Shown: positions 1 through 64,000 of the stretch, piece by piece
How positions within the stretch are numbered: position 1 is the stretch's first letter
Layout of the letters: the number at the start of each line of letters is the position of its first letter
Assembly (NCBI GenBank): GCA_963836185.1
Contig: CAWIIQ010000001.1
Location: forward strand, 1,376,001-1,440,000
Direction of reading: 5' to 3'
DNA: 64,000 bases
Source of the DNA: Candidatus Krumholzibacteriia bacterium
Lineage (GTDB): Bacteria; Krumholzibacteriota; Krumholzibacteriia; Krumholzibacteriales; Krumholzibacteriaceae
Position numbers and translations under genes: made by a program
The notes under the pieces: generated by a model
What the model was told of the DNA's origin: nothing
Seen by the model: the letters and a program-made list of their open reading frames with translations, nothing else
The model's database searches: none

Positions 1-331
1 CGAACAGATGCTCGATGACGCCGAGATCGGCATTTTCGCCTATGGCTCTGTCGCCAGGACGGCGCAGGCGGCAGTGCGCTTGTGCCGGGAAGAAGGGATA
101 AAGGCAGGGCTCCTCGAGCCGACCGTCCTGTGGCCCTTCCCCGAGAAGGCAGTGATGAAGATGGCGCAGCAGGTCAAGTCGATCGTCGTCGCCGAGCTCA
201 ACATGGGGCAGATGGCGAGAGAGGTCATGCTCGCCTGCCGGTGCAGCGTTCCTGTACACAAGCTCGGAAGGGTGGACGGACAGCCAATTCCGCCTCAGCA
301 GCTTGTAGAGAAGATCAGGGAGGTGGTCTAG
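1..331 (+). CDS. 2-oxoacid:ferredoxin oxidoreductase alpha subunit (C-terminal part, truncated by window start)
   Basis: YGSVAR, LWPFP, VAELNMGQM motifs; directly followed by beta and gamma subunits. Confidence 0.9.
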   Translation, partial: EQMLDDAEIGIFAYGSVARTAQAAVRLCREEGIKAGLLEPTVLWPFPEKAVMKMAQQVKSIVVAELNMGQMAREVMLACRCSVPVHKLGRVDGQPIPPQQLVEKIREVV

Positions 332-1147
332 ATGTTCGATTACCTCCAATATATAAGAGAGTGGAACTTCCCCCATATCTGGTGCGCCGGATGCGGGCAC
401 GGAATAGTCCTCAAGTCGCTTCTGCGCACGATCGAAAAGCAGGGTATTTCCCAGGACGATACCGTCATGGTATCCGGTATCGGCTGCTCGAGCCGTACAC
501 CGGGATATGTCGATATCAATACACTTCACACGACGCACGGGCGGGCGCTCGCCTTTGCGACCGGTGTGAAGATGGCCAATCCGGACCTCAAGGTGATCGT
601 CATCACCGGCGACGGCGATGCTACAGCCATCGGCGGGAACCACTTCATCCACGCGGCGAGGCGCAATATCGACCTTACCGTTCTTCTCTATAACAACTAC
701 ATCTACGGGATGACAGGCGGGCAGTGCTCTCCGACGACTCCCAAGGGAGCGAAGGCGTCGACGGCGCAGTACGGAAACCTCGAGCCGACATTCAATATCA
801 GCGGCCTGGCCAAAGCAGCGGGCGCTGCGTTCGTCGCCAGGGGCGACGTTTACAATGTCAGGAGGCTCGATGGCCTTATCGAGAAGGCGATGGACAAGAA
901 GGGCTTTTCTCTTGTCGAGGTCGTCTCTCCCTGTCCGACCGCTTTCGGGCGCAGGAACAAGATGGCCAGCCCCGTCAAACTGATGGAGCAGCTCCGCGAC
1001 AGTGTTGTCACTGTCGAGAAGTGGGAGAAGATGACCGACGAGGAGCGAGTGGGCCATTTCAGGACGGGCATCCTGCAGGATATCGAGAAGCCGGAGTACA
1101 CCGAGGTATACGCAGAGTTCATTGCGAAGCTGAAGGCGGATAAATAA
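332..1147 (+). CDS. 2-oxoacid:ferredoxin oxidoreductase beta subunit (TPP-binding)
   Basis: WCAGCG, SGIGCS, HGRA, GDGD...NN, YGMTGGQ motifs. Confidence 0.95.
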   Translation: MFDYLQYIREWNFPHIWCAGCGHGIVLKSLLRTIEKQGISQDDTVMVSGIGCSSRTPGYVDINTLHTTHGRALAFATGVKMANPDLKVIVITGDGDATAIGGNHFIHAARRNIDLTVLLYNNYIYGMTGGQCSPTTPKGAKASTAQYGNLEPTFNISGLAKAAGAAFVARGDVYNVRRLDGLIEKAMDKKGFSLVEVVSPCPTAFGRRNKMASPVKLMEQLRDSVVTVEKWEKMTDEERVGHFRTGILQDIEKPEYTEVYAEFIAKLKADK

Positions 1148-1695
1148 TGGATAGATACGATGTGAGGCTCGGTGGTTCGGGTGGTCAGGGACTTATCCTC
1201 GCCGGCAAGATACTCGCCGAGGCCGCCGCCATATATGACGGACATAACGCAGTCCAGACGCAGAGCTACGGCCCCGAGGCGAGGGGAGGATCAAGCAAGG
1301 CGGAGGTAGTCATCAAGGACGGGGAGATAGATTATCCCAAGGCGATGGACCTCGACCTGCTTCTATCCCTGACTCAGGAGTCGTGTACCAAGTTCAGCAA
1401 GGACCTCAAGGACGACGGCATCCTGATCATCGACAGTGAGATGGTCACGGAGCCGCCGGAGGGAAGCTTCAGGATATTTGCCGCGCCTATCACCAGCATA
1501 GCGGCGAAAAAGGTCGGCAAGGTCGTAGTGACGAATATCGTAGCTCTCGGTATCCTCACCAGGCTCTCCGGTATAGTCACCGAGGAATCGATGAGAAAAG
1601 CGATACTTGCCCGCGTTCCGAAAGGAACGGAAGAGGTCAACATGAAGGCCTTCGATGAGGGCTGGAAGGCCGCCGAAGAACTGCTCGCTGAATAA
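1147..1695 (+). CDS. 2-oxoacid:ferredoxin oxidoreductase gamma subunit
   Basis: GSGGQG and QSYGPEARGG motifs; overlapping stop/start with beta. Confidence 0.95.
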   Translation: MDRYDVRLGGSGGQGLILAGKILAEAAAIYDGHNAVQTQSYGPEARGGSSKAEVVIKDGEIDYPKAMDLDLLLSLTQESCTKFSKDLKDDGILIIDSEMVTEPPEGSFRIFAAPITSIAAKKVGKVVVTNIVALGILTRLSGIVTEESMRKAILARVPKGTEEVNMKAFDEGWKAAEELLAE

Positions 1696-1799
1696 GGACC
1701 CAGGCCGGCCGTTACACCGGCCGGTTTAATATAAAGGACAGGGTAAGGCGCACGCCGTGCGTCATCAAAACACGGGGAAACCCGGGGAGGTTCGGTTCG

Positions 1800-3143
1800 A
1801 TGTCAGAGAAGATGACGAAGGAAGAACTGCTCGCCAAGTCCAAGCAGCCGGGAATCGACGCGATGAAGCTTCATCCGTTCTACAAGGGGAAGATCGCTTC
1901 CATGCCGAAATGCTGTATCAGGAACATCGATGATTTCGCGATATGGTACACGCCCGGCGTGGCCAAGCCGTGCCTCGATATCGCTGAGAATCCCGAGATG
2001 GTCTTCGAGCATACCAACAAGGCGAACTCGATCGCCGTCGTCTCTGACGGAACCCGCGTCCTCGGACTCGGCGACATCGGCCCCGAGGCGGCAATGCCTG
2101 TCATGGAGGGCAAGGCCCTGATCTTCAAGTACCTCGGTGGCGTCGATGCCACTCCCATCTGCCTTGACACTAAGGACCCCGACAAATTCATCGAGACAGT
2201 CAAGCTGCTGCAGCCCTCGTTCGGCGGCTTCAACCTCGAGGACATTTCACAGCCGAAATGCTTCCGTGTTCTCGATACGCTGCGGAAAGAGTGCCACGTA
2301 CCGGTATGGCACGATGACCAGCAGGGCACGGCGGCTGTTACCGTTGCCGGTCTTATCAACGCGGTCAAGATCGTCGACAAGAAGCTCAGCGAGGTAAAGG
2401 TCGCGATGCTCGGTGCGGGCGCCGCGAATATCTGCATCGCCAAGATGATCATCCTCGCCGGTGTCGAGCCGAAGAACATCGTCATGATGGACAGCAAGGG
2501 CATCCTCCACGAGAGCCGCGAGGCCGATCTGAAGGAGGCCTATGAGGAGAAGTGGGAGATGGCCCAGATCACGAACGGCGAGGGTCTCTCTGGCGGGCCG
2601 GAAGTCGCCATCAAGGGCGCCGACGTTCTCATCGCCCTCTCGAAGATCGGGCCGGACACGGTAAAGAAGGAATGGATCGCCTCGATGGCCGACGACTCGA
2701 TCGTGTTCGTCTGCGCCAACCCGATTCCCGAGATCTATCCCTGGGAGGCGAAAGAGGCCGGCGCGAGGATCGTCGCGACTGGCCGGAGCGATTTCCCCAA
2801 CCAGGTCAACAACTCTCTCGGATTCCCCGGTATCTTCCGCGGCACCCTCGACGTGATGGCCAAGACGATCACCGACGAGATGTGCGTTGCCGCAGCGGTC
2901 GAGCTGGCGAAGACAGCCGAGGACAACGGGATGCACGAGAACTACCTCGTTCCGACGATGGACGAGTGGGAAGTCTTCCCGCGCGAGGCCGCTGCGGTAG
3001 GCCGCAAGGCTATCGAGCAGGGTGTGGCGAGGCTTGATTTCACCTACGATGAGCTGTACAAGATGGCGGAGATGAAGATCAAGGCTGCCCGCGAAGCCTT
3101 CGATTCGCTTCAGAACAATGGATTCATCAAGATGCCCGAGTAG
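1800..3143 (+). CDS. NAD(P)-dependent malic enzyme
   Basis: YTPGVA, DGTRVLGLGDIG, NLEDI, HDDQQGTA, GAGAA, ATGRSDFPNQVNN. Confidence 0.95.
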   Translation: MSEKMTKEELLAKSKQPGIDAMKLHPFYKGKIASMPKCCIRNIDDFAIWYTPGVAKPCLDIAENPEMVFEHTNKANSIAVVSDGTRVLGLGDIGPEAAMPVMEGKALIFKYLGGVDATPICLDTKDPDKFIETVKLLQPSFGGFNLEDISQPKCFRVLDTLRKECHVPVWHDDQQGTAAVTVAGLINAVKIVDKKLSEVKVAMLGAGAANICIAKMIILAGVEPKNIVMMDSKGILHESREADLKEAYEEKWEMAQITNGEGLSGGPEVAIKGADVLIALSKIGPDTVKKEWIASMADDSIVFVCANPIPEIYPWEAKEAGARIVATGRSDFPNQVNNSLGFPGIFRGTLDVMAKTITDEMCVAAAVELAKTAEDNGMHENYLVPTMDEWEVFPREAAAVGRKAIEQGVARLDFTYDELYKMAEMKIKAAREAFDSLQNNGFIKMPE

Positions 3144-3248
3144 TGAAACGGGTAAATGGAAAAGCCTTGAACGAACCAGGCGAATAAACGAAATGGAGGC
3201 TGTCCGGCTGTTTAGCCTGGCGGCCTCCATCACAAGAAGGAGGAGAGG

Positions 3249-4361
3249 ATGTACAAGATCGCGTGGCTGCCCGGCGACGGCGTCGGAAACGAGGTCATGG
3301 AAGCAGCAAAGCTGGTGCTCGACGCACTGAAGCTCGACGCCGAGTATATCCCCGGCGATATCGGCTGGGAGTTCTGGAAGAGCGAGGGGAATCCCCTTCC
3401 TGACAGGACGATCGATCTCTGTAACAACACCGATTGCGCCCTATTCGGCGCGATCACTTCGAAGCCGCGCGACGAAGCGCTCGAGGAGCTCGCTCCCGAA
3501 CTGCGCGACAAGGGCTTCGCATACTCGAGCCCGATCGTGGCCCTGAGACAGAAGTTCGATCTGGGCGTAAACCTCAGGCCGTGTAAGGCCTTCCCCGGTA
3601 ACCCGCTGAACTTCAAGGAAGGCATCGACCTTGCCGTGTTCAGGGAGAACACTGAGGGCCTTTACGTAGGCGTCGAGTTCAATCCGGTCGAGGATGACAT
3701 GAAGGCGTTCCTCGACAGCAAGCACAAGAAATTCCACCGCTTCGTCGATACTCCGGGCGAGGATATGGCGATAAGCATGAGAATCTTTACGCGCAAAGGC
3801 TGCGAGAGGATCGTTCGCGCCGCGTTCGAATACGCGAAGAAGACGAACAGGCCTACGGTCACGATCGTCGAGAAGCCCAACGTGATCAGGGAGACGAGCG
3901 GGATGATGATCCGCGTCGCCCGCGAAGTCGCCAAAGACTTCCCCGGCATCGAGCTGTGGGAGACCAACATCGACGCGATGTGCATGTGGCTCGTAAAGAA
4001 TCCCGGCGACTACAGCGTTCTGGTAGCTTCGAACATGTTCGGTGATATCATCTCCGACCTCGCCGCGCAGCTCGTCGGCGGACTCGGTTTCGCCTCTTCG
4101 GCGAACATCGGCGAAAAGTACGCCGTATTCGAGCCGACTCACGGAAGCGCGCCTAAGTACTACGGACAGTACAAGGTCAACCCGATGGCGATGCTGCTTA
4201 CCACGCGTCTGATGCTCGAGTGGCTCGGCGAGATGGACATGGCGGCAAAGCTCGAGAAGGGTGTTTCGAAGACGATCTCGGATGGGAAGATACGCACATA
4301 CGATATGGGCGGCTCGAACACCACCCTAGAGATCGCAGAGGAAGTCGTAAGGAACATGTAA
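3249..4361 (+). CDS. Isocitrate/homoisocitrate/isopropylmalate dehydrogenase family (beta-decarboxylating)
   Basis: PGDGVG, RENTEGLY, KPNV, NMFGDIISD, FEPTHGSAP, NPMA. Confidence 0.92.
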   Translation: MYKIAWLPGDGVGNEVMEAAKLVLDALKLDAEYIPGDIGWEFWKSEGNPLPDRTIDLCNNTDCALFGAITSKPRDEALEELAPELRDKGFAYSSPIVALRQKFDLGVNLRPCKAFPGNPLNFKEGIDLAVFRENTEGLYVGVEFNPVEDDMKAFLDSKHKKFHRFVDTPGEDMAISMRIFTRKGCERIVRAAFEYAKKTNRPTVTIVEKPNVIRETSGMMIRVAREVAKDFPGIELWETNIDAMCMWLVKNPGDYSVLVASNMFGDIISDLAAQLVGGLGFASSANIGEKYAVFEPTHGSAPKYYGQYKVNPMAMLLTTRLMLEWLGEMDMAAKLEKGVSKTISDGKIRTYDMGGSNTTLEIAEEVVRNM

Positions 4362-4373
4362 CGGTTCAAACAT

Positions 4374-4403
4374 GAGGGCTGGCCCGGCGGGCCGGCCCTC
4401 TTT
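4374..4403 (+). terminator. GC-rich intercistronic hairpin with short T tail
   Basis: GAGGGCTGGCCC...GGGCCGGCCCTC-TTT between dehydrogenase and dehydratase genes. Confidence 0.45.
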
Positions 4404-4422
4404 CCGTTCAACGGGGGATCAG

Positions 4423-6330
4423 ATGGCAGGCAAGACTATTATCGAGAAGATCCTTTCCGCTCATGCGGGTAAGGAAGTTTCGGCCGGCGACGTAGTCTGG
4501 ATCGGGATCGACGTGCGCACGGCGAGGGACTTCGGCGGCGCAAGCGTCGTGAAGAACCTCAAGGAGAATTACGAGTCTCCCTGGATCGACGATCCGGCGA
4601 AGACCTGTTTCACCTTCGACTGTAACGTGCCGGCGAATACGACAGGGTACGCCGAGAACCAGCAGATATGCAGGGATTTCGCGAAGGAGACAGGCATCAG
4701 GGTTTACGACGTGAGAGCCGGTATCGGTTCGCATGTCGCGATGGAGCGCGGGTTGGCCAGGCCCGGCGAGATATTCGTCGGGACCGACAGCCACCTCAAC
4801 ATCATGGGAGCCGTCGGATGTTTCGGGCAGGGGATGGGCGACCGCGACATAGCTTACGTCTGGGGGTCCGGACGCAACTGGTTCGAAGTGCCCTCGTCTA
4901 TGAGAGTAGTCCTGGAAGGCTCGGTCGAGTATCCCGTCACGGCGAAAGATATTGCACTTGCCGTTATCAGCGAACTCGGTTCCGCCGGGGCACTCGGCAA
5001 GGTCATAGAGTTCTCAGGATCGGGTGCCGATTCTCTGAGTCTGTCAGGGCGTATAACGATTGCCAGCATGGCTACCGAGATGGGTGCTATTGCCGCCTTC
5101 CTTCCAGTCAGTGACGGGGTGGCGTCGTATATCGAAAAACGGTCAGGGGGAGGAAAGGTCGAGACAGTCACCGCCGATGTTGACGCCTCGTACGATTCCT
5201 CGATCACTATCGACCTCAACGGCCTCGAGCCTCTCGCTGCCTGTCCTTCCAGCCCATCGAACGTAAAAAAGATAAGCGAGGTTGCCGGTACGAAGATCGA
5301 CACCGCGATCATCGCCTCATGCACGAACGGCCGTTTCGAGGACATGGTACATGCCGCATCGATACTGAAGGGTAAGAGGATCAAGGACGGCACGAGCCTC
5401 AAGGTCGTCCCGGCGACAGAAGAGGTCTACGAAAGGATGCTCGAGGAAGGGATACTGAAGATATTCATTGCCGCCGGCGCACTGGTGACCAACCCGGGAT
5501 GCGGCGGTTGCGCTTCGGGACAGCTCGGAATGGTCGGCAAGGGCGAGATCCAGCTGAGCACCTCGAACAGAAACTTCGCCGGCAAGCAAGGGAAGGGCGA
5601 GACATACCTTGTCAGTCCAGCAGTCGCCGCGGCGTCGATCATCGCCGGTGAGATCACCTCTCCGGTCGGAATGGATATCGAACTGATCGATTTCGTTCCC
5701 GACGAGGAGTTCGACGGAGAACCAGCCCTGGAGGCTATCTCCTGGCTTGGCGAGGGAAAGGCATCTGGCAGGCCTGTACCGAAGTCCCACGCGGGCGAGA
5801 CCGTCGACTGTCCGAAGGTCCTGAAAGGCAGGGCGAGGATCATCACCGAACCTGACGGACGCCTGATGGACGACATCGACACCGACATGATCTTCCATAA
5901 CAAGTACCTCGCGATCACCGAGATCGCGAAGATGGGCAAGCATACATTCGAGACGCTCGACGGGTACGAGGAATTCGCGGCGAGCGTTGAGCCGGGCGAT
6001 ATCATCATCGCAGGCGGCAACTTCGGCTGCGGTTCATCGCGCCAGGCTGCCGTTGACTGTTTTATCCCTCTCGGTGTAAAACTCGTTATCACCGCTTCGA
6101 CCGGGGCGATATACAAGCGCAACATCATCAATTCGGGATTCCCCTTCCTCGAGGTTTCCGCTCTTCACGAGGCGGGAATAGAGGAGGGTATGGAGATCGA
6201 GATCGATTTCGAGAAGGGAACGATCACCCTGCCCGGCGGTAAGGTCATCGAAGCTGACAAACCTACCTCTGTTCAGCTCGATATCTGTCGTGCCGGCGGG
6301 CTTTTCGCCTATACGGGAGAGGAGGATTGA
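4423..6330 (+). CDS. Fused LeuC-LeuD-type [4Fe-4S] aconitase-family dehydratase
   Basis: Start MAGKTIIEKIL at 4423; GTDSH, SCTNGR, CGGC ligands; C-terminal swivel domain DIDTD...GGNFGCGSSR. Confidence 0.9.
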   Translation: MAGKTIIEKILSAHAGKEVSAGDVVWIGIDVRTARDFGGASVVKNLKENYESPWIDDPAKTCFTFDCNVPANTTGYAENQQICRDFAKETGIRVYDVRAGIGSHVAMERGLARPGEIFVGTDSHLNIMGAVGCFGQGMGDRDIAYVWGSGRNWFEVPSSMRVVLEGSVEYPVTAKDIALAVISELGSAGALGKVIEFSGSGADSLSLSGRITIASMATEMGAIAAFLPVSDGVASYIEKRSGGGKVETVTADVDASYDSSITIDLNGLEPLAACPSSPSNVKKISEVAGTKIDTAIIASCTNGRFEDMVHAASILKGKRIKDGTSLKVVPATEEVYERMLEEGILKIFIAAGALVTNPGCGGCASGQLGMVGKGEIQLSTSNRNFAGKQGKGETYLVSPAVAAASIIAGEITSPVGMDIELIDFVPDEEFDGEPALEAISWLGEGKASGRPVPKSHAGETVDCPKVLKGRARIITEPDGRLMDDIDTDMIFHNKYLAITEIAKMGKHTFETLDGYEEFAASVEPGDIIIAGGNFGCGSSRQAAVDCFIPLGVKLVITASTGAIYKRNIINSGFPFLEVSALHEAGIEEGMEIEIDFEKGTITLPGGKVIEADKPTSVQLDICRAGGLFAYTGEED

Positions 6331-6331
6331 T

Positions 6332-7585
6332 ATGGGCGCTAACATGATCGAGAAGATCCTGGCGAGAGCTTCGGGGAACGTCGATGTCCATGTCGGGGAT
6401 ATCGTCTTCGCGAAACCTCACATGATACTCTCTCATGACAATTCGGCGGCGATCCTGAAGATCTTCGAGGGCCTCGGCGGGAAGAAGGTCTGGGACCCGG
6501 GCCGTGTCTTTATCGCCCTGGACCACGCCGTTCCACCCCCCGATCACAAGAAGGCGAACAATCACAAGATGATCCGTGAGTTCGTCGAGAAGAACGGCAT
6601 CACAAACTTTTTTGACTGCGGCTGTGGTATCTGCCACCAAGTCCTTCCCGAGGAGGGACTCGTAGAACCCGGAACGGTCATCTTCGGATCAGATTCGCAC
6701 ACAACGACGCACGGCGCGCTCGGGGCGGCCGGTATCCCGATCGGCAGGACCGAGACGGCAAGCGTCTGGGCACTCGGTGAGACATGGCTAAAGGTGCCGC
6801 CGACGATAAAATTCGTGCTGAATGGTGAGCTGCGCGAGGGAGTCGTGGCGAAAGACATAGTGCTCTATCTCATAGGGCAGATAACAGCTGACGGTGCGAC
6901 ATACAAAGCGGTCGAGTTCCACGGCCCCGTCGTCGAAAAGATGAGTATGGGCGGGAGGCTTACTCTCTGCAACATGGCGGCCGAGATGGGCGCCAAGGCG
7001 GGAATGGTACCTTTCGACGATGTCACGGCCGAGTTTCTCAAGGGAAGGCTGAGCGGTGATTTCGAGACGGGTAATCCCGACGATGACGCCGAATACGAAT
7101 CGATCCTCGCGATAGACTGCTCGATGATAGGCCCGCAGGTGGCGAGGCCCCACAAGGTCGACAATGTCGTCGCGGCGGCCGACCTCGAAGAGACGAAGAT
7201 CGATGTCGCGCTCCTCGGGACATGCACCAACGGAAGGCTCGAGGACCTGCACCAGGCTGCGGAGATCCTGAAAGGCAGGAAGATCGCTCCCGGGGTGAGG
7301 CTTCTGGTCTATCCCGCCTCGCGAGGTATCCTCGACGAGGCTAACCGTGACGGGACATCATCGATCCTGCTTGAAGCGGGAGCCCAGGTAGCGGTGCCGG
7401 CATGTGGCCCCTGTCTTGGAGCATACGGCGGAGTCCTTGCCCCCGGCGAGAACTGCGTCTCCACGGCTAACAGGAACTTCAAGGGACGGATGGGATGCAA
7501 GGAAGACACGGGAATCTACCTCGCCAGCCCGGCGACAGTAGCACTTTCCGCAATAGAAGGCAGGATAGTATCCCCGTACGTCTGA
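6332..7585 (+). CDS. 3-isopropylmalate dehydratase/homoaconitase large subunit
   Basis: Start MGANMIEKIL after AGGAGG; SHDN, LDH, GICHQ, GSDSHT, GTCTNGR, CGPC, STANRNF. Confidence 0.92.
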   Translation: MGANMIEKILARASGNVDVHVGDIVFAKPHMILSHDNSAAILKIFEGLGGKKVWDPGRVFIALDHAVPPPDHKKANNHKMIREFVEKNGITNFFDCGCGICHQVLPEEGLVEPGTVIFGSDSHTTTHGALGAAGIPIGRTETASVWALGETWLKVPPTIKFVLNGELREGVVAKDIVLYLIGQITADGATYKAVEFHGPVVEKMSMGGRLTLCNMAAEMGAKAGMVPFDDVTAEFLKGRLSGDFETGNPDDDAEYESILAIDCSMIGPQVARPHKVDNVVAAADLEETKIDVALLGTCTNGRLEDLHQAAEILKGRKIAPGVRLLVYPASRGILDEANRDGTSSILLEAGAQVAVPACGPCLGAYGGVLAPGENCVSTANRNFKGRMGCKEDTGIYLASPATVALSAIEGRIVSPYV

Positions 7586-7604
7586 CGGGAGGGAGGATAC
7601 CGAG

Positions 7605-8114
7605 ATGGAGATAAAAGGAAGAGTCTGGATCCTCGATGATGACGACATAAACACCGACGTCATCTATCCCGGCAAGTACACCTACGAGCTCTTCTCCAAC
7701 GAGGAGATGGCAAGTCACGCCATGGAGGATTTCGACCCCGAATTCGCCTCTAAAGTAGGTGAAGGTGACGTCATAATTGCCGGTAAAAACTTCGGTTGCG
7801 GCTCGTCACGCGAGCAGGCAGTGACCTGCCTGAAGTACTCCGGAGTAGGGGCGATAGTGGCAGCGTCGTACGCGAGGATCTACTACCGCAACGCGATCAA
7901 CCAGGCCCTCTACGCGATCGAATGCCCTGAGGCCTCGGACTACGCGAGAGCTCACAAGGACGAGCTTTCGGGGAGCGAGATCACACTCGATCCCGCTGAA
8001 GGCACGATGACGCTCGGCGGACAGGAGTTCAGCTTCTCGCCGATGTCTGGGAAGGCAAGGGAGATCTTCGACGCGGGCGGACTGGCCGAGTATACGAAGA
8101 AGAAGCTCGGTTAG
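7605..8114 (+). CDS. 3-isopropylmalate dehydratase/homoaconitase small subunit
   Basis: DINTDVIYPGKY, GKNFGCGSSREQA, ARIYYRNAIN. Confidence 0.92.
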   Translation: MEIKGRVWILDDDDINTDVIYPGKYTYELFSNEEMASHAMEDFDPEFASKVGEGDVIIAGKNFGCGSSREQAVTCLKYSGVGAIVAASYARIYYRNAINQALYAIECPEASDYARAHKDELSGSEITLDPAEGTMTLGGQEFSFSPMSGKAREIFDAGGLAEYTKKKLG

Positions 8115-8153
8115 GACCTGGAAAGCTGAGAATCAACGGGGCCGGCGGGGGAT

Positions 8154-10130
8154 TTACTCCTGCCGGCCTTTTACGTCGGAGGCGCACCTGAAGCCGACTG
8201 CGATATCGACCCAGGAGTACTTGACCGCGTTTCTCGTATAGACGTTGCAGCACATCCTGCCCGAGTGCCATCCGCCTCCTCTTATCACGGCGATATACCC
8301 CTTCTCCGGGCCTGTCGGATTCTTGTACGGGCTTGTTTTGTAGAAGTCGGGGTGGAAGTAATCGTTCACCCACTCGACTACATTCCCTGACATATCATAC
8401 AGACCGTATCCGTTAGGCGGATAGCATCCGACCGGAACGGTGCCGATGAAGTTCGGGCCGACGCGGTAGTTCCCGTCGGTCGGCAGAAGCTCATCACCAG
8501 TGGGGAACTTGACGCCAATCAGGCCGCCTCTCGCGGCCAGCTCCCACTCTGCCTCTGTCGGGATGCGTTTACCTGCCCACTTGGCGTAAAGGCGCGCCTG
8601 GGAGAGGCTCACTCCTACGACAGGATAGTCGGGCCAGTCGGGGCCGCAGTGGTACTCGTCCATCCCCCAGAACTCGGGCCAGTTCTTTCCAGTCTCCTCA
8701 CAGAACCGCTGGTACTGCGCATTGGTGACCTCGTACCTGTCGATATAGAATGAATCGACGAAGACCTTGTGAGCCGGATCGTACAGTCCGTTTTCCTCAC
8801 CGCCCATGATGAATTCCGATGCGGGGACAAGCACCATATCCATCAGGGCCAGGGTTCCAGGGGGGATCGCCAGCGCTGTATCGAGCGGCGCGTCATACCC
8901 CGTAGTATGGTCTTTCCAGGTCTCCCGTATATGGATATCGAGAGGGAGCCAGGGCGAATCGGCAAGCCTGGCAACGGTGCGGTGAAAAGCTGTCGAGCAG
9001 TTGACCCTGACGCCCGAGTTCGGAAGCCTGAATGTCACTATGGATGAGCTGAGGTTTGGCGCCCCGCGCGGGAGCTCCCCGGCAAGTGTCACGCTGTCTT
9101 CCTCGCCGAGCCTCGCCGCTATCTCGACAGCGGCGCAGCATGTCTCGCGGTCCACGAGTACTACGATGTCCCTTACCGGCTGAGCGGATTTCCATTCGAG
9201 CGCACCTTCTACGAACGAATCGACGAGCGTCCCGCTTCTGCTTGTAGAACCGCGCAGGTCCAGGATCATCCTCGAAATACCTGCGTTCTCGAGTTCGGCA
9301 AGGCTCTCGGCGATGATCTCTTCTGTGTCCGGCGCGCCGTCATCGGGCCCGAAATATCTCAGTACAGCTGCAGGATTGTCGCCCTCGGCAATATCGATCA
9401 CAACAGCCTGGGTAGTTCCGACCGGGCGCAGCATCGCCTTGCCCTGAAGTGAGGTCGTGGTCCAGCCAGTATTATTGAAGGAGCTTGGAGGGATGGTCGC
9501 GAGGCTGACCTCGATCTCGATGCCGTCGTCACCGGTGAAGCACCGCGTCGACAGTGAATCTGTCGACTGCGAATCCAAGTACGTCAAGCACTTCTCCGTA
9601 CGATATCCATTCCGGGACCGAGACGAGCCATTCGGCATAGTTGTCGCGCGATATGAGGGGGCGGACGGCGGACACTGCTTTGGAGACAGGCTTTCCGCCG
9701 ATCGAGGTGAGTGTCTTCCCTGCTGCATTCTCGTATCCCGGCGCGGCGGAGACGACCCTCAGTTCACTGCCGAAATATCTCAGCTCGACAGGCAGGCGCG
9801 TGAAATGAGTATCGAGCCATTCACGTTCGATCGCTGTCGATCCGTCGCCGATCATCGCGAGAACGCGGCTCAGTTCGACCAGTATCCTTCTCGTTCTCCC
9901 AGTGGCCCGAGGCTGTCGACGAGTGCTGCCCTGGCATCACTCAGTTTATCTTCGGTGGTATTGCGGTAGAGGCCGGGATGTTCCCGGTCAAGGCGGGTGA
10001 ACAGGTCGTTGATGTCGGACTGCCAGAGTCCCGGCACCATGTGCTGTTTTCCCTCGCGGTCACCGCTGCTGCATCCGGCGGCTGCGAGAAAGAGAAAGAG
10101 GACGAACAGGGTCGTGCAAAACGATCTCAT
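8154..10130 (-). CDS. Lipoprotein with degenerate S41-peptidase-like region and C-terminal FGE/SUMF1-family domain; split by two frameshifts (~9890, ~9540)
   Basis: Lipobox LAAAGC; HPGLY; IGDGST; ILDLRG; FGE motifs YEVTNAQY, PVVGVS, RIPTEAEWE, NGYGLYDMSGNVVEW, RGGGW, GFRC; ORFs 9870-10130, 9529-9855, 8154-9728 read as one protein. Confidence 0.75.
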
Positions 10131-10149
10131 GATACCCCTCCAGGACGGT

Positions 10150-10383
10150 TCATTTCATCTCGCGCACAAGGCGGGGGATCTCTCCTTCTTCAGGAAACCT
10201 GTTGCAGACTTCGCGATCCTTTTCATAGATCACGGTATCGTCCGCGGTCACTTCGAAGATGCCGCCTTTTCCCCCGATGAGCTCGACGGTCGAACCGGGG
10301 AACTCGCTGAGCAGTTCAGCCTCCACACGGGAGGCTTCGGCGTTGTAGTCTCAAGGTACGCAGTATTCGATTCGGAATTTCAT
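10150..10383 (-). CDS. Rdx/SelW (SelT/SelW/SelH) family selenoprotein, 77 aa, in-frame UGA = Sec
   Basis: MKFRIEYCVP-U-DYNAEASRVEAELLSEFPGSTVELIGGKGGIFEVTADDTVIYEKDREVCNRFPEEGEIPRLVREMK; AGGAG RBS; IEYCxxU, GGxGGxFEV and RFPE motifs; TGA at 10351-10353. Confidence 0.92.
10318..10336 (-). promoter_or_regulatory. Bacterial SECIS element
   Basis: AGCCUCC-CGUGU-GGAGGCU: 7-bp stem starting 14 nt after the UGA, with GU in the apical loop. Confidence 0.75.
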
Positions 10384-10418
10384 CTGGTCTCCTCTTCCGG
10401 TATACACCTGAAGTGCTT

Positions 10419-10754
10419 TTAGTATCCAGCCTTCTCCGGCGGACGCCTCTCGGGAACGTACTCGTGGGGGATCATTTCCTCGTTCCATTCCTTAGAGACA
10501 TAGAGGCTGCAGTAGCAGCTCCCGAACTCGGCGACATCCGGCTCGCGGTAATCGCATGGACAGCATATGTCGTGGTCCTGCTCGCGATCGCCGCTGGCAA
10601 GGCGGCAAGGGCAGCAGAAGAAACCGTAGCGTTCCTTGTTCGTCAGCAGCCCTTCGAGCAGGCCCATCGTGAGATCAATGTCTTCGTTGAAGAAGTAGCC
10701 CTTCTTCTCCTGAAGTGGCTTGAGCCGTTCGTACAGTTTTTGAGCTTCCGTCAT
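10419..10754 (-). CDS. Ferredoxin:thioredoxin reductase catalytic-subunit family protein
   Basis: NKERYG..CPCR, DICCPC, GSCYCSLY (CPC/CPC/CxC signature), VPERRP tail. Confidence 0.92.
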   Translation of the reverse strand: MTEAQKLYERLKPLQEKKGYFFNEDIDLTMGLLEGLLTNKERYGFFCCPCRLASGDREQDHDICCPCDYREPDVAEFGSCYCSLYVSKEWNEEMIPHEYVPERRPPEKAGY

Positions 10755-11008
10755 TCCAGACCCAGCGCTTCCCGGATCTCTCTCTCCTGGAATCCGACTA
10801 TGACCGTCTCGCCGATCTGTATGGTGGGGTAGGAGACCCTCGAGTTGAGCTTTCTGACTTCCTCAACGATAGCGCGCCGCTCATCGCCTGTGAGGAGGTC
10901 GACATCTGTGGCCTCGAACTCGATCCCCTGACTGGTGAAGAACTCCTTTGTCCGCCTGCAGTGGCTGCAGGTACTGAGTGTATACATCCTGACGGTTATG
11001 TCGGTCAA
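10751..11008 (-). CDS. Glutaredoxin (NrdH/YruB-like)
   Basis: YTLSTCSHC, SYPTI, IVGF; TTG start after GAGGAGG; overlaps FTR start. Confidence 0.9.
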   Translation of the reverse strand: MTDITVRMYTLSTCSHCRRTKEFFTSQGIEFEATDVDLLTGDERRAIVEEVRKLNSRVSYPTIQIGETVIVGFQEREIREALGLE

Positions 11009-11308
11009 ACCGGTCCTCCTCGGGTTAGAAATGCGTTAATGTGCGGCCGGCTGAAATCCCTCCATGCGCCATATGGCGCATGTGCAGGGCGAAAACCGAA
11101 CCGGGCAGAAGGATTCTTACACAGAGCAGGGGCTGATGTAAAGGAAATGCAAGTTTTTACTCGACTTTCACACGTAAATCGTTATTGTACTGTGTGCACA
11201 TCGGTTTCCCCTGCGCCCGCCGGCGCATCACGGGGCCGATTCTTGCCAATTACAACTATAACTTTTTCGTATAAGAACCCCTTACGGGACAAAGACGGGA
11301 GTAGTTCG

Positions 11309-14300
11309 ATGAGCAGAAAGATGGTGACGATCGACGGAAACGAAGCAACGACCTATTCGGCTCACAAGCTGAACGAGGTCTGCGCGATCTATCCGATCAC
11401 TCCGTCGTCAGCCATGGGCGAATTCGCTGACCAGTGGTCCGCCGACGGCAGGACGAACATCTGGGGTACGATCCCCAACGTGACGGAGATGCAGAGTGAG
11501 GGAGGGGCAGCGGCGGCCGTACACGGCGCGCTTCAGCGCGGCGCTCTGACGACGACTTTTACCGCGTCCCAGGGACTGCTCCTGATGATCCCGAGCATGT
11601 ACAAGATCGCCGGCGAGCTTACGCCGACTGTCTTCCATGTCTCGGCCAGGTCGCTCGCGACCCACGCCCTGTCGATCTTCGGTGATCACAGCGACGTGAT
11701 GGCTGTACGCCAGACCGGTTTCGCCCTCCTTTCATCGAACTCGGTACAGGAAGCGATGGATATGGCTGCAATAGCCCAGATGGCCACCCTCGAGTCCCGC
11801 GTTCCCTTCCTTCATTTCTTCGACGGATTCAGGACCTCGCACGAGGTCGACAAGGTCGAACTGATCGAGGACGACCAGTACAGAGAACTGATCGACGAGG
11901 ACCTCGTAAGGGCACATCGCGACAGGGCGATGAGTCCCGACAAGCCGGTCCTTCGCGGCACCGCTCAGAATCCCGACGCCTACTTCCAGGCGCGCGAGAC
12001 GATCAACCCGTTCTACAACGCCTGCGCCGGCATCGTCATGGATGCGATGAAGAAGTTCGAGAAGGTCGTCGGCCGCAAGTACGAAATATTCCAGTATTAC
12101 GGCGCACCAGATGCCGAGAAGGTCATCATCGTAATGGGCTCCGGCGCCGAGACGGTGCAGGAGACCGTCGACTACGTCAACTCGAACGGACAGAAGGTCG
12201 GCATGGTTAAGGTGAGGCTCTTCAGACCTTTCGATGTAGACAGTTTCATAAACGCGATCCCTGCCAGCGCGAAGATGCTCGGCGTCCTCGACAGGACGAA
12301 GGAGCCCGGCGCGATCGGCGAGCCGCTCTACCAGGACGTCCTGACCGCGCTGGCCGAGAAGCACGAGCTTACAATGTCGCGCTTCAAGGATGGAATCGCC
12401 GTCACAGGCGGAAGGTACGGGCTCTCCTCGAAAGAGTTTACGCCCGCCATGGTCATGGCCGTTCTGGACAACATGTCCGCCAAGGACCAGAAGAACCACT
12501 TCACCGTCGGTATCGATGACGATGTCACGCACATGAGCCTCGATTATGACAAGGATTTCCTCGTCAAGCATCCGAATCAGACGAGGGCGGTCTTCTTCGG
12601 GCTCGGTTCCGATGGAACGGTCGGCGCTAACAAGAACTCTATCAAGATCATTGGTGAGGGAACCGACATGTACGCGCAGGGCTACTTCGTATACGATTCG
12701 AAGAAGGCCGGCTCGGTCACAGAGTCGCACCTGCGCTTCGGCAAGGACGAGATCCACTCGCCCTACCTGATCGCAAAGGCCGACTTTGTAGCATGTCACC
12801 TGTTCCCCTTCATGGAGAGGATCGATATCCTCAAGTACGCGACAGAGGGAGGGACCTTCCTTCTCAACAGCCCCTTCCCCGCAGATGAGACCTGGGACCT
12901 GCTGACATACGAGGTCCAGAAGGCGATCATCGACAAGAAGCTCGAGTTCTACGTGATCGACGCCAACGAGATCGCCACCGAGCTGGGGCTAGGGGGCAGG
13001 ATCAACACGATCATGCAGACCGGCTTCTTCATCCTCGGCGGAGTACTCCCCAAGGAAGAGGCGATCGAAGCGATCAAGAAGTCGATCAAGAAGACATACG
13101 GACGCCGCGGCGAGAAGGTCGTCAAGATGAACGAAGCGGCCGTCGACGCTACCGAGGCGAACCTGCACAAGATCGAGGTTCCTGCCGAGCCGACGAGCAA
13201 GCTGCACATGATCCCGCCGGTACCCGAGGATTCACCCGAGTACGTGCGTGAGGTCATCGGAAAGCAGATCGCCCGTGACGGAAACGATATTCCGGTCAGC
13301 GCGTTCGCTCCCGACGGTTCGTTCCCTACAGGGACGACGAAGTACGAGAAGCGCAACATCGCCCTCGAGATCCCCGTCTGGGATCCCGACGTCTGTATCC
13401 AGTGCGGCAAGTGCGTTCTTATATGCCCCCACGCAGTAATCAGGGCGAAAGTCTATGACGCCGACAAACTCGAAGGCGCACCCGAGACCTTCAAGTCGGC
13501 CGACGCGGTTGCGAAGGATTTCAAGGGCAAGAAGTTTACAATACAGGTGGCTCCCGAGGACTGCACAGGCTGTACCCTCTGCTTCCAGACCTGTCCTGCC
13601 AAGAACAAGGAAGAGGAAGGGAAGAAGGCGCTCAACATGGCGCTGCAGCCCCCTCTGAGGGCGACGGAGAAGCCGAACTGGGAGTTCTTCAAGGGCCTCC
13701 CGTACATCGACCGCGGAGAGATCAATGCGACCGCTACGAGGACCGTACAGTTCCTCGAGCCTCTCTTCGAGTTCTCCGGCGCCTGCGCAGGATGCGGCGA
13801 GACGCCGTACGTGAAGCTGCTTACCCAGCTCTACGGCGACCGCACCATGATCGGGAACGCCACGGGCTGCTCCTCGATCTACGGAGGCAACCTGCCGGCG
13901 ACACCGTACACGATGGACAAGAACGGACGCGGCGTTACCTGGAGCAACTCGCTCTTCGAGGACGCTGCCGAGTTCGCGTTCGGTATGAGGCTCGGTCTGG
14001 ACAAGCAGATCGAGTATGCAAGCGAGATGGTACAGAGAGTCTCCGGCCAGATCGGTGACGAACTGACGAAGGGGATCCTCGAAGCGGACATGAGCGACGA
14101 GAACGGTATCCGCGAGCAGAGGGCAAGAGTCGTCGCCCTTCGCGAGAAACTTGCCGCTATCGATACGCCTGACGCGAAGAACCTCGCCGGCCTCGCAGAT
14201 GTCCTCGTCAGGAAGAGCGTATGGGCGCTTGGAGGCGACGGATGGGCATACGATATCGGGTACGGCGGCCTCGATCACTCGCTGGCGCTGGGGCGTAACC

Positions 14301-14899
14301 TCAACGTGCTGGTGATGGACACCGAGATCTACTCGAACACGGGCGGCCAGATGTCGAAGGCGACGCCGATGGGTGCGATCGCGAAGTTCGCTGCCGCCGG
14401 CAAGCAGATGCCGAAGAAGGACCTCGCAATGATGATGATGTCGTACGGATACATCTACGTCGCGAGGATCGCGTTCGGCGCCAACGAAGGCCAGGCGATC
14501 AAGGCATTCATCGAGGCGGAGGCCTACGATGGACCGTCGATCATCATCGCCTACTCGCACTGCATCGGGCAGGGCCTCGACATGAGGCGCGGGCTCGACC
14601 AGCAGGCGCTGGCCGTCAAGACGGGTTACTGGCCGCTGGTCAGGTACAACCCCGACCTGCGCAGCGAGGGCAAGAATCCTCTGCAGCTCGACTCGAAGGC
14701 CCCGAGCATCCCGCTCGAGGATTACATCTACAACGAGAACCGCTACCGCGCCGTCAAGGCGAGGGACCCGGAGATGGCTGCCGACCTTCTGAAGAGGGCG
14801 CAGGCAGACGTCGAACCGCCGCTGGAAACTCTACGAGTACTGGGCCGCGATGCCCGGGCCCGATGCAGAATCCAAGTAGCATCCGGAGCGGATAGATGA
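11309..14899 (+). CDS. nifJ: Pyruvate:ferredoxin/flavodoxin oxidoreductase (homodimeric)
   Basis: Start MSRKMVTIDGNEA at 11309; YPITPS, EMQSEGGA, two CxxCxxC..CP ferredoxin motifs, FSGACAGCGE, GGDGWAYDIG; true C-terminus probably ends 14879 (frameshift). Confidence 0.96.
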   Translation: MSRKMVTIDGNEATTYSAHKLNEVCAIYPITPSSAMGEFADQWSADGRTNIWGTIPNVTEMQSEGGAAAAVHGALQRGALTTTFTASQGLLLMIPSMYKIAGELTPTVFHVSARSLATHALSIFGDHSDVMAVRQTGFALLSSNSVQEAMDMAAIAQMATLESRVPFLHFFDGFRTSHEVDKVELIEDDQYRELIDEDLVRAHRDRAMSPDKPVLRGTAQNPDAYFQARETINPFYNACAGIVMDAMKKFEKVVGRKYEIFQYYGAPDAEKVIIVMGSGAETVQETVDYVNSNGQKVGMVKVRLFRPFDVDSFINAIPASAKMLGVLDRTKEPGAIGEPLYQDVLTALAEKHELTMSRFKDGIAVTGGRYGLSSKEFTPAMVMAVLDNMSAKDQKNHFTVGIDDDVTHMSLDYDKDFLVKHPNQTRAVFFGLGSDGTVGANKNSIKIIGEGTDMYAQGYFVYDSKKAGSVTESHLRFGKDEIHSPYLIAKADFVACHLFPFMERIDILKYATEGGTFLLNSPFPADETWDLLTYEVQKAIIDKKLEFYVIDANEIATELGLGGRINTIMQTGFFILGGVLPKEEAIEAIKKSIKKTYGRRGEKVVKMNEAAVDATEANLHKIEVPAEPTSKLHMIPPVPEDSPEYVREVIGKQIARDGNDIPVSAFAPDGSFPTGTTKYEKRNIALEIPVWDPDVCIQCGKCVLICPHAVIRAKVYDADKLEGAPETFKSADAVAKDFKGKKFTIQVAPEDCTGCTLCFQTCPAKNKEEEGKKALNMALQPPLRATEKPNWEFFKGLPYIDRGEINATATRTVQFLEPLFEFSGACAGCGETPYVKLLTQLYGDRTMIGNATGCSSIYGGNLPATPYTMDKNGRGVTWSNSLFEDAAEFAFGMRLGLDKQIEYASEMVQRVSGQIGDELTKGILEADMSDENGIREQRARVVALREKLAAIDTPDAKNLAGLADVLVRKSVWALGGDGWAYDIGYGGLDHSLALGRNLNVLVMDTEIYSNTGGQMSKATPMGAIAKFAAAGKQMPKKDLAMMMMSYGYIYVARIAFGANEGQAIKAFIEAEAYDGPSIIIAYSHCIGQGLDMRRGLDQQALAVKTGYWPLVRYNPDLRSEGKNPLQLDSKAPSIPLEDYIYNENRYRAVKARDPEMAADLLKRAQADVEPPLETLRVLGRDARARCRIQVASGADR

Positions 14900-14905
14900 T
14901 AGAGG

Positions 14906-14933
14906 AAGGGCCGCGGTTAACCGCGGCCCTTTT
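14906..14933. terminator. Intrinsic terminator, probably bidirectional
   Basis: Perfect palindrome AAGGGCCGCGG-TTAA-CCGCGGCCCTT plus T run between convergent genes. Confidence 0.8.
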
Positions 14934-14963
14934 CATTTATAACAATGTTACTGTTTCTGCCTG

Positions 14964-16020
14964 TCAGCGCAGCAGGACCATCTTCTTCTTCATCGAGAAC
15001 TCACCGGCGTCCAGCCTGTAGAAATATATCCCGCTTGCGACATAGGCGCCCGATGAGTTGGTGCCGTTCCATATCTCCGAGTAACTCCCGGCCGGCAGTG
15101 ATGGAGTTCACCAGCTCACTGACCAGGCGTCCGGATGCATCGTAGATGCTCAGTCTCACATGGCTGCTTTCTTTCAGCCCGAACTGTATCGTCGTAGACG
15201 GGTTACGGGTTGGCCAGTTCTGTGAGAGGTAGTCGCTGTGTGAAGGTCGTCGGCGGATCGTCGCCTGTGACCTGGCCGGGAAGGAGAAAGCGCGATACCC
15301 GCTCTCGTTTCCGTGGATATCTATCGCGGAGACCTTGTATACGTAACCGTCTTCCCATGTCCAGCCGCCGTCGAAGTACATCGTGTCATAAGCGGATGTA
15401 AGGTAACTCGTGGCATCCGGCACGAATGTCGGATAGATGCCGCGGTAGATCACATAGTGAGAGAGATCCTCTTCGGTGTTCGAGTTCCAGACAAGGTCCA
15501 TTCCTTCAGGTGAATACTCCTGCTCGCCGGTGAGGCCGACAGGTGCGGTGGGAGCGAGGTTGTCGAGTGAGTAACCACTGTCAGGTTGCGAGGTCCAGAC
15601 TACGAGAGGATCGCCGGTGTGCGCGGCGACCTGGTAGTAGCTGTAAGTAAATGCTGTCTCTAGAGAGGTGAAATCTGTATCGAGGACTTTTGAATACCCT
15701 TCGTAGTACTGAGCAGTCTGCGTTTCGAGCAGTTCCCAGTAATATATCGAAGCTCCGACAGTTTCGTAGCGGATAACCATCCCGGCAGGGCATTCCCGGT
15801 TCACCATCATCATTGGGGCTGATTGATTCTAGATCCATAGGCTCTATTCCAGATTCCAACATCAACATCGCCGAGGCCGGACTGAGTGATTTCCATATCG
15901 AGTAATACGTGATTTCCTGGTACGGCAATGAGTCAAGATAACTCGCGTTCCATGTGAGCTCAACCTTGCCGCCCTGGTCCATCGGAACATCGGTCACCTC
16001 TTGATGAAGGCTCCGAGGAC
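14964..16020 (-). pseudogene. Multiply frameshifted C-terminal part of a secreted protein with FlgD-Ig/T9SS-like C-terminal domain
   Basis: DVPMDQGGKVELTW, SLDNLAPTAP, YKVSAIDIHGNES, NPSTTIQF..VRLSIYDASGRLV, terminal GEFSMKKKMVLLR* in changing frames. Confidence 0.7.
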
Positions 16021-16309
16021 CGAATACCGTCCGTCGAGCGCTGCCGTACGTGGCGGGCATCGTCCAAGGCGCGACTGCCCGCGCTCTGCTTCCGAGAGCG
16101 ATGAGTCAGTCTGGGAAGGGGGGATACTTGCTGATGTATGCTGTCTGGGTTCTAAATATTGTTCGTCTGAATCAGTCTGAGCCGTGAGATCGCTGGTCTG
16201 CAAGTGGCGCTCTACAGTGGAGTATAGAAGCGTCTGCTGCGTCCGAGTATATATAATTTTATCTTTCGGTATTCTGATGCATGCATGCGCCTTATTTGCG
16301 GCAGCGTCC

Positions 16310-16640
16310 AGTTCTGCTACGTTCATGACGGCACGGGAGGGAACAATGTCAAGAGCGCGCGCCGAGAGAAGTGAGATATCTTACAACTGGCTCGAGACTC
16401 CGTACTACCAGAACCTCGAGTTGATGGCCCGGTGCTGACGTGGGCGTCAGGGACTGGCGAGGGAAGACAGCGATGTTGTGGGTAACGTGCTCATTACGCA
16501 GCGCTATCCGAGGAACGTCGCATGGCGGGGACAGCCGCGAAGGAGCGAGCTATGGAAGGTACAGGTTTACAAACAATACCTTCATCCACCGCTGGGTGAT
16601 CGAGTCTCGCATATTTCGGGCACTCGGTGAAGATAGTTGG
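16310..16640 (+). pseudogene. Frameshifted internal fragment of a right-handed beta-helix protein
   Basis: Pieces HDGTGGNNVKS / RAERSEISYNWLETPYYQNLELM / LAREDSDVVGNVL / GGD..SYGRYRFTNNTFIH in different frames. Confidence 0.45.
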
Positions 16641-16654
16641 AATGTCGTCCGCGG

Positions 16655-18262
16655 TTATTTTGGAACGGGTTTGAAGATCGTGTCGAGTATCGTCCCGTCT
16701 CTCCACTCGACGACCTCGACCGGCTCGTCGGTCAGTTCTGGAAGAGGGGGAGTCGAGCCGAACTCGGCCGCCGCTTTTATTGCAAGGTCGCGGAGCTCCT
16801 CTATCGTTACAACCTTGAGGCCGCTCGCCGCGGCATTATTTTTCAGGGCGCCCATGTACTTCGCTTCCGACTTCGGATTGAATGCGACGTACTCCTCGGT
16901 CACCGCGACATCGATACACTCGCCCGGTACCGATACGGTGTAGACGCTGTCGACTATCCTCGGGAATCCCTTGCCGCTCTCCTTCTTGCCCGTTGCCAGC
17001 GGGAGGAACATGATCGTCAGCTCGGAGCCCGCCGCGACGCCCTGCGCGCCGCCGATGCCGCCGATGATCCGGCCGCCCGCGCAGATCGAGTTGACGTTGA
17101 AGTCAGTATCCATCTCGAGTGTGGAGAGGACCGAGACATCGAGCATGTTCACAGCGTTTTCTCTATTGGCCATGTCGTCGTATTCACCGGTCGATATCTC
17201 GTGGTGGTTGTGGTCGAGGAGCATCGATTTGATGACCCGCTCCGACGGTTCGAAGCACTGCCCGTGAAGGAGGTTCTCGATCAGGCCCTCCTGGAGCATC
17301 TCGACGTGCAGCGATGTGCAGCCGCCGATCGAGAAACCGGACTGGATCTTCTTCTCGATGAGGATCTTCTTGATCTCGTCGAGGACGATCAGCCCCGCGC
17401 CCGAGCCTACCTGGAAATTAAACCCGTCGAAGATCACCTCGGCGGCATTCATCACATTCAGTACCTGTCCAGCGATCTGCGAGTTGAACGCGTTCGCCCT
17501 TATCCTCTCTATGTCCAGGGTGCCCGAGCCGACACCGGAGGCATCGCCCGGATTGTCGACCTTGACTACGTAGTCGACGTCGACCATCGAGAGGGAGCGG
17601 GGGAAGAGGTACTTATCGCTGATCTCGCCGGCGAGCAGGCAGACGTTCTCCGCCCAGAGGGTATCGGCGAGGAAGAGGCCGAGCGGGCCGACCCACGAGT
17701 CGGGATCGCCCATAAGTCCGTTGGCGTTTCCCCACTGGTCGGCGATCGGTACGGGGCCGAAGGCGACCTTGATCTTCGCCTCGCCTGTATGGAAGCGCCT
17801 TACCCTGTTGCCGTGCCCGTACCCGGTGACGATCCAGGGAAGGAAGTCGCCCGCCATCATATGAGCGCCCATCTTGCGGTAGCACGATCCGTTTATCCCC
17901 GTGATCGTCCCGTCGGCGATAGCTTCGGGGAGCCATGGGACGCAGTTGTCGAAGAAGGCGTTGCCGAGGAGCTTGATATCCTTCAGGCCCTTCTCCCTGA
18001 GCTTTGCCACGATGATCTCGAGACAGTGGTCGCCGAGGCGGTAGTAATGCGGGTACGATATCCAGTCACCGTCCTGGAGTATATCGATGACCTCATCGAG
18101 AGTCGTGACCTTGCTCTTTCCGCTTCTCATCTTCGCGCGGCCGGGGCGTCCGGCGTAGGGGTCGCTGTAAGCGGGATCGAAGGCCTGGCTGAAGGGCTTC
18201 TTTTCTACGCCGTTGACCACGGCAGGGACCCTGCGTCCGAGAGAGTTCTTGACGAAATCCAT
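16655..18262 (-). CDS. citF: Citrate lyase alpha subunit / citrate CoA-transferase family
   Basis: KNSLGRRVP, ISYPHYYRLGD, ADQWGNANG, FQVGSG, LDVSVLSTLEMDTDFNVN, GGIGG, VVEWRDGTILD. Confidence 0.85.
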   Translation of the reverse strand: MDFVKNSLGRRVPAVVNGVEKKPFSQAFDPAYSDPYAGRPGRAKMRSGKSKVTTLDEVIDILQDGDWISYPHYYRLGDHCLEIIVAKLREKGLKDIKLLGNAFFDNCVPWLPEAIADGTITGINGSCYRKMGAHMMAGDFLPWIVTGYGHGNRVRRFHTGEAKIKVAFGPVPIADQWGNANGLMGDPDSWVGPLGLFLADTLWAENVCLLAGEISDKYLFPRSLSMVDVDYVVKVDNPGDASGVGSGTLDIERIRANAFNSQIAGQVLNVMNAAEVIFDGFNFQVGSGAGLIVLDEIKKILIEKKIQSGFSIGGCTSLHVEMLQEGLIENLLHGQCFEPSERVIKSMLLDHNHHEISTGEYDDMANRENAVNMLDVSVLSTLEMDTDFNVNSICAGGRIIGGIGGAQGVAAGSELTIMFLPLATGKKESGKGFPRIVDSVYTVSVPGECIDVAVTEEYVAFNPKSEAKYMGALKNNAAASGLKVVTIEELRDLAIKAAAEFGSTPPLPELTDEPVEVVEWRDGTILDTIFKPVPK

Positions 18263-18449
18263 TAATCCGCCTCCGAAGGGGCTGAAGGGCTGTTTACGGA
18301 AAATTTCTACATCAATAGGTAAGACTTTGGAGGCTTTATGTCAAGCCGTCTTGAGGCCGCCGGGGAGTGAAAATGAAAAAAGTCCCCAAAACAGCCAGAA
18401 ATGCCCTGAAACCGCTTGCACGAGCATTGATTTATCACTTTATTTGATG

Positions 18450-18478
18450 TTGACAAGGGAAGCAGGTGCGTCTATGAT
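18450..18478 (+). promoter_or_regulatory. Sigma70-type promoter of acs
   Basis: TTGACA-17 nt-TATGAT. Confidence 0.7.
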
Positions 18479-18560
18479 GCCCTTTCCAGTTTGTGATTAT
18501 CCGATATTCTGGAAAAGTTAAACCCGTTTTCTTAAACGCTGAACCTACAGGAGGTTACAG

Positions 18561-20525
<1,965 letters not shown>

Positions 20526-20552
20526 GCCTGAGGTCGTCTGTTTCGACATCAG

Positions 20553-20586
20553 AGGGCGGGGGATTAGTTTCTCCCGCCCTTTTTTT
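20553..20586 (+). terminator. Intrinsic terminator after acs
   Basis: AGGGCGGG...CCCGCCCT followed by T run. Confidence 0.8.
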
Positions 20587-20678
20587 CACAGATGTGCTGT
20601 AGTTGACACATCTGGCGATATCGGATAACGTCAGCCGTACAGGTATATTGAAGCGGCTGGATACCCGAGGGGGAAGAT

Positions 20679-22031
20679 TTGCGGATACCCGATTCATTGA
20701 TGGTAAGCGTATCAGGAGTCAGGGGACTGCTCGGTGATGATATGAATCCCGAGGTCGCCGCCCGATTCGCCGCGGCCTATGCCGGTTGGCTCGGAGGGAA
20801 GCGCGTCGTGATCGGAAGGGATTCGCGAGCATCCGGCCCGGCGCTCGCAGGTGCCGCTTCAGCGGCCCTTCGCTTCCTCGGAATCGATGTCGTCGATGTC
20901 GGAATAGCTGCGACTCCGACTGTAGAGCTGATGGTCCGGCACCTCGGATGCGACGGAGGGATCATCATCACCGCAAGCCACAACGGCGAGGCGTGGAACG
21001 CTCTGAAGCTTCTCGACGGTCAGGGTGAATTCATCGATTCGGCAGCGGTGCTTCGCATAAGGGAACTCGTCGAGAGCGACAGCGGGCTTTACACACCCTC
21101 GGAGCGGTACGGTTCTTTCGAGGTATATGACGGGGCCGACCGCGATCATGTGGACAGGATACTTTCTCTCGATATCATCGAGCCGGACACTATCAGAAAA
21201 GCCGGCCTCAGGGCCGTTATCGATTGCGTGAACGGGGCCGGGAGCAGGATAGTCCCGCTCCTTCTCGATGAACTTGGTGTTGAGGTGACGGCTCTTTTCA
21301 CGGATGTCGATGCTCCATTTCCGCACGATCCAGAGCCTCGTCCGGCGAATCTCACAGAGCTCGCCAGGGCTGTAGCCGAGTCGGATGCCGACATCGGGTT
21401 TGCCTGCGATCCGGATGCCGACAGGCTCGTCCTCGTCGACGGTTCGGGAACGGTGCTCAGCGAGGAACTGACACTTTCTCTCGCCGCCGACTTCGTGCTC
21501 GGGACCGAGAAGGGACCTGTCGTCGTCAATCTCTCTACGACGAGGCGCATCGACGATGTCGCGGCGAAGCACGGGGTGCAGGCTTTCCGCTCGAAGGTCG
21601 GCGAGGCGAACGTGATAGAGGTGATGAAAGAGAAAGGCGCCGTGATAGGCGGAGAAGGTAACGGAGGGGTCATCTACCCGAGGGTCCATCGCGGAAGGGA
21701 TGCGATGACGGGGATCGCGCTGGTGCTTCAGCACGTCGCATCATCGGGGAACAACGTCGGCGAGCTCGCTGCAGATCTTCCCGGCTACAGCGTAGTCAAG
21801 GAGAAGATCTCATTCGCGGGATCGTTCGAGGGACTTTCCTCGAGGCTCAGAGATATATTCAAAGGGAATTATAACGACCTCGATGGTATAAGAATTGATA
21901 TGGACAATGGCTGGGTACATGTCAGAAGGTCCAACACAGAGCCCGTAGTGCGTATAATCGCAGAGGCTGAAACGCCGGAACTTGCCGAAGAGCTTGTCTC
22001 GAGGGCATCTGAGGCGGCAGCTTCGCTATGA
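20679..22031 (+). CDS. glmM: Phosphoglucosamine mutase (phosphohexomutase family)
   Basis: SVSGVRG, ITASHN, DPDADR, GGEGNG, RRSNTEP; adjacent to glmS. Confidence 0.8.
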   Translation: MRIPDSLMVSVSGVRGLLGDDMNPEVAARFAAAYAGWLGGKRVVIGRDSRASGPALAGAASAALRFLGIDVVDVGIAATPTVELMVRHLGCDGGIIITASHNGEAWNALKLLDGQGEFIDSAAVLRIRELVESDSGLYTPSERYGSFEVYDGADRDHVDRILSLDIIEPDTIRKAGLRAVIDCVNGAGSRIVPLLLDELGVEVTALFTDVDAPFPHDPEPRPANLTELARAVAESDADIGFACDPDADRLVLVDGSGTVLSEELTLSLAADFVLGTEKGPVVVNLSTTRRIDDVAAKHGVQAFRSKVGEANVIEVMKEKGAVIGGEGNGGVIYPRVHRGRDAMTGIALVLQHVASSGNNVGELAADLPGYSVVKEKISFAGSFEGLSSRLRDIFKGNYNDLDGIRIDMDNGWVHVRRSNTEPVVRIIAEAETPELAEELVSRASEAAASL

Positions 22032-22152
22032 GCGGATAAATGAAGTTAATAAGGAGCCGGTCGAAAACCGGTGTGAAAATACCCACGGTGGATAACAGGA
22101 CGCCGTATTTTTACCCTGCGGGCATCGACCCGCTGGATCAGGGGAGCTTGAA

Positions 22153-23985
22153 ATGTGCGGAATAGTCGGATATATCGGCAGAAGCAATAATGTGGGGGAT
22201 ATCCTGCTAGAGGGATTAAAGAGACTCGAATACAGGGGGTACGATTCGGCCGGGATCGCCATCGTCCGCGATGGAGCCCTGTTTACCGACAAGATGCCCG
22301 GTAAGATAAAGGAACTCGAGGAGGTACTGAAGGACAAGGATCTCTCGGGGAACCTTGGTATAGCACATACCAGGTGGGCGACTCATGGCGAACCTAACAG
22401 GATCAACGCACATCCTCATTACTCGGCCGACGGTAAGATCGCTCTCGTCCATAACGGGATCATCGAAAACTATCAGACACTGAAGAAGTCACTGCAGGCA
22501 GAGGGACGGGAGTTTGTCTCGGAAACCGATACAGAGGTGCTCGCTCACCTGATCGAGCGCTTCTACGATGGCGATGACCTCGAGTTCGCAGTCCAGAGAG
22601 CGCTTGAGGTAGTAGAGGGGACATACGGGATACTTGTCATATCAGCCTCCGAGCCGAATAAGATAGTTGCGGCAAGGAACGGTTCTCCCGTCGTGTTCGG
22701 GGTAGGTGACGACGAATACATAATCGCCAGTGATGTCGCAGCGCTTCTGAAGCATACACGCCAGGTGATCTATCTCGAGGACCAGCAGATGGTCGTTGCA
22801 ACGCCGAAACATTTTACGACGATGACGGTCCAGAACGAGTATGTCGAGCATCAGATCCAGGAGGTAGACTGGGACCTCGAGCAGATAGAGAAGGGCGGGT
22901 TCGATCACTTCATGCTGAAGGAGATCTTCGAGCAGCCTGAGACTATCCGCAACGCGATGAGGGGAAGACTGATCGCCGAGACGGGACACGCCAAGCTCGG
23001 CGGCCTCAACATGTCGGAGGAAGAACTGCGCGAAGTGAAGCGCATGGTCATCCTCGGCTGCGGGACGAGCTGGCACGCCGGCCTTCTCGGTGAGTACATG
23101 ATTGAGGAGAAGGTACGCATCCCCGTTGAGGTCGAGTACGCGAGTGAGTTCCGTTACCGCAATCCCGTTCTCGAGGATGGGACACTGGTTTTCGCGATAA
23201 GCCAGTCGGGTGAGACGGTCGATACGCTCGCCGCGCTTCGTGAGGCGAAGAACCGCGGTTCTCACTGCATGGGTATAGTCAATGTCGTCGGCAGCACGAT
23301 CGCCCGTGAATCGAACGCCGGAGTTTACATCCACGCCGGTCCGGAGATCGGTGTCGCGTCGACGAAGGCTTTTACGTCGCAGATCTCGGTCCTGGCGCTG
23401 CTCGCCCTGATGTTCGGGCGGCAGAGGAACCTCTCCCAGTCCGAAGGGCTGGATATGATAGCGGCCATGCATGCTCTGCCGGACCAGGTGTCGCAGATCC
23501 TCGAGGCGAACGACAAGATAAAGGACATATCGGAGAAGTATCACATGCACGATAATTTCCTGTACCTCGGACGCGGGCCGAACTACCCCGTCGCGCTCGA
23601 GGGGGCCCTTAAACTCAAGGAGATATCGTACGTGCACGCTGAAGGCTACCCCGCCGCCGAAATGAAGCACGGCCCGATCGCGCTTATAGACGAGAACATG
23701 CCAGTAGTGATCATCTGTCCGCGTGATGCCGCCTATCAAAAGATCGTCGGCAACATCAACGAGGTAAAAGCAAGGCACGGCAAGGTGATCGCGATCACGA
23801 CCGAGGGGAACGACGAGATCATCAAGATGGCCGACCATGTGATATTCATCCCGAAGACTCTCGATTTCCTCTATCCGATCCTCACTGTCATCCCGCTTCA
23901 GTTGATGGCATACCATATCGCGGTGCTGCGGGGCTGTCACGTCGATCAGCCGCGCAATCTCGCGAAGAGTGTTACAGTGGAATAG
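22153..23985 (+). CDS. glmS: Glutamine--fructose-6-phosphate aminotransferase
   Basis: MCGIVG, RLEYRGYDSAG, HTRWATHG, C-terminal PRNLAKSVTVE. Confidence 0.98.
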   Translation: MCGIVGYIGRSNNVGDILLEGLKRLEYRGYDSAGIAIVRDGALFTDKMPGKIKELEEVLKDKDLSGNLGIAHTRWATHGEPNRINAHPHYSADGKIALVHNGIIENYQTLKKSLQAEGREFVSETDTEVLAHLIERFYDGDDLEFAVQRALEVVEGTYGILVISASEPNKIVAARNGSPVVFGVGDDEYIIASDVAALLKHTRQVIYLEDQQMVVATPKHFTTMTVQNEYVEHQIQEVDWDLEQIEKGGFDHFMLKEIFEQPETIRNAMRGRLIAETGHAKLGGLNMSEEELREVKRMVILGCGTSWHAGLLGEYMIEEKVRIPVEVEYASEFRYRNPVLEDGTLVFAISQSGETVDTLAALREAKNRGSHCMGIVNVVGSTIARESNAGVYIHAGPEIGVASTKAFTSQISVLALLALMFGRQRNLSQSEGLDMIAAMHALPDQVSQILEANDKIKDISEKYHMHDNFLYLGRGPNYPVALEGALKLKEISYVHAEGYPAAEMKHGPIALIDENMPVVIICPRDAAYQKIVGNINEVKARHGKVIAITTEGNDEIIKMADHVIFIPKTLDFLYPILTVIPLQLMAYHIAVLRGCHVDQPRNLAKSVTVE

Positions 23986-24000
23986 AAGGGAGCTGATCCG

Positions 24001-24378
24001 ATGAAGCGGATCATCAGTACTGACAAAGCTCCTGCCGCCGTAGGCCCGTACAGCCAGGCGGTCAGGGCGGGCGACATACTCTTTATCTCGGGGCAGATCC
24101 CGATCGATCCAGCAACCGGCAAAATGGTCGAAGGACTCGAAGCGCAGGTCACGCAGGTCCTGGAGAACATCAAGGCGATAGTCGAGGAGGCCGGCGGGAG
24201 CATGGGCTCGATTGTAAAAGCGACAGTCCTTCTCAAGTCGATGGACGATTTCAAGGTTATGAACGGGATCTACGCTGGATATTTCGAGTCGGATCCTCCG
24301 GCCAGAGCGGCCTTCGAGGTCGGCGCTCTGCCGCTGGGAGCCATGGTCGAGATCGAGGCGATCGCCCTGCTCGATTGA
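24001..24378 (+). CDS. ridA: RidA/YjgF/UK114 enamine deaminase
   Basis: APAAVGPYSQA, SGQIP, PARAA, VEIEAIA. Confidence 0.93.
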   Translation: MKRIISTDKAPAAVGPYSQAVRAGDILFISGQIPIDPATGKMVEGLEAQVTQVLENIKAIVEEAGGSMGSIVKATVLLKSMDDFKVMNGIYAGYFESDPPARAAFEVGALPLGAMVEIEAIALLD

Positions 24379-24421
24379 GCTTCTTTACATTGCTCCGGTT
24401 TTTAACTATCGTTTGACGGGC

Positions 24422-24519
24422 GGGAATGGATGGGTTCTGGTGGGCCCCGAGGACTTCAAATCCTTATGCCGGGTGCTAAAACCATCCGGGGTGGGTTCGA
24501 TTCCCACACGTTCCCGCCA
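24422..24519 (+). tRNA. selC: tRNA-Sec (anticodon UCA)
   Basis: 98 nt; GGGAAUG../..CGUUCCC-G-CCA acceptor, GGGUUC-UGGU-GGGCCC D arm, GGA-CUUCAAA-UCC anticodon arm, long variable arm, GUGGG-UUCGAUU-CCCAC T arm. Confidence 0.93.
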
Positions 24520-24546
24520 TATTTCTGGTGCAACGGGGAGAACCGG

Positions 24547-25164
24547 TTGAGTCTTCGAAAACTTATAGTCCCGCTCGCTGTCCTGGCCGTGCTGGCCTCC
24601 GGGCAGGTGTGTGTTGCCGGGGAACCCATTCAGACAGACACTACATCCGTAGTAAACCCGGCAGAGCAGGACTGGTCGTCCGACCATATCAAGGAACTCC
24701 TCGCGCAGGAGACGGGCGAGCCGGATATAGAGGGCTCGACATGGAAGAGGAAGAAGAATCCGAGAACTGCGATGTTGTGCGCTCTAGCCTTCCCGGGACT
24801 GGGTCAGATATATAACGAGAGGCCGTTCAAGGCAGTCATCGCCCTCGGGTTGGAGACGTACTATATAATGAATATCGTTCACAACTACAGGATGGCGGAC
24901 GACTACCTCAAGGAGAGAGACAGTTACGACCAGTATGTTCCCTGCGGTGACACGCAGTGCCTCAATTATGACTGGAAAAACGCCAACGCCTGGTACGAGG
25001 AATACAAGGAGAAGACGATCGACTGGGTGTGGTGGACATCAGCTGTGATCCTCCTTGTAATGCTAGACGCATATGTCGACGCTCATCTGCATGATATGCG
25101 CTTCCGGGTCGAGACCGCCCGCACCGGAGGAGGGACAGGACTCGCCGTAGTAGTTGATTTCTAG
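24547..25164 (+). CDS. DUF5683-like membrane/exported protein
   Basis: TTG start after GGGGAG downstream of tRNA; signal peptide; KNPRTAML..FPGLGQIYN and DAYVDAHL motifs. Confidence 0.7.
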   Translation: MSLRKLIVPLAVLAVLASGQVCVAGEPIQTDTTSVVNPAEQDWSSDHIKELLAQETGEPDIEGSTWKRKKNPRTAMLCALAFPGLGQIYNERPFKAVIALGLETYYIMNIVHNYRMADDYLKERDSYDQYVPCGDTQCLNYDWKNANAWYEEYKEKTIDWVWWTSAVILLVMLDAYVDAHLHDMRFRVETARTGGGTGLAVVVDF

Positions 25165-25245
25165 ATATGGATGATGCATTATGTCCCGTGGCCCGCGATG
25201 GGCCCGGATCGTATATAACCAGGGAATGACCTACCGGAGGACCGG

Positions 25246-25875
25246 ATGTCAGAGAAGAACAATGGCAAAGCAAAGAAGAAGGAAGCTCAGCCTAAATCGA
25301 AGTTTCGTGAGTATGTCGAGATAGTCGTCACCGCGGTCGTTCTGGCGCTCATAGTCCGGGCGCTTATTGTACAGAGCTACCATATTCCGTCCGAGTCGAT
25401 GGAAGATACGCTCCTGAAAGGTGATTTCCTGTTTGCCTCAAAGTTCATATACGGAGCCAAAGTCCCGATGACTGACTACAGGCTTCCCGCTTTCACCGAT
25501 CCGAAACAGGGCGACATCATCATTTTCAAGTATCCCAGGGATGGAAAGACCGACTACATCAAGCGGTGCGTCGCTGTCGAGGGACAGACCGTTGAGGTCC
25601 GGGGCAAGGTCCTGAAGATCGATGGCGTGGTAATGGACGAAAGCTATATCAAGCACATCCGGGGCGGCAGGGTGCTGAGTAACTACGGGCCAAGGACCGT
25701 TCCTAAGGGGCATCTCTTTGTTATGGGGGATAACAGGGATAACAGCTCCGACTCGCGGGAATGGGGCATGCTTGACAGAAAATATGTCATGGGAAAGGCA
25801 CTCTTCATATATTTCTCGGTCCAGAAGAAATGGCCATGGGTGCGGGTCACGAGGATCGGCGATATAATCAGGTGA
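25246..25875 (+). CDS. lepB: Signal peptidase I
   Basis: IPSESMEDTL, YIKRCV, GDNRDNSSDSR. Confidence 0.95.
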   Translation: MSEKNNGKAKKKEAQPKSKFREYVEIVVTAVVLALIVRALIVQSYHIPSESMEDTLLKGDFLFASKFIYGAKVPMTDYRLPAFTDPKQGDIIIFKYPRDGKTDYIKRCVAVEGQTVEVRGKVLKIDGVVMDESYIKHIRGGRVLSNYGPRTVPKGHLFVMGDNRDNSSDSREWGMLDRKYVMGKALFIYFSVQKKWPWVRVTRIGDIIR

Positions 25876-26040
25876 TCAACGGCCTCCACGGGCAATCCTG
25901 ACAATAATCAAGAGTTATTACTGACCGGGGCATCATATTTGCAACTTTCACTGTCGAAGGTTGCGGAACGCCCGGACAATCCATTTCAGGGACGTACCTG
26001 GAGGGTAGCGAAATGCATGAATATCAAGTGTTTAGCATCC

Positions 26041-26069
26041 TTGACAATAAGGTGGCCAGGCCCTAGATT
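26041..26069 (+). promoter_or_regulatory. Sigma70-type promoter of hrcA operon
   Basis: TTGACA-17 nt-TAGATT. Confidence 0.7.
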
Positions 26070-26080
26070 AGTGCAAATGG

Positions 26081-26107
26081 TTAGCAGTCCTGCATGGAGA
26101 GTGCCAG
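26081..26107 (+). promoter_or_regulatory. CIRCE operator
   Basis: TTAGCAGTC-N9-GAGTGCCAG vs consensus TTAGCACTC-N9-GAGTGCTAA, immediately before hrcA ATG. Confidence 0.88.
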
Positions 26108-26109
26108 AA

Positions 26110-27132
26110 ATGACGGCCGCAAATGACGTAAGTACAGTAGAATCAGGGATATTGCGCAGCGTTGTGGATCTCTACATCGAGACGGGGAAGCCGGTCAGCT
26201 CGAAGATGCTGAAGAAAAGATACCGACTTCAGTCCAGCTCGGCAAATATCCGTGCGATATTGCACCGCCTGGAGTCCCGCGGTCTTCTTTACAAGCCTCA
26301 TGTTTCAGCGGGCCGCGTGCCGAGCGACTCGGGGTACCGCCTCTATGTCGATGAGATCGGAAGGATCGGCCGGCCGGAGAGGCGCGTGATCGATCAGCTC
26401 AAGTCGAGGATGGGGCGCGAACGCGGAGATATCCGGGAGGTGATGACGACCACGTCGAGGCTGATCAGCGAACTGACCAGCTGCGTTGGCCTGATGGTCG
26501 GGGTCTTCGGTCCCGGAGGCAGGGTCGGAAGGCTCGAGATGATACAGCGCGAAGGGAGCCGGGCGCTCGTCATACTGCGTACCGAGGATGGCAGGGAGAG
26601 GATGGCCGAGGTCGAGATGGACCGCAGGTACATGCCGCGGATCGTCGACCGGGGCATCCAGATAATAAACGAGAGAATAACAGGCTGCCCACTCGATGAG
26701 GCAGCAGCCCGCCTCGCCGGATGCGCGAGGGAACTCACAGGCGCTGACAGGGAGATAGCCGGAGTCGTGGCCGGAGAATCGGATTACCTCTTTGGGGGTA
26801 CGTACGACCTGGAGTATTATCTGAGAAGGACACAAAGCACGGAAGAAATACCGGAGATGCAGGATCCGCGCATACTGCGCTCGCTCGTCACTCTCATGGG
26901 AGAGAAGAGCCTGATGCTGCGGGTGATGAAGAACCGCTTCGGACGCGGTGTGATAGTGACGATCGGGGAAGAGAATGAGATCGAGGAATTGAAAGACTTC
27001 TCGGTCGTGACGAGAGCCATTCCAGCCGGAAGATGCGAGGGGCTGCTCGGAGTGCTGGGGCCGACGAGGATGAGTTACAGATCAGTCATGGCTCTGCTCG
27101 ACGGGATGGCCCGGGAACTGATAGAGCTTTGA
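26110..27132 (+). CDS. hrcA: Heat-inducible transcription repressor HrcA
   Basis: YIETGKPVSS, PHVSAGRVPSDSGYRLYVD, IGEEN, GVLGPTRMSY; start after CIRCE. Confidence 0.92.
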   Translation: MTAANDVSTVESGILRSVVDLYIETGKPVSSKMLKKRYRLQSSSANIRAILHRLESRGLLYKPHVSAGRVPSDSGYRLYVDEIGRIGRPERRVIDQLKSRMGRERGDIREVMTTTSRLISELTSCVGLMVGVFGPGGRVGRLEMIQREGSRALVILRTEDGRERMAEVEMDRRYMPRIVDRGIQIINERITGCPLDEAAARLAGCARELTGADREIAGVVAGESDYLFGGTYDLEYYLRRTQSTEEIPEMQDPRILRSLVTLMGEKSLMLRVMKNRFGRGVIVTIGEENEIEELKDFSVVTRAIPAGRCEGLLGVLGPTRMSYRSVMALLDGMARELIEL

Positions 27133-27196
27133 CCGATAAGAAGAGAAAGATTAAATCGCAAGAGGGGATAGAATTGAACAACGGAAGGAATATCCC

Positions 27197-28012
27197 TTGA
27201 CCAGCGAAGGCGAAAAGACCGGAAATCCTGAATCCACCCGAGAGGTGGATCTGGAATCCACCCGAGAGGCGGATCTGAAATCCACCCACAAGGTTGAGAT
27301 AAAGGACGCTGTGGACCCCGATGATATCGAGATCCTGCACGACGACGTCTATGATGTGGCGGAGGAGGAGGCAGGAGCGGCGGAGTCTGCGGGCAAGGTT
27401 GTTCCGGAATGGCTGAAGAAGCTGGATGCCGGACAGGGGGCAGATCCGGAGAAGAAACAGGAAAGTAATGCTGCTGGCAAGAAAACGCACAAAAAGACGA
27501 CAAAGGCCGATATGCTCGAACATCTCTCCCGGAAGAACGAGATGCTTCAGAAGCTCCGTGAGAGGCTTGTTGAGACGGAAAAAGTTGTTGAAATAAAAGA
27601 AGATAGGTTGATGCGACTGGCGGCGGAGTTCGAAAACTACAAGAAGAGGACCAGTCGGGAATGGGATTTGCTTAAAAATCAGGCGAATGCCGGACTTCTG
27701 ACGGAAGTCCTCAGCGTTCTTGACGACCTTGACAGGGCGTTTGAGCATTCAGGGGATTCGATAGAACATTTCAGGGATGGTATCGCGCTTATACATTCAT
27801 CCCTTATCGATATGCTCAAGCGTAACGGGCTCAGGGAGATCGAGTCGGCAGGCAAGCCGTTCGATCCCCAGTTTCATGAGGCGGTAGCCGAAGTGAACAG
27901 CGAAAATATCGAGCCGGGGTTCGTCGCTGAAGTGATTACTAAAGGATACCTGTTGAATGACCAGGTGATCAGGCCGGCCAAAGTCGTTGTCTCGAAGGGC
28001 AGCGGTGAATAG
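27197..28012 (+). CDS. grpE: Nucleotide exchange factor GrpE with long N-terminal extension
   Basis: RLAAEFENYKKR, FDPQFHEAV, KGYLL..VIRPAKVVV. Confidence 0.93.
   Translation: MTSEGEKTGNPESTREVDLESTREADLKSTHKVEIKDAVDPDDIEILHDDVYDVAEEEAGAAESAGKVVPEWLKKLDAGQGADPEKKQESNAAGKKTHKKTTKADMLEHLSRKNEMLQKLRERLVETEKVVEIKEDRLMRLAAEFENYKKRTSREWDLLKNQANAGLLTEVLSVLDDLDRAFEHSGDSIEHFRDGIALIHSSLIDMLKRNGLREIESAGKPFDPQFHEAVAEVNSENIEPGFVAEVITKGYLLNDQVIRPAKVVVSKGSGE
27230..27300 (+). repeat. 24-bp tandem repeat (two near-perfect copies plus one degenerate), each unit palindromic
   Basis: GAATCCACCCGAGAGGTGGATCTG / GAATCCACCCGAGAGGCGGATCTG / AAATCCACCCACAAGGTTGAGAT. Confidence 0.85.
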
Positions 28013-28044
28013 GAACCTGACACCACCGGAAAGAGGACAAAAAC

Positions 28045-29877
28045 ATGGGTAAGGTAATTGGCATCGATCTCGGAACGACAAACTCGTGCGTCGCTGTAAT
28101 CGAGGGAAACGAGCCGGTGATCATTCCTAACACAGAGGGTGGAAGGACCACGCCATCGGTCATCGCTCTGGCGAAGAACAACGAGAGACTCGTCGGACAG
28201 CTGGCGAAACGGCAGCAGGTGACCAATCCCGACAATACGATATACAGCATCAAGCGTTTCATCGGCCGAAGGTTCTCAGAGGCAGAGGAAGAGATAAATC
28301 AGGTGTCCTACTCGATAAAAAGCGGCAAAAGCGACGAGATACTCGTCGAGCTGAAGGACCGCAGTTATCGTACTCAGGAGATATCGGCGATGATGCTCAG
28401 GGCGATCAAGACATTCGCCGAGGAATATCTCGGTGAAGAGATCACGGAAGCTGTCATCACTGTTCCGGCCTATTTCAACGACGGCCAGCGTCAGGCGACG
28501 AAGGACGCGGGCAAGATCGCGGGGCTCGAAGTGAAGAGGATCGTAAATGAGCCTACGGCGGCCGCTCTGGCCTACGGGCTCGACAAGGAAAAGAAGGGCA
28601 AGATCGCCATATACGATCTCGGCGGGGGCACATTCGACATCTCGATCCTCGAGCTGAGCGAGGGCGTGTACCAGGTCAAGTCGACCAATGGCGATACGAT
28701 GCTCGGCGGCGACGACCTGGACAGGGTCATCGTCGACTTCATCGTGGCCAACTTCAAGGAGACCGACGGAGTGGACCTGGCCGAAGACAAGATGGCGATG
28801 CAGAGGATCAGGGAAGCGGCGGAGAAGGCGAAGTGCGAGCTCAGCTCCGTCCACGAGACGAATATCAACCTTCCCTTTGTCTGTGCCGATGAGGCGGGCC
28901 CGAAACATCTCGATATGGTCCTTACGCGGGCAGAGATGGAGAAGCTGATACATCCCCTCGTGCAGAGGACCCTCGAACCCTGCAAGCAGGCCCTCGAGGA
29001 TGCTCAGCTGAAGGTGGATGATATCGATGAAGTCATCCTGGTCGGAGGCTCGACGAGGATCCCCGCCGTGAAAAAGTTCGTGAAGGACTTCTTCCGCAAG
29101 GATCCCCACAAGGGCGTAAATCCCGACGAGGTAGTCTCGATGGGCGCCGCCATACAGGGCGGAGTCCTCTCAGGCGACGTAGATGAGATACTGCTGCTCG
29201 ATGTCACTCCGCTCAGTCTCGGGATCGAGACTCTCGGCGGGATGATGACGACTCTGATATACCGTAATACGACGATACCGTGCAAACAGGGCCAGGTATT
29301 CTCCACCGCTACAGACAACCAGCCCGCCGTGAGCATTCACGTTCTCCAGGGAGAGCGCGAGATGGCCGCAGACAACAGGACTCTGGCGAGGTTCGACCTG
29401 GTCGGTCTTCCTCCCGCTCCGCGCGGGGTCGTCCAGATCGAGGTCACATTTGACATCGACGCTGACGGCATCATGCATGTTTCGGCCAAGGACCTCGGCA
29501 CGGGTAAGGAGCAGAAGATCCAGATCAAGGTTGCGAGCGGCCTCTCTGAGGATGACGTCGAGATGATGGTAAAGGATGCCGAGGAGCACGCTATGGAGGA
29601 CGAGCAGAAGAGAAGGGTCGCCAGGGTCCGCAACGAGGCGGAGATCCTTATCTACTCGACCGAGAAGACTCTGGAGGAGCATCTCGACATGATCCCCGAG
29701 GACGACAGGGTCGTCATCGAGGGATCGCTTCACGATCTCAAGGAGCTTGTCAGGAGCGAGGACAGCGAACCCGAGGATATCCGCAGATCGGCGGAGAATC
29801 TCTCAACAGCTGTATACAAGATCGCGGAGCTGATGTATCATCACGCGAGCACCGACGACGAGACGATCGGTAGCTGA
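28045..29877 (+). CDS. dnaK: Chaperone DnaK
   Basis: [36 protein letters not shown]. Confidence 0.98.
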
Positions 29878-29933
29878 AAAAATCTGATATCTCAATAACC
29901 GGCGTATAGATATTTCAAGCGACCGGATGGGGC

Positions 29934-31082
29934 ATGACAAAAAGGGACTACTACGAGGTGCTCGGCGTTGAGCGGGGCGTCTCGGTCGATGATATAAAGA
30001 AGGCTTACCGCAAGCTCGCTCTCAAGTATCATCCCGACAAGAATCCAGGCGACCACGAGGCCGAGGAGAAGTTCAAGGAAGCCACAGAGGCCTACGAGGT
30101 TCTCCGCGACCAGGAGAAGAGGGCGCAGTACGACCAGTTCGGCCATGCCGGGATGACCGGCGCGGGCGGCGGAGGCGGCTTCGACTTCAGCGGCGGCTTC
30201 GATCTGAGCGATGCCCTCCGGGCGTTCATGCGCGATTTCGGGATGGGAGGCGGTGGAGGCGGATTTGATTTCTTCGGCGGCTCAGCGGGAGGCGGAAGAC
30301 GGGGCGGCGCGAGGATGAGAGGCAGGGACCTTCAGATACATCTCAAGCTCACACTCAAGGAAGTATCCCGCGAGACGGTCAAGAAGATCAAGGTCACAAG
30401 GATGGTCCAGTGCCAGGAGTGCGGCGGCTCGGGCACGGCGAAGGGCTCCGACCGCAAGACCTGTCCGACCTGCCAGGGGCAGGGGGAAGTCCGCCAGGCC
30501 TCCAGATCGCTCTTCGGCACCTTCGTCAACGTCTCTGCCTGCTCGACCTGCGGCGGAGAAGGCACGATTGTTACCGATCCATGCGGCAAGTGCAGCGGAG
30601 ACGGAAGGGTCAAGGGGACGAGCAGCGTAGAGGTCAAGATCCCAGCCGGCGTTTCGACGGGCAATTATATAACGCTGGCCGGCCAGGGGGACTCGGCCCC
30701 GAGGGGCGGGATCCCCGGCGACCTGATAATTGTAATCGAGGAGATAGAGAACGAGATATTCGAGAGGCATGGATTTGATATCCTGCTCGATCTTCCTGTC
30801 ACATTCAGCCAGCTGACCCTCGGGGACAAGGTGGAGATCCCCACTATCGAAGGCAAAGCGGCGCTGAAGATCCCGGCAGGCACCCATTCTCACAAGATAT
30901 TCCGGCTCAACGGCAAGGGGATACCGAGGCTGCACGGCCATGGCAGGGGAGACCAGCTCGTCAGGCTGATAGCGTGGACGCCGCAGAAGGTGTCGGCCGA
31001 TGAGAAGAAAGTCTTCGAGGATCTCGACGTCAAGCTGAAAGACAGCCTTCCCCCCGCGGGCAGGAAGGTCTACACTTCCTGA
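29934..31082 (+). CDS. dnaJ: Chaperone DnaJ
   Basis: HPD J-domain, G/F region, four CxxCxGxG repeats. Confidence 0.98.
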
Positions 31083-31083
31083 T

Positions 31084-31845
31084 ATGTCATCAGAGAGATT
31101 TTTCATTATAGATGGATCCCCCAGGGAGGGAGAGACGGTCTCACTCGGCGAGGGAGAGTCGCGTCACCTCTTCAAGGTGGTCAGGGCGAAGCCGGGCGAC
31201 GAAGTGACCCTCCTCGACGGGAAAGGCGGAAGCTACAGGGCCGTGATCATGACGGGCGGTTCGATCGGAGGCCTGAAAAAGGGCGCCGGCGTCACGGCGG
31301 AGATCATATCGGTGACGAAGACCGGGCCGGCTTTTGCCGTCGATATCGCCATGCCTTTGATCAAATCCCACAGGATGGATTTCGCGATCGAGAAATGCGC
31401 TGAACTCGGTGTGAGGAGCATCATCCCCTTCCGGTGCGAGAGGATCATCTGGAAGGGCGGCGAAAAGGAATCAGGGAAGAAACGGGAGCGCCTTGAAAGA
31501 AAAGTCGCATCGGCCTGCAAGCAGTCGGGCAATCCATGGTTTACGAAGATAGAGCCGGTAGCTCCTTTCCCGGGTCTGGTGGAAAGGCTGAAGGATTACG
31601 GCAGTATCTACCTGGCCGATGCCGGGGGCAGGCCTTTTTCCTCTACCTTCGGGATGCTCAGGGAATCCAGTGAGATGATCGCGGTGGTCGGTCCCGAGGG
31701 CGGATTCACCGGGATCGAGATGGAAGCCATCGAATCAGCCGGTGCTGTAAGGGTCTCCCTGGGCCTTAACAGGCTCCGGAGCGAGACGAGTGCCTTCCTT
31801 ATGGCCTCTGGGATGATACTCTGCAAAAGGGACCTGCAGGAGTAG
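31084..31845 (+). CDS. rsmE: 16S rRNA m3U1498 methyltransferase
   Basis: HLFKVVR, KCAELGV, VGPEGGF, LRSET. Confidence 0.92.
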   Translation: MSSERFFIIDGSPREGETVSLGEGESRHLFKVVRAKPGDEVTLLDGKGGSYRAVIMTGGSIGGLKKGAGVTAEIISVTKTGPAFAVDIAMPLIKSHRMDFAIEKCAELGVRSIIPFRCERIIWKGGEKESGKKRERLERKVASACKQSGNPWFTKIEPVAPFPGLVERLKDYGSIYLADAGGRPFSSTFGMLRESSEMIAVVGPEGGFTGIEMEAIESAGAVRVSLGLNRLRSETSAFLMASGMILCKRDLQE

Positions 31846-31933
31846 GGCCGCCCGCCTTTTGTTGACGCACACCGTCCAGCGTGTATATACTCACCGATTA
31901 GTCATATCCGGGATCTGACCTCGAAAGGATACC

Positions 31934-32398
31934 ATGGCTGGAAATATAATCACCGAAAAACTGCAGGAAGACCTCAAGACGGCTATGAAGGAGAAGGACA
32001 AGCTGCGCATCAGCACGCTTCGGATGTTGATCAGCGAGATGAAGAACGCGCAGCTCGCGGAGAGGGGTGAGCTGAGTGAGGAGAAGGAGATGTCCATCCT
32101 GACCAGCTATGCGAAGAAGAGGCGTGAGTCGATAAAGGGTTTCGAGCAGGGCGGCCGCGATGACCTTGCCGACAACGAACGCATAGAGCTCGAAATAGTG
32201 ATGGCCTATCTTCCCGAGCAGGCAGGCGAGGATGAGATAAGGGCCGAGGTAGAGAAGATAATCGCTGAGTCCGGGGCTGCCGGTCCGCAGGATATGGGCA
32301 AGGTGATGGGGCCGCTGATGGCGAGATTCAAGGGCCGGGCGGATGGAGGCGCCGTGAAAGCGATCGCGATGGAACAGTTGAGGGGCGGCAAAGGGTAG
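31934..32398 (+). CDS. GatB/YqeY domain protein
   Basis: DLKTAMK, KKRRES, GRDDL, YLP, DMGKVMG, GRADG. Confidence 0.92.
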   Translation: MAGNIITEKLQEDLKTAMKEKDKLRISTLRMLISEMKNAQLAERGELSEEKEMSILTSYAKKRRESIKGFEQGGRDDLADNERIELEIVMAYLPEQAGEDEIRAEVEKIIAESGAAGPQDMGKVMGPLMARFKGRADGGAVKAIAMEQLRGGKG

Positions 32399-32402
32399 AC
32401 TG

Positions 32403-33017
32403 ATGCATATTTTCCGTATAGTGATCCTCGCGGTCCTGGCCTGGTTTTTCATCGTAGGGGTGAAAAGGGGCCTGATACGCCAGGTCCTCGAAGTGATTGG
32501 TATCATCGTGGCATTCCTCGCCGCATTCTATTTCGCTCATGCCCTTGCCGAATGGATAGAGGTGAGGACCGAGGCCGATTACAGGCTCTCGCTTGCGCTG
32601 GCCGCGCTGGCCATCTTTATCGGGATAATCATAGGTGTGCATTTTGTCGGTCTGGGGCTGAAAAAGCTCTTCGGCCTTACGATCATGGGAGTCTTCGACC
32701 GCGTGGCCGGCGGGCTCTTCGGGGCCCTCAAGGGAGTGCTGATCATCAGCCTCGTGCTCTCGGTGTTGATGATCCTGCCGGTACCTGACGATATAAAGGA
32801 CGAACTGAGGGATGATCCCGTTACTGGCGCGATCTACCCCGTGCTGCCCGTGCTCTTTGACGCTGTAGTGAGCAATGTGCCGGGCGGGGCGAAGTTCGAG
32901 CAGATCGCCAGGATCAAGGACTCCGACGCTGTCAGGGACGCAAAGAAGAAGATCGATAATATCAAGGAAGATTTCGAGAAGAGCAAAGACAGGCTCGAAA
33001 AGGATCAGGAAGACTGA
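32403..33017 (+). CDS. CvpA (colicin V production) family membrane protein
   Basis: GVKRGL, four hydrophobic segments, DRVAGGLFG; precedes mutS2. Confidence 0.85.
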   Translation: MHIFRIVILAVLAWFFIVGVKRGLIRQVLEVIGIIVAFLAAFYFAHALAEWIEVRTEADYRLSLALAALAIFIGIIIGVHFVGLGLKKLFGLTIMGVFDRVAGGLFGALKGVLIISLVLSVLMILPVPDDIKDELRDDPVTGAIYPVLPVLFDAVVSNVPGGAKFEQIARIKDSDAVRDAKKKIDNIKEDFEKSKDRLEKDQED

Positions 33018-33044
33018 TCCGGCATCCCCCGAAAAGGAAATTCG

Positions 33045-35460
33045 ATGGATCAGGGCGCGAGACGTTCCGCATTGAAAGATGAATTGTCGCAGGCGGCGGA
33101 AAAGCTGGAGCTCAGCGCAGTCCTCGAAATGGTCGCCGGCGCCGCCGCTTCTGAACGCACGGCGCGCAGCATTCTCTCGGAGGATATCCTCGGAAAGATC
33201 GAAGAGATCGAGAAACGCCAGAACGAGACTCTCGAGTTGATGAGGATCAGGCAGAACGGAGAGGACCTGCCTGTGGCGGGCTGGAGAGACAGCACCGAAG
33301 AGCTGTCGATGATAAGCGTGAAGGGGATGACCTCCTCCGGAGAAAGCCTGGCCGCCATCGCGGCGGCCGAGAAAAAAGCGGCCGAGGTAAGCAGGTTCAT
33401 CGAGAGGGCCAGGGAGGACCTGCCGCTTCTATCCGAGTATCTCACGGGATTCTCCATCCGCGACGATATCGTGAGAAAGATAGAGAAGACGATAGGCCCC
33501 GATTTCGAGGTGCTCGACAGGGCGAGCCCCGAACTCGCACGGCTCAGAAAGAAGGCCGGCAGCCTTCGGTCGAAATTGCGGAAGGATTGCGCGGACTTCG
33601 TATCCTCTCACACGAAAGGGAAGGGAGAGGAATTTGTCACAGTGCGCGGGGAGAGGTTCGTTGTCTCCCTGCCCCGTGACGAGGCATCTCATATAAAAGG
33701 TATCGTCCATCACCAGAGCGGCAGCGGGGCCTCACTCTTTATGGAGCCCCTTGATTTCGTAGAGGAAAACAACCGCCTCGAAGCGGCCATACGCAACGAA
33801 CGCGACGAGGTCCTCAGGATACTCGGCCGCTCTGACCGGGGAGGTATACGGGGCCAGGGATGAACTGGCCGGTAACCAGGGGAACCTGCTTATACTGGAC
33901 GCGGTAAGGGCAAGGGCGGTATTCGCGGGAAGATACAGGTGTATCAGGCCCGCTCACAGCGCTGATGGGACACTGACAGTCAGAGCAGCCAGGCACCCTC
34001 TGCTGGAGAAGGGATTCGCGGATGAAGGAGAGGGCAGGGAAGTAACCGGCCTCGACCTTTCGTGCCCGGCGGAATTAAAGATACTCGTGATCTCGGGCCC
34101 AAACGCGGGCGGGAAGACCGTGGCGCTCAAGACGGTCGGCCTTATGATCATGATGGACAGGCACGGCCTGCTGCTTCCCTGCCTTGACGGCACTGTGATT
34201 CCGGATCATCCCGAGATATTTGTCGATATCGGCGATGACCAGTCGATCGAGAAGTCATTGAGTACATTCTCCTCGAGAGTTGCCAAGATGAACAGTATCC
34301 TCGATCTCGCCGGCCCCGCCTCGCTCGTCCTTGTCGATGAGATAGGGGACGGGACAGATCCGGAGGAGGGAGCGGCGCTTGCGGGCGCTCTGCTCGAGGA
34401 TCTTTCGCGGCGGTGCGGCCAGGACAGTAGTGACCACCCACATGAGTTATCTCAAGGGGTGGGCGCATGACACGGATCTTACGCGGAGAATGCCACTCTT
34501 GAGTTCGATCCCGACGCTCTTCAGCCTCTCTACAGGATGAAGATGGGGATCCCCGGCCGCAGCTGGGGGATCGAGACAGCCGGAAGGATGGGGCTGCCCG
34601 GAGAGATCATCGGCAGGGCGAGGGAGAAGATGGCCAGCCCGTCGCTGAGGCTCGAGGAGCTCCTCGCCGATCTCGAGAGGACAGAGCGGATGCTCGCAGC
34701 CGAGCGGGAAGATCTGATCGCCAGGGAGGAGGAACTCGAACGCCTCGTCAGCAGCTACCGCAGCCACCTCGACCACCTCGAGCAGAACCGCGAGGAGCTC
34801 GAGCAGGAGGCGCGCAGGGAGGCGCTCGACATAGTCAAGTCGACCCGCGTCGAGATGGAACGGCTCGTAAAGGATATCCGTACTGCCCAGGCGGAGCGCA
34901 AGGTCATTGCACGTTCGAAGAGGAGATCCAGAAAAAGGCCGAACAGTTCGAGAAAGAGATCAGGCCTGTCAGGCCGAAAGCTTCTCCGCGGCCCGTCGAT
35001 CCAGGGGATCTCGTCCCGGGGCAGTGGGTCGAGGTCACGAGCCTCGGCAGGGATGGAAAGATCATCGAGGCCGAAGGGACGGCTAGGATACTGGTGGAAC
35101 TGCCGGGAGGGATAAGGGTAGAAACAAAGGCCGGCGACCTCGCTGAAGGCGGAAAGCGCGGAGCGCAAAGCCAGAAGAAGCCGCAGGTAAGTTACAATGT
35201 GCCGTATGGCGGAGAGGTCGAGACCGAGTTGATGATCAGGGGGCTCGAGAGGGCGGAGGCGATGGAGAAGGTCGATGCTTTCATCGACAAGGCGGCCCTG
35301 AACGATCTGGGGACGGTACGGGTGATCCACGGGATAGGCCGGGGAATACTTGAAAAAGGCTGTCTATGACATGCTGAGAAACGATCCGAGCGTTGCCGAA
35401 GTCAGACCCGGCGAACCGGCAGTCGGCGGAGACGGGGTGCCGATAGTCAGGTTGAAATAA
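33045..35460 (+). CDS. mutS2: MutS2 family endonuclease with C-terminal Smr domain; several frameshifts
   Basis: SGPNAGGKT Walker A, DIGDDQSIE..LSTFSS, LVDEIG.GTDP, GIPGRS, IHGIG; spread over at least 4 ORFs. Confidence 0.88.
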
Positions 35461-35475
35461 GAGGGAGGCGGAACG

Positions 35476-35825
35476 ATGAATATCAGAAAACTGGGTGATA
35501 CAGAGATAATGAAGAACGCTCACGGCGTAGATGCCCGTAACCTTTACAACACTGACGACGCGATGGTGACTGTCATCACTCTGACGCCAGGGCAGAAACT
35601 GAAGCGTCACATCACTCCGGTCGATGTGGCGTTCTACGTGCTGCGAAGGAACGGGTACTGTGGAGGTCGGCGAAGAGAAGGCGCGAGGTCACGGCGGATA
35701 CATTGATCGAGAGCCCGAAGGACATCGTGCACTGCTGGTACAACGAGAGTGATGCCGACTTGAGGTTCATGGTGATAAAGGCTCCGAAGCCGAAGACAAA
35801 GACCGTATTCATATCGGATGAGTGA
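35476..35825 (+). CDS. Cupin domain protein (frameshifted)
   Basis: LTPGQKLKRHITPVDV.FYV then ESPKDIVHCWYN..LRFMVIKAP in shifted frame. Confidence 0.75.
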
Positions 35826-35853
35826 GACACCGGGAAAAGGCGACTGAACAGCG

Positions 35854-37627
35854 ATGATACCCGAGAATGTAATAGACGACATCAGGGAGCGGACCGACAT
35901 CGTCGAGGTGATCGGCGGATGTCCTCGACCTGAAGCGCGCCGGGCGCAATTTCAAGGCGAACTGTCCGTTTCACGGCGAGAAGACCCCGAGCTTCATGGT
36001 GAGCCCTGAAAAGCAGATATACCATTGCTTCGGCTGCGGCAAGGGCGGAAACGTCTACAGTTTCCTCATGGAGTACGAGGGGGTCGGTTTCGTCGAGGCC
36101 GTAAAGGAACTTGCCAGCCCGCTGAATGTCGATATCGAAAGGTACCTTACCGGCAGCGAGGACCGCAGCAGGTTCGATCCATTCTACCACGCGATGGAAT
36201 TCGCGCAGATCACATTTCCGCAAGGGGCTGGAGGAGAGCAGCGGAAGCAGCCGGATACCTCGAGAGAAGGGGATTCGGAAAGGAACTGGTCGAGACTTAC
36301 AGGATCGGTTTCGCGGGCCCCTCGTGGGAATCGCTCTACAAGGCAGCCACAGAGGCCGGGATCAAGAAGGATACCCTCCTCGAGATGGGTCTTATAATGA
36401 GGAGCAGGGGCTCGACAGGGTACAGGGACTATTTCAGGAACCGGATAATGTTCCCCATCCGTAACCTTCCGGGGCGGGTCGTGGGCTTCGCCGGACGAGT
36501 CATGGACAATTCAGAGCCTAAATACCTCAATTCGATGGAGAATCCGATCTATCACAAGGGAAAGATCCTCTATGGGCTCGACCAGACGAAGGACGATATC
36601 CGTAAGTCCAGAACTGCCTTGGTAGTAGAAGGTTATGTGGACCACTTGATGCTCTGGCAGAGCGGGGTCACCAATATATGTGCCGTCTGCGGCACTTCCC
36701 TGACGGAAGATCAGGCCAGACTCCTTGCACGATACGCTAAACGCATATATATTATCAATGACGGTGACAGGGCGGGAGTACGCGCGGCAGTAAGGGCAGC
36801 TGACCAGCTGGTCGATAGAAGGGCTGGATACCAGCATTGTCGTCTTGCCGGAAAACGAGGATCCCGACAGTTTCATAAGAAAAGAAGGAGTAGAGGCTCT
36901 CCAGAAGTTGATGAGTTCTGCTCCTGATTATTTTGACTACCTCCATGGCGAGGCCAGGAAGGGGACCAGGACCGCATCGCGGAACAGGCAGGTCGTAGAG
37001 CATCTGCTGGCAACGGTCTCCCGGGTCGAAGACGGGGTAAGGCAGGAGATACTTCTGCAGGAGGTCTCCGGTCTGTTCGAGATCCCTGTTGATACCCTGA
37101 GATCAAGCCTCAAGCCTGGAAAGAAACGCAAGCCCCATGTCGAACAACCCGTTCGGCACACCGTCACAAAAAGAGAAGAGAACCAGAAGGTGATGTTCAG
37201 GATAGCGCTTACCAGCGCCTCCCTGGCCGCTCTGGTCACCGAAAATATGATAGAGGAAGACCTCGAGGGGGAGATTTACAGGAAACTCTTCGGGGCCCTC
37301 AAGGAAGCTGTCGAGAAGGACATCGATCCGGCCGGGCCGAAGTTCGCCGGCTCGATCAGCGACCCGGAGCTCTCGGCTCTCGTCGCCGAGATCGTACTCG
37401 CTGAGCCGCCCCCGGGACCGGCGCGTGAGATACTGCACGATCTGGTGCTGTGGATCAAGAAGGCATCGCTCAAGGCCGAGATGGCCGAGATGAAGGAACG
37501 CCTGAGGCAGCTTGAAGAAGAAGGTTCGGACGAGACTTCATCCGAGAGGATAGGGATCGTCTCGTCCTACATACAGATCGAGAGAGAGCTCGGAAAACTG
37601 GAGATCAAGGAGGATTCTCAGTCTTGA
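35854..37627 (+). CDS. dnaG: DNA primase; three frameshifts
   Basis: CPFH.EKTPSF..CFGC zinc finger, [31 protein letters not shown]; precedes rpoD. Confidence 0.92.
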
Positions 37628-39378
37628 TGGATCGAAACAGGATTGAAGAAGTTCTTGTAGAAATCCGGAAACTCGCCGGTGAGAAGGGTTATGTCCTCCA
37701 CGAGGAGATCGAAGGACTGGTAGGCACAGAGTTCGATCCCGAGGATATCATTCCCCTTTACGACAAGCTCAGTGAAGAGAACATCGAGTTCTTCGACTCC
37801 GACGAAAAGGCCCGGATGAAGATCGACGCCCAGGCCAAGCGTGAGCAGAAGGAAGCGAAGAAAGCGGATGAGGATCTCACGACCGGAGTCCGCTACGATG
37901 ATCCGGTAAGGATGTATCTGCGTGAAATGGGCAAGGTCCCGCTGCTCGACCGTGCGGGCGAGATCGAGATCGCCAAGCGCATCGAAGTAGGCAACGGCAA
38001 GGTAGTCCACGCGATATACAACCTGCCCTCGACTACCGATCGCCTCATCGAATACGTCAGGCAGATCGAGGAAGAGGAGGTCCGTCTCGAGGAAGTCCTC
38101 CAGCTCGAATCGGGAGGCCTTCATCCGCACTACACAGGGAAGAAGGAACAGAAAAAATACACTTCGGTCATCAAGCAGATAGTCAAGCTGCGCGACGAGA
38201 CCGATGAGATGAAATCGAAGCTTCGCAAGCGGATCAGCAAGAAGAAGGAAGCCGAGCTGACAAAACTGCTCGAGGACAAGAACAAGAAGCTCAAGGAAAA
38301 ATACGCCAAGATAAAACTGCATCCGAATCAGATCGTGTTTATCGTCGACTGCAACAAGGAGATCCTCCAGGAACTCGAGAAGCACAACAAAGAGCTTCGC
38401 GAATACGAGAAGTTCATCGGCATGACGGCGGATGAAGTCCGCGATGCCCTGAAGATAATGAACGGCCGCTCGACCAAGGCCAAGTCGGAGCTGAAGAAGA
38501 AGGTCAAGTGGTCGAAGGACAACCTCACCGATTTCTCCAGCAGGATAAAGGTCATCGAGCGTGAGTGCCGGGCGATCGAAAAGAGGGAGAATGTCGAGTA
38601 CATCTCTCTGAAGAAGATCGTACGCGACGTGAGATTCGGAGAGCGCAAGGCTGAAAGGGCAAAGCAGGAAATGATCGAGGCGAATGTCCGCCTCGTCATC
38701 TCAATCGCCAAACGGTACACGAACCGCGGCCTCGAGTTCCTCGATCTTATCCAGGAGGGGAATAGCGGGCTGATGCGTGCAGTGGACAAGTTCGACTACC
38801 GCAAGGGGTACAAGTTCAGCACCTACGCCACCTGGTGGATCAGGCAGGCGATCACCAGGGCGATCGCCGACCAGGCGAGGACCATCAGGGTCCCGGTGCA
38901 CATGATAGAGGCGATCAACAAGGTCTCGCGCACACAGCGGAAGCTGATCCAGGAGTTCGGCCGCGAGCCGACCCCCGAGGAGGTCGCGAGCCGCCTCGAT
39001 TATCCTGTCGGCAAGGTCAAGAGCGTGATGAAGGCCTCGATGGAGCCTATCTCGCTTGACAGGCCGATAGGCGAGGATGACGACAGCAATCTCAGTGACT
39101 TCATCGAAGACACGGGCGCCTCGTCACCCGACCAGACGGCGGCCCACTCGATGCTCAAGGACCAGGTCGCAAGGGTGCTCGCCACCCTGACCCCGAGGGA
39201 GGAAAAGGTCGTAAGGCTCAGGTTCGGCCTGGGCGACGGAACACCGAGGACGCTCGAGGAAGTCGGTACGATCTTCAAGGTGACAAGAGAGAGGGTTCGC
39301 CAGATAGAGGCGAAGGCGCTGAGAAAATTGATGCATCCGAGCCGCGCCAGAAAACTCAAGGGGTACATAGACATATAG
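37624..39378 (+). CDS. rpoD: RNA polymerase primary sigma factor
   Basis: [40 protein letters not shown]. Confidence 0.97.
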
Positions 39379-39453
39379 GCGCTAAAAAAATAATTGCGGA
39401 TTCGGATGGAGGATGATAGTTTCCCCATCTGCCGAACCTGAAAAGAAAAATCA

Positions 39454-39528
39454 GGGCCCATAGCTCAGCGGTAGAGCTCCCGGCTCATAACCGGTCGGTC
39501 ACAGGTTCAAATCCTGTTGGGCCCACCA
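39454..39528 (+). tRNA. tRNA with CAU anticodon, probably tRNA-Ile2 (lysidine)
   Basis: GGGCCCA../..TGGGCCC-A-CCA cloverleaf; CTCATAA loop; paired 1-72 excludes fMet; C4-G69/C5-G68 and position after rpoD favour Ile2. Confidence 0.88.
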
Positions 39529-39532
39529 ATCT

Positions 39533-39562
39533 CATCGCCGCCCCGTCCCCGGGGCGGCGATG
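39533..39562 (+). terminator. Strong hairpin after tRNA (no clear U tract)
   Basis: CATCGCCGCCCC...GGGGCGGCGATG. Confidence 0.55.
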
Positions 39563-39629
39563 CTGTGTAGACTACAACATGCACGGCGTGCTACAATTCC
39601 CTTTACCAAACTGACTTCAGGAGGCTTCA

Positions 39630-40151
39630 ATGCGTTACATGACTTTCATACTGCTCGCCGTATCAATAGCACTTACCGCACCAGTGCGCTCTCAACAGAA
39701 GAGCATCGATTTTTCCGGAAAATGGAAGCTCAACAAAGAACTTAGTGATTTCGGTGTCGACCGCGACGGCAAGAAACGAAGACCCCGTGATTCGCAGATG
39801 AAGATCGAACAGGACGAGAAGAACCTCAAGGTCACTATCATCCGGGAGAACCGCGAAGGCAAGGAGCAGAAGACAAAGCTGAAGTATTCACTCGAAGGTA
39901 AAAAGTCGAAGAACAAGACAGATTTCGGCAAGCAGGAATCGACCTTGAAATGGCTCGAGAAAGGGCAGATCCTCAAGATCTCTTCGATAAGCCACATCAA
40001 GCGCGGCGACATTGAGTTCGAGATGGAATCGGTTCAACTCTTTTCAATCGTCGAGGGGCGGCTCGTCATTGAATCGGTCCGCTATACCCCGAGGGGTGAT
40101 ATGGAGACACTGGAAGTCTACCAGAAAGATGTCGATGAACAGGAAGAGTAA
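39630..40151 (+). CDS. Exported hypothetical protein (lipocalin-like beta-barrel)
   Basis: GGAGG RBS, signal peptide, DFSGKWKLN motif. Confidence 0.7.
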   Translation: MRYMTFILLAVSIALTAPVRSQQKSIDFSGKWKLNKELSDFGVDRDGKKRRPRDSQMKIEQDEKNLKVTIIRENREGKEQKTKLKYSLEGKKSKNKTDFGKQESTLKWLEKGQILKISSISHIKRGDIEFEMESVQLFSIVEGRLVIESVRYTPRGDMETLEVYQKDVDEQEE

Positions 40152-40521
40152 AGGGCAGGGAATCATTCTGGCTCTGATCATCGTCAACTTGCTTGCATCA
40201 GTAGCGGCGACAGTCTATGTAAGTGCCTTCGGTGTTCAGGGAGCTCTCCCGCAGCAGCTCATCCACCTCGTTCTTTCCGTCATATTCTTTTACTCTCTAT
40301 ACAGGGGTGTACCCTGGGTACGCATCGCAGCGATAGTCTTGTTTGTGATATCGGGCATGACGGGCATAGCCGGCGGATTCTGGATGCTCTTCATGCTTGT
40401 CGCAGAACCGTATGTATATATTCTGTTCGGAATGTCCCTGATACATCTCATCTCAGCGGCTGTTCTTCTCTTTTCCCCTCCGGTCAAAGCGTATTTTCAA
40501 ACGGAAGTGTTGTCGGAATGA
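40129..40521 (+). CDS. Hypothetical four-helix membrane protein
   Basis: Four hydrophobic segments, LYRG.PW, S..VKAYF tail. Confidence 0.65.
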   Translation: MSMNRKSKGQGIILALIIVNLLASVAATVYVSAFGVQGALPQQLIHLVLSVIFFYSLYRGVPWVRIAAIVLFVISGMTGIAGGFWMLFMLVAEPYVYILFGMSLIHLISAAVLLFSPPVKAYFQTEVLSE

Positions 40522-40531
40522 TGGAGAGCAT

Positions 40532-40840
40532 ATGATATACAAGATCGAATTCGACGGCCTCGAATGGGAATCCCCGATCCCCGGGATGAGGCAGAAGGTC
40601 CTCTCGGATGGCGCGAGGCGGGTTCGGCTCGTAGAGTACAGTGCCGATATGGAACCTCACTGGTGCGACAAGGGCCATCACGGCTATCTCCTTGAGGGAA
40701 GGTTCGAGCTCGAGTTCGACTCCGGTACTTTCGTATACGAGGCCGGAGACGGGGTCTTTATCCCTGACGGCGCGGAACACAGGCATAAGGGGAGAGTGCT
40801 GACCGATGTCGTACGCGTGATATTCGTCGAGGACATCTGA
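40532..40840 (+). CDS. Small cupin-fold protein
   Basis: PHWCDKGHHGYLLEG, AGDGVFIP..HRHK. Confidence 0.78.
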   Translation: MIYKIEFDGLEWESPIPGMRQKVLSDGARRVRLVEYSADMEPHWCDKGHHGYLLEGRFELEFDSGTFVYEAGDGVFIPDGAEHRHKGRVLTDVVRVIFVEDI

Positions 40841-40913
40841 CCTCGGGGTTGTCAATCTCCGCGTTTCGTAATAATCTCTTCATGCAAAGACTTTCCATGT
40901 CAAAGGAGCCTTC

Positions 40914-41276
40914 ATGCCTCAGGTCGTTCTCGAATACTCGTCCAATATCAGGGAGAAGATAGACAGCGAGGTGATCCTCGGTGAGATCGCCTCGGTCATA
41001 TCGGCGGCGGGGGAGATACCCGTAGAGAATTTCAAGTGCAGGCTTGTCAGAAGAGAAGAGTACCTTGTCGGGAAGGGGCGAGAGAGGGACGCCTTCGTCC
41101 ATCTCGAGGTGGGAATCCTCTCGGGGCGTACCCCGGAATCAAAGCGGAGGATCGGCGAGGACTGCATAGAGTACCTCGAGGGATATTATTCTCCCCTGGC
41201 AGGCGAACTTTCCCTGCAGATCACCGTAGAGATAAGAGAGATGGAGAAAAAGGTTTACTTCAAGACGGTCACTTGA
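40914..41276 (+). CDS. 5-carboxymethyl-2-hydroxymuconate isomerase-like tautomerase
   Basis: N-terminal Pro (MPQVVLEYSSN), FKCR, FVHLEV.ILSGR. Confidence 0.85.
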   Translation: MPQVVLEYSSNIREKIDSEVILGEIASVISAAGEIPVENFKCRLVRREEYLVGKGRERDAFVHLEVGILSGRTPESKRRIGEDCIEYLEGYYSPLAGELSLQITVEIREMEKKVYFKTVT

Positions 41277-41290
41277 AAGCAGGGACAGAG

Positions 41291-41647
41291 ATGATGGATA
41301 TCGAGCAGGATCCTGATGGGAGAAAATGGGCGGCGTTGTGTCACATCATGGCGCTGACCGGATTGATAGGTAACGGTATCGGGTTTGTGCTCGGCCCGCT
41401 GGTGGTCTGGCTGATCAAGAAAGATGAGCACCCTTTTGTAGAAGAGCAGGGAAAGGAAGCTATCAACTTCCAGATCACGATGTTTATCGCGGCGATGATC
41501 AGTATACTGCTTACTGTAGTCGTGATCGGACTCTTCCTGGTGATCGCGGTCGGGCTCATCATGGTGATATTCCCGATCATAGCGGCGGTGAAGGCGAGCA
41601 ACGGTGAACATTACAGGTACCCGTTTACTATAAGGTTCATAAGTTAG
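41291..41647 (+). CDS. DUF4870 membrane protein
   Basis: WAALCH, GPLVVWL.KK, QGKEAINFQ, YRYP..IRF. Confidence 0.85.
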   Translation: MMDIEQDPDGRKWAALCHIMALTGLIGNGIGFVLGPLVVWLIKKDEHPFVEEQGKEAINFQITMFIAAMISILLTVVVIGLFLVIAVGLIMVIFPIIAAVKASNGEHYRYPFTIRFIS

Positions 41648-41672
41648 GAAGATACAGCGAACGGAGAAGATA

Positions 41673-42134
41673 TTGAAAGCATACCTCGTAAGGCACGCCC
41701 AGCCAGTCAACGCATCAGTAGATCCAGCCAGGCCGCTTTCCGAAGAAGGGATGCGGGAGATAACAAAGGTCGCCGATCATCTTGCGGGCAGGGGGGATGT
41801 CTCTCCCGAGATCATCGTACACAGTGGGAAGACAAGGGCCAGGCAGACCGCGGAAGTCCTCGCTTCTAGGCTCGATCCTCCGGGAGGAGTGAGGGAGGAG
41901 CCGGGACTCAAGCCCAATGACGATATCGAAGGCTGGGATGCCATTCTTGCCTCGTCACCTGGCGCGATGCTCGTCGGCCATATGCCCTTCATGGGACTTC
42001 TGTCATGCGAGCTGACCCGCGGCAATGTATGTGGATGGAACACAGAGTTCAGGACTGCCGAGGTCTCCTGTTTTGAGCGTAGCGACAGTAATGACTGGAA
42101 GCTCCTCTGGCATATCGCGCCCGAAGATATATAA
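41673..42134 (+). CDS. sixA: Phosphohistidine phosphatase SixA
   Basis: YLVRHA, RPLS, SGKTRARQTA, LVGHMP. Confidence 0.88.
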   Translation: MKAYLVRHAQPVNASVDPARPLSEEGMREITKVADHLAGRGDVSPEIIVHSGKTRARQTAEVLASRLDPPGGVREEPGLKPNDDIEGWDAILASSPGAMLVGHMPFMGLLSCELTRGNVCGWNTEFRTAEVSCFERSDSNDWKLLWHIAPEDI

Positions 42135-42347
42135 TTGATGTATATACCCTGTTAAAGGCTCCTTATCCGGCCTGAAGATTGCGTGGGATTTCTCATGTTT
42201 TCCCGCTCTGCGTGCGCTATGGCGGAGCGAAATGCGGCGCGGGAAGCTATGTCGCTGATATATAATATTTTATGCTGCCCGGCATTTTTGCGGCGGCCAT
42301 AAGACGCTATTCCACATAGCTTTACTTTGCAACAGCGGGAGTCAATA

Positions 42348-43454
42348 ATGCAACTCAGGCGCAGCGTCCTACTCGCCCTCCTGATCATCGTATTCATGAT
42401 CTTCGAAACGCATTCATGCTCGGAGGACAGGTCGGTCGAGCCCGATCCGCCCCTGGAAATCAAGAACGAGCTGCTCGGAGCGAACGATCTGTATTTTTCT
42501 GACACGGATCACGGCTGGGTTGTCGGCAGGCAGGGTACGGCCATCCTCACGGATGACGGTGGTGATACCTGGACGCCTGTCAAGATAGATGAGCTCGACA
42601 TGAGAGGGGTCTACTTCTCAGACACGCAGAACGGCTGGGTAGTGGGCAATGAGGGGAAACTTTACTCATCCGTTGACGGCGGGCATACATGGGAAAGAAA
42701 GATCTTCACCGGATATCCCCAGATGGACGACCTTTTCGAGGTCATGTTTGTCAATGATACAGAAGGTTTTATTCTAGGATATCACGGAGTATTCGTGACC
42801 GAGGACGGGGGGAGTGACTGGGTAAACAACTGGCTCCCAATCGTAGAGTACAGGGGTGCCTGGTCGATGACCGTTGTCGACGAAGACTGCTCCTTCCTTA
42901 TGGGAAGCCAGTGGACCGAAGCCGATCCTGAGCTGATATACGTGACCGAAGACGGCGGGCTGAACTGGTCGGCCGTTCCCGGATCGAACGCCTCTGTCCT
43001 GAGGGGTATAGTCACGATCGAGTTTCATGACAGGCTGACCGGATGGGCCGGAGGCGCTGCCGTGATGAAGACGGGGGACGGCGGGCGTACCTGGAGTACA
43101 CAGCTGGAGATGGCTACGGTACGCGAATTCTTCGTTCACGACGCGATGTCGGTCATCGGTGTGGGAAAGAACTCGATATTGCGAACGGTCGACGGGGGAG
43201 CGACATGGGACGATGTGGCGCCAGCGGACGAGAGGATAGTAGACCTGCGCACCGTGCATTTCGTAGACGCGACATACGGCTGGATAGCGGGCAAGGGACG
43301 CGAAGAGATCATCGATGGCCGTTCGGTCTCGTATACCGTAGTGCTTTCAACGAGGGATGGAGGGGCTTCCTGGTCGGTCAGGGAGTTCTCATATGAGACA
43401 ACCAGCCTGGAAGCAGCCGCTCTCGAAGAGTCGCCCATTCCGATGTATCATTGA
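42348..43454 (+). CDS. YCF48/BNR (Asp-box) beta-propeller exported protein
   Basis: Signal peptide; repeated TxDGGxTW and GW(V/A)G motifs. Confidence 0.85.
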   Translation: MQLRRSVLLALLIIVFMIFETHSCSEDRSVEPDPPLEIKNELLGANDLYFSDTDHGWVVGRQGTAILTDDGGDTWTPVKIDELDMRGVYFSDTQNGWVVGNEGKLYSSVDGGHTWERKIFTGYPQMDDLFEVMFVNDTEGFILGYHGVFVTEDGGSDWVNNWLPIVEYRGAWSMTVVDEDCSFLMGSQWTEADPELIYVTEDGGLNWSAVPGSNASVLRGIVTIEFHDRLTGWAGGAAVMKTGDGGRTWSTQLEMATVREFFVHDAMSVIGVGKNSILRTVDGGATWDDVAPADERIVDLRTVHFVDATYGWIAGKGREEIIDGRSVSYTVVLSTRDGGASWSVREFSYETTSLEAAALEESPIPMYH

Positions 43455-43484
43455 TATACCCGGTTTTTCTGCAGTAAAAAATCC

Positions 43485-43658
43485 TTGACCACCCAAAGGT
43501 ATTCCTATACGCTTCTCTCTTCATTGTCCGATCTTTGAAAACGAAACGACAGGCATGGAGAGAGTCTACAACAATCTTATCGCTCCGCGGCCCGGCAAGT
43601 CCGGGTACGATATCGGCATGCCTTATCTGATGCTTCCCGTCCGGGAAGCCTTTTTTTT
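43485..43658 (+). ncRNA. Unassigned structured leader RNA with promoter and intrinsic terminator
   Basis: TTGACC-17-TACGCT; nested stems AGGCATG/CATGCCT, TATCG/CGATA, CCCGG/CCGGG; terminator GCTTCCC-GTCC-GGGAAGC-C-T8. Confidence 0.55.
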
Positions 43659-43682
43659 ATCGGCGAGAGGTGCAGATTGACT

Positions 43683-44414
43683 ATGACGGTCGAAAGTGAC
43701 ATCCAGTTTCTGATCCAGCTGTCCCGGAAAGATCTCGAGATGCAGGAGAACAAAAGGCTTCTCGAGACGGCCCCGCTGACTATCAGCAGGCTCGACAAGG
43801 AAGTGCGTGAAATGGACGAGCACTATACCGCGGCTGAGGCTGAACTGGAGAAATTGAAGAAAGAAAAGGTCCAGCTGGAACTCGATGTGAAGCATGAGCG
43901 AGCGGCTATCGATAAGAAAAAGAACGAACAACTGACCGCGAAGGACAACAAGGAGTACGCGGCGAAGACCTCCGAGATCCAGTTCCTGGAGAAGAAGATA
44001 GACCAGCATGAGAGCCGGATACTGGAGCTTCTGGACATGATGGAAGCCGAGAAAAAGGAAGTCGAGGCGGCTACCGAGATAATAAACACCGAGAAGGATG
44101 CGAAGCTTGCCGCGAAGAAGGACTGGGAAGACAAGATCGAGGAAGCGAAAGCGGTCCTGGTAATACTCGAGGAAGAGAAGGCCAGGACACTGCCCCTTAT
44201 GACCGATAAGATCAGAAATAGATACGAGCGTATCCTGAAGGTCAAAGGGGATTCGGGCGTTGCAAATCTCATCGGCGATGTCTGCCAGGGGTGCTTCAGC
44301 CGCGTTCCACCTCAGCACGCGCATGAGGTAAGGCGAAACGATACTATCCTGACATGCGAGGCCTGCGGACGGATCATGATATATTTCCCGGTAGACGAAG
44401 GACAGGACCCCTGA
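43683..44414 (+). CDS. C4-type zinc-ribbon coiled-coil protein (COG1579-like)
   Basis: Long coiled coil, CQGC...CEACGRI. Confidence 0.9.
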   Translation: MTVESDIQFLIQLSRKDLEMQENKRLLETAPLTISRLDKEVREMDEHYTAAEAELEKLKKEKVQLELDVKHERAAIDKKKNEQLTAKDNKEYAAKTSEIQFLEKKIDQHESRILELLDMMEAEKKEVEAATEIINTEKDAKLAAKKDWEDKIEEAKAVLVILEEEKARTLPLMTDKIRNRYERILKVKGDSGVANLIGDVCQGCFSRVPPQHAHEVRRNDTILTCEACGRIMIYFPVDEGQDP

Positions 44415-45049
44415 TGAAGAAGAACAGCCTCAAGAGACTTCTCGAATTGCTGGCCGGGGGACTTCCTCTCGATAATGCATGGGAGCAGGCTGGCTATCTT
44501 GCCAGGGCAGAAGCGGTGGAAGCTCTGATGGAGATGGCCGCTATCCTGGGTGTGGAGATCAACGCGGACCGCCCCGTACAGGAGCCGGTATCGGCAGGTA
44601 CTGCGGCAAAGACAGTGGATATTACCGGCATGACGATATCGGAGCTGATCGTCCACGCGGACGGTGCGTCCAGAGGTAATCCCGGCCCTGCCGCGGCGGC
44701 GGTGGTGGCTTATGATACGGAGGGGAACGAACTTACTTCCCGGGCAAAGAGACTTGGAAAGGCGACTAACAATGTAGCAGAATACAGCGCCTGCATCCTT
44801 GCTCTCGAACTGGCGGCTGATTTCGGTGTGTCGAACGTAACTGTCCGGATGGACAGCGAACTCGTCGTTAAACAGATGAGAGGCGAGTACAAGATCAAGA
44901 ACGAGAACCTCGCCGTTCTCGCGGGACAGGCCCGGGAGCTCGCTGCAGGATTCAGTAGTTGCGTCTGGGAGCATGTTCCGAGGGTCGGAAACGCCGCGGC
45001 CGACAAGCTGGCCAACGAGATCCTGGACGAAGCTCCTGCTGGAAGTTAG
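44414..45049 (+). CDS. rnhA: Ribonuclease HI family with N-terminal extension
   Basis: DGASRGNPG, ATNNVAEY, DSELVVKQ, HVPR..N..AD.LAN; TGATG coupling. Confidence 0.9.
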   Translation: MKKNSLKRLLELLAGGLPLDNAWEQAGYLARAEAVEALMEMAAILGVEINADRPVQEPVSAGTAAKTVDITGMTISELIVHADGASRGNPGPAAAAVVAYDTEGNELTSRAKRLGKATNNVAEYSACILALELAADFGVSNVTVRMDSELVVKQMRGEYKIKNENLAVLAGQARELAAGFSSCVWEHVPRVGNAAADKLANEILDEAPAGS

Positions 45050-45062
45050 ATCCCCCCATCCT

Positions 45063-45091
45063 TTGACCTCGGGCCTTCACTGTGATATATT
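45063..45091 (+). promoter_or_regulatory. Sigma70-type promoter of rnpB
   Basis: TTGACC-17 nt-TATATT. Confidence 0.65.
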
Positions 45092-45123
45092 GAGCCGGAC
45101 GACTGTCCGGACAGAATCTGTAC

Positions 45124-45494
45124 GGCGGAGCGGACGGGATGATCGCGGCCCCTTCGGGGTGTTCGAGGAAAGTCCGAGCTCCACAGGGCAGGGTGCTGGG
45201 TAACTCCCAGTGGGGGTGACCCCAAGGAAAGTGCCACAGAAAATATACCGCCACCGGCTTGCCGGTGGTAAGGGTGAAATGGTGAGGTAAGAGCTCACCG
45301 GTGCCCCCGGTGACGGAGGCAGCCAGGTAAACCCCACCCGGAGAAAGACCAAATAGAAGAGGAGAAGCGGCCCGCTTCGCTTGACTCTCGGGTAGGTCGA
45401 TCGTGGCCCGCGGAGACGCCGGCCCCAGATAAATGATCATCACCTGTCCGCTCGCGGACAGGGACAGAACTCGGCTTACGAGTCCGCTCCGCCG
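45124..45494 (+). ncRNA. rnpB: RNase P RNA (type A)
   Basis: GAGGAAAGTCC, AGTGCCACAGAAA, GGTAAACCCC, ACAGAACTCGGCTTAC; P1 GGCGGAGCGGAC/GTCCGCTCCGCC. Confidence 0.97.
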
Positions 45495-45527
45495 TACTTT
45501 ATTGCACCATAGATACGAAAGGCTCAT

Positions 45528-47255
45528 ATGTCTTCCTGGCTCGTCAGGCCGATCGATCCCGGCATAATCAGAGACCTGAGCGAGGGACTCGGGATATCCG
45601 CCACGGCAGCGCGGATCATAGCCTCGAGGGGTGTCTCCACGGTAGAAGAAGCGAAGCAGTTTTTTACGCCCTCCGTGGACAAGCTGCATGATCCGTTCCT
45701 CTTCACTGAGATGGGTGAGGCGGTCAAGGCTATCCGTGAAGCAGTTTCAGAGAAAAAGCGGATACTGGTGCATGGAGACTATGACGCTGACGGGATATGC
45801 GGAGCATCTATTCTCTACGAAGGGCTGCGTTCGCTGGGTGCGGATGTGCACTTCTTCGTCCCGGACCGCAAGAAGGACGGATACGGCATGGCCAGGCGGG
45901 TCGCCGAGCGAAGCCTCGAGGTGGGAGTCGGCCTGGTCATCACTGTCGACTGCGGTTCGAGCGATGGAGATATCGTAAAGGAACTCTCCGCGGGCGGGAT
46001 ACCTGTTATCATCACGGATCATCACGAGATCGGGGAGAGGGTCCCTGATGCGAAGGCGTTTATCAACGCCAAGCTTCCAGGCGAGACATATCCGTTTACC
46101 GAGCTGTCCGGGGCGGGAGTAGCGTACAAGCTTCTCCAGGGCGTGGAGAAGGATATGGGCGTCGATATGAAGCTCGGCCGCCTTCTCGACCTTGTAGCCA
46201 TCGGGACACTCGGCGACTATGTCCCTCTCGTGGACGAGAACCGATCCCTGGTTGCGCTGGGCATGGCGGAACTGGGGAAATGGGAAAGACCGGGATTCGA
46301 TGCCCTGAGGAAAGAATGCGGACTGGCTGCCTCCGGCTTCTCGGCCAGGCAGATATGCTTCACAATAGTGCCCAGGCTCAACTCCCCCGGCAGGATAGGA
46401 AGCGCGCGCAGGGTGGTAGAGCTGCTCACCACGGATGACGCGGAGGAGGCTGGAGCCATCGCGAAGGAGATCGAGGAAACGAACAAGCAGCGGAGGGCCC
46501 ACGACAGCCAGGTCACCGATGAGGCCTGTTACCTCGCCGACATAATGCTGAAACGGAGCGAGCCTAACGCACTCGTATTCTCGTCGTCCTCCTGGCACGA
46601 GGGTGTCGTCGGGATAGGGGCGGCAAGGCTGGCGGAGAACTACGGTGTGCCCTCGGTACTGATCGCCGTACGTGACGGTATCGGGAAGGGATCGGTAAGG
46701 TCATCGGGCGGAATAAATATCCGTGACTCTCTGGAGAAATGCTCGAAGTTTCTCTCCGCCTTCGGAGGGCACAGGGAAGCGGGTGGATTCTCGATAAAAG
46801 AGGAAGATATCCCCTCCTTCAACAAGTGTTTCAACAAGGTCGTAGGCGAAGCGATCGGCGACAGCGAGGGGCATTCACACATATACGCCGACGCCGAGAT
46901 CGCGCTCAAAGATTGTGACCTGGGACTCATATCGTTCATAGAACAGTTCGCGCCTTTCGGCCCGGGGAACGCTGAACCACTTGTTATGATCCGCGACCTC
47001 GACGTACTGGAAAAGACGAGGATCGTCGGTAAGCATCACCTCAGGCTCGCGGTCTCGAATGCTGACGGGACTTCGCTCGAGATGATCGGCTTCTCACTGG
47101 GCAAGAGCTGGGAGCCACTCAATGTCATCGGAGGGAAGATAGACGTTATTGCCCACCTGAGGCGGAATGTGTGGAAGGACAGGGAAGAGGCCCAGATACA
47201 GGTGACACTGATACATCAGACGGAGAAGCCCGCGGCCCTTCAGGAAAAAATATAG
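45528..47255 (+). CDS. recJ: ssDNA exonuclease RecJ
   Basis: GDYDADG, TVDCG, TDHH, PRLN..GR, GSVRS, FGGH. Confidence 0.95.
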   Translation: MSSWLVRPIDPGIIRDLSEGLGISATAARIIASRGVSTVEEAKQFFTPSVDKLHDPFLFTEMGEAVKAIREAVSEKKRILVHGDYDADGICGASILYEGLRSLGADVHFFVPDRKKDGYGMARRVAERSLEVGVGLVITVDCGSSDGDIVKELSAGGIPVIITDHHEIGERVPDAKAFINAKLPGETYPFTELSGAGVAYKLLQGVEKDMGVDMKLGRLLDLVAIGTLGDYVPLVDENRSLVALGMAELGKWERPGFDALRKECGLAASGFSARQICFTIVPRLNSPGRIGSARRVVELLTTDDAEEAGAIAKEIEETNKQRRAHDSQVTDEACYLADIMLKRSEPNALVFSSSSWHEGVVGIGAARLAENYGVPSVLIAVRDGIGKGSVRSSGGINIRDSLEKCSKFLSAFGGHREAGGFSIKEEDIPSFNKCFNKVVGEAIGDSEGHSHIYADAEIALKDCDLGLISFIEQFAPFGPGNAEPLVMIRDLDVLEKTRIVGKHHLRLAVSNADGTSLEMIGFSLGKSWEPLNVIGGKIDVIAHLRRNVWKDREEAQIQVTLIHQTEKPAALQEKI

Positions 47256-47266
47256 CGGTAGGTCCA

Positions 47267-47713
47267 ATGCGTACAGTAGTGCAGAGAGTGAGCGAGGCGA
47301 GCGTAGTCGTCGATGGTAAGACGATCGCGTCGATAGGCCGGGGTATACTTGTGCTGGCGGCTTTCCGGACAGGCGACGGCCCGGAGGACCTCGACTGGAT
47401 GGCGCGCAAGTGCCTCGACCTGCGGATATTCGAGGACGATGCGGGGAAGATGAACCTCTCCGTCATGGAGACCGGTGGTGAAGTGCTCGTAGTCTCGCAG
47501 TTCACCCTTTACGGAAACTGCCGCAAGGGACGCAGGCCTGCATATACCGACAGCGCACCGGGCCCCGAGGCGCTCAGTCTCTACAGGGAGTTCGTGGACA
47601 ATGTGACCTCGAAGTGGCCGAAGACGGCCGAGGGAGAGTTCGGCGCGATGATGGATGTCAAGCTCGTCAACGACGGCCCGGTGACACTTATCGTTGACAG
47701 GGAGATGGGATGA
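47267..47713 (+). CDS. dtd: D-aminoacyl-tRNA deacylase
   Basis: MRTVVQRV, SQFTL, NDGPVT. Confidence 0.95.
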   Translation: MRTVVQRVSEASVVVDGKTIASIGRGILVLAAFRTGDGPEDLDWMARKCLDLRIFEDDAGKMNLSVMETGGEVLVVSQFTLYGNCRKGRRPAYTDSAPGPEALSLYREFVDNVTSKWPKTAEGEFGAMMDVKLVNDGPVTLIVDREMG

Positions 47714-48309
47714 ATCCGTTTCTTTCTTTTGAGATCCAGGAAAGGCTTCTGCTTGCCTCGGCCTCGCCGAGACGCAGGGAAATACTCCAGAACCTCGGGT
47801 TCGAGTTCGAGGTCCTTCCCGCGAATGTCGACGAGTCCGAGGTACCCTGGACAGATCCTGTAGAGAGTGCCAAGCTGCTCGCCGAGATCAAGGGTGTAGA
47901 CGCGCAGATGACTCGGCCCCGAAAGACTATAATCGCGGCCGATACGATCGTGCTCTGTGAGGGAGAGGTGATGGGGAAACCATCAGGACCTGAAGAAGCG
48001 GCGGAGATGCTCTCGAAGCTCTCGGGAAGAGTGCACGAAGTCGTAACCGGAATAGCCCTTATCGCCCCTCCTGGCAGAAGGGTGATCGAGGCGGAGAGTA
48101 CGAAGGTCTTCTTCCGCGAACTCAGCCCCAGGGAGATCTCACTCTATATCGAGACGAGGGAGCCGTTCGACAAGGCCGGCGCCTACGCGATCCAGGGATA
48201 TGCCTCGGCATTCATCGACAGGATCGAGGGGTGCTACTTCAACGTCGTGGGGCTGCCTGTCGCCAGGCTCTTCAGCATGTTCCGTCAGCTCGAAGGGATG
48301 AAACAGTGA
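47710..48309 (+). CDS. maf: Maf family nucleotide pyrophosphatase
   Basis: LASASPRR, AADT, DKAGAYAIQG, NVVGLP. Confidence 0.93.
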   Translation: MNPFLSFEIQERLLLASASPRRREILQNLGFEFEVLPANVDESEVPWTDPVESAKLLAEIKGVDAQMTRPRKTIIAADTIVLCEGEVMGKPSGPEEAAEMLSKLSGRVHEVVTGIALIAPPGRRVIEAESTKVFFRELSPREISLYIETREPFDKAGAYAIQGYASAFIDRIEGCYFNVVGLPVARLFSMFRQLEGMKQ

Positions 48310-48725
48310 TCACGCACGAGGCCGAATTCAGGTTTGATACGGATGGAGACGGGACGATAGTCGATATCACACACGAGGCTCGTGGATTTATCGTCGACAG
48401 CGGAGTCACTACCGGACAGATGACCGTCATCGTCCCCGGCTCGACGGCGGGGATCACGACAATAGAGTACGAACCGGGACTGCTGCGCGACCTGCCAGCC
48501 TTCTTCGAGCGGATCATCCCTTCCGGGGTGATGTACGGCCATGACGCGACATGGGGGGACGGGAACGGATTCTCGCACCTCAGGTCGGCGCTCATCGGGC
48601 CGTCGGTCACTGTGCCGGTATCGGGCGGTGAGCTGGTCCTCGGGACGTGGCAGCAGATAGTCTTTCTTGAATTCGATAACAGACCCCGCAGCCGCAGGGT
48701 CCATTTCAGCGTGGTAGGGGAGTAA
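48306..48725 (+). CDS. YjbQ/UPF0047 family protein
   Basis: GSTA, NGFSHLR, LGTWQ, EFD; GTG start overlapping maf stop. Confidence 0.9.
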   Translation: MITHEAEFRFDTDGDGTIVDITHEARGFIVDSGVTTGQMTVIVPGSTAGITTIEYEPGLLRDLPAFFERIIPSGVMYGHDATWGDGNGFSHLRSALIGPSVTVPVSGGELVLGTWQQIVFLEFDNRPRSRRVHFSVVGE

Positions 48726-49859
48726 ATGGATACAGTCATACAGACAGTGGATTATATCAGGGGGATGGTCGTTATACTGGACCAGACGCTTCTGCCTGCC
48801 GAAGAGAAGTACGTCCCTCTCAGGGATCCCGGGGAACTCGCCGCGGCTATCCGGGTCCTGAAGGTCCGGGGCGCCCCTGCACTTGGAGTCGCGGCTGCGC
48901 ACGGCGTCCTTCTCGAGCTTGAGAACCTGATAATCGAGAGTCTTGATGATCCGCCTGATTTCATATTCGATCACGGATCACCCCATGTTCCTTTCGATCC
49001 ATCGGGCATCGATGGATCGGCTGTCGCGGCCAGTCTTATCGAGGCTGCCGATATGCTCGCCGCCACGAGGCCGACCGCCGTGAACCTTTTCTGGGGCCTC
49101 GAACGGATGAAGAAGGCGATAGCGAGAAGCGGGGACGATATCAAGCTTCTGGCGGAGAATGTATCAGCCGAGGCTTTCGCGATACATGACGGGGAACTGG
49201 AGACCGACCGCCGGATCGGGGAGAACGGAGCGGTACTGCTCACCGACGGGATGACCCTCCTGACCCATTGCAATGCGGGAGGGCTCGCGACGGCCGGTTA
49301 CGGAACTGCACTGGCTGTCATCAAGACGGCGCATGAACAGGGCAAAAGGCTCTCCGTATTCGCCGACGAGACGAGGCCGCTGCTCCAGGGGGCAAGGCTC
49401 ACCGCGTGGGAGATGGTCCGTGCCGGGATAGATGTGACCGTTCTCTGCGACAACGCCGCAGCGTCCCTGTTCGCCGCCGGCCGGATCGACGCCGTAGTGA
49501 CAGGGGCGGACAGGATAGTCCTGAGCGGCGATTCAGCGAACAAGATAGGCACGCTCGCTCTGGCGGTCCTCTGCGAGAAATACGGCGTCCCGATGTATAT
49601 CGCCGCCCCATGGTCGACCTTCGACCTGACCATCGAAGAGGGTTCCGGCATACCGATCGAGCAGCGCGATCCCGGGGAGGTCAAGTCTTTCGCCGGGGTC
49701 AAAACGGCCCCCGAAGAGGCGATGGCTTACAACCCGGCCTTTGACGTGACGCCTGCGGAACTTATAACTGCAATAATTACAGAGACATGTGTGATCAAGG
49801 CCCCCGATGCGGGAAAGATCCGTGTTGCTGCCCTTGAGGCGGGGATCCTGAAGCCGTGA
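48726..49859 (+). CDS. mtnA: Methylthioribose-1-phosphate isomerase
   Basis: LDQTLLP, VRGAP, RPTAVNL, THCNAG.LAT, ETRP, ANKIGT, NPAFDVTP. Confidence 0.93.
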   Translation: MDTVIQTVDYIRGMVVILDQTLLPAEEKYVPLRDPGELAAAIRVLKVRGAPALGVAAAHGVLLELENLIIESLDDPPDFIFDHGSPHVPFDPSGIDGSAVAASLIEAADMLAATRPTAVNLFWGLERMKKAIARSGDDIKLLAENVSAEAFAIHDGELETDRRIGENGAVLLTDGMTLLTHCNAGGLATAGYGTALAVIKTAHEQGKRLSVFADETRPLLQGARLTAWEMVRAGIDVTVLCDNAAASLFAAGRIDAVVTGADRIVLSGDSANKIGTLALAVLCEKYGVPMYIAAPWSTFDLTIEEGSGIPIEQRDPGEVKSFAGVKTAPEEAMAYNPAFDVTPAELITAIITETCVIKAPDAGKIRVAALEAGILKP

Positions 49860-49886
49860 TGACCGGTCCATCGCGTCAAACGCGGC

Positions 49887-49915
49887 TTGACATCATCAGC
49901 TAACCCATATATATT
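49887..49915 (+). promoter_or_regulatory. Sigma70-type promoter of rplM operon
   Basis: TTGACA-17 nt-TATATT. Confidence 0.72.
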
Positions 49916-49964
49916 TGAACTTCTTTACCGAAATATATCGGAAAAGTGTACGGAGGACTGAAAA

Positions 49965-50396
49965 ATGCAGAAGACCACGATTCTCAAACCTGGAGAGTTT
50001 GAGAGAGACTGGTATGTAGTGGACGCGAGCGGGAAGACGCTCGGCAGGCTGGCGACCAGAGTCGCGACGATCCTCAGGGGCAAGAACAAGCCCGGATACG
50101 CCCCGCATATGGATGTGGGCGATTTTGTGATCGTTGTTAACGCCGACAAGATCCACGTTACCGGCAACAAGATGGAAGACAAGACCTACTGGAGCCACAC
50201 CAAGTACCCCGGCGGCATCCGCCTTATCAGCTTGAAGGAGAAGATGGAGAAGGATCCTACCTTCGCCGTTACACACGCCATCAAGGGGATGCTCCCCCAC
50301 AACAAGCTCGGCCGCAGGCTCCTTAAGAAACTCAAGGTCTACTCAGGCGCGAAGCATCCGCACGAGCCGCAGCAGCCGAAGGAGCTCGCGCTCTAG
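49965..50396 (+). CDS. rplM: 50S ribosomal protein L13
   Basis: WYVVDA, LGRLA, GKNKP, GMLP. Confidence 0.97.
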   Translation: MQKTTILKPGEFERDWYVVDASGKTLGRLATRVATILRGKNKPGYAPHMDVGDFVIVVNADKIHVTGNKMEDKTYWSHTKYPGGIRLISLKEKMEKDPTFAVTHAIKGMLPHNKLGRRLLKKLKVYSGAKHPHEPQQPKELAL

Positions 50397-50456
50397 TGAT
50401 GTTCGATGGTTCGTGCTGTCACCGGCACATTTTCGGCCGGAAGGAGGTGTAAAGAC

Positions 50457-50849
50457 TTGGCAAAAGAGATCTACCATGCGGTGGGAAGAAGGAAATCGGC
50501 AGTAGCGCGTGTCTATCTCAGTGAGGGCAAGGGCACAGTCACCGTTAACGGTGAGGAGCTCGCCGCTTACATGAAGAGGGACAGTTTGACGCTTCTCGTA
50601 CGTCAGCCCATGGCCGTGACCAACACAGATGCGACATACGACGTGAAGGCGACTGTCGCCGGCGGCGGTACGGCGGGCCAGGCGGGAGCGCTTCGTCTCG
50701 GAATTTCGAGAGCGATACTGCTGCATGACGATACCCACAAGAAGGTACTGAAGTCTGGCGGGTTCCTCACCAGAGACCCCAGGGAGAAGGAGAGGAAGAA
50801 GTACGGACAGCCCGGAGCACGGAAGAAGTTCCAGTTCTCCAAGAGATAG
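50457..50849 (+). CDS. rpsI: 30S ribosomal protein S9
   Basis: TTG start after AAGGAGGT; GRRKSAVARV, C-terminal FSKR. Confidence 0.96.
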   Translation: MAKEIYHAVGRRKSAVARVYLSEGKGTVTVNGEELAAYMKRDSLTLLVRQPMAVTNTDATYDVKATVAGGGTAGQAGALRLGISRAILLHDDTHKKVLKSGGFLTRDPREKERKKYGQPGARKKFQFSKR

Positions 50850-50859
50850 AATATCAAGG

Positions 50860-50940
50860 ACACACATCTCTCCGCAAGGTCCACGGTGACGGACAGAAGC
50901 CCGTTTTGGACGCTCCCAGGGAGGGATGGAGGAATAACCA
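50860..50940 (+). promoter_or_regulatory. rpsB (S2) autoregulatory leader
   Basis: ACACAC...long stem...GGAGGAATAACC upstream of rpsB, resembling the known rpsB leader architecture. Confidence 0.55.
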
Positions 50941-50951
50941 GGGAGGAAATA

Positions 50952-51821
50952 GTGGAAGTCCAGATCAAGGACCTGCTGGAAGCGGGCGTTCACTTCGGAC
51001 ACCAGACAAGACGCTGGAACCCGAAGATGAAGCCCTATATTTTTAAGGAGCAGAACGGGATATACATCATCGATCTGCGCCAGACTCTAGAGACACTCCA
51101 GAAAGCATATGACACCATCGTCCAGATGGCATCCGAAGGCAAGACGGTTCTTTTCGTCGGGACCAAGAGACAGGCGAAAGACTCCGTGCGCGAGGATGCG
51201 CAGCGATGCGATATGTACTATATCAACGAGCGCTGGCTCGGTGGCACACTGACGAACTACAAGACGATCAAGCTCAGTCTCGATCGTCTCGACGACATGG
51301 AAGCGATGGAGAAAGACGGGCGGATCGAGCAGCTTTCTAAGAAGGAGAGGCTCGTGCTCGAAAAGCACAAGCAGAAGCTCCTCAAGGTTCTCTCGGGAAT
51401 CCGCGGGATGAAGGGCGCCCCATCCTGTCTCATCGTATTCGACACAAAGAAGGAAGAAATCGCGATCAAGGAAGCCAAGAAACTCGGCATCCCCCTGGTC
51501 GGTCTTATCGATACAAACAGTGATCCTGATGACCTCGACTTTGCCATTCCGGCGAACGATGACGCGATCCGGTCGATCAAGCTCTTTACGAAGACTTTTT
51601 CCGACGCGATCATCGAGGGCAGGTCCCGCTACCTGAAGAACAAGGACTTCCTCGATAAGAAGGATAAGGCAGAGGCGGCGAAGAAGGGCGGCCCCAGGCA
51701 GTCCGACCGCAGGGACAACAGGCCCGACAGGCCCGCTCCGGTCAAGAAAGAGGCAGCCGCGCCCGAGGTGAAGCCGGCCGAAAAAAAAGATGAGAATAAG
51801 ACCGGAGAGAAGTCCGAATAG
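50952..51821 (+). CDS. rpsB: 30S ribosomal protein S2
   Basis: LLEAGVHFGH, WNPKM, RWLGG.LTN, PANDD. Confidence 0.97.
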   Translation: MEVQIKDLLEAGVHFGHQTRRWNPKMKPYIFKEQNGIYIIDLRQTLETLQKAYDTIVQMASEGKTVLFVGTKRQAKDSVREDAQRCDMYYINERWLGGTLTNYKTIKLSLDRLDDMEAMEKDGRIEQLSKKERLVLEKHKQKLLKVLSGIRGMKGAPSCLIVFDTKKEEIAIKEAKKLGIPLVGLIDTNSDPDDLDFAIPANDDAIRSIKLFTKTFSDAIIEGRSRYLKNKDFLDKKDKAEAAKKGGPRQSDRRDNRPDRPAPVKKEAAAPEVKPAEKKDENKTGEKSE

Positions 51822-51859
51822 CGGATCAGCCCGGCTGGAACATTACGGAGGAATTCAAG

Positions 51860-52462
51860 ATGGAGATCACATCGAAGATGGTCAAGGAACTGCGGGAGAT
51901 GACAAACGCAGGAATGATGGACTGCAAGAAAGCCCTTATGGCGTCTAAAGGCGACGTGGAAGCAGCCGTGAAATTTCTCAGGGAAAAGGGCCTTTCATCT
52001 GCTGCCAAACGCGCGCATAAGGCGGCAAACGAGGGCCAGATATTCTCGTACATACACAGCAACAACAAACTCGGCGTAATCGTCGAGCTCAACTGCGAGA
52101 CGGATTTCGTCGCCAAGACCGATGACTTCCAGGCTCTCGGCAGGAACCTTGCCATGCAGGTAGCGGCAGCGGCGCCCCTCGTAGTCAAGAGAGAGGATAT
52201 CCCCGAGGACGTCCTCAAGAAGGAAATGGAGATCTTCCGCAACCAGGCCATCGAGTCCGGGAAACCTGAGAAGGTGCTCGATAAAATCGTTGAAGGTAAG
52301 GTCGAAAAATTCTACAGTGAGGTCGTGCTCCTCGAGCAGGCGTTCATCAAGGACGACAAGGTAAAGGTAGAGGAGCTTCTCAAGGAGACGATCGGCAAGC
52401 TTGGCGAGAATATGATCATCAAGAGGTTTGCCCGTTTCCAACTGGGGGAGGAAGCATCCTGA
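51860..52462 (+). CDS. tsf: Elongation factor Ts (short form)
   Basis: VKELRE.T.AGMMDCKKAL, NCETDFVA. Confidence 0.96.
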   Translation: MEITSKMVKELREMTNAGMMDCKKALMASKGDVEAAVKFLREKGLSSAAKRAHKAANEGQIFSYIHSNNKLGVIVELNCETDFVAKTDDFQALGRNLAMQVAAAAPLVVKREDIPEDVLKKEMEIFRNQAIESGKPEKVLDKIVEGKVEKFYSEVVLLEQAFIKDDKVKVEELLKETIGKLGENMIIKRFARFQLGEEAS

Positions 52463-52551
52463 GCAACGGGGAAAGCGATAAAGCGCTGACCTTTGAATAG
52501 ACAGAGCGCGGGGGCTGTATGCTCCTGCGCTTTTTTATGGAAGGAGACTCG

Positions 52552-53265
52552 ATGAGCACACGACCGGAGATCAGAAGGCTGTTGCTGAAAGTCAGCGGCG
52601 AGGTCTTCGGCAGCGAAGGGCACAGTATCGACATGGAAAAGGTCGATGATTTCGCTCGGGAGCTGATCGAGGCGCATGAGACCGGGATCGAGCTGGCCGT
52701 CGTGTCAGGAGGCGGAAACATCCTTCGAGGCGCCGTTCTCTGCACCGAGGGCGAGGACCGGGTCTCGTGCGACTATATGGGGATGATGGCCACTGTGATC
52801 AACGCCCTCGCGCTCCAGGGAGCGCTCGAGAGGGCAGGGGTGGAAGCTGTAGTGATGACGCCCTTTTCTCTCGAGGTAGCCGCGGAGAGATTTGTCCGCC
52901 GCCAGGCGCTGCGTCATCTTCGCGAGGGACGCATCGTCCTGATGGCAGGGGGCACGGGCAATCCGTATTTCACCACTGATTCAGCAGCAGCCCTCAGGGC
53001 TGCGGAGATAGGGGCAGACGCCCTTGTCAAGGGTACAAAGGTCGATGGTGTCTACGACAGCGACCCCAAGGTCAATGCCAATGCAACCAAACTGGATACA
53101 CTGACATACACGGATATCTTAAGGCAGGACCTTAAGGTGATGGATGCCACCGCGGTCGCTCTTTGCCGTGACAACGGCATACCGATCGTGGTATTCGATA
53201 TTCTCACCAAGGGGAACCTGAAACGAGTCATCGCCGGAGAGGCACTGGGTACTATCATACAGTGA
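52552..53265 (+). CDS. pyrH: UMP kinase
   Basis: LLKVSGE, GGGN, GTGNPYFTTD, DGVYD. Confidence 0.96.
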   Translation: MSTRPEIRRLLLKVSGEVFGSEGHSIDMEKVDDFARELIEAHETGIELAVVSGGGNILRGAVLCTEGEDRVSCDYMGMMATVINALALQGALERAGVEAVVMTPFSLEVAAERFVRRQALRHLREGRIVLMAGGTGNPYFTTDSAAALRAAEIGADALVKGTKVDGVYDSDPKVNANATKLDTLTYTDILRQDLKVMDATAVALCRDNGIPIVVFDILTKGNLKRVIAGEALGTIIQ

Positions 53266-53275
53266 GGAGGTAGTA

Positions 53276-53839
53276 ATGGATAATGTCGACGCGATCTTCG
53301 AGAATGCGGAAGCTCATATGAAGAAGTCGATCGCCATCGCCGAGGAGGAGCTGGCTGGTGTTCGTACGGGCAAGGCTTCAGCGAGCCTGCTCGACAGCAT
53401 CAAGGTCGATTATTACGGATCACCTGTTCCTCTGAAGCAGATAGCGAATATAGGCGTCCCTGACGCCAAGCTTATTACGGTCCAGCCGTGGGAGAAGCCG
53501 ATGGTCGGAGAAGTGGTCAAGGCGATCCAGCAATCGAACCTGGGGTTGAATCCTCAGAGCGACGGTAACCTGATCAGGATTCCGATCCCTCTGCTTACCG
53601 AAGAGCGAAGGCACGAGCTAGTCAAGTCGGTCAAGGGGATGATCGAAGAGGCCAAGGTCGCCGTCAGGAATGTCAGGCGGGACGCCAATGAGCACCTCAA
53701 AAAGCTCGAGAAGGACCACGTGATCTCCGAGGATGAACATCATCGCTACCACAAGGAGATACAGGTACTGACCGACGATTCGATCACGGTGCTCGACAAA
53801 GTGTCGGAAGCGAAGGAAAAGGAAATACTGGAATTCTAG
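53276..53839 (+). CDS. frr: Ribosome recycling factor
   Basis: RTGKAS, VDYYG, LTEERR, RNVRRD. Confidence 0.96.
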   Translation: MDNVDAIFENAEAHMKKSIAIAEEELAGVRTGKASASLLDSIKVDYYGSPVPLKQIANIGVPDAKLITVQPWEKPMVGEVVKAIQQSNLGLNPQSDGNLIRIPIPLLTEERRHELVKSVKGMIEEAKVAVRNVRRDANEHLKKLEKDHVISEDEHHRYHKEIQVLTDDSITVLDKVSEAKEKEILEF

Positions 53840-53855
53840 AGACGCGGTCATCCGC

Positions 53856-54611
53856 ATGGATATAGACAGGGAAATCGAACGTCTCAAGCTCGCTCCGGGC
53901 CTGCCGGTGCATATTGCTGTCATCATGGACGGCAACGGCAGGTGGGCGAAGAAACGGAATCTGCCGAGGATCGCCGGTCACAAGGCCGGACGGGAGTCGG
54001 TCCGTATCGCTGTGCGCACCTGCGCCCGCCTCGGGATCCCCGTCCTTTCCCTCTATACTTTCTCACTGGAGAACTGGCAGAGGCCCTCGAAGGAAGTAAA
54101 GGCGCTGATGCGATTTCTCGGAACGGTGCTGAAATCGGAGTACCTCGAGCTGAACGAGAACAACATACGCCTGCGTGCGATGGGACGTCTCGACATGCTT
54201 CCCGGGGATACGAGAAAGAGACTCGACGAGACGATAGATTCGCTCTCGTCGAATGACGGGATGATCCTTAATCTCTGCCTGAGTTACGGGGGACGGGCCG
54301 AGATAGTCGACGCGGCCAGGCGGATCGCGGGAGAAGTCGCAGGGGGCGGACTTGACCAGGAAGAGATCGACGAGGAGGAGTTCGCGAAATATCTCTATTC
54401 GCCCGAGATTCCCGATCCCGATCTTCTGATCCGCACATCGGGAGAGATGAGGATAAGCAATTTTCTCCTGTGGCAGCTTGCGTATACCGAGATAGTCGTT
54501 ACCGATGTGCTCTGGCCTGACTTTCGCGAGGCGGATATCTTCGCGGCGATCGACGATTATCTCGGACGCGAGAGAAGGTATGGAGATATCGGCGGCAGGA
54601 GAGGTAAATGA
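53856..54611 (+). CDS. uppS: Undecaprenyl diphosphate synthase
   Basis: HIAVIMDGNGRWA, FSLENW.RP, RTSGEMRISNFL. Confidence 0.96.
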   Translation: MDIDREIERLKLAPGLPVHIAVIMDGNGRWAKKRNLPRIAGHKAGRESVRIAVRTCARLGIPVLSLYTFSLENWQRPSKEVKALMRFLGTVLKSEYLELNENNIRLRAMGRLDMLPGDTRKRLDETIDSLSSNDGMILNLCLSYGGRAEIVDAARRIAGEVAGGGLDQEEIDEEEFAKYLYSPEIPDPDLLIRTSGEMRISNFLLWQLAYTEIVVTDVLWPDFREADIFAAIDDYLGRERRYGDIGGRRGK

Positions 54612-55468
54612 CGGACACACCAAAAAAGAAATCAAAAGGCAGCTCGCTGGGCGGGCGTCTGCTCGCCGCTGCCATTTTCCTGCCATGCTTCTTCATCATC
54701 GCTCACAGGGGAGGCATCTACTATCTGATACTGGTCGACCTGATCATCATCATAGGCCTTTTCGAGTTTTACAGGATGATGGAAGCGAAAGGTCTCAGGC
54801 CGTACAAATGGATAGGCGTTCTCAGCGGCGGGGCACTTCCTTGGTACCTTTTTCTCAAGCAGGGGATGTACGCGAACGTTCTGCTTACGCTGACCTTTAT
54901 GGCGGTCATGATCGCAGAACTTGTCCGCAGGGACAAGGGGCACGCCATATACCACATATCCGTTACGATATTCGGGGTACTTTATGTCGGGTGGCTCGGC
55001 AGCCATCTCATGCTGCTGCGTGAGCTGCCGATAATCGCCGGTCTTGATTACTCGGCCGGCTACACCTTTGTCATAATCGCGTTCGCGTTGACGTGGTCCT
55101 ACGATACAGGCGCCTATACATTTGGAAGGATGTTCGGAAGACGTAAGCTTCTCCCTTCGATCTCTCCCGGGAAAACAGTGGAGGGAGCTATCGGGGGTAC
55201 ATTTCTCTCGATAGCGGGAATACTCATCGTGCGCATGCTGATGGACACTCATCTCGGCTTTACCGAAGCGGTGGTACTGGCGATAGTTGCCTCGGTCATA
55301 GGACAGACAGGGGACCTCGTCGAGTCGATGATAAAGCGGGACGCGAAAATAAAGGATTCGGCCACTTCGATTCCGGGGCACGGCGGAATCCTCGACAGGT
55401 TCGATTCGCTTCTGTTTACCGCGCCGCTGATATACTACGCACTCAGATATTTTGTTCTGAAGGTCTGA
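54608..55468 (+). CDS. cdsA: Phosphatidate cytidylyltransferase
   Basis: ISPGKTVEG, GDLVES..KR, IPGHGGILDRFD. Confidence 0.95.
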   Translation: MTDTPKKKSKGSSLGGRLLAAAIFLPCFFIIAHRGGIYYLILVDLIIIIGLFEFYRMMEAKGLRPYKWIGVLSGGALPWYLFLKQGMYANVLLTLTFMAVMIAELVRRDKGHAIYHISVTIFGVLYVGWLGSHLMLLRELPIIAGLDYSAGYTFVIIAFALTWSYDTGAYTFGRMFGRRKLLPSISPGKTVEGAIGGTFLSIAGILIVRMLMDTHLGFTEAVVLAIVASVIGQTGDLVESMIKRDAKIKDSATSIPGHGGILDRFDSLLFTAPLIYYALRYFVLKV

Positions 55469-55469
55469 T

Positions 55470-56645
55470 ATGGAACACAGGCAGAAGAAAAAGATCGTCA
55501 TACTGGGCTCGACCGGATCTATCGGGAAGGCAGCGGTCGAGATAATCTCCAACGCACCGGATGACTTCGAGATCACCGGTCTTGCGGCTGGAAACAACAT
55601 AGGCGAACTCGGCCTCCAGCTGAGGGAGTTTTCCGGATCGAGGTTCGCTCTCAGAGATGAGGATGCCTTTGCGAGATTCCTGGCGGAGGACGGGGACCTG
55701 GCCGAACGGAGCACAGGTACCGGGCTGGAAGGGCTGATCGGCCTCCTGTCGGATCCGAAGCCTGACCTTGTCATCAATGCCCTTGTCGGTGTGGCCGGTC
55801 TCGTTCCTACAGTAAGAGCCCTCGAGGCAGGATGCGATGTGGCTCTTGCGAACAAGGAATCGCTCGTCACGGGCGGGGAGATCGTGGACCGCCTGATCCA
55901 GACCGGAAAGGCGAGGGTGATACCGGTAGACAGCGAGCATTTCTCACTTGCGAGATGTCTGAAGGGACACGAGGACGAGACGATAGAGATCATCCTTACA
56001 GCGTCAGGAGGGCCCTTCTTCGGCAGGGAACTTGCTGGACTCAGGGAGGTAACGGTCTCGCAGGTGCTGGACCATCCGACATGGAAGATGGGCAGGAAAG
56101 TGACGGTCGATTCGGCGCACCTGCTCAACAAGGGACTCGAAGTGATCGAGGCGCACTGGCTGTTCGGATTTGATTACGGGTCGATAGGCGTGGTGATTCA
56201 TCCTCAGTCCCGTGTGCACGGAATCACCAGGCTGAGGGATGGGTCGCTGATGGCGCATCTCGGACCGGCTGACATGAAGCTTCCGATCATCAGCTCCCTC
56301 TACCATCCGGGGATGGTGCAGTTTCCATGGGAGCAGTTGTCGCTGGAAGAACTCTCGAGGCTCGATTTTCATACATTCGAACCGCAGAAGTATCCGGCAT
56401 TCGCGCTCGCGATGGAGGCGGCCGCCAGCGGCGGAACAGCGCCGGCCGTACTGAATGCTGCTGACGAAGCAGCGGTCGAGGCGTTCCTTTCGGGGAGAAT
56501 AGGATTTCTTGATATTATCGACTGGATAGAACAGGCGCTCTCTGCGCATACTGTGTCTCCAGCTGCGACCGTCGAGGAAGTCCTCGCGGCGGACAGCTGG
56601 GCGCGCGAATACCTGAAGGAAAAACACGGCGGACCGGTCGCCTGA
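55470..56645 (+). CDS. dxr: 1-deoxy-D-xylulose-5-phosphate reductoisomerase
   Basis: GSTGSIG, LANKE, PVDSEH, TASGG, HPTW.MG, NKGLEVIE. Confidence 0.96.
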   Translation: MEHRQKKKIVILGSTGSIGKAAVEIISNAPDDFEITGLAAGNNIGELGLQLREFSGSRFALRDEDAFARFLAEDGDLAERSTGTGLEGLIGLLSDPKPDLVINALVGVAGLVPTVRALEAGCDVALANKESLVTGGEIVDRLIQTGKARVIPVDSEHFSLARCLKGHEDETIEIILTASGGPFFGRELAGLREVTVSQVLDHPTWKMGRKVTVDSAHLLNKGLEVIEAHWLFGFDYGSIGVVIHPQSRVHGITRLRDGSLMAHLGPADMKLPIISSLYHPGMVQFPWEQLSLEELSRLDFHTFEPQKYPAFALAMEAAASGGTAPAVLNAADEAAVEAFLSGRIGFLDIIDWIEQALSAHTVSPAATVEEVLAADSWAREYLKEKHGGPVA

Positions 56646-56658
56646 TCATGGAGGATAC

Positions 56659-58008
56659 ATGCTTCTGACATTAGCAGCGTTCGTTTTCGTACTGAGTATC
56701 GTCGTATTCGTGCATGAGGCAGGTCATTTCGTGGCCGCCAAGCTCAACGGTATATACGTTGTCACTTTTTCGATCGGCTTCGGCCCGAAGATCCTCAAGA
56801 AACGGATCGGCGAGACGGAATACGCGATCTCCGTGCTTCCATTCGGCGGATATGTGAAAATGGCCGGTGAGACGGAGAATGTGGACGGCGGAGAGGCCGA
56901 AAAAGACGGCAGACTCGACGATATCCCGGAAGACAGGTTTTACCGGAGCAAGACGCCGTGGCAGAGGATGTCAGTTGTCCTCGCCGGACCGTTCATGAAC
57001 GCGATACTGGCCCTGATCCTTTTTATTATGAGCGTCTGGATACAGGGTGTCTATGTCGCCAACCCGAGAGACATTATCGTCAATGTGACACCTGATTCAC
57101 CCGCCGAGGCCGCGGGGTTCATGCCGGGCGACGTCGTCCTGTCGATCAACGGCGAGCTTGTAGAAGCGGGCAAGGAGATATCCGATCTCATCACTTACGA
57201 TGAGGAAGCGATATCGAGATTCGTGGTCCTGAGGCTCACCGATACCCTCGAAATCGATGTGTCTCCGGCGTGGGACGAGGAAGAGGAAAGGCTGATCGTC
57301 GGGATATTCTCTTATTCGAGGCCTATGATCGGGGACGTTAAGCGTGACGGTCCGGCATACGATGCCGGGATGCGCGGCGGGGCTATGGTCATTTCGGTCA
57401 ACGATACGACAGTCAACACATACATAGAGCTCGAGCAGCTCGTCCATGACCGTCTAGATGTTCCACTGGATTTTGTATGGGTACAGGGCGGGGATACGAT
57501 GTCCGCCACTATCACACCCGAAGGGATGGACACGGCGAAAGAGGGGGAGAAGCTTGATATCATACAGGTCGGGGCCATCGGGATAAACGAGCACTACGAG
57601 AAGGAAAAGGTCAGCTTCGGGGAATCTGTCAAGCTGGGCGCCAGAGCATACAGAGAAATGTTTGTGGGGATAATGCAGTTCCTGAAGAAACTCGTAACGG
57701 GAAACGCGTCCATCAGGGCTGTCGGGGGACCATTGCGGGTAGGTGTCATGGCCGGCGAGATGGTCAGGTGGGGATTCAATTACCTGCTGTCATTCATCGC
57801 GTTCTTCTCGTTGAACCTCGCGATATTCAACCTGCTGCCGATTCTTCCATTCGACGGCGGGCATTTCGTTATTTTCCTGGTCGAGGGCATTACCGGCCGG
57901 AAACCATCCCCGAAGGTGGAAGAGGTGATGGGGCAGGTTGGATTCTTTATTCTGATTGCACTGATGGCGTTCATATTCGCCGTTGATATATTCAATCTTT
58001 TCGGGTGA
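56659..58008 (+). CDS. rseP: RIP metalloprotease RseP (two PDZ domains)
   Basis: HEAGH, GGYVKM, AGP..N, NLLP..PFDGG. Confidence 0.95.
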   Translation: MLLTLAAFVFVLSIVVFVHEAGHFVAAKLNGIYVVTFSIGFGPKILKKRIGETEYAISVLPFGGYVKMAGETENVDGGEAEKDGRLDDIPEDRFYRSKTPWQRMSVVLAGPFMNAILALILFIMSVWIQGVYVANPRDIIVNVTPDSPAEAAGFMPGDVVLSINGELVEAGKEISDLITYDEEAISRFVVLRLTDTLEIDVSPAWDEEEERLIVGIFSYSRPMIGDVKRDGPAYDAGMRGGAMVISVNDTTVNTYIELEQLVHDRLDVPLDFVWVQGGDTMSATITPEGMDTAKEGEKLDIIQVGAIGINEHYEKEKVSFGESVKLGARAYREMFVGIMQFLKKLVTGNASIRAVGGPLRVGVMAGEMVRWGFNYLLSFIAFFSLNLAIFNLLPILPFDGGHFVIFLVEGITGRKPSPKVEEVMGQVGFFILIALMAFIFAVDIFNLFG

Positions 58009-58018
58009 TTCGGGGGTC

Positions 58019-58369
58019 TCAGGGGCTCTTGTCGAACATAAGGTCATTAATGCGGGTATAGACCCCGAGCCATCTCTTCGGGTCCTTTTCCAGTACGGCG
58101 ATCGTCCGCCGGACCCTGGCCGTGTCCACGGACGCTTTCAACTCGTCCCATTTTCTGGCGCTGTCGGCCGGATTATCTTGGAGATTTCCCTCTAAATCGT
58201 TTATTTTCAAATAAAGTTGGACGAGATACCTTTCGTCAGGCGTGAGGTCTCTGGCCTTTTCCGAGCTGATGGTGTCGGGTTTTTCGCACCCTGCGGCAAG
58301 AAGAGCCGCTGCCGCCAGTAAAGAGGCGGTAAGCGCAAAGGTCCGTTTCTTCGCGCGCAGATATGACAT
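58019..58369 (-). CDS. Small hypothetical lipoprotein
   Basis: Basic N-terminus, hydrophobic stretch, lipobox LAAGC; fills the rseP-Omp85 gap. Confidence 0.65.
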   Translation of the reverse strand: MSYLRAKKRTFALTASLLAAAALLAAGCEKPDTISSEKARDLTPDERYLVQLYLKINDLEGNLQDNPADSARKWDELKASVDTARVRRTIAVLEKDPKRWLGVYTRINDLMFDKSP

Positions 58370-58409
58370 CCAGCCTTTCATCACCTGACGAAACTACACA
58401 CAGCAGAAG

Positions 58410-60341
58410 GTGTTGTCAATCGCAATGCCCGGGTTTTGTACAAGAGTGTCGATTCGCGCGGCTGCGGCAATAGCCATAGTCGCCATTCTGGCGGGGTATG
58501 CCTCGGCCGATGAGACCGACTTCGGCCTCGATCTGCCCGTGGTCAAGAGTATAGTTATCCTCGGTAACCGCAGTTTCGACGATGGTACGCTGAAGAAGCG
58601 TATGCGTACCAAAGAAAAGAAATTCTGGCACATATTCAGCAAGCCGAAGTTCAGGCGCGATTTTCTCAGGAGGGACCTCGAGGCTATCAGGTCTTTCTAT
58701 ATCAAGAACGGGTATTTCTCGGCCACGGTGGAACTCGACTCTCTCGAGAAGAACGAGGAAAAAAACCAGGTCAAGATACGTATCCTCGTAAACGAGGGGC
58801 CGCAGACTACGATCAGAAAGCTGTCTTTTTCGGAGCAGTCGCTTGTCAGTGAGAATGATCTTCGAAAGGGGCTCCAGCTGACAGAGGGTATCGCCTTCAA
58901 CGAAAACATCATGGGGATAGACCGCTTTACACTCTTCAGCAAGTTTTTTGAGTATGGAAACCTCGCGGCGACGGTGATCCCGGAAGTGACAGTCGATTCG
59001 ATCGAAGTCGACATCGCGTGGCAGATCGATCCCAAGATACCGGTAAAGATCGACAGCATCCGCGTTACTGGTCACTCGAAGGTAAGGGAATCTCTCGTTC
59101 GCAGGGAACTCGTCGTAGAAAAAGGGCAGTTCTTCAAGCTTTCCAAGGCGGTGGAGAGCAAGCAGAACCTCTATAACACAGGGTACTTCAACTCGGTGGA
59201 GATAGACCCCTACGGACTCGACCTGGAAAGCGGCGATGTCAACCTCGACGTACAGGTCCGAGAGAGGAAGATGGGGTATATAGAGGCAGGATTCGGCGTC
59301 GGCAATGTCCACGCGAACAGGATATTCGGAGAGTGGGGACAGCGCAATCTCTTCCGCAGAGGATATGCTCTGAACCTCAAGGCGGAATTCGGTTACAGGC
59401 TATTCAGGGAAAACAGGTACACCAAGGATAACTGGGATCCGACCAAACAGTTCGAGCTTTACGAGGGGGCGCTGATATTCCCCCACGTCTTCAAGACATG
59501 GAACACATTCGCGACGAGCGCTAATTACACGTACGACGCTACTGTCGAGCCGGCGATCGTCCGGCAGACGAGTGTCAGCCTCACTCTGGCGAGGAAATTC
59601 ACGAAGCTCTCAACGATGTATTTCTCATATTCATTCGAGAATATCAAACGTGAGAATGTCGAGGACGAGAGAGAAAACTCGAGAAGGCGGGCGCTCGACC
59701 TGAGTTTCAGGAAAGACACGAGAGATTTCTATTTCAACCCCACACGGGGGATGAATATGACGATCGCTACTAGGTTCGCGGGTGGTTTTCTGGGCGGGGA
59801 CGATGATTATTATTCGATCGTTCCGACCATACAGGAGTATAGAAAAGTGACGAGGCGGTCGGTCTTCGCCTACCGGTTCAGATTCGGGTTTGTAGAGCCT
59901 TTCGGCGATACGAGTATCACCGGTGTCCCTATAGAGGCGAGGTTCTTCACGGGAGGCGCGAACTCGGTAAGGGGATACAGGGAAAACGATGTCGGTCCGT
60001 TGGGCAGCACTGGAGAGCCGATAGGAGGCAACGTTCAGCTGCTTGGAAACGCGGAGTGGAGATACCCCCTGCCTTGGCTCGGGCAGTACAACTTCGGAGG
60101 TGTCTTCTTTCTGGACGCGGGAAATGTCTGGAGCGATATCGATGATATCTCAGGGAGCCAGTTCAAGATGTTCGTCGATTCAGAGGACGTCGACGTACTC
60201 GATTTCAAGTATGCGGTCGGATTCGGTCTGAGGTATTACACACCGGTCGGGCCGATCAGGCTCGATGTAGGTTATCCGGTCAAGCTCTACGAGAACCAGG
60301 AAAGCTACCGGATACACATCAGCCTGGGACAGATATTTTAG
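58410..60341 (+). CDS. Omp85 (BamA/TamA) family outer-membrane protein, about three POTRA domains
   Basis: POTRA Y.KNGY and NEGP motifs, GGANSVRGY lid loop, TPVGPIRLD, C-terminal GQIF. Confidence 0.9.
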   Translation: MLSIAMPGFCTRVSIRAAAAIAIVAILAGYASADETDFGLDLPVVKSIVILGNRSFDDGTLKKRMRTKEKKFWHIFSKPKFRRDFLRRDLEAIRSFYIKNGYFSATVELDSLEKNEEKNQVKIRILVNEGPQTTIRKLSFSEQSLVSENDLRKGLQLTEGIAFNENIMGIDRFTLFSKFFEYGNLAATVIPEVTVDSIEVDIAWQIDPKIPVKIDSIRVTGHSKVRESLVRRELVVEKGQFFKLSKAVESKQNLYNTGYFNSVEIDPYGLDLESGDVNLDVQVRERKMGYIEAGFGVGNVHANRIFGEWGQRNLFRRGYALNLKAEFGYRLFRENRYTKDNWDPTKQFELYEGALIFPHVFKTWNTFATSANYTYDATVEPAIVRQTSVSLTLARKFTKLSTMYFSYSFENIKRENVEDERENSRRRALDLSFRKDTRDFYFNPTRGMNMTIATRFAGGFLGGDDDYYSIVPTIQEYRKVTRRSVFAYRFRFGFVEPFGDTSITGVPIEARFFTGGANSVRGYRENDVGPLGSTGEPIGGNVQLLGNAEWRYPLPWLGQYNFGGVFFLDAGNVWSDIDDISGSQFKMFVDSEDVDVLDFKYAVGFGLRYYTPVGPIRLDVGYPVKLYENQESYRIHISLGQIF

Positions 60342-60360
60342 GGACCGGAGGAAAGTCTTG

Positions 60361-63300
60361 GTGAAGAGGATCATAAGGCACAAGGTGACGCATGGGATAT
60401 CGCTCGCTATCGGGCTGCTCCTGACGGCGTTTATCATGATGATAGTGATCTTCAAGACGGACTTCTTCGCCGACAGCGCGGGAGGGATGTTCTCACGCTA
60501 TCTCTTCAGCGGCACGGATTTTTCTCTCGAGATCGGAAAACTGTCCGGGAATCCCCTGAAACATATCGAGGTCCGTGATTTCCGCATCCGCTACCACGGT
60601 GAGGAGTTTTCATACGACATCGTAAGGATCGACAGGATAGAGCTTGAATACAGCACGGGATCGATCGTGTCAGGCACACCTAGTTTCAGCCTCGTGGAGC
60701 TTGACAGCCCTCATGTATGGATCAAGCCTGATTCGACGGGGATAAATATCATTCCACACATGGAGGGGGACGGTGGGGGCGACCTGCCCGTTTTCAGCGT
60801 GGACAGGTTCGTGCTGAGGGACGGACAGGTGATCTTCCAGAAAACGGAGAGGGCCGATGCCCTGAAGGATGTAGGGTTCGAGGGATCGGTCGGTTCGGAT
60901 GGAAAGATAGTACACATAGACCTGACCGGCGGCGGCGCGGAGGATATCAGGAGAGATATCTTCCTCAGGGATATTGCCGGATCGATAGAGTATGTCCACA
61001 AGAGAGACGATGCCCGTATCCCCGGCGGGGAGCCCGGCGAGATCTATCTGGACAGCCTGTTCATCGAACTCGATGAATCAGCTTTTGTCGCCGAGGGCAA
61101 TGTCGATCCCGATTCGATGATCTTCGATCTGCATCTGGATGCTTTCCCTCTAGACGTAGAGGAGGTCACCAAGCTCGCTGATGTAGAGACTTCACATTTC
61201 GGGGAATTGCAGGGTCCTGTCTATGTGAAGGGTACCCCGGAGAGGTTCTCCGTGGATGCCGTGCTCAACGGCATATTTTCCGGTTACGCGCTGCAGGATT
61301 TCAAGCTCGAGGGAGAATGGTTCCCGCCTCTGTTCAGGATCGATATGGGAGAGGGCAAGTTCAATGGGGCGCAAGTCGCCGGCAACGGATTTTATACATT
61401 CGAGGAGCCTCAGATGCTCCTCCTCGACATCGAGGCGAACGGACTCGATCTCTCACGGGGATTCTCCATGGACGCTTCCCTCCCCGATACCGATATAAAC
61501 GGCAAGGTCAGGCTGACCTATTACACCGATACATCACTGATGCTGTTTGACTGCGATCTCCGGGCGGGACATATCCGTGAATTTCCGTTCGAGACCGCGG
61601 TGGTCAACGGCTCCTACTGCCCCGACAGTCTAGGATTCGGCTACATAGCCGTAGATTCTCCGACGCACAGGATACGTTCACACGGTTCTCTCAATGCCAA
61701 CGACTTGAGGATGTATATAGACGTGACATGTGCCAGGGAGGACACGCTCTTCCGATATCTGGATATAGAAGACTACAGCGGCGACATCAGTATGAACCTC
61801 GTGATCGGAGGATCATTCGAAGAGTGGGAGCTTCGCGGGAACGGCAGTTTCTCGGATTTCAGGTACAACAGGGCTGTCGTGCCCGATGGAGAGATCAAGC
61901 TTGTCGTCAAGAAGGAGGAGTCATATGGCGTCCAGGTCGAGCTCACCGGCGACAGCTGCTGGATAGATCCTATAGGCTTCTCCGGGCTGGAAGTATCACT
62001 CGAATATTTCGATGACCTGACGACATTCAAGAGACTGTTTCTGACAAGGCCCGGATTCGAAGCCGATATGAGAGGCGAGGTCCGCAGCCCGGATGGAAAC
62101 ACCGAGATAGAGTTTTCCGATGTCCTGATAACCGCACTGGAGGAGGAGTGGAGAAGCAACGGTGAATTCACGGTCGGTTTCAGCGAGAGGGGCGTCGAGT
62201 TTGATGACCTGCAGCTTCATTCCAGGTCGGGAGCGCTTTATCTGGACTGCAGTATAGACGAGGCCGAGGACCTGATATCGGGTGTCTTTTCGTTCGAGAG
62301 GGCGGGAGCGTCATTGCTCAATGCTGCGGGCCTGCTCGAAACTCCGCTAAATGGGACTGCGAAAGGGACAGTCGCTCTCTCCGGATGCCTCTCTGATCCG
62401 GGAGTAGATATCGATATGACTCTTGTGGACAGTCAGTACGATACGATGCGTGTCGATACGATGCGGCTGCGGGCCGAATATGCGGAAGGATTATATACGA
62501 TCAGTGAATACAGGGTATCGTCTCCTCTCGGCGGGCTAGGATTGACCGGATGGCTCAAGGGATGCGCTATTCGCGAACTCCTCAGTGATGGTCGCGAGGC
62601 TTTGCGCGGATATACGATCGATCTGGAAGCTTCGTGCGAGGATCTATCTCTTGCTCCATTCCTCGGGTTCTCGAAGAATATCCCTTTTGAGACCGGATAC
62701 TTTACCGGCAGGGTCTCCGTCAGCGATTCGCTGATACATCCGACTGCCGCGATGACCGGCTCGGTCAGACATCTCTCGAGGAAAAACCTCTCAATACCGT
62801 TAGTAGACATCGAGGCCGGCCTCGATGGTGAGCTTGTCGATCTTTCGGGCGTAGTGAAGATCACCGATGATCACGTAGGGAATTTCGCGGGGAAGATACC
62901 CATCGTCGAGGAGGACTGGTTCTATTCTATCGACATGGAAGGCGACATATATCTCGAGATGCACCTGCCTCCCGGGCCGCTCGGGGATATCGTCGGCGTA
63001 TCCGATCTTGTGGCGGAGGCGAACGGGAAGTTTTCCGGCGGATTCAAGATCGAGGGCCCGATCACCGATCCTGTGATCCTCGGCGGGCTGAGACTCTCAA
63101 AGGCGGGATTCAGGCCGGCCGGTATGGAGGAGCGCTTCCGTGAAGTCGATGCCAACATACTTCTCGAAGATACTCTTATCACGATCCAGGAGCTCAAGGG
63201 AAAAGAAGGCCGGGACGGCTCGTTCTCGGGAAGCGGCAGGATTGGCCTTCTCGGCTGGCGCCCCGAGTCGTACAACATCGATCTGAAGGTAGACAAGTGT

Positions 63301-64000
63301 CTCTTTGCAAGCGTCGCGAATGTGATGGCTATCGCCACCGGTGATATCCATATAGGCACCGAACTGGTAGAGGGCCGCCCAGTACCGTCGCTGACTGGGG
63401 ACCTGGAGGTCAACAGGGCAGAGGTATATCTTGTCATGGAGGAGATCGGTTCCAGCGCTCCTTCGGGAGCGGTCACCCCCTCGCTGCTGGCTCTTGTCGA
63501 CCTCGAGATTCCCGGCAATGCGTGGATAAAGACACCTGATGCGAGCATAGAGATGCGCGGGGATATCACCTTGCATCACGATACGAGAGGGACATATCTC
63601 AGAGGCAAGCTCGACCTGGTCAGGGGTTATTACAATGTTTACGGCAACAAGTTCAAGGTCCAGTCAGGCCAGCTTGAGTTTGTCCATGCCGGGGGATTCA
63701 GGCCCCTGGTCGATATCGAGGCCGAGACCCTTGATCCGGAGGGACGCAAGATATTCCTCTCCCTGCTCTGGATGGAGGATGATGTCGAACCGAAGTTGAC
63801 ACTTGTCCACGAGGATCCCGGGTACAGTGAGACGGATATCTGGAAGATGCTCGGAGGCGGTGTCGTCGACTCTCCCGGTGGACAGGAGAGCTGGGACGCT
63901 ATCGGCACGGCGCAGAACCTCGCCGCGAACTATATCGAGAGGGCGCTCAACTCCCAGATGCAGGGCATCACGATCGAACTGGAGACCGAAGCCTCCCAGG
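60361..64000 (+). CDS. TamB/AsmA-like translocation and assembly module protein (truncated by window end; absent from ORF track)
   Basis: Frame from GTG 60361 open in the stretches read; N-terminal membrane anchor, beta-rich repeats, DUF490-like G.Y.VYGNKF.V..G.L.F...P.VDIEA near end; follows Omp85 gene. Confidence 0.82.
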   Translation, partial: MKRIIRHKVTHGISLAIGLLLTAFIMMIVIFKTDFFADSAGGMFSRYLFSGTDFSLEIGKLSGNPLKHIEVRDFRIRYHGEEFSYDIVRIDRIELEYSTGSIVSGTPSFSLVELDSPHVWIKPDSTGINIIPHMEGDGGGDLPVFSVDRFVLRDGQVIFQKTERADALKDVGFEGSVGSDGKIVHIDLTGGGAEDIRRDIFLRDIAGSIEYVHKRDDARIPGGEPGEIYLDSLFIELDESAFVAEGNVDPDSMIFDLHLDAFPLDVEEVTKLADVETSHFGELQGPVYVKGTPERFSVDAVLNGIFSGYALQDFKLEGEWFPPLFRIDMGEGKFNGAQVAGNGFYTFEEPQMLLLDIEANGLDLSRGFSMDASLPDTDINGKVRLTYYTDTSLMLFDCDLRAGHIREFPFETAVVNGSYCPDSLGFGYIAVDSPTHRIRSHGSLNANDLRMYIDVTCAREDTLFRYLDIEDYSGDISMNLVIGGSFEEWELRGNGSFSDFRYNRAVVPDGEIKLVVKKEESYGVQVELTGDSCWIDPIGFSGLEVSLEYFDDLTTFKRLFLTRPGFEADMRGEVRSPDGNTEIEFSDVLITALEEEWRSNGEFTVGFSERGVEFDDLQLHSRSGALYLDCSIDEAEDLISGVFSFERAGASLLNAAGLLETPLNGTAKGTVALSGCLSDPGVDIDMTLVDSQYDTMRVDTMRLRAEYAEGLYTISEYRVSSPLGGLGLTGWLKGCAIRELLSDGREALRGYTIDLEASCEDLSLAPFLGFSKNIPFETGYFTGRVSVSDSLIHPTAAMTGSVRHLSRKNLSIPLVDIEAGLDGELVDLSGVVKITDDHVGNFAGKIPIVEEDWFYSIDMEGDIYLEMHLPPGPLGDIVGVSDLVAEANGKFSGGFKIEGPITDPVILGGLRLSKAGFRPAGMEERFREVDANILLEDTLITIQELKGKEGRDGSFSGSGRIGLLGWRPESYNIDLKVDKCLFASVANVMAIATGDIHIGTELVEGRPVPSLTGDLEVNRAEVYLVMEEIGSSAPSGAVTPSLLALVDLEIPGNAWIKTPDASIEMRGDITLHHDTRGTYLRGKLDLVRGYYNVYGNKFKVQSGQLEFVHAGGFRPLVDIEAETLDPEGRKIFLSLLWMEDDVEPKLTLVHEDPGYSETDIWKMLGGGVVDSPGGQESWDAIGTAQNLAANYIERALNSQMQGITIELETEASQ

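Follow-up and report, generated by a model that had tools for sequence, protein, structure and literature searches.

The locus described here raises the question of why a bacterium would keep two LeuC/LeuD-type hydro-lyases side by side, one of them altered at the catalytic Asp-His pair. In the window, the 64,000-nucleotide stretch of DNA that was analysed, a fused gene (enzyme A, 4423-6330, + strand, 635 aa) is followed directly by a separate large and small subunit pair (enzyme B, 6332-7585 and 7605-8114, both + strand, 417 and 169 aa), and coordinates and motifs confirm the tandem arrangement that an earlier note on this DNA had described. Both enzymes also have the three Fe-S cysteine ligands (Cys300/360/363 in A, Cys298/358/361 in B) and the GSSR motif carrying the base (aa 537-540 in A, aa 66 of the B small subunit) that it reported. 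A has TARDFGG at aa 33-39 and FTFDCNVP at aa 63-70, where the B large subunit has SHDN at aa 34 and, with a canonical Asp-His site, ALDHAVP at aa 62; the B small subunit has NTDVIYPGKYTY at aa 16. The large parts of A and B are only 37% identical and the small parts only 40%, so the pair is not a recent duplication.

The operon partners named in the earlier note are all present upstream of A on the + strand. They are the 3' end of a korA-like 2-oxoacid:ferredoxin oxidoreductase alpha gene (1-331; its start and a ferredoxin gene, korD, lie upstream of the window), the beta (332-1147; top model of 2-oxoglutarate type, 347 bits, under the cut-off of 364) and gamma (1147-1695) subunits, a malic-enzyme family protein (1800-3143) and a beta-decarboxylating dehydrogenase, likely a homoisocitrate dehydrogenase (HICDH; 3249-4361). 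A G+C-rich hairpin of 12 pairs, followed by a short stretch rich in T (4374-4400, + strand), between dehydrogenase and A may be terminator-like or mRNA-stabilising, but is only suggestive, since eight terminator-like sites were seen against 5.5 expected in shuffles. In the window's genome (G000, 92.5% complete) A and B are the sole PF00330 genes and the dehydrogenase is the sole PF00180 gene.

Membership of the LeuC/HacA subfamily is indicated for both enzymes by HMM, the three Fe-S cysteines, the GSSR serine and the aconitase fold. PRK00402, TIGR01343 and TIGR02086 score over their cut-offs (431, 416 and 420 bits for A; 534, 524 and 503 for B), and the predicted structure of A (pLDDT 89) matches 4KP1 (Foldseek E 4e-45) and 7ACN (TM 0.82). 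The familiar identities were rejected. Canonical aconitase fails for A (PRK07229 338 vs 612, TIGR01340 135 vs 825; Gln72, His101, His147, TDH loop and Arg580 absent) and for B (PRK07229 316 vs 612; without Gln72, TDH loop and Arg580). Isopropylmalate isomerase fails for both (A and B: LEU2 354 and 447 vs 611; leuC 205 and 260 vs 560); a gene search of the window's genome found no leuA, and Bacteroidales carrying A and B keep a separate LeuC, which counts against a LeuCD identity. Methanogen HacAB was likewise excluded (HacA_Meth 346 for A and 429 for B vs 550; small subunit 152 vs 230), as was AcnD for A (TIGR02333 67 bits vs a cut-off of 1420). With that score, and with neither a PF00285 gene nor a PrpD-like gene in the genome search, a 2-methylcitrate cycle was rejected for the window's genome. 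The fusion itself is incidental, A being split at 5 of 80 loci and B fused at 21 of the 38 where it occurs.

The active site of A is rebuilt in a conserved manner. Among its 120 best homologues, with gapped rows left out of each count, Arg35 (113/113), Asp66 (116/116) and Lys388 (120/120) are invariant, while position 67 is Cys in 112 of 116 and Thr in four, never His. The earlier note had the catalytic Asp-His missing from the fused enzyme and read the change as DH to DC; the histidine is indeed lost, but the aspartate is kept, and the conserved trait is the loss of His rather than the gain of Cys. Aconitase residue numbers, which we take to be those of the pig enzyme, were transferred to A and B through one mitochondrial-type sequence. 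On this numbering A has Q72>R, H147>S/T, N258>S and R452>K, and has lost His101; at the Gln72, His101, His147 and TDH positions it carries Arg, Cys, Ser and TDM, and B carries His, His, His and TDV. Arg580 is absent from both, and all 10 aconitases in the residue comparison have Gln72, Arg580 and the TDH loop. The altered sites are themselves nearly invariant across the 120 homologues (Ser for N258 in 120/120; a His one residue past H147>S/T in 118/118). Also invariant are the Ser base, Asp122/His124, Glu219, the three Cys, Arg383 and Arg540, together with a new His104 and a new His492 in the small-domain loop. This rebuilding goes further than the earlier note saw, and the lyase partners and stereochemical reason discussed below were absent from it.

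B falls under the homoaconitase cut-off of TIGR00139 (529.9), with 293 bits for the large and 111 for the small subunit, and fused B homologues reach 294-337; five bacterial proteins exceed it at 700-825 bits. In a tree in which these five stood in for fungal Lys4, and which was built without characterised HacAB, LysTU or fungal Lys4, they form one clade with B (UFBoot/SH-aLRT 99/99), with the window's B as sister at 87/93; a second tree gave the same grouping (SH-aLRT 98 and 95). The small-domain loop, NTDVIYPGKYTY in B, reads NTDGIYPGKYTY in the TIGR00139-type protein L118 and is common to that type. With these bacterial stand-ins, the resemblance of the split enzyme to fungal Lys4, suggested in the earlier note, is borne out. 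The five host genomes carry A, and B is absent among their aconitase-family matches. Arg580 (Aco1 R604), which is required for aconitate (PMC3556520), and the TDH loop are missing from B and the TIGR00139 proteins and present in 10/10 aligned aconitases. B is accordingly predicted to be a homoaconitase, interconverting cis-homoaconitate and homoisocitrate.

The dehydrogenase points the same way. Its motif YSSPIVALR (3522-3548) is identical to that of the Schizosaccharomyces pombe HICDH 3TY3, and SPIV is found in 47/47 orthologues, compared with SLNV in two aligned isocitrate dehydrogenases (ICDHs). In the substrate helix an Ile, lining up with that of Thermus HICDH, occupies the position that is Asn115 in ICDHs. 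Model scores lie below cut-off for both classes (AksF2_Meth, the best and a HICDH, 339 vs 540; the ICDH PRK08997 290 vs 510), and no fungal HICDH model is among its NCBIfam matches. An orthologue occurs in 51 of 55 A-bearing genomes vs 0 of 8 module-negative relatives.

A itself was found in at least 523 GTDB contigs of uncultured bacteria and archaea from many phyla. B or a Lys4-type homoaconitase accompanies it in 50 of the 55 A-bearing genomes, as co-occurrence of the two types would have it, and no partner was found in the other five (G204, G224, G225, G234, G244). The suggestion that the pair replaces a canonical aconitase is not supported, since a standard aconitase over the NCBIfam equivalog cut-off is still present in at least 16 of the 55; separate operons of aconitase, citrate lyase and isocitrate dehydrogenase occur in A-bearing genomes at L177, L178 and L183. 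Where the cluster is split, A tends to adjoin the lyase and B the dehydrogenase (L040/L089, L042, L016/L088), which supports the proposed division of labour as the best reading of the sequences.

The lyase partners come in three interchangeable forms (CitD-E with CitF; CitF with a citryl-CoA-lyase-like protein; a ligase with a citryl-CoA-lyase-like protein), and at 26 of 80 loci one of them is encoded within 10 kb of A. Within the order, CitF occurs in 31 of 34 genomes that have the module, against 3 of 18 that do not. A divergent CitF paralogue shares a contig with A/B in 11 of the 29 order genomes holding it, and lies immediately 3' of the B small subunit at L009; in the window it is a CitF-family CoA-transferase gene (16655-18262, - strand; TIGR01584 306 bits, under cut-off) and likely part of the module. 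A CitD-CitE fusion and a second CitF are encoded at 195431-198195 on contig C3, and the HD protein, a companion of the module, is encoded at C1:1268305-1268850. Module CitF and CitE form clades of their own, apart from those of aconitase-IDH operons. Homocitrate synthase over cut-off was found in none of 56 genomes.

We give roughly even chances to the reading that A and B are distinct [4Fe-4S] hydro-lyases which likely share the isomerisation between homoisocitrate and homocitrate, one half-reaction each, in an aminoadipate route run in reverse. The dehydrogenase, acting reductively, would form homoisocitrate from 2-oxoadipate, CO2 and NAD(P)H; B would dehydrate it to cis-homoaconitate; and A, with its rebuilt site, would hydrate that product to (S)-homocitrate, the mirror-image form of the usual intermediate in the lysine pathway. 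Homocitryl-CoA would then be made by the CitF CoA-transferase or, in genomes other than this one, by an ATP-dependent ligase; a CitE or citryl-CoA-lyase type of enzyme would cleave it to acetyl-CoA/acetate and 2-oxoglutarate, and Kor would convert the latter to succinyl-CoA. The 2-oxoadipate would most likely come from lysine. We infer the substrates, the stereochemistry and the direction. The lyases linked to A have the (pro-3S) citrate lyase and citrate-synthase folds and release the pro-S arm, so that an enzyme acting on the acyl-CoA-derived arm would be needed, just as the methylcitrate cycle depends on PrpD. Ordinary aconitases act on the other arm and lead to (R)-homocitrate, in which the pro-S place is held by the uncleavable propionate arm. 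Since lyases of this type, and not homocitrate synthase, accompany A, (S)-homocitrate would be needed; and where a standard aconitase able to handle (R)-homocitrate is kept, A would be redundant unless it made something else. Standard aconitase does handle (R)-homocitrate in fungi and Thermus (PMC3556520), and the carbon acted on is the acyl-CoA-derived one for PrpD and the oxaloacetate-derived one for aconitases (PMC5690661, PMC3556520).

Exclusion between A and PrpD in genus g18 was predicted before the search. In its five related genomes, a PrpD-family protein was present in all three without A (G162, G173, G127) and in neither of the two with it (G025 and G044, 97% and 94% complete; three of the five are 80-84% complete). 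In G162 and G173 the operon runs from malic enzyme to B with A missing in place; G127 is without a detected B. The g18 PrpD-like genes do not lie beside the module, are 45-49% identical to one behind a Lys4-type gene in G238, and occur in genomes that all hold a standard aconitase, which could itself take over the step. More widely, 53 of 55 A-bearing genomes are without a PrpD-family protein, and G238 and G223 carry both. A swap with a dehydratase of this family suggests that A is an enzyme.

The earlier note left the substrate as citrate or homocitrate, and the evidence favours homocitrate, probably the true substrate. A two-enzyme aconitase is rather unlikely but keeps some weight; 2-oxoglutarate would be carboxylated to isocitrate, converted to citrate and cleaved to acetate and oxaloacetate for malic enzyme or PEP carboxykinase or, in a variant, C7 and C6 compounds would both be used and the chain shortened twice. 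The window's genome has no other aconitase or ICDH, its operon joins Kor to malic enzyme, and its citDE-citF genes, with a CitF over the citF cut-off and one of two CitF paralogues, lie between pyruvate kinase and PEP carboxykinase (as in G007 and G024, not G025). This context fits an oxaloacetate product, i.e., citrate, and with a lysine entry gene in two frames it marks the weak points of the homocitrate reading in this genome. Against citrate, a single standard aconitase does both steps and is available in the genomes noted above, three times in a separate lyase and ICDH operon; Arg580 is missing from A and B, Ile replaces Asn115 in 47/47 dehydrogenases, and B clades with homoaconitases. 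Of the genomes examined, dual use of citrate and homocitrate seems most plausible in the window's.

Also unlikely is a homocitrate module in which A, as a dedicated Aco2-like half-enzyme, would make (R)-homocitrate and the lyase would have changed its facial selectivity. The archaeon G255 has a full lrp-HCS-like-lysW-X-Y-Z-J-K operon without a homoaconitase or HICDH gene; its aconitase-family genes are only A, B and a PRK07229 aconitase in an aconitase-citDEF-monomeric-IDH operon, and its dehydrogenase is the sole PF00180 gene. G247 differs only in having a LeuC-like gene in addition. Besides the citrate-operon aconitase, A, B and the dehydrogenase are the only candidates in G255 for the missing LysW-pathway steps, which favours homocitrate as the substrate; a homocitrate synthase in these two would make (R)-homocitrate, which counts against the (S) reading, and no module-type lyase was seen near their A. 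Where A has been lost, a standard aconitase remains, and R452>K in A recalls an Arg-to-Lys change at another position of Aco2p (PMC3556520). Yet (R)-homocitrate leaves the loss of His101 and His147 unexplained, Aco2p keeping nearly all catalytic residues (PMC3556520), as it does the persistence of A beside standard aconitases and PrpD where A is missing.

It is more doubtful that the module runs forward for lysine synthesis, with lyase-type enzymes standing in for homocitrate synthase and condensing acetyl-CoA and 2-oxoglutarate, A and B carrying out the isomerisation, the dehydrogenase yielding 2-oxoadipate and saccharopine enzymes finishing. It would suit the 38 of 56 genomes, the window's included, without lysA over cut-off, the service of SDH and LKR in fungal synthesis, and the tie of A, B and dehydrogenase to the LysW operon in G247/G255. 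LysX, however, is found in only 2 of 56, and in the window's genome both it and homocitrate synthase were looked for and not found, which speaks against aminoadipate synthesis of the LysW or fungal kind there. Of the 56 genomes, 18 have lysA over cut-off and 15 have P6C dehydrogenase, which suggests that in these the module serves breakdown and not synthesis. In favour of the reversed route, the module is flanked by lysine-catabolic genes at 5 of 80 loci, among them SDH-LKR-CitDE-CitF-DH-HD-A-B operons at L166 and L167 and DH-HD-A-B-P6C dehydrogenase-SDH at L168 (NF050084 811 vs 730); P6C dehydrogenase, a breakdown enzyme, does so at three of the 80. The saccharopine-dehydrogenase family occurs in 50 of 55 A-bearing genomes vs 3 of 14 controls, although PF16653 takes in enzymes outside lysine metabolism too. 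None of five module genomes tested, nor the window's, has a lysine 2,3-aminomutase over cut-off, so classical lysine fermentation is missing from them. The entry from lysine is weak in the window's genome, where the lysine-6-dehydrogenase-like gene spans two reading frames (C1:1137195-1138338; intact in 5 of 6 genus relatives) and no P6C dehydrogenase was found. The activities of A and B would be the same whichever direction the module runs.

Less probable still is another 2-oxoacid series, a branched or longer tricarboxylate, or 2-oxoadipate drawn from glutaryl-CoA by a Kor-like enzyme instead of from lysine. All members score below equivalog cut-offs, Kor alpha/beta and acyl-CoA ligases share the operon at L014, L015 and L022, and in genus g4 lysine genes are uncoupled from the module (5/5 module-positive genomes without the saccharopine-dehydrogenase family; three with the family without the module), but the B and dehydrogenase motifs match homoisocitrate enzymes specifically, and methylisocitrate, a tertiary alcohol, is not oxidisable by a dehydrogenase. 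A catalytically dead A, acting as an Fe-S sensor or scaffold, is very improbable even with the His101 and His147 positions both changed, given its invariant catalytic residues and its substitution by a PrpD-family dehydratase, and aconitase X has a non-homologous Lys in His101's place (PMC8184944).

Returning to the reversed aminoadipate route, we tentatively propose, at somewhat less than even confidence, that A is an aconitase-family enzyme not yet described, a hydro-lyase for (S)-homocitrate whose active site is mirror-image, and that it belongs to a widespread route, independent of oxygen, which would fix CO2 onto 2-oxoadipate and cleave the product to acetate and 2-oxoglutarate; in the window's genome a second round on 2-oxoglutarate might give iterative chain shortening, the reverse of elongation. 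If so, A would bring a new activity and catalytic arrangement (no His101, opposite product face) to the aconitase superfamily, the route would break down lysine or 2-oxoadipate anaerobically without having to oxidise glutaryl-CoA, a difficult step, and the lineage to which fungal-type homoaconitase belongs would be set in a context of bacteria and archaea. There would also be a warning for annotation: in hundreds of genomes from sediments and digesters these genes are annotated as LeuC/D, ICDH, citrate lyase or ATP-citrate lyase and may be taken for leucine synthesis or reverse TCA. In Cloacimonadota, reverse TCA was inferred from ACL (PMC8542988).

Among known systems, the module lyases are homologous to CitDEF, Ccs/Ccl and ATP-citrate lyase, but here CitD is fused to CitE, citC, citG and citX were not found in a search of the window's genome, the module CitF and CitE form their own clades and the predicted substrate is homocitrate. 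The nearest solved structures by sequence and fold are Methanocaldococcus jannaschii isopropylmalate/citramalate isomerase and homoaconitase large subunits (4KP1, 4NQY, 4KP2; PDB search E 2e-91 to 1e-83 for A, 1e-111 to 4e-105 for B), enzymes that keep Asp-His and each do both half-reactions (HacAB, PMC3556520), while A and B score under the equivalog cut-offs of HacA_Meth and LEU2 in a genome where neither leuA nor a synthase was found. The methylcitrate cycle, with PrpD or AcnD/PrpF beside AcnB, is alike in using a dedicated dehydratase, because its citrate-synthase-type enzyme places the reacting arm on the side that aconitase cannot use (PMC5690661, PMC3556520); A differs in being Fe-S dependent and of LeuC/D descent, with no PrpF seen beside it, and where methylisocitrate lyase closes that cycle, a dehydrogenase closes this route. 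A further parallel is the two-step homocitrate isomerisation of fungi and Thermus thermophilus, where two aconitase-family enzymes, aconitase or Aco2p and Lys4/LysF/LysTU, divide the work (PMC3556520). B shares its clade and PGKYTY loop with the fungal-type TIGR00139 homoaconitases, and the motif of S. pombe HICDH recurs in the dehydrogenase. The first half-step, however, belongs to aconitase there and here to a LeuC/D-lineage enzyme without His101/His147, accompanied not by homocitrate synthase but by citrate-lyase-type enzymes and an HD protein, with a predicted (S) product and the reverse direction.

Enzyme A, a fused LeuC/LeuD-type iron–sulfur hydro-lyase with a rebuilt active site, represents a real, conserved and previously undescribed enzyme subfamily within a probable two-enzyme isomerisation. 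Its 635 amino acids are encoded on the forward strand at 4423–6330 of the window, followed on that strand by the large (6332–7585; LeuC/HacA subfamily) and small (7605–8114) subunits of enzyme B, a homologue that keeps the Asp-His pair. These three reading frames, and all motifs that the earlier note had claimed for them, were confirmed in the sequence. Upstream on the same strand lie korDABG, a malic enzyme gene and a β-decarboxylating dehydrogenase (DH), predicted to be a homoisocitrate dehydrogenase. A strong hairpin at 4374–4400, between DH and A and overlapping no coding frame in use, may adjust A/B expression relative to the upstream genes. A and B both score above the cut-offs of the LeuC/HacA subfamily models and below those of all equivalogs, the predicted structure of A has an aconitase fold (pLDDT 89), and the nearest named homologues are from Krumholzibacteriota and Eisenbacteria. 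The window corresponds to C1:1376001–1440000 of a 3.5 Mb genome (92.5% complete) that has no aconitase-family genes besides A and B and no PF00180 gene besides DH; no citrate synthase, LeuA, homocitrate synthase, LysX or lysA was found there. A recent duplication or pseudogene is ruled out by an A–B identity of 37% and the invariance of the new residues, fusion as the defining trait by the existence of split and fused versions of both enzymes, a leucine pathway in this genome by the lack of LeuA, and a methylcitrate cycle by the lack of citrate synthase and of any PrpD-family gene.

To describe the rebuilt site we used 120 homologues of A with 50–100% identity, gapped rows being excluded from each count. 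The replacement of Asp-His by Asp-Cys is kept among them, with D66 in 116/116 and C67 in 112/116. The remaining rows have Thr, as do five fetched loci, making Cys67 unlikely as a new catalytic residue. R35 (113/113) and S/T103 and H104 (118/118) are invariant, and S215, E219, the three Cys, R383, K388, H492, S538 and R540 occur in all 120. Compared with a fetched mitochondrial-type aconitase, at what we take to be the pig positions, A has Q72 replaced by R, H101 by C, N258 by S, R452 by K and H147 by S/T, with the His shifted one place later, and has no R580. In the alignment B retains D100, H101, H147, N258 and R452 and is missing R580. According to PMC8184944, His101 of aconitase protonates the leaving hydroxyl, Ser642 is the base, and aconitase X has an unrelated Lys in place of His101, so loss of His101 need not abolish the activity of A. 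A careful LG+G4 tree, built on 36 of 50 aligned rows after removal of 12 near-redundant ones and of two whose small domain could not be aligned, places A in a clade of its own (support 100/100).

A profile built from 31 homologues and run against GTDB contigs gave at least 523 confirmed stretches, of which 80 loci were kept, from Krumholzibacteriota, Eisenbacteria, Bacteroidales, Cloacimonadota, Planctomycetota, Gemmatimonadota, Thermoplasmatota, Heimdallarchaeota and others. Within 10 kb of A, these 80 contain B (38), an HD-domain protein (27), a lyase gene (26) or DH (24); none of the four was seen near A in 20 loci, half of which span less than 11 kb. All co-occurrence counts here come from mostly incomplete draft genomes and from relatives that are not independent. 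Among 52 genomes of the window's order, 31 have A, 30 of these also have B (adjacent in 28), and 17 have neither. For 55 of the 80 loci the entire source genome was searched, five of these genomes being shared with the order set, and the result bore out the proposed co-occurrence of the two enzyme types: B or a Lys4-type protein is present in 50/55 (32 adjacent, 12 elsewhere, 5 Lys4-type, 1 partial) and was not found in the other five drafts. DH is present in 51/55 and in 0/8 relatives negative for the module, that is, A and B with their partners. In split clusters (L016/L088, L040/L089, L042) A stands beside the lyase and B beside DH. The HD protein, of 180 amino acids, is among the most constant partners of A across lyase types, and its gene in the window's genome lies at C1:1268305–1268850, downstream of a DUF4438 gene.

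Other neighbours were also recorded. A cluster of FAD-dependent oxidoreductases of related kind lies about 7–10 kb upstream of the operon in the window's genome and immediately upstream in L008, L009, L189 and L195; in four Gemmatimonadota/Planctomycetota-like loci (L031, L047, L078, L087) a DAO-family FAD-dependent cluster precedes A, with an enoyl-CoA-hydratase-like gene also before A in L031 and L087. The window further contains a ferredoxin:thioredoxin reductase catalytic subunit (10419–11008, reverse strand) adjoining a glutaredoxin-like gene, and a tRNA-Sec (anticodon TCA, ARAGORN; 24422–24519, C1:1400422–1400519).

The proposal that the pair substitutes for a canonical aconitase did not hold. 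Twenty long aconitase-family candidates were fetched and scored against equivalog cut-offs; 18 pass AcnA, mitochondrial-type or PRK07229 cut-offs and two are Lys4-type. With G255, identified separately, a verified standard aconitase coexists with A in 16/55 genomes, with candidates by length and score alone in about ten more, and this co-occurrence rules out mutual exclusion of the pair and the PRK07229 aconitase. A C6 counterpart of the module is seen in three genomes, G025 (L177) and the Thermoplasmatota G247 and G255 (L178, L183), as a separate compact operon of aconitase, isocitrate dehydrogenase and a citrate-lyase or ATP-citrate-lyase-like enzyme; in the two archaea the dehydrogenase is a monomeric NADP-IDH.

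The substrate of the module, whatever its form, is probably homocitrate. According to PMC3556520, fungal and Thermus homoaconitases carry out the homoaconitate–homoisocitrate step only, the homocitrate step falls to aconitases, and aconitate use requires an Arg equivalent to R580. Five proteins, from A-bearing genomes where no B was seen, pass the TIGR00139 homoaconitase equivalog, one with a citryl-CoA-lyase-like gene directly upstream (L175). They form a single clade with all B forms (99/99, in a tree without characterised Lys4, LysTU or HacAB), in agreement with the Lys4 resemblance noted earlier for B, and the window's B is their sister (87/93, same LG+G4 tree). DH has the motif YSSPIVALR, identical to that of S. 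pombe homoisocitrate dehydrogenase 3TY3, where isocitrate dehydrogenases have SINV/SLNV, and SPIV occurs in 47/47 orthologues; B and DH themselves score under their equivalog cut-offs. G247 and G255 have a full LysW operon (L181:6416–13055, L182:9728–16335) with no homoaconitase or homoisocitrate dehydrogenase genes in it, and a homocitrate synthase near cut-off (398 and 388 against 414). G255 has no aconitase-family genes beyond A, B and the one in its citrate operon, and its sole PF00180 gene is DH. Lysine-catabolic genes stand beside the module in five of the 80 kept loci (of at least 523), including two SDH-LKR-CitDE-CitF-DH-HD-A-B operons, with saccharopine-pathway SDH and LKR, and one locus with P6C dehydrogenase.

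Of the two substrates first suggested, citrate is therefore less favoured on the B clade and DH motif, but in the window's genome it is still a possible product. There a citD-citE fusion and citF lie between pyruvate kinase and PEP carboxykinase in an operon-like run (C3:193364–200156), an order also found in G007 and G024, and malic enzyme is within the A/B operon, so that oxaloacetate, and hence citrate, could be formed; the module there may act on both C7 and C6 substrates. No citC, citG or citX was found in this genome, and the C3 enzyme, predicted to be citrate-lyase-like, may use free CoA. A divergent second CitF paralogue in the window (16655–18262, reverse strand; long branch, about 30–37% to the C3 type) is kept in 29/52 genomes of the order, often close to A/B, and two CoA-transferases per one lyase could indicate two substrates. 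Across homologous loci the lyase takes three forms. In the first, CitF accompanies a CitD-CitE fusion; in the second, it is paired with a citryl-CoA-lyase-like protein; in the third, such a protein goes with a SucCD-like ligase, the two being fused in some cases. CitF is present in 31/34 module-positive and 3/18 module-negative genomes of the order.

Whichever way the route runs, A and B would have the same activities. Among 56 genomes none has a homocitrate synthase above cut-off, two have LysX, and lysA and P6C dehydrogenase are above cut-off in 18 and 15; lysine 2,3-aminomutase is above cut-off in 0/6 genomes tested. These counts make breakdown the likelier direction in most genomes, and synthesis appears likelier in G247 and G255. 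A KamA-like radical SAM gene in the window's genome (C1:439228–440502, reverse strand) is under the aminomutase cut-off, and its neighbours are an ATP-grasp and a peptidase-like gene, not lysine-fermentation genes. In 31 genomes of the order at least 90% complete, 22 have both the module and saccharopine-dehydrogenase genes, two the module only, four the dehydrogenase only and three neither; within genus g4 the module (5 genomes) and the dehydrogenase family (3 genomes) are mutually exclusive. Against lysine entry in the window's genome, P6C dehydrogenase was not found and the lysine-6-dehydrogenase/saccharopine-dehydrogenase-family gene (C1:1137195–1138338, reverse strand) is broken into two reading frames. 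It is unbroken in 5/6 genus relatives, and other genes of the assembly look frameshifted (C1:1365888–1369054; the 3′ end of pyruvate:ferredoxin oxidoreductase near window 14899), so an assembly error is possible.

In a literature search that covered few subscription papers, no description of a homocitrate lyase, homocitryl-CoA or (S)-homocitrate metabolism came up, nor one of the gene set or of 2-oxoadipate being reductively carboxylated; passages of PMC7661554 and PMC8542988 that deal with amino-acid degraders from these groups do not mention the route. We give even chances to the prediction that A is an (S)-homocitrate hydro-lyase and B a homoaconitase in a reversed aminoadipate route. The module lyases share their folds with (pro-3S) citrate lyase and citrate synthase, enzymes that release the pro-S arm. 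By the CIP rules the acetate arm of (R)-homocitrate occupies the pro-R place, which would put this isomer out of reach of a lyase of that kind, and (S)-homocitrate would be required instead. Enzyme A would make this from cis-homoaconitate, holding the substrate in reversed orientation, which fits a moved acid and moved carboxylate-binding residues and would explain its retention beside standard aconitases; we infer that the reason for the rebuilt site is stereochemical. Two genomes (G162, G173) at first appeared to contradict this: A is lost in place there, yet both CitF genes remain, as do B, DH and a standard aconitase. The Lys4-type gene of G238 is followed immediately by a gene of the PrpD family, and from this PrpD was predicted, before the search, as a stand-in for A. 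The search, on a small sample of related genomes with PrpD-like genes not adjoining the module, found the family in 5/75: all three genomes of genus g18 without A, G162 and G173 among them, plus G238 and G223, which carry both. It was not found in the two A-bearing g18 genomes (97% and 94% complete), nor in 53/55 A-bearing genomes overall. The known parallel is the methylcitrate cycle: aconitases, as described in PMC5690661 and PMC3556520, act on the oxaloacetate-derived arm and not the acyl-CoA-derived one, and for this reason the cycle needs PrpD, or AcnD with PrpF.

Follow-up and report, generated by a model that had tools for sequence, protein, structure and literature searches.

Locus and gene neighbourhood

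The window, which is the whole 64,000-nt stretch of DNA analysed here, carries on its minus strand (10383-10150) a frame that continues past an in-frame TGA. Its read-through product has 77 amino acids: MKFRIEYCVP, the TGA of codon 11 (10353-10351), and 66 sense codons, closed by a terminal TGA at 10152-10150. A Shine-Dalgarno-like AGGAG (10389..10393, minus strand) is located 5 nt upstream of the ATG (10383-10381), and a GA-rich element akin to it precedes the start in the relatives G001, G002 and L103. Cys8 (TGC, 10362-10360) and the TGA delimit the motif Cys8-Val-Pro-Sec11 (10351..10362). The frame also contains GGKGGIFEV (residues 37-45, 10249..10275), a GxFEV-type Rdx motif in which G41 and F43 are nearly invariant, and RFPEEGEI. 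Cys60 (10204..10206), in the sequence VCNRFP, belongs to a short loop insertion preceding RFP; it is fixed in the clade and sporadic in the family. Ribosome binding site, ATG, IEYCVP-TGA, the 66 further codons and the Rdx motifs were thus all present on the minus strand, as the preliminary description of this DNA had stated.

At this locus the ORF list gives just two entries, a piece of 58 aa that starts at GTG (10326-10150) and, overlapping it, a plus-strand ORF (9997-10422). The in-frame GTG (10324..10326, minus strand) falls on the SECIS hairpin loop described below and acts as a false start for gene callers; the 58-aa stub has no CxxU active site. The public protein from the source contig is this stub, and 17/17 close homologues returned are also 58 aa long.

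The Rdx gene is the third of a tightly packed minus-strand run of glutaredoxin/NrdH-like, FTR, Rdx and FGE-domain genes. The glutaredoxin/NrdH-like protein (CSHC; 10751..11008, profile search) overlaps the start of the ferredoxin:thioredoxin reductase catalytic-type subunit (FeThRed_B, PF02943, 72.6 bits; 10419..10754), which is separated from the start of Rdx by 35 nt. Downstream of Rdx is a gene for a lipoprotein-like product whose middle part is S41-like and whose C-terminus carries an FGE-sulfatase domain (8154..10130, minus strand); the gene is frameshifted here into three frames and forms a single 657-aa ORF in G001. No terminator-like site was found by scanning the minus strand between 11008 and 8154, and the promoter scan returned 2 promoter-like sites against 1.3 expected. 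A pyruvate:ferredoxin oxidoreductase (PFOR) gene is divergent from the run (10961..14899, plus strand; likely ATG at 11309).

An FTR match was obtained in 29/208 genomes of the phylum, with the glutaredoxin gene upstream in 29/29 of these loci. Rdx follows the Grx-FTR pair in three of the 29, all from one genus (3/7 genus members), while at the other 26 no Rdx lies within about 1.5 kb. The idea that Rdx belongs invariably to the Grx-FTR operon was rejected, since the PFOR-Grx-FTR-FGE synteny of G003-G006 and G008 is maintained in its absence; Rdx is accessory in this slot.

Several other features were recorded around the run. The FGE-domain gene follows Grx-FTR in all six genus members whose contig reaches that far, and in G008. 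The FTR proteins L063 and L064 (G067, G020) have a C-terminal extension with two CxxC pairs, which looks rubredoxin-like and may resemble the Methanosarcina FDR. ORFs at 1800-8114 (plus strand) resemble, as read from their translations, malic enzyme, isocitrate/isopropylmalate dehydrogenase and aconitase-family subunits, and this series converges on the Rdx gene run. The window further holds a class A RNase P RNA at 45127-45494 (+) and a tRNA-Met at 39454-39528 (+).

Family membership and predicted fold

The Rdx identity proposed for the read-through protein was borne out by HMM search, in which it passed both family cut-offs: 64.5 bits for Pfam Rdx PF10262 (cut-off 22.6) and 47.2 bits for TIGR02174 (cut-off 34.2). 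The 58-aa piece scored 26.4 against the latter, below the cut-off. The Campylobacter equivalog NF041051 (SelTWH_Campy) gave the read-through protein 80.9 bits, under its cut-off of 88. C8-V-P-U11 follows the first strand, and G41-I-F43-E44 has the form GxFE/D of the family motif. The profile search found one Rdx match in the source genome.

An AlphaFold2 model, built from a 62-row alignment with Sec folded as Cys, had a mean pLDDT of 88.7 and the order strand-helix-strand-strand-strand-helix. The top Foldseek matches were the SelW-related structures 2fa8, 2oka and 2obk (TM 0.82-0.87), followed by mouse SelW and MIEN1, which places the predicted model (Sec as Cys) within the Rdx / SelT-SelW-SelH structural family. 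The fold is shared with the Cys-containing Rdx structures 2fa8 (Atu0228), 2oka, 2obk, 2ojl, 3dex and 2p0g, with mouse SelW (2npb) and with human MIEN1 (2ljk). Sequence identity to the bacterial ones, at these TM values, is about 30-36%; unlike the source protein, those aligned have CxxC as their motif, the C-terminus is longer and the loop contains no Cys.

Conservation of the UGA and coding selection around it

Within a set of 41 genomes (the source genome and 40 relatives), 14 had an Rdx match, with one in-frame TGA in each. Across the phylum, Rdx matches were obtained in 136/208 genomes, and 137 of the 138 matches contain one in-frame TGA; the exception begins at profile position 18, beyond the CxxU motif. 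The position of the TGA was read in 40 parsed loci (14 from the 41-genome set plus 30 from the phylum set, less 4 duplicate genomes), and the arrangement was C-x-x-TGA in 40/40. Database proteins, limited to those of at most 150 aa, were aligned as well (n=147). CxxC was present in 71 of the 147, the query row aside, which supplies the homologues with Cys at the UGA position that had been sought as a check; 36 were truncated and 35 had CxxW, and one of the CxxW proteins has a TGA in its own genome.

The search for related loci returned 4 genome loci and 1 metagenome locus. Codons that differ in G001, G002 and L103 were compared in the Rdx frame and in the plus-strand ORF, which is in exact codon register with it. 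Upstream of the UGA, 12/13 changed codons were synonymous in the Rdx frame and 1/13 in the antisense frame; downstream the figures were 34/79 and 12/79, giving 46/92 against 13/92 over all changed codons. The synonymous bias before the UGA indicates that the ten upstream codons are under coding selection and that the plus-strand ORF is a shadow. As had been suspected, this ORF (9997..10422) exists and is spurious: it has no Pfam match and was rejected as a gene on this ground and on the codon comparison.

The TGA is present in independent assemblies. Four contigs from three public runs cover 10351-10353; they belong to relatives at about 80-99% identity and not to the source sample, and among the 40 of 54 rows listed no difference from TGA was seen. 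Among the public sequencing runs carrying related sequence, no RNA run was listed, and the DNA runs all contained small shares.

SECIS hairpin

The hairpin AGCCUCC-CGUGU-GGAGGCU (10318..10336, minus strand) has a 7-bp stem, and its loop CGUGU (10329-10325) starts 21 nt past the UGA, where the preliminary description had placed it. Published bSECIS criteria ask for a loop of 3-9 nt with G in its first two positions, 16-37 nt from the UGA, a stem of 4-16 bp and an energy of at most -7.5 (as given in PMC13188914). The Rdx hairpin has a 5-nt loop with G in second position, a distance of 21 nt, 7 bp and -11.2 kcal/mol, and so falls within all of those given there. A qualifying hairpin followed 93/3534 random TGA triplets of the genome at -7.5 and 26/3534 at -10 kcal/mol, a level that the Rdx hairpin exceeds. 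The folding z was -2.35 for a 36-nt piece, and four longer segments gave -0.5 to -1.0. Taken by itself, the folding energy supports the reading weakly, and the strong evidence comes from comparison between genomes.

All 40 homologues share the loop G. Five of the seven stem pairs change on both sides, giving 34 covarying cells against a shuffled mean of 13.5 (0/500 shuffles) and 3-12 cells in slid controls, figures that are inflated by the relatedness of the sequences and by the choice of the structure from the source sequence. Pairing is kept in 33-40 of the 40 rows at the five inner positions and is lost in 17 and 15 rows at the two outer ones. The strict hairpin rule missed the SECIS of selD, so it under-calls real elements.

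Family cut-offs, predicted fold, conserved TGA, covarying SECIS and synonymous conservation together support the gene as an Rdx/SelW CxxU selenoprotein. Very probably, it encodes a 77-residue Rdx/SelW protein whose UGA11 is decoded as Sec by means of the hairpin, and whose Cys-x-x-Sec is a predicted thiol/selenol oxidoreductase site.

Relation to known SelW-like proteins

SELENOW-like PF10262 proteins with CxxU already stand in tables of prokaryotic selenoproteins (PMC9312934, PMC13188914, in the parts that deal with them), and the function of the bacterial SelW-like entry is listed as 'predicted' in the latter. The source protein resembles the bacterial SELENOW-like/Rdx group (PF10262, TIGR02174) in CxxU, GxFEV, RFP, length, fold and in-ORF SECIS. 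It differs in its two-residue loop insertion with Cys60 and in the slot of its gene after the Grx-FTR pair. For SelW of Campylobacter jejuni, Ribo-seq and proteomics have documented read-through of the UGA to the full-length protein (relevant part of PMC11955535), and SelW genes have been reported as overlooked by annotation (relevant part of PMC4607533). Campylobacter SelW (C. jejuni selW on CJnc60) is like the source protein in size, in UGA position and in having been missed by annotation, and some members (7/28) also have a Cys in the same loop. It differs in phylum and gene context, and the source protein stays below the NF041051 cut-off given above.

The Rdx gene therefore belongs to a known, catalogued selenoprotein family that is common in the phylum, and the truncation of such genes by gene callers has already been published; what sets this member apart is confined to its loop Cys and its local operon, neither of which generalised. 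The significance of the locus is mainly one of annotation correction, the public entry being a stub without the active site for a type of gene found in 136 of the 208 phylum genomes.

Proposed mechanism and reductant

By analogy with established bacterial Sec decoding, SelB carrying Sec-tRNA would bind the GU-containing loop and deliver Sec. The family fold suggests that Sec11 would then attack a partner protein at an oxidised thiol or a disulfide, and that Cys8 would resolve the Sec11 adduct to a selenenylsulfide, after which the site would be re-reduced. No gshB match was obtained in the source genome (92.5% complete); TrxB and two thioredoxins scored over their cut-offs. Because the genome is without detectable glutathione synthetase, the reductant would likely be either TrxB/thioredoxin or the glutaredoxin-FTR pair, which is co-oriented with Rdx and would receive its electrons from the neighbouring PFOR through ferredoxin. 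The ferredoxin-fed pair is a real possibility as the Rdx reductant, at well under even chances. Its position beside Rdx makes it a concrete candidate, but only three genomes, all of a single genus, show this link.

Related chemistry is on record for other proteins. The CxxC of MIEN1 is redox-active at -225 mV (as stated in PMC3527542), and Methanosarcina has FTR-related ferredoxin:disulfide reductases that act on atypical thioredoxins, reducing them (PMC6262447, in the portion describing these enzymes). The FeThRed_B and Grx/NrdH-like pair resembles the Methanosarcina FDR/FTRc-like enzyme and atypical thioredoxin of that portion, and could be ferredoxin-fed. The same portion mentions no Rdx partner, whereas here Rdx is an accessory at 3/29 loci.

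The loop cysteine Cys60

Cys60 sits in a two-residue insertion before RFP. All 17 of the close homologues from the database retain it, as do G001, G002 and L103, while the loop Cys occurs in 5/40 phylum Rdx proteins and is absent from 35/40. It was also present in 7/28 Rdx proteins of a class sample around a Campylobacter genome.

These patterns bear on a more ambitious reading, in which Cys60 would be a dedicated resolving cysteine and Rdx the specific partner of the FTR-glutaredoxin pair, in a chain PFOR->ferredoxin->FTR->Rdx. A three-chalcogen Rdx (Cys8, Sec11, Cys60) would then have been recruited, in this sub-lineage, into a PFOR-linked glutaredoxin-FTR operon, with the repeatedly gained Cys as a resolving or relay residue. 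If true, Rdx would be a ferredoxin-reduced selenoprotein, and a bacterial SelW-like protein would for the first time have been assigned a physiological reductant. The conservation of Cys60 among the close homologues and in G001, G002 and L103 is in keeping with it, and so is the pattern within family f1, where FTR occurs in 5/5 genomes with the loop Cys and an FTR match in 0/4 of those lacking it; this pattern rests on two clades at most. The loop Cys was found in 0/71 CxxC representatives and in 5/55 truncated or CxxW (probably UGA) ones, for which Fisher's test gave p 0.014 with rows that are not independent and with one protein having Cys after RFP left out. On a 50-row tree the trait took about 7 changes, at least 3 of them forced, the tree being poorly resolved, made from a short alignment and inclusive of the trait column.

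Against this, an FTR match was found in 0/7 loop-Cys genomes of the Campylobacter-centred class, where Rdx and FTR occur together in 3 genomes against about 8 expected; the loop Cys was accordingly rejected as a general marker of FTR partnership. Most phylum Rdx proteins lack it, and most FTR loci lack a nearby Rdx. The chain with Cys60 as its dedicated residue is for these reasons unlikely, whether taken as a specific partnership or as a three-chalcogen relay. Most probably Cys60 is accessory, a surface cysteine that catalysis does not need. Cys8 is a more natural resolving partner than Cys60, for which the preliminary description had suggested that role; in the thioredoxin-fold chemistry of Rdx, Cys8 presumably already is one.

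A Cys-Cys pair occupies the same loop in the Rdx proteins of L011 (G015) and L014 (G018). Both adjoin ORFs that resemble, from their translations, heterodisulfide reductase B/C subunits.

Selenocysteine machinery of the source genome

The tRNA-Sec gene (selC, anticodon TCA) is located in the same window as Rdx, as had been claimed, at 24422..24519 on the plus strand (ARAGORN, Rfam RF01852). Of the three further genes that the preliminary description had asked for, selA and selD were recovered and selB was not in intact form. The selA match is full length (502.6 bits), and selD passes its cut-off with 356.6 bits (L004, G000:C1:1062116, plus strand) and has an in-frame TGA of its own. For selB no match over cut-off was obtained in the source genome; only frameshifted pieces were found, at C1:47922-49803, which together cover the gene over its full length.

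Compared with three intact orthologues, selB has 11-13 frame-shifting insertions and 2-3 deletions (14-16 indels in total), mostly single-base insertions, and its reading frame is broken into no fewer than five segments. The indel density is 8.8 per kb, against 0-5.3 per kb in neighbours. Between selB and its intact orthologues the first+second/third position mismatch ratio is 0.42-0.56, and among the orthologues themselves it is 0.38-0.58; no in-register stop substitution was found relative to them. Four of nine neighbours tested, all in the same 14 kb (prfA, prmC, murA and yicC), are frameshifted too, as is one of the two EF-Tu copies. In other genomes selB scores over cut-off: 37/41 in the whole set and 37/40 of the relatives, including 6/6 other genus members and 13/13 relatives that carry Rdx-TGA. 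The four genomes without it are the source and three that are 61-84% complete.

The frameshifts of selB therefore have two readings. Rdx might be a genuine selenoprotein gene of the lineage that went silent in this strain when real decay of selB recently abolished Sec decoding. The break-up into at least five segments by insertions and deletions agrees with such a loss, and since the indel density exceeds that of nearby genes, real decay keeps a small share of the probability. It is a quite improbable explanation nevertheless: the mismatch ratio is that of intact orthologues, in-register stops are absent, the indels are chiefly single-base insertions, and four of the nine neighbours tested and an EF-Tu copy are frameshifted too. 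All six other genus members have selB over cut-off, and selA, selC, selD and the PrxU gene of the source genome look intact. Judged from this sequence pattern, uncorrected long-read error is most likely the cause of the selB frameshifts. Because the indels are present and denser than in the neighbours, it cannot be taken for granted that this particular strain decodes Sec.

Assembly errors of this kind offer a foothold for a further view, that the TGA either truly ends translation or results from a sequencing error and that the product is the publicly called 58-aa GTG-started protein or the plus-strand ORF, which hardly deserves credence given the recurrence of the TGA in independent assemblies, its unchanged state in the four contigs from three runs among the rows listed, the stub's want of CxxU and of a TIGR02174 score above cut-off, the lack of a family match and of synonymous conservation in the plus-strand ORF, and the contradiction by the phylum-wide TGA count, the SECIS covariation and the codon comparison.

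Insertion-biased assembly errors are apparent over selB (G000:C1:47915-49830; L003, L032) and the surrounding 14 kb, and apparent pseudogenes in the source genome are therefore to be treated with caution.

Other selenoprotein candidates

Further genes with an in-frame TGA were observed in the source genome. A PrxU selenoperoxiredoxin (TxxU; L028, G000:C1:693102, plus strand) scored 412.5 against a cut-off of 270. A TlpA-like protein with UxxC and a long N-terminal extension (L029, G000:C2:103354, plus strand) is likely a selenoprotein.

The gene at G000:C1:545104-546345 (plus strand; L030/L133) encodes an exported-looking FG-GAP repeat protein with a C-terminal FlgD_ig/Por_Secre_tail and an in-frame TGA. 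It matched no selenoprotein NCBIfam model and gave no ASPIC-UnbV hit. FG-GAP, VCBS, T9SS and FlgD are unmentioned in the main text of PMC13188914, PMC12013277 and PMC13326102, and the literature search returned nothing. Homologues (L134-L142) bring the genomes matched at E<=1e-40 to 10/41. Eight genomes (55-83% identity to the query) share the position of the TGA, and 2 (G021, G037) have Cys there; the protein is on these grounds a candidate for an uncatalogued UGA/Cys selenoprotein family. The motif around the TGA is GG-U-M/L-G-x-FPRV, and a conserved CGCG-stem hairpin is located about 20 nt downstream of it.

What the first reader, a model, noticed from the sequence alone, without database searches (positions are those of the whole stretch)
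10150..11309. Candidate ferredoxin-driven thiol/selenol relay: Grx - FTR - selenoprotein operon divergent from PFOR
Seen: glutaredoxin (CSHC) overlapping an FTR catalytic subunit with no variable subunit, then the Sec-containing Rdx protein 35 nt downstream, sharing a 300-bp divergent promoter region with nifJ. Known: PFOR yields reduced ferredoxin, FTR-family enzymes pass those electrons to disulfides, and Grx+FTR pairs occur in anaerobes. Inference: an NADPH-independent chain PFOR > Fd > FTR > Grx/Rdx-Sec, which would give the poorly understood bacterial Rdx family an electron donor and might reactivate oxidised PFOR. This is my best candidate for an undescribed system here.
Basis: partly seen in the sequence, partly recalled or inferred. 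Interest (0 to 1): 0.75.

Follow-up and report, generated by a model that had tools for sequence, protein, structure and literature searches.

The report
Ferredoxin disulfide reductase pair, dispensable selenoprotein
Two overlapping genes encode a known kind of enzyme pair that likely uses ferredoxin to repair protein disulfides in anaerobes, while the real selenoprotein gene beside them is a neighbour in only a few close relatives and likely not a fixed part of that chain.

Summary
The locus holds a glutaredoxin (CSHC) overlapping an FTR-type gene, a CVPU Rdx selenoprotein gene 35 nt downstream, and nifJ 300 bp away head-to-head. The selenocysteine reading is well supported: a covarying SECIS-like hairpin, selA, tRNA-Sec, and an in-frame TGA in 105 of 106 Rdx matches across the phylum.

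The conserved unit is only Grx + FTR. It is an FDR/methanoredoxin-type pair, already solved as a fusion (PDB 7PWE), and adjacent in 17 of 17, 75 of 80 and 56 of 60 loci.

Rdx is not a conserved member:
- It is adjacent in 3 of 7 congeners, and one congener keeps a deletion scar.
- It is adjacent in 0 of 12 genomes of another phylum that carry both genes.
- 99 of 104 Rdx-bearing genomes of this phylum show no FTR.

nifJ adjacency is confined to this genus plus one relative. This PFOR lacks the Cys-bearing tail that protects D. africanus PFOR. The genome also encodes an NADPH-type thioredoxin reductase.

PFOR > Fd > FDR > Grx is likely; an extension to Rdx is about 15–20% likely. The scan noted other Grx–FTR pairs before on other DNA. 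Verdict: a new member of a known kind.

The parts
10751..11008 (-). Glutaredoxin-like (NrdH/methanoredoxin-type) redoxin, 85 aa, CSHC; the only PF00462 match in the genome
   Evidence: (3NZN E 3.6e-19, 5CAX E 1.5e-17, 7PWE residues 1-84 E 7.3e-15)
10419..10754 (-). Ferredoxin:disulfide reductase (FDR-type FTR catalytic subunit), 111 aa, CPC/CPC/CYC, no rubredoxin domain; ATGA overlap with grx
   Evidence: (7PWE residues 86-191 E 2.9e-41; 4TPU E 1.6e-32; plant/cyanobacterial FTR only E about 1e-5)
10150..10383 (-). Rdx (SelW-like) selenoprotein, 77 aa, CVPU, Sec codon TGA at 10351-10353
10318..10336 (-). Predicted bacterial SECIS hairpin, 7-bp stem and 5-nt loop with invariant G-U, 14 nt after the UGA
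10399..10408 (-). Possible internal promoter -10 element between FTR and Rdx (degenerate here; TATAAC/TATAAT in four congeners, with or without Rdx)
   Evidence: inferred, not shown
10152..10385 (-). 9-nt direct repeat at both ends of the Rdx gene (10377-10385 and 10152-10160), a possible substrate for precise loss
11009..11308 (.). 300-bp divergent intergenic region; sigma70-like site 11142-11113 (-) facing grx; perfect 20-bp palindrome 11063-11082; core about 11135-11260 conserved in the genus
11309..14899 (+). nifJ pyruvate:ferredoxin oxidoreductase; frame break near 14820-14830 in this assembly, homologous tail ends at about 14879 and has no Cys
8154..10130 (-). Downstream lipoprotein-like gene with a C-terminal FGE-sulfatase domain, in frame pieces here; follows FTR in 7 of 8 nifJ-linked loci (in the eighth, G002, the contig ends inside Rdx)

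Best explanation
The overlapping grx and ftr genes are a conserved FDR-glutaredoxin pair that likely passes electrons from reduced ferredoxin to protein disulfides without NADPH or glutathione, and the Rdx selenoprotein gene beside them is a lineage-restricted neighbour that likely is not a required link in that chain. Mechanism, step by step. (1) PFOR, encoded head-to-head, is a likely source of reduced ferredoxin (inferred); a small 2[4Fe-4S] ferredoxin is encoded elsewhere, at C1:1061.8 kb. (2) The [4Fe-4S]/disulfide site of the FDR would turn two one-electron transfers into a dithiol (established chemistry of the family; the motifs are present). (3) The FDR would reduce the CSHC disulfide of its cognate Grx (inferred from translational overlap, near-universal pairing and natural fusions). 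(4) The Grx would reduce client disulfides; the likely clients are oxidised proteins after O2 exposure and the genome's CC-type class III ribonucleotide reductase (inferred). The Rdx is predicted to be a translated selenoprotein, possibly from its own promoter, and could be reduced by the NTR/Trx system or by this Grx as one client among many.
For: Pairing: Grx directly upstream of FTR in 17 of 17 relatives' loci, 8 of 8 further phylum loci, 75 of the 80 best GTDB loci and 56 of 60 evenly drawn loci of another phylum. Fusions: G015/L013, L108 and L109, and PDB 7PWE, which matches both window proteins. No glutathione synthetase or BshC was found in G000 (92.5% complete), which leaves FDR as the obvious reductant of the only Grx. 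Rdx is dispensable: it was not found in G003-G006, which keep selA and the grx-ftr-nifJ block, and G003 keeps a 13-of-16-nt remnant of the Rdx 3' end at the expected place. Rdx is independent of FTR: both genes occur in 5 of 151 phylum genomes against 15.8 expected, and in 12 of 201 genomes of the second phylum against 12.5 expected, none of the 12 adjacent. Clients: O2-defence or Fe-S assembly genes lie within 5 kb in 9 of 60 and 5 of 80 loci. NrdD with SMCCR is in G000 and in 13 of 17 FTR-bearing relatives. [quoted passage not shown]
Against: No biochemistry or expression data. Rdx lies on the same strand 35 nt after FTR with no terminator-like site between them, is kept in frame with an intact UGA and hairpin in 3 congeners, and may have been ancestral at this site in the genus, so co-transcription and local coupling are not excluded. 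PMC7278568 (passages) says methanoredoxin used coenzyme M as reductant in the insulin assay, so direct FDR-to-Grx transfer is not shown for every such pair by what I could read. The NrdD link is weak: p 0.08 within the order, kin are not independent, and 7 of 20 NrdD genomes have no FTR found. Five of 80 and 3 of 60 FTR loci had no Grx hit, and one more of the 60 gave no FTR hit by tblastn.
Confidence: 0.68

Rival explanations
1. One reading: in G000, G001 and G002 the three genes form one operon, and Rdx-Sec is a dedicated downstream acceptor (Fd > FDR > Grx > Rdx, or FDR > Rdx directly) that was later lost in sister species.
For: Same strand, 35-nt gap, no terminator-like site. Conserved in 3 of 7 congeners, with a deletion scar in G003 that points to earlier presence. 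Rdx has a thioredoxin-like CxxU site.
Against: No adjacency outside the genus: 0 of 60 loci and 1 of 80, which is on the opposite strand 677 bp away. G015 and G018 have both genes unlinked. 99 of 104 Rdx genomes lack FTR. A TATAA(C/T) element sits between FTR and the next gene in congeners. The extra-Cys hint failed in a second phylum.
Confidence: 0.2
2. The pair exists mainly to feed the anaerobic (class III) ribonucleotide reductase with electrons from pyruvate oxidation, as in the Methanosarcina FDR-NrdH-NrdD route, rather than for general disulfide repair.
For: G000 NrdD has YCVGW and SMCCR, and 20 of 22 NrdD loci from relatives show SMCCR, the other 2 being C-terminal fragments. PMC4493059 (passages) ties the extra Cys to protein-reductant-dependent NrdD2/3. 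13 of 17 FTR genomes have NrdD.
Against: NrdD is far away (C1:162-164 kb). 4 of 17 FTR genomes have no NrdD found and 7 of 20 NrdD genomes no FTR. No NrdD lies within 5 kb of 60 FTR loci. An NTR with an HRR motif and several Trx are available. I did not test the Glu that separates NrdD2 from NrdD3.
Confidence: 0.25
3. The module reactivates O2-oxidised PFOR through a protective disulfide, as thioredoxin does for Desulfovibrio PFOR.
For: Head-to-head position kept in 8 of 17 relatives' FTR loci. PMC13768988 (passages) describes the reversible domain VII disulfide.
Against: The PFOR tail of G000 and of three congeners ends about 20 residues after the last helix and holds no Cys; it is nearer in length to 6CIN (1171 aa) than to 1B0P (1231 aa). 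nifJ is next to FTR in 0 of 60 and 0 of 78 loci outside this lineage.
Confidence: 0.06
4. The Rdx ORF is a pseudogene with a premature stop, not a selenoprotein.
For: The gene is lost in sister species. selB is in frame pieces in this assembly.
Against: The TGA is at the catalytic position in 105 of 106 phylum matches, the hairpin covaries, and selA, Sec-type selD and tRNA-Sec are present. Similar frame breaks hit nrdD, nrdJ, rbr, dfx, nifS and nifJ, which points to assembly indels.
Confidence: 0.03

Closest known systems
Glutaredoxin-FDR fusion protein, PDB 7PWE (196 aa; recalled as from Desulfotalea psychrophila, paper not held)
   Same: Residues 1-84 match the window Grx (E 7.3e-15) and 86-191 match the window FTR (E 2.9e-41); same order, same CPC/CPC/CYC motifs, no rubredoxin domain.
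   Different: Two overlapping genes here rather than a fusion (a fusion exists in family member G015); followed by an Rdx selenoprotein gene in three species.
Methanosarcina ferredoxin:disulfide reductase (FDR, PDB 4TPU) with methanoredoxin/NrdH-type redoxin (5CAX, 3NZN; names of these entries partly recalled)
   Same: FTR-like catalytic domain with CYC, no variable subunit, paired with a small Grx-like protein.
   Different: 4TPU is 173 aa and labelled rubredoxin; the window protein is 111 aa and ends after the catalytic domain. There is no coenzyme M context, and clients here are untested.
Plant/cyanobacterial ferredoxin:thioredoxin reductase (1DJ7, 2PVD)
   Same: Same fold family and six-cysteine layout.
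   Different: Only distant (E about 1e-5), CHC instead of CYC, has a variable subunit, and acts on thioredoxins. PMC9025218 (passages) states FTRv is exclusive to oxygenic phototrophs, so its absence here is normal.
Bacterial SelW-like / Rdx selenoproteins (PF10262, TIGR02174; 2FA8, 2OBK)
   Same: CxxU motif, small thioredoxin-like protein, in-frame UGA with downstream hairpin; listed as a predicted prokaryotic selenoprotein family in PMC9312934 (table passage) and PMC1088965 (passages).
   Different: Sits behind grx-ftr only in this genus and has an extra Cys60. No reductant or substrate for the bacterial family turned up in my searches.
FtrB family double-selenoprotein (NCBIfam NF041072) with Sec-redoxin partners
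   Same: FTR-type reductase paired with a small redoxin in a selenium context.
   Different: The window FTR scores 53.4 bits against a cut-off of 160 and has no Sec; the Grx is all-Cys.

Membership tests
FDR-type FTR catalytic subunit | FeThRed_B domain above cut-off with six conserved Cys (CPC, CPC, CxC) | tested here: met
   72.6 bits vs 22; C48, C50, C65, C67, C80, C82 invariant in 11 of 11
FDR-type FTR catalytic subunit | CYC in place of the CHC of plant FTR; closer to 4TPU/7PWE than to 1DJ7 | tested here: met
FDR-type FTR catalytic subunit | Paired or fused with a Grx/NrdH-like redoxin | tested here: met
Methanosarcina FDR (4TPU architecture) | C-terminal rubredoxin domain | tested here: not met
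   111 aa vs 173 aa; no rubredoxin Pfam hit; same as the FDR half of 7PWE
FDR-type FTR catalytic subunit | [4Fe-4S] cluster and ferredoxin-dependent disulfide reduction | not testable with these tools
   needs biochemistry
Plant-type heterodimeric FTR | Variable subunit and His in CHC | tested here: not met
   CYC; no such gene among adjacent ORFs; genome-wide search for FTRv not run
Rdx / SelW-like selenoprotein | PF10262/TIGR02174 above cut-off with CxxU | tested here: met
   64.5 vs 22.6 bits; 47.2 vs 34.2 bits
Rdx / SelW-like selenoprotein | Bacterial SECIS-like hairpin with G in a small loop just after UGA | tested here: met
   features as described in PMC1088965 (passages)
Rdx / SelW-like selenoprotein | Host has selA, selB, selD, tRNA-Sec | tested here: inconclusive
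   selA, selD and tRNA-Sec present; selB present but in frame pieces in this assembly
NF041072 FtrB double-selenoprotein | Score above 160 bits; two Sec | tested here: not met
   53.4 bits, no in-frame TGA
Disulfide-protected PFOR (D. africanus type) | C-terminal domain VII with a cysteine pair | tested here: not met
   no Cys in the tails of G000, G003, G004, G006
Conserved three-gene Grx-FTR-Rdx system | Linkage recurs across lineages | tested here: not met
   3 of 7 congeners; none outside the genus as an operon
NrdD3 / FDR-NrdH route | NrdD with the third Cys and without the active-site Glu | tested here: inconclusive
   SMCCR and YCVGW present; Glu not checked

The most novel reading that the evidence does not exclude
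In one Krumholzibacteriota genus a SelW-like selenoprotein has been recruited behind the Grx-FDR pair and is reduced by it with electrons from pyruvate via ferredoxin, giving the first defined reductant for a bacterial Rdx protein. More widely, Grx-FDR pairs are repeatedly placed head-to-head with a ferredoxin-reducing enzyme (nifJ here, CO dehydrogenase in 17 of 78 other close loci) because they are co-regulated with their electron source.
Probability: 0.17. Interest if true: 0.58.

Novelty: new member of a known kind. Interest (0 to 1): 0.27.

Why it matters
As it stands, it adds a Krumholzibacteriota example to the known FDR-glutaredoxin pairs of anaerobes and corrects an easily missed selenoprotein gene. 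If the Rdx were shown to be reduced by FDR or its Grx, it would give the bacterial SelW-like family, for which my searches found no described reductant, a first electron donor and an easy three-protein assay. The surveys show that this could hold only locally, since most Rdx-bearing genomes of the phylum have no FTR.

Tried and rejected
1. Extra Cys60 of the Rdx as a sign of co-evolution with FTR. Among 14 Rdx genes of the 41 relatives it occurred in the 5 genomes with FTR and in none of the 9 without. In the second sample 0 of 13 Rdx from FTR-bearing genomes had it. The script counted 1 of 32 from genomes without FTR, and six more of those show a Cys there by eye. Rejected.

2. General enrichment of ferredoxin-reducing enzymes near Grx-FTR. 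CO dehydrogenase is head-to-head in 17 of 78 best-hit loci, but the label is clustered on the tree and one origin is not ruled out. In the evenly drawn sample only 4 of 60 loci, one of them the centre genome, have CODH or an oxoacid oxidoreductase within 5 kb. Kept as a weak hint. (CODH positions) was cut at 150 rows, so I did not use it for counts.

3. Loss of Rdx through loss of the Sec trait: rejected, selA in 41 of 41.

4. Shared nifJ/grx operator: the conserved intergenic core has no second copy in the genome, and the 20-bp palindrome is perfect only in G000. Not established.

5. No complex prediction of FTR with Rdx was obtained, so binding is untested. The single-sequence Rdx model was poor (pLDDT 56.8) and was not used.

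6. Expression: no RNA holder listed.

7. Metagenome scan with the Rdx C-terminal part gave 1 relative among 595 candidates (L128); its contig starts just upstream of Rdx, so it says nothing on FTR linkage.

8. The genus tree is weakly supported, so the number of Rdx losses (one gain and one loss, or two or more losses) is open. The FTR tree is the quick version, and its group label for L011 (G000) is a parsing slip: it is a nifJ locus.

9. Papers not held: Prakash 2018, Wei 2015, the 7PWE paper; I saw only titles in reference lists or nothing. Literature searches listed no paper linking FTR/FDR to Rdx/SelW; subscription journals are mostly not covered.
Full report
OBSERVATION. On the minus strand lie a glutaredoxin (10751-11008, CSHC), an FTR-type gene (10419-10754) overlapping it by ATGA, and 35 nt further an Rdx gene (10150-10383) with TGA at 10351-10353 in a C-V-P-U motif. 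nifJ starts at 11309 on the plus strand, 300 bp from the grx start. Pfam and NCBIfam confirm PF00462, PF02943, PF10262/TIGR02174 and TIGR02176. Each of the three small families has one match in the genome. The organism is most likely Ca. Krumholzibacteriota: the FTR of a record with that title is identical to that of congener G005.

THE SELENOPROTEIN IS REAL. A 7-bp hairpin begins 14 nt after the UGA. Across 7 Rdx genes, 93.9% of cells pair, three of seven pairs change on both sides, the loop keeps G-U, and slid controls reach at most 55%. This fits the bacterial SECIS features given in PMC1088965 (passages). tRNA-Sec, selA and a Sec-type selD are present. selB is present but in frame pieces, like several other genes of this assembly. 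In 151 phylum genomes 105 of 106 Rdx matches carry one in-frame TGA.

WHAT GRX AND FTR ARE. The best PDB match of the FTR is 7PWE residues 86-191 (E 2.9e-41), then 4TPU (E 1.6e-32); plant and cyanobacterial FTRs are distant and have CHC where the window has CYC. The Grx matches 3NZN, 5CAX, 3IC4 and 7PWE residues 1-84. So 7PWE is a natural fusion of exactly these two proteins. That it comes from Desulfotalea psychrophila is recalled; the paper was not held. PMC7278568 (passages) lists FDRs as [4Fe-4S] ferredoxin:disulfide reductases and methanoredoxin as a Grx-like protein. PMC9025218 (passages) says the variable subunit is exclusive to oxygenic phototrophs, so its absence is ordinary. The pair is very stable: Grx is upstream in 17 of 17, 8 of 8, 75 of 80 and 56 of 60 loci, with fusions in L013, L108 and L109. 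No glutathione synthetase or BshC was found in G000, which is 92.5% complete.

IS RDX PART OF IT? Among 41 genomes (G000 and 40 relatives) FTR was found in 17 and Rdx in 14. Both were found in 5, and they are adjacent in 3 (G000, G001, G002); in G015 and G018 they are unlinked. G003-G006 keep grx-ftr-nifJ and selA but have no Rdx found. G003 retains the leader and a 13-of-16-nt match to the Rdx 3' end, which indicates loss by deletion, and the G000 gene has a 9-nt direct repeat at both ends. The genus tree places G003 among the Rdx carriers with weak support. In 151 phylum genomes FTR is in 23, Rdx in 104 and both in 5 (15.8 expected; kin are not independent). In 201 genomes of the phylum of G156 (a Desulfobacteraceae record) FTR is in 60, Rdx in 42 and both in 12 (12.5 expected); no Rdx lies within the fetched flanks of the 60 FTR loci (some flanks are cut by contig ends). 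Among the 80 best GTDB loci, of 597 found, one has an Rdx nearby, on the opposite strand. A TATAA(C/T) element follows the FTR stop in four congeners with or without Rdx and is degenerate in G000. Such elements are enriched upstream of genes in this genome (GTATAA[TC]: 31 sense, 20 antisense, 4 inside genes, over 2267 rough gene calls), so Rdx may have its own promoter. In favour of linkage: same strand, short gap, no terminator-like site. An extra Cys in Rdx that seemed to track FTR failed in the second phylum.

IS PFOR PART OF IT? nifJ is head-to-head in 7 of 7 congeners and G008, that is 8 of 17 FTR loci, and in none of 78 and none of 60 loci outside this lineage. CO dehydrogenase takes the same head-to-head place in 17 of those 78, but only 4 of 60 evenly drawn loci have any ferredoxin-reducing enzyme of the kinds tested within 5 kb. 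PFOR as an electron source is therefore plausible on general grounds and weakly supported by position. Reactivation is not supported: the protective disulfide of D. africanus PFOR is in domain VII (PMC13768988, passages), whereas the tails of G000, G003, G004 and G006 are short and Cys-free. The cell does not depend on this route for thiols: it has a TrxR above the TIGR01292 cut-off with an HRR motif (NADPH-binding role recalled) and several Trx.

LIKELY CLIENTS. O2-defence or Fe-S assembly genes flank Grx-FTR in 9 of 60 and 5 of 80 loci. G000 has a class III RNR with YCVGW and SMCCR, the pattern that PMC4493059 (passages) ties to protein-reductant use. PMC9176816 (passages) gives a glutaredoxin-like NrdH as the NrdD3 reductant and cites Wei 2015 on FDR (title only; not held). 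NrdD occurs in 13 of 17 FTR-bearing relatives (p 0.08 within the order), but 7 of 20 NrdD genomes have no FTR.

MECHANISM AND VERDICT. Shown: the genes, motifs, pairing, fusions, the Sec signal and the patchy Rdx linkage. Inferred: Fd > FDR > Grx > client disulfides, with PFOR as one ferredoxin reducer. Not supported as a conserved system: the step to Rdx, and PFOR reactivation. Literature searches listed no paper on an FDR-Rdx link, within a library that lacks most subscription papers; no supplements were read. Earlier notes of this scan describe other Grx-FTR pairs with Sec in other positions (not checked by me), and none on this sequence. The locus is a new member of the known FDR-glutaredoxin kind, with a genus-limited selenoprotein neighbour. 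Interest 0.27; the relay to Rdx has about 17% probability and would merit about 0.58.

Noticed in passing
L034, L043, L070, L093, L097 and 12 more loci: Grx-FTR lies head-to-head with a CO dehydrogenase (Prismane/CODH family) gene in 17 of 78 loci outside this lineage, mostly Desulfobacterales, often with a DUF255 thioredoxin-domain gene between; only 2 of 60 in the evenly drawn sample.
   Followed up: partly
L013:1171-1815 (G015); L108; L109: Natural Grx-FTR fusion genes like PDB 7PWE; the G015 one is in the window's own family.
   Followed up: partly
L028 (G018) and L031 (G015): Their Rdx selenoprotein genes carry a CC pair before the RFP motif and lie upstream of genes that look like hdrC/hdrB (names recalled from the sequence pattern; Pfam gave only a 4Fe-4S dicluster hit for the first).
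   Followed up: partly
G000 C1:1061.8-1063.1 kb: A small 2[4Fe-4S] ferredoxin gene lies directly upstream of a Sec-containing selD.
   Followed up: no
L008 (G003), just after the FTR stop: The last 18 nt of the FTR gene are repeated about five times in tandem, followed by a remnant of the deleted Rdx gene.
   Followed up: partly
window 24422-24519: tRNA-Sec gene in the window, 14 kb from the Rdx gene, overlapping a chance ORF.
   Followed up: yes
window 8154-10130 (-), about 14820 (+); G000 nrdD, nrdJ, selB, rbr, dfx, nifS: Many genes show frame breaks while congeners checked for nifJ, nrdD and the lipoprotein are intact, which points to indel errors in this assembly; apparent pseudogenes here should be distrusted.
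   Followed up: partly
window 1-8114: Oxoacid:ferredoxin oxidoreductase genes, a malic enzyme, an isocitrate/isopropylmalate dehydrogenase and two aconitase-family large/small sets (one fused) precede the locus, so the region is a central-carbon cluster.
   Followed up: no
window 16655-18262 (-): Citrate lyase alpha (CitF)-like gene downstream of nifJ.
   Followed up: no
L146, L159, L178, L155, L166, L170, L172, L184: In several genomes of the second phylum Grx-FTR sits within clusters of rubrerythrin, desulfoferrodoxin, rubredoxin, flavodiiron protein, peroxiredoxin or NifU/NifS genes.
   Followed up: yes
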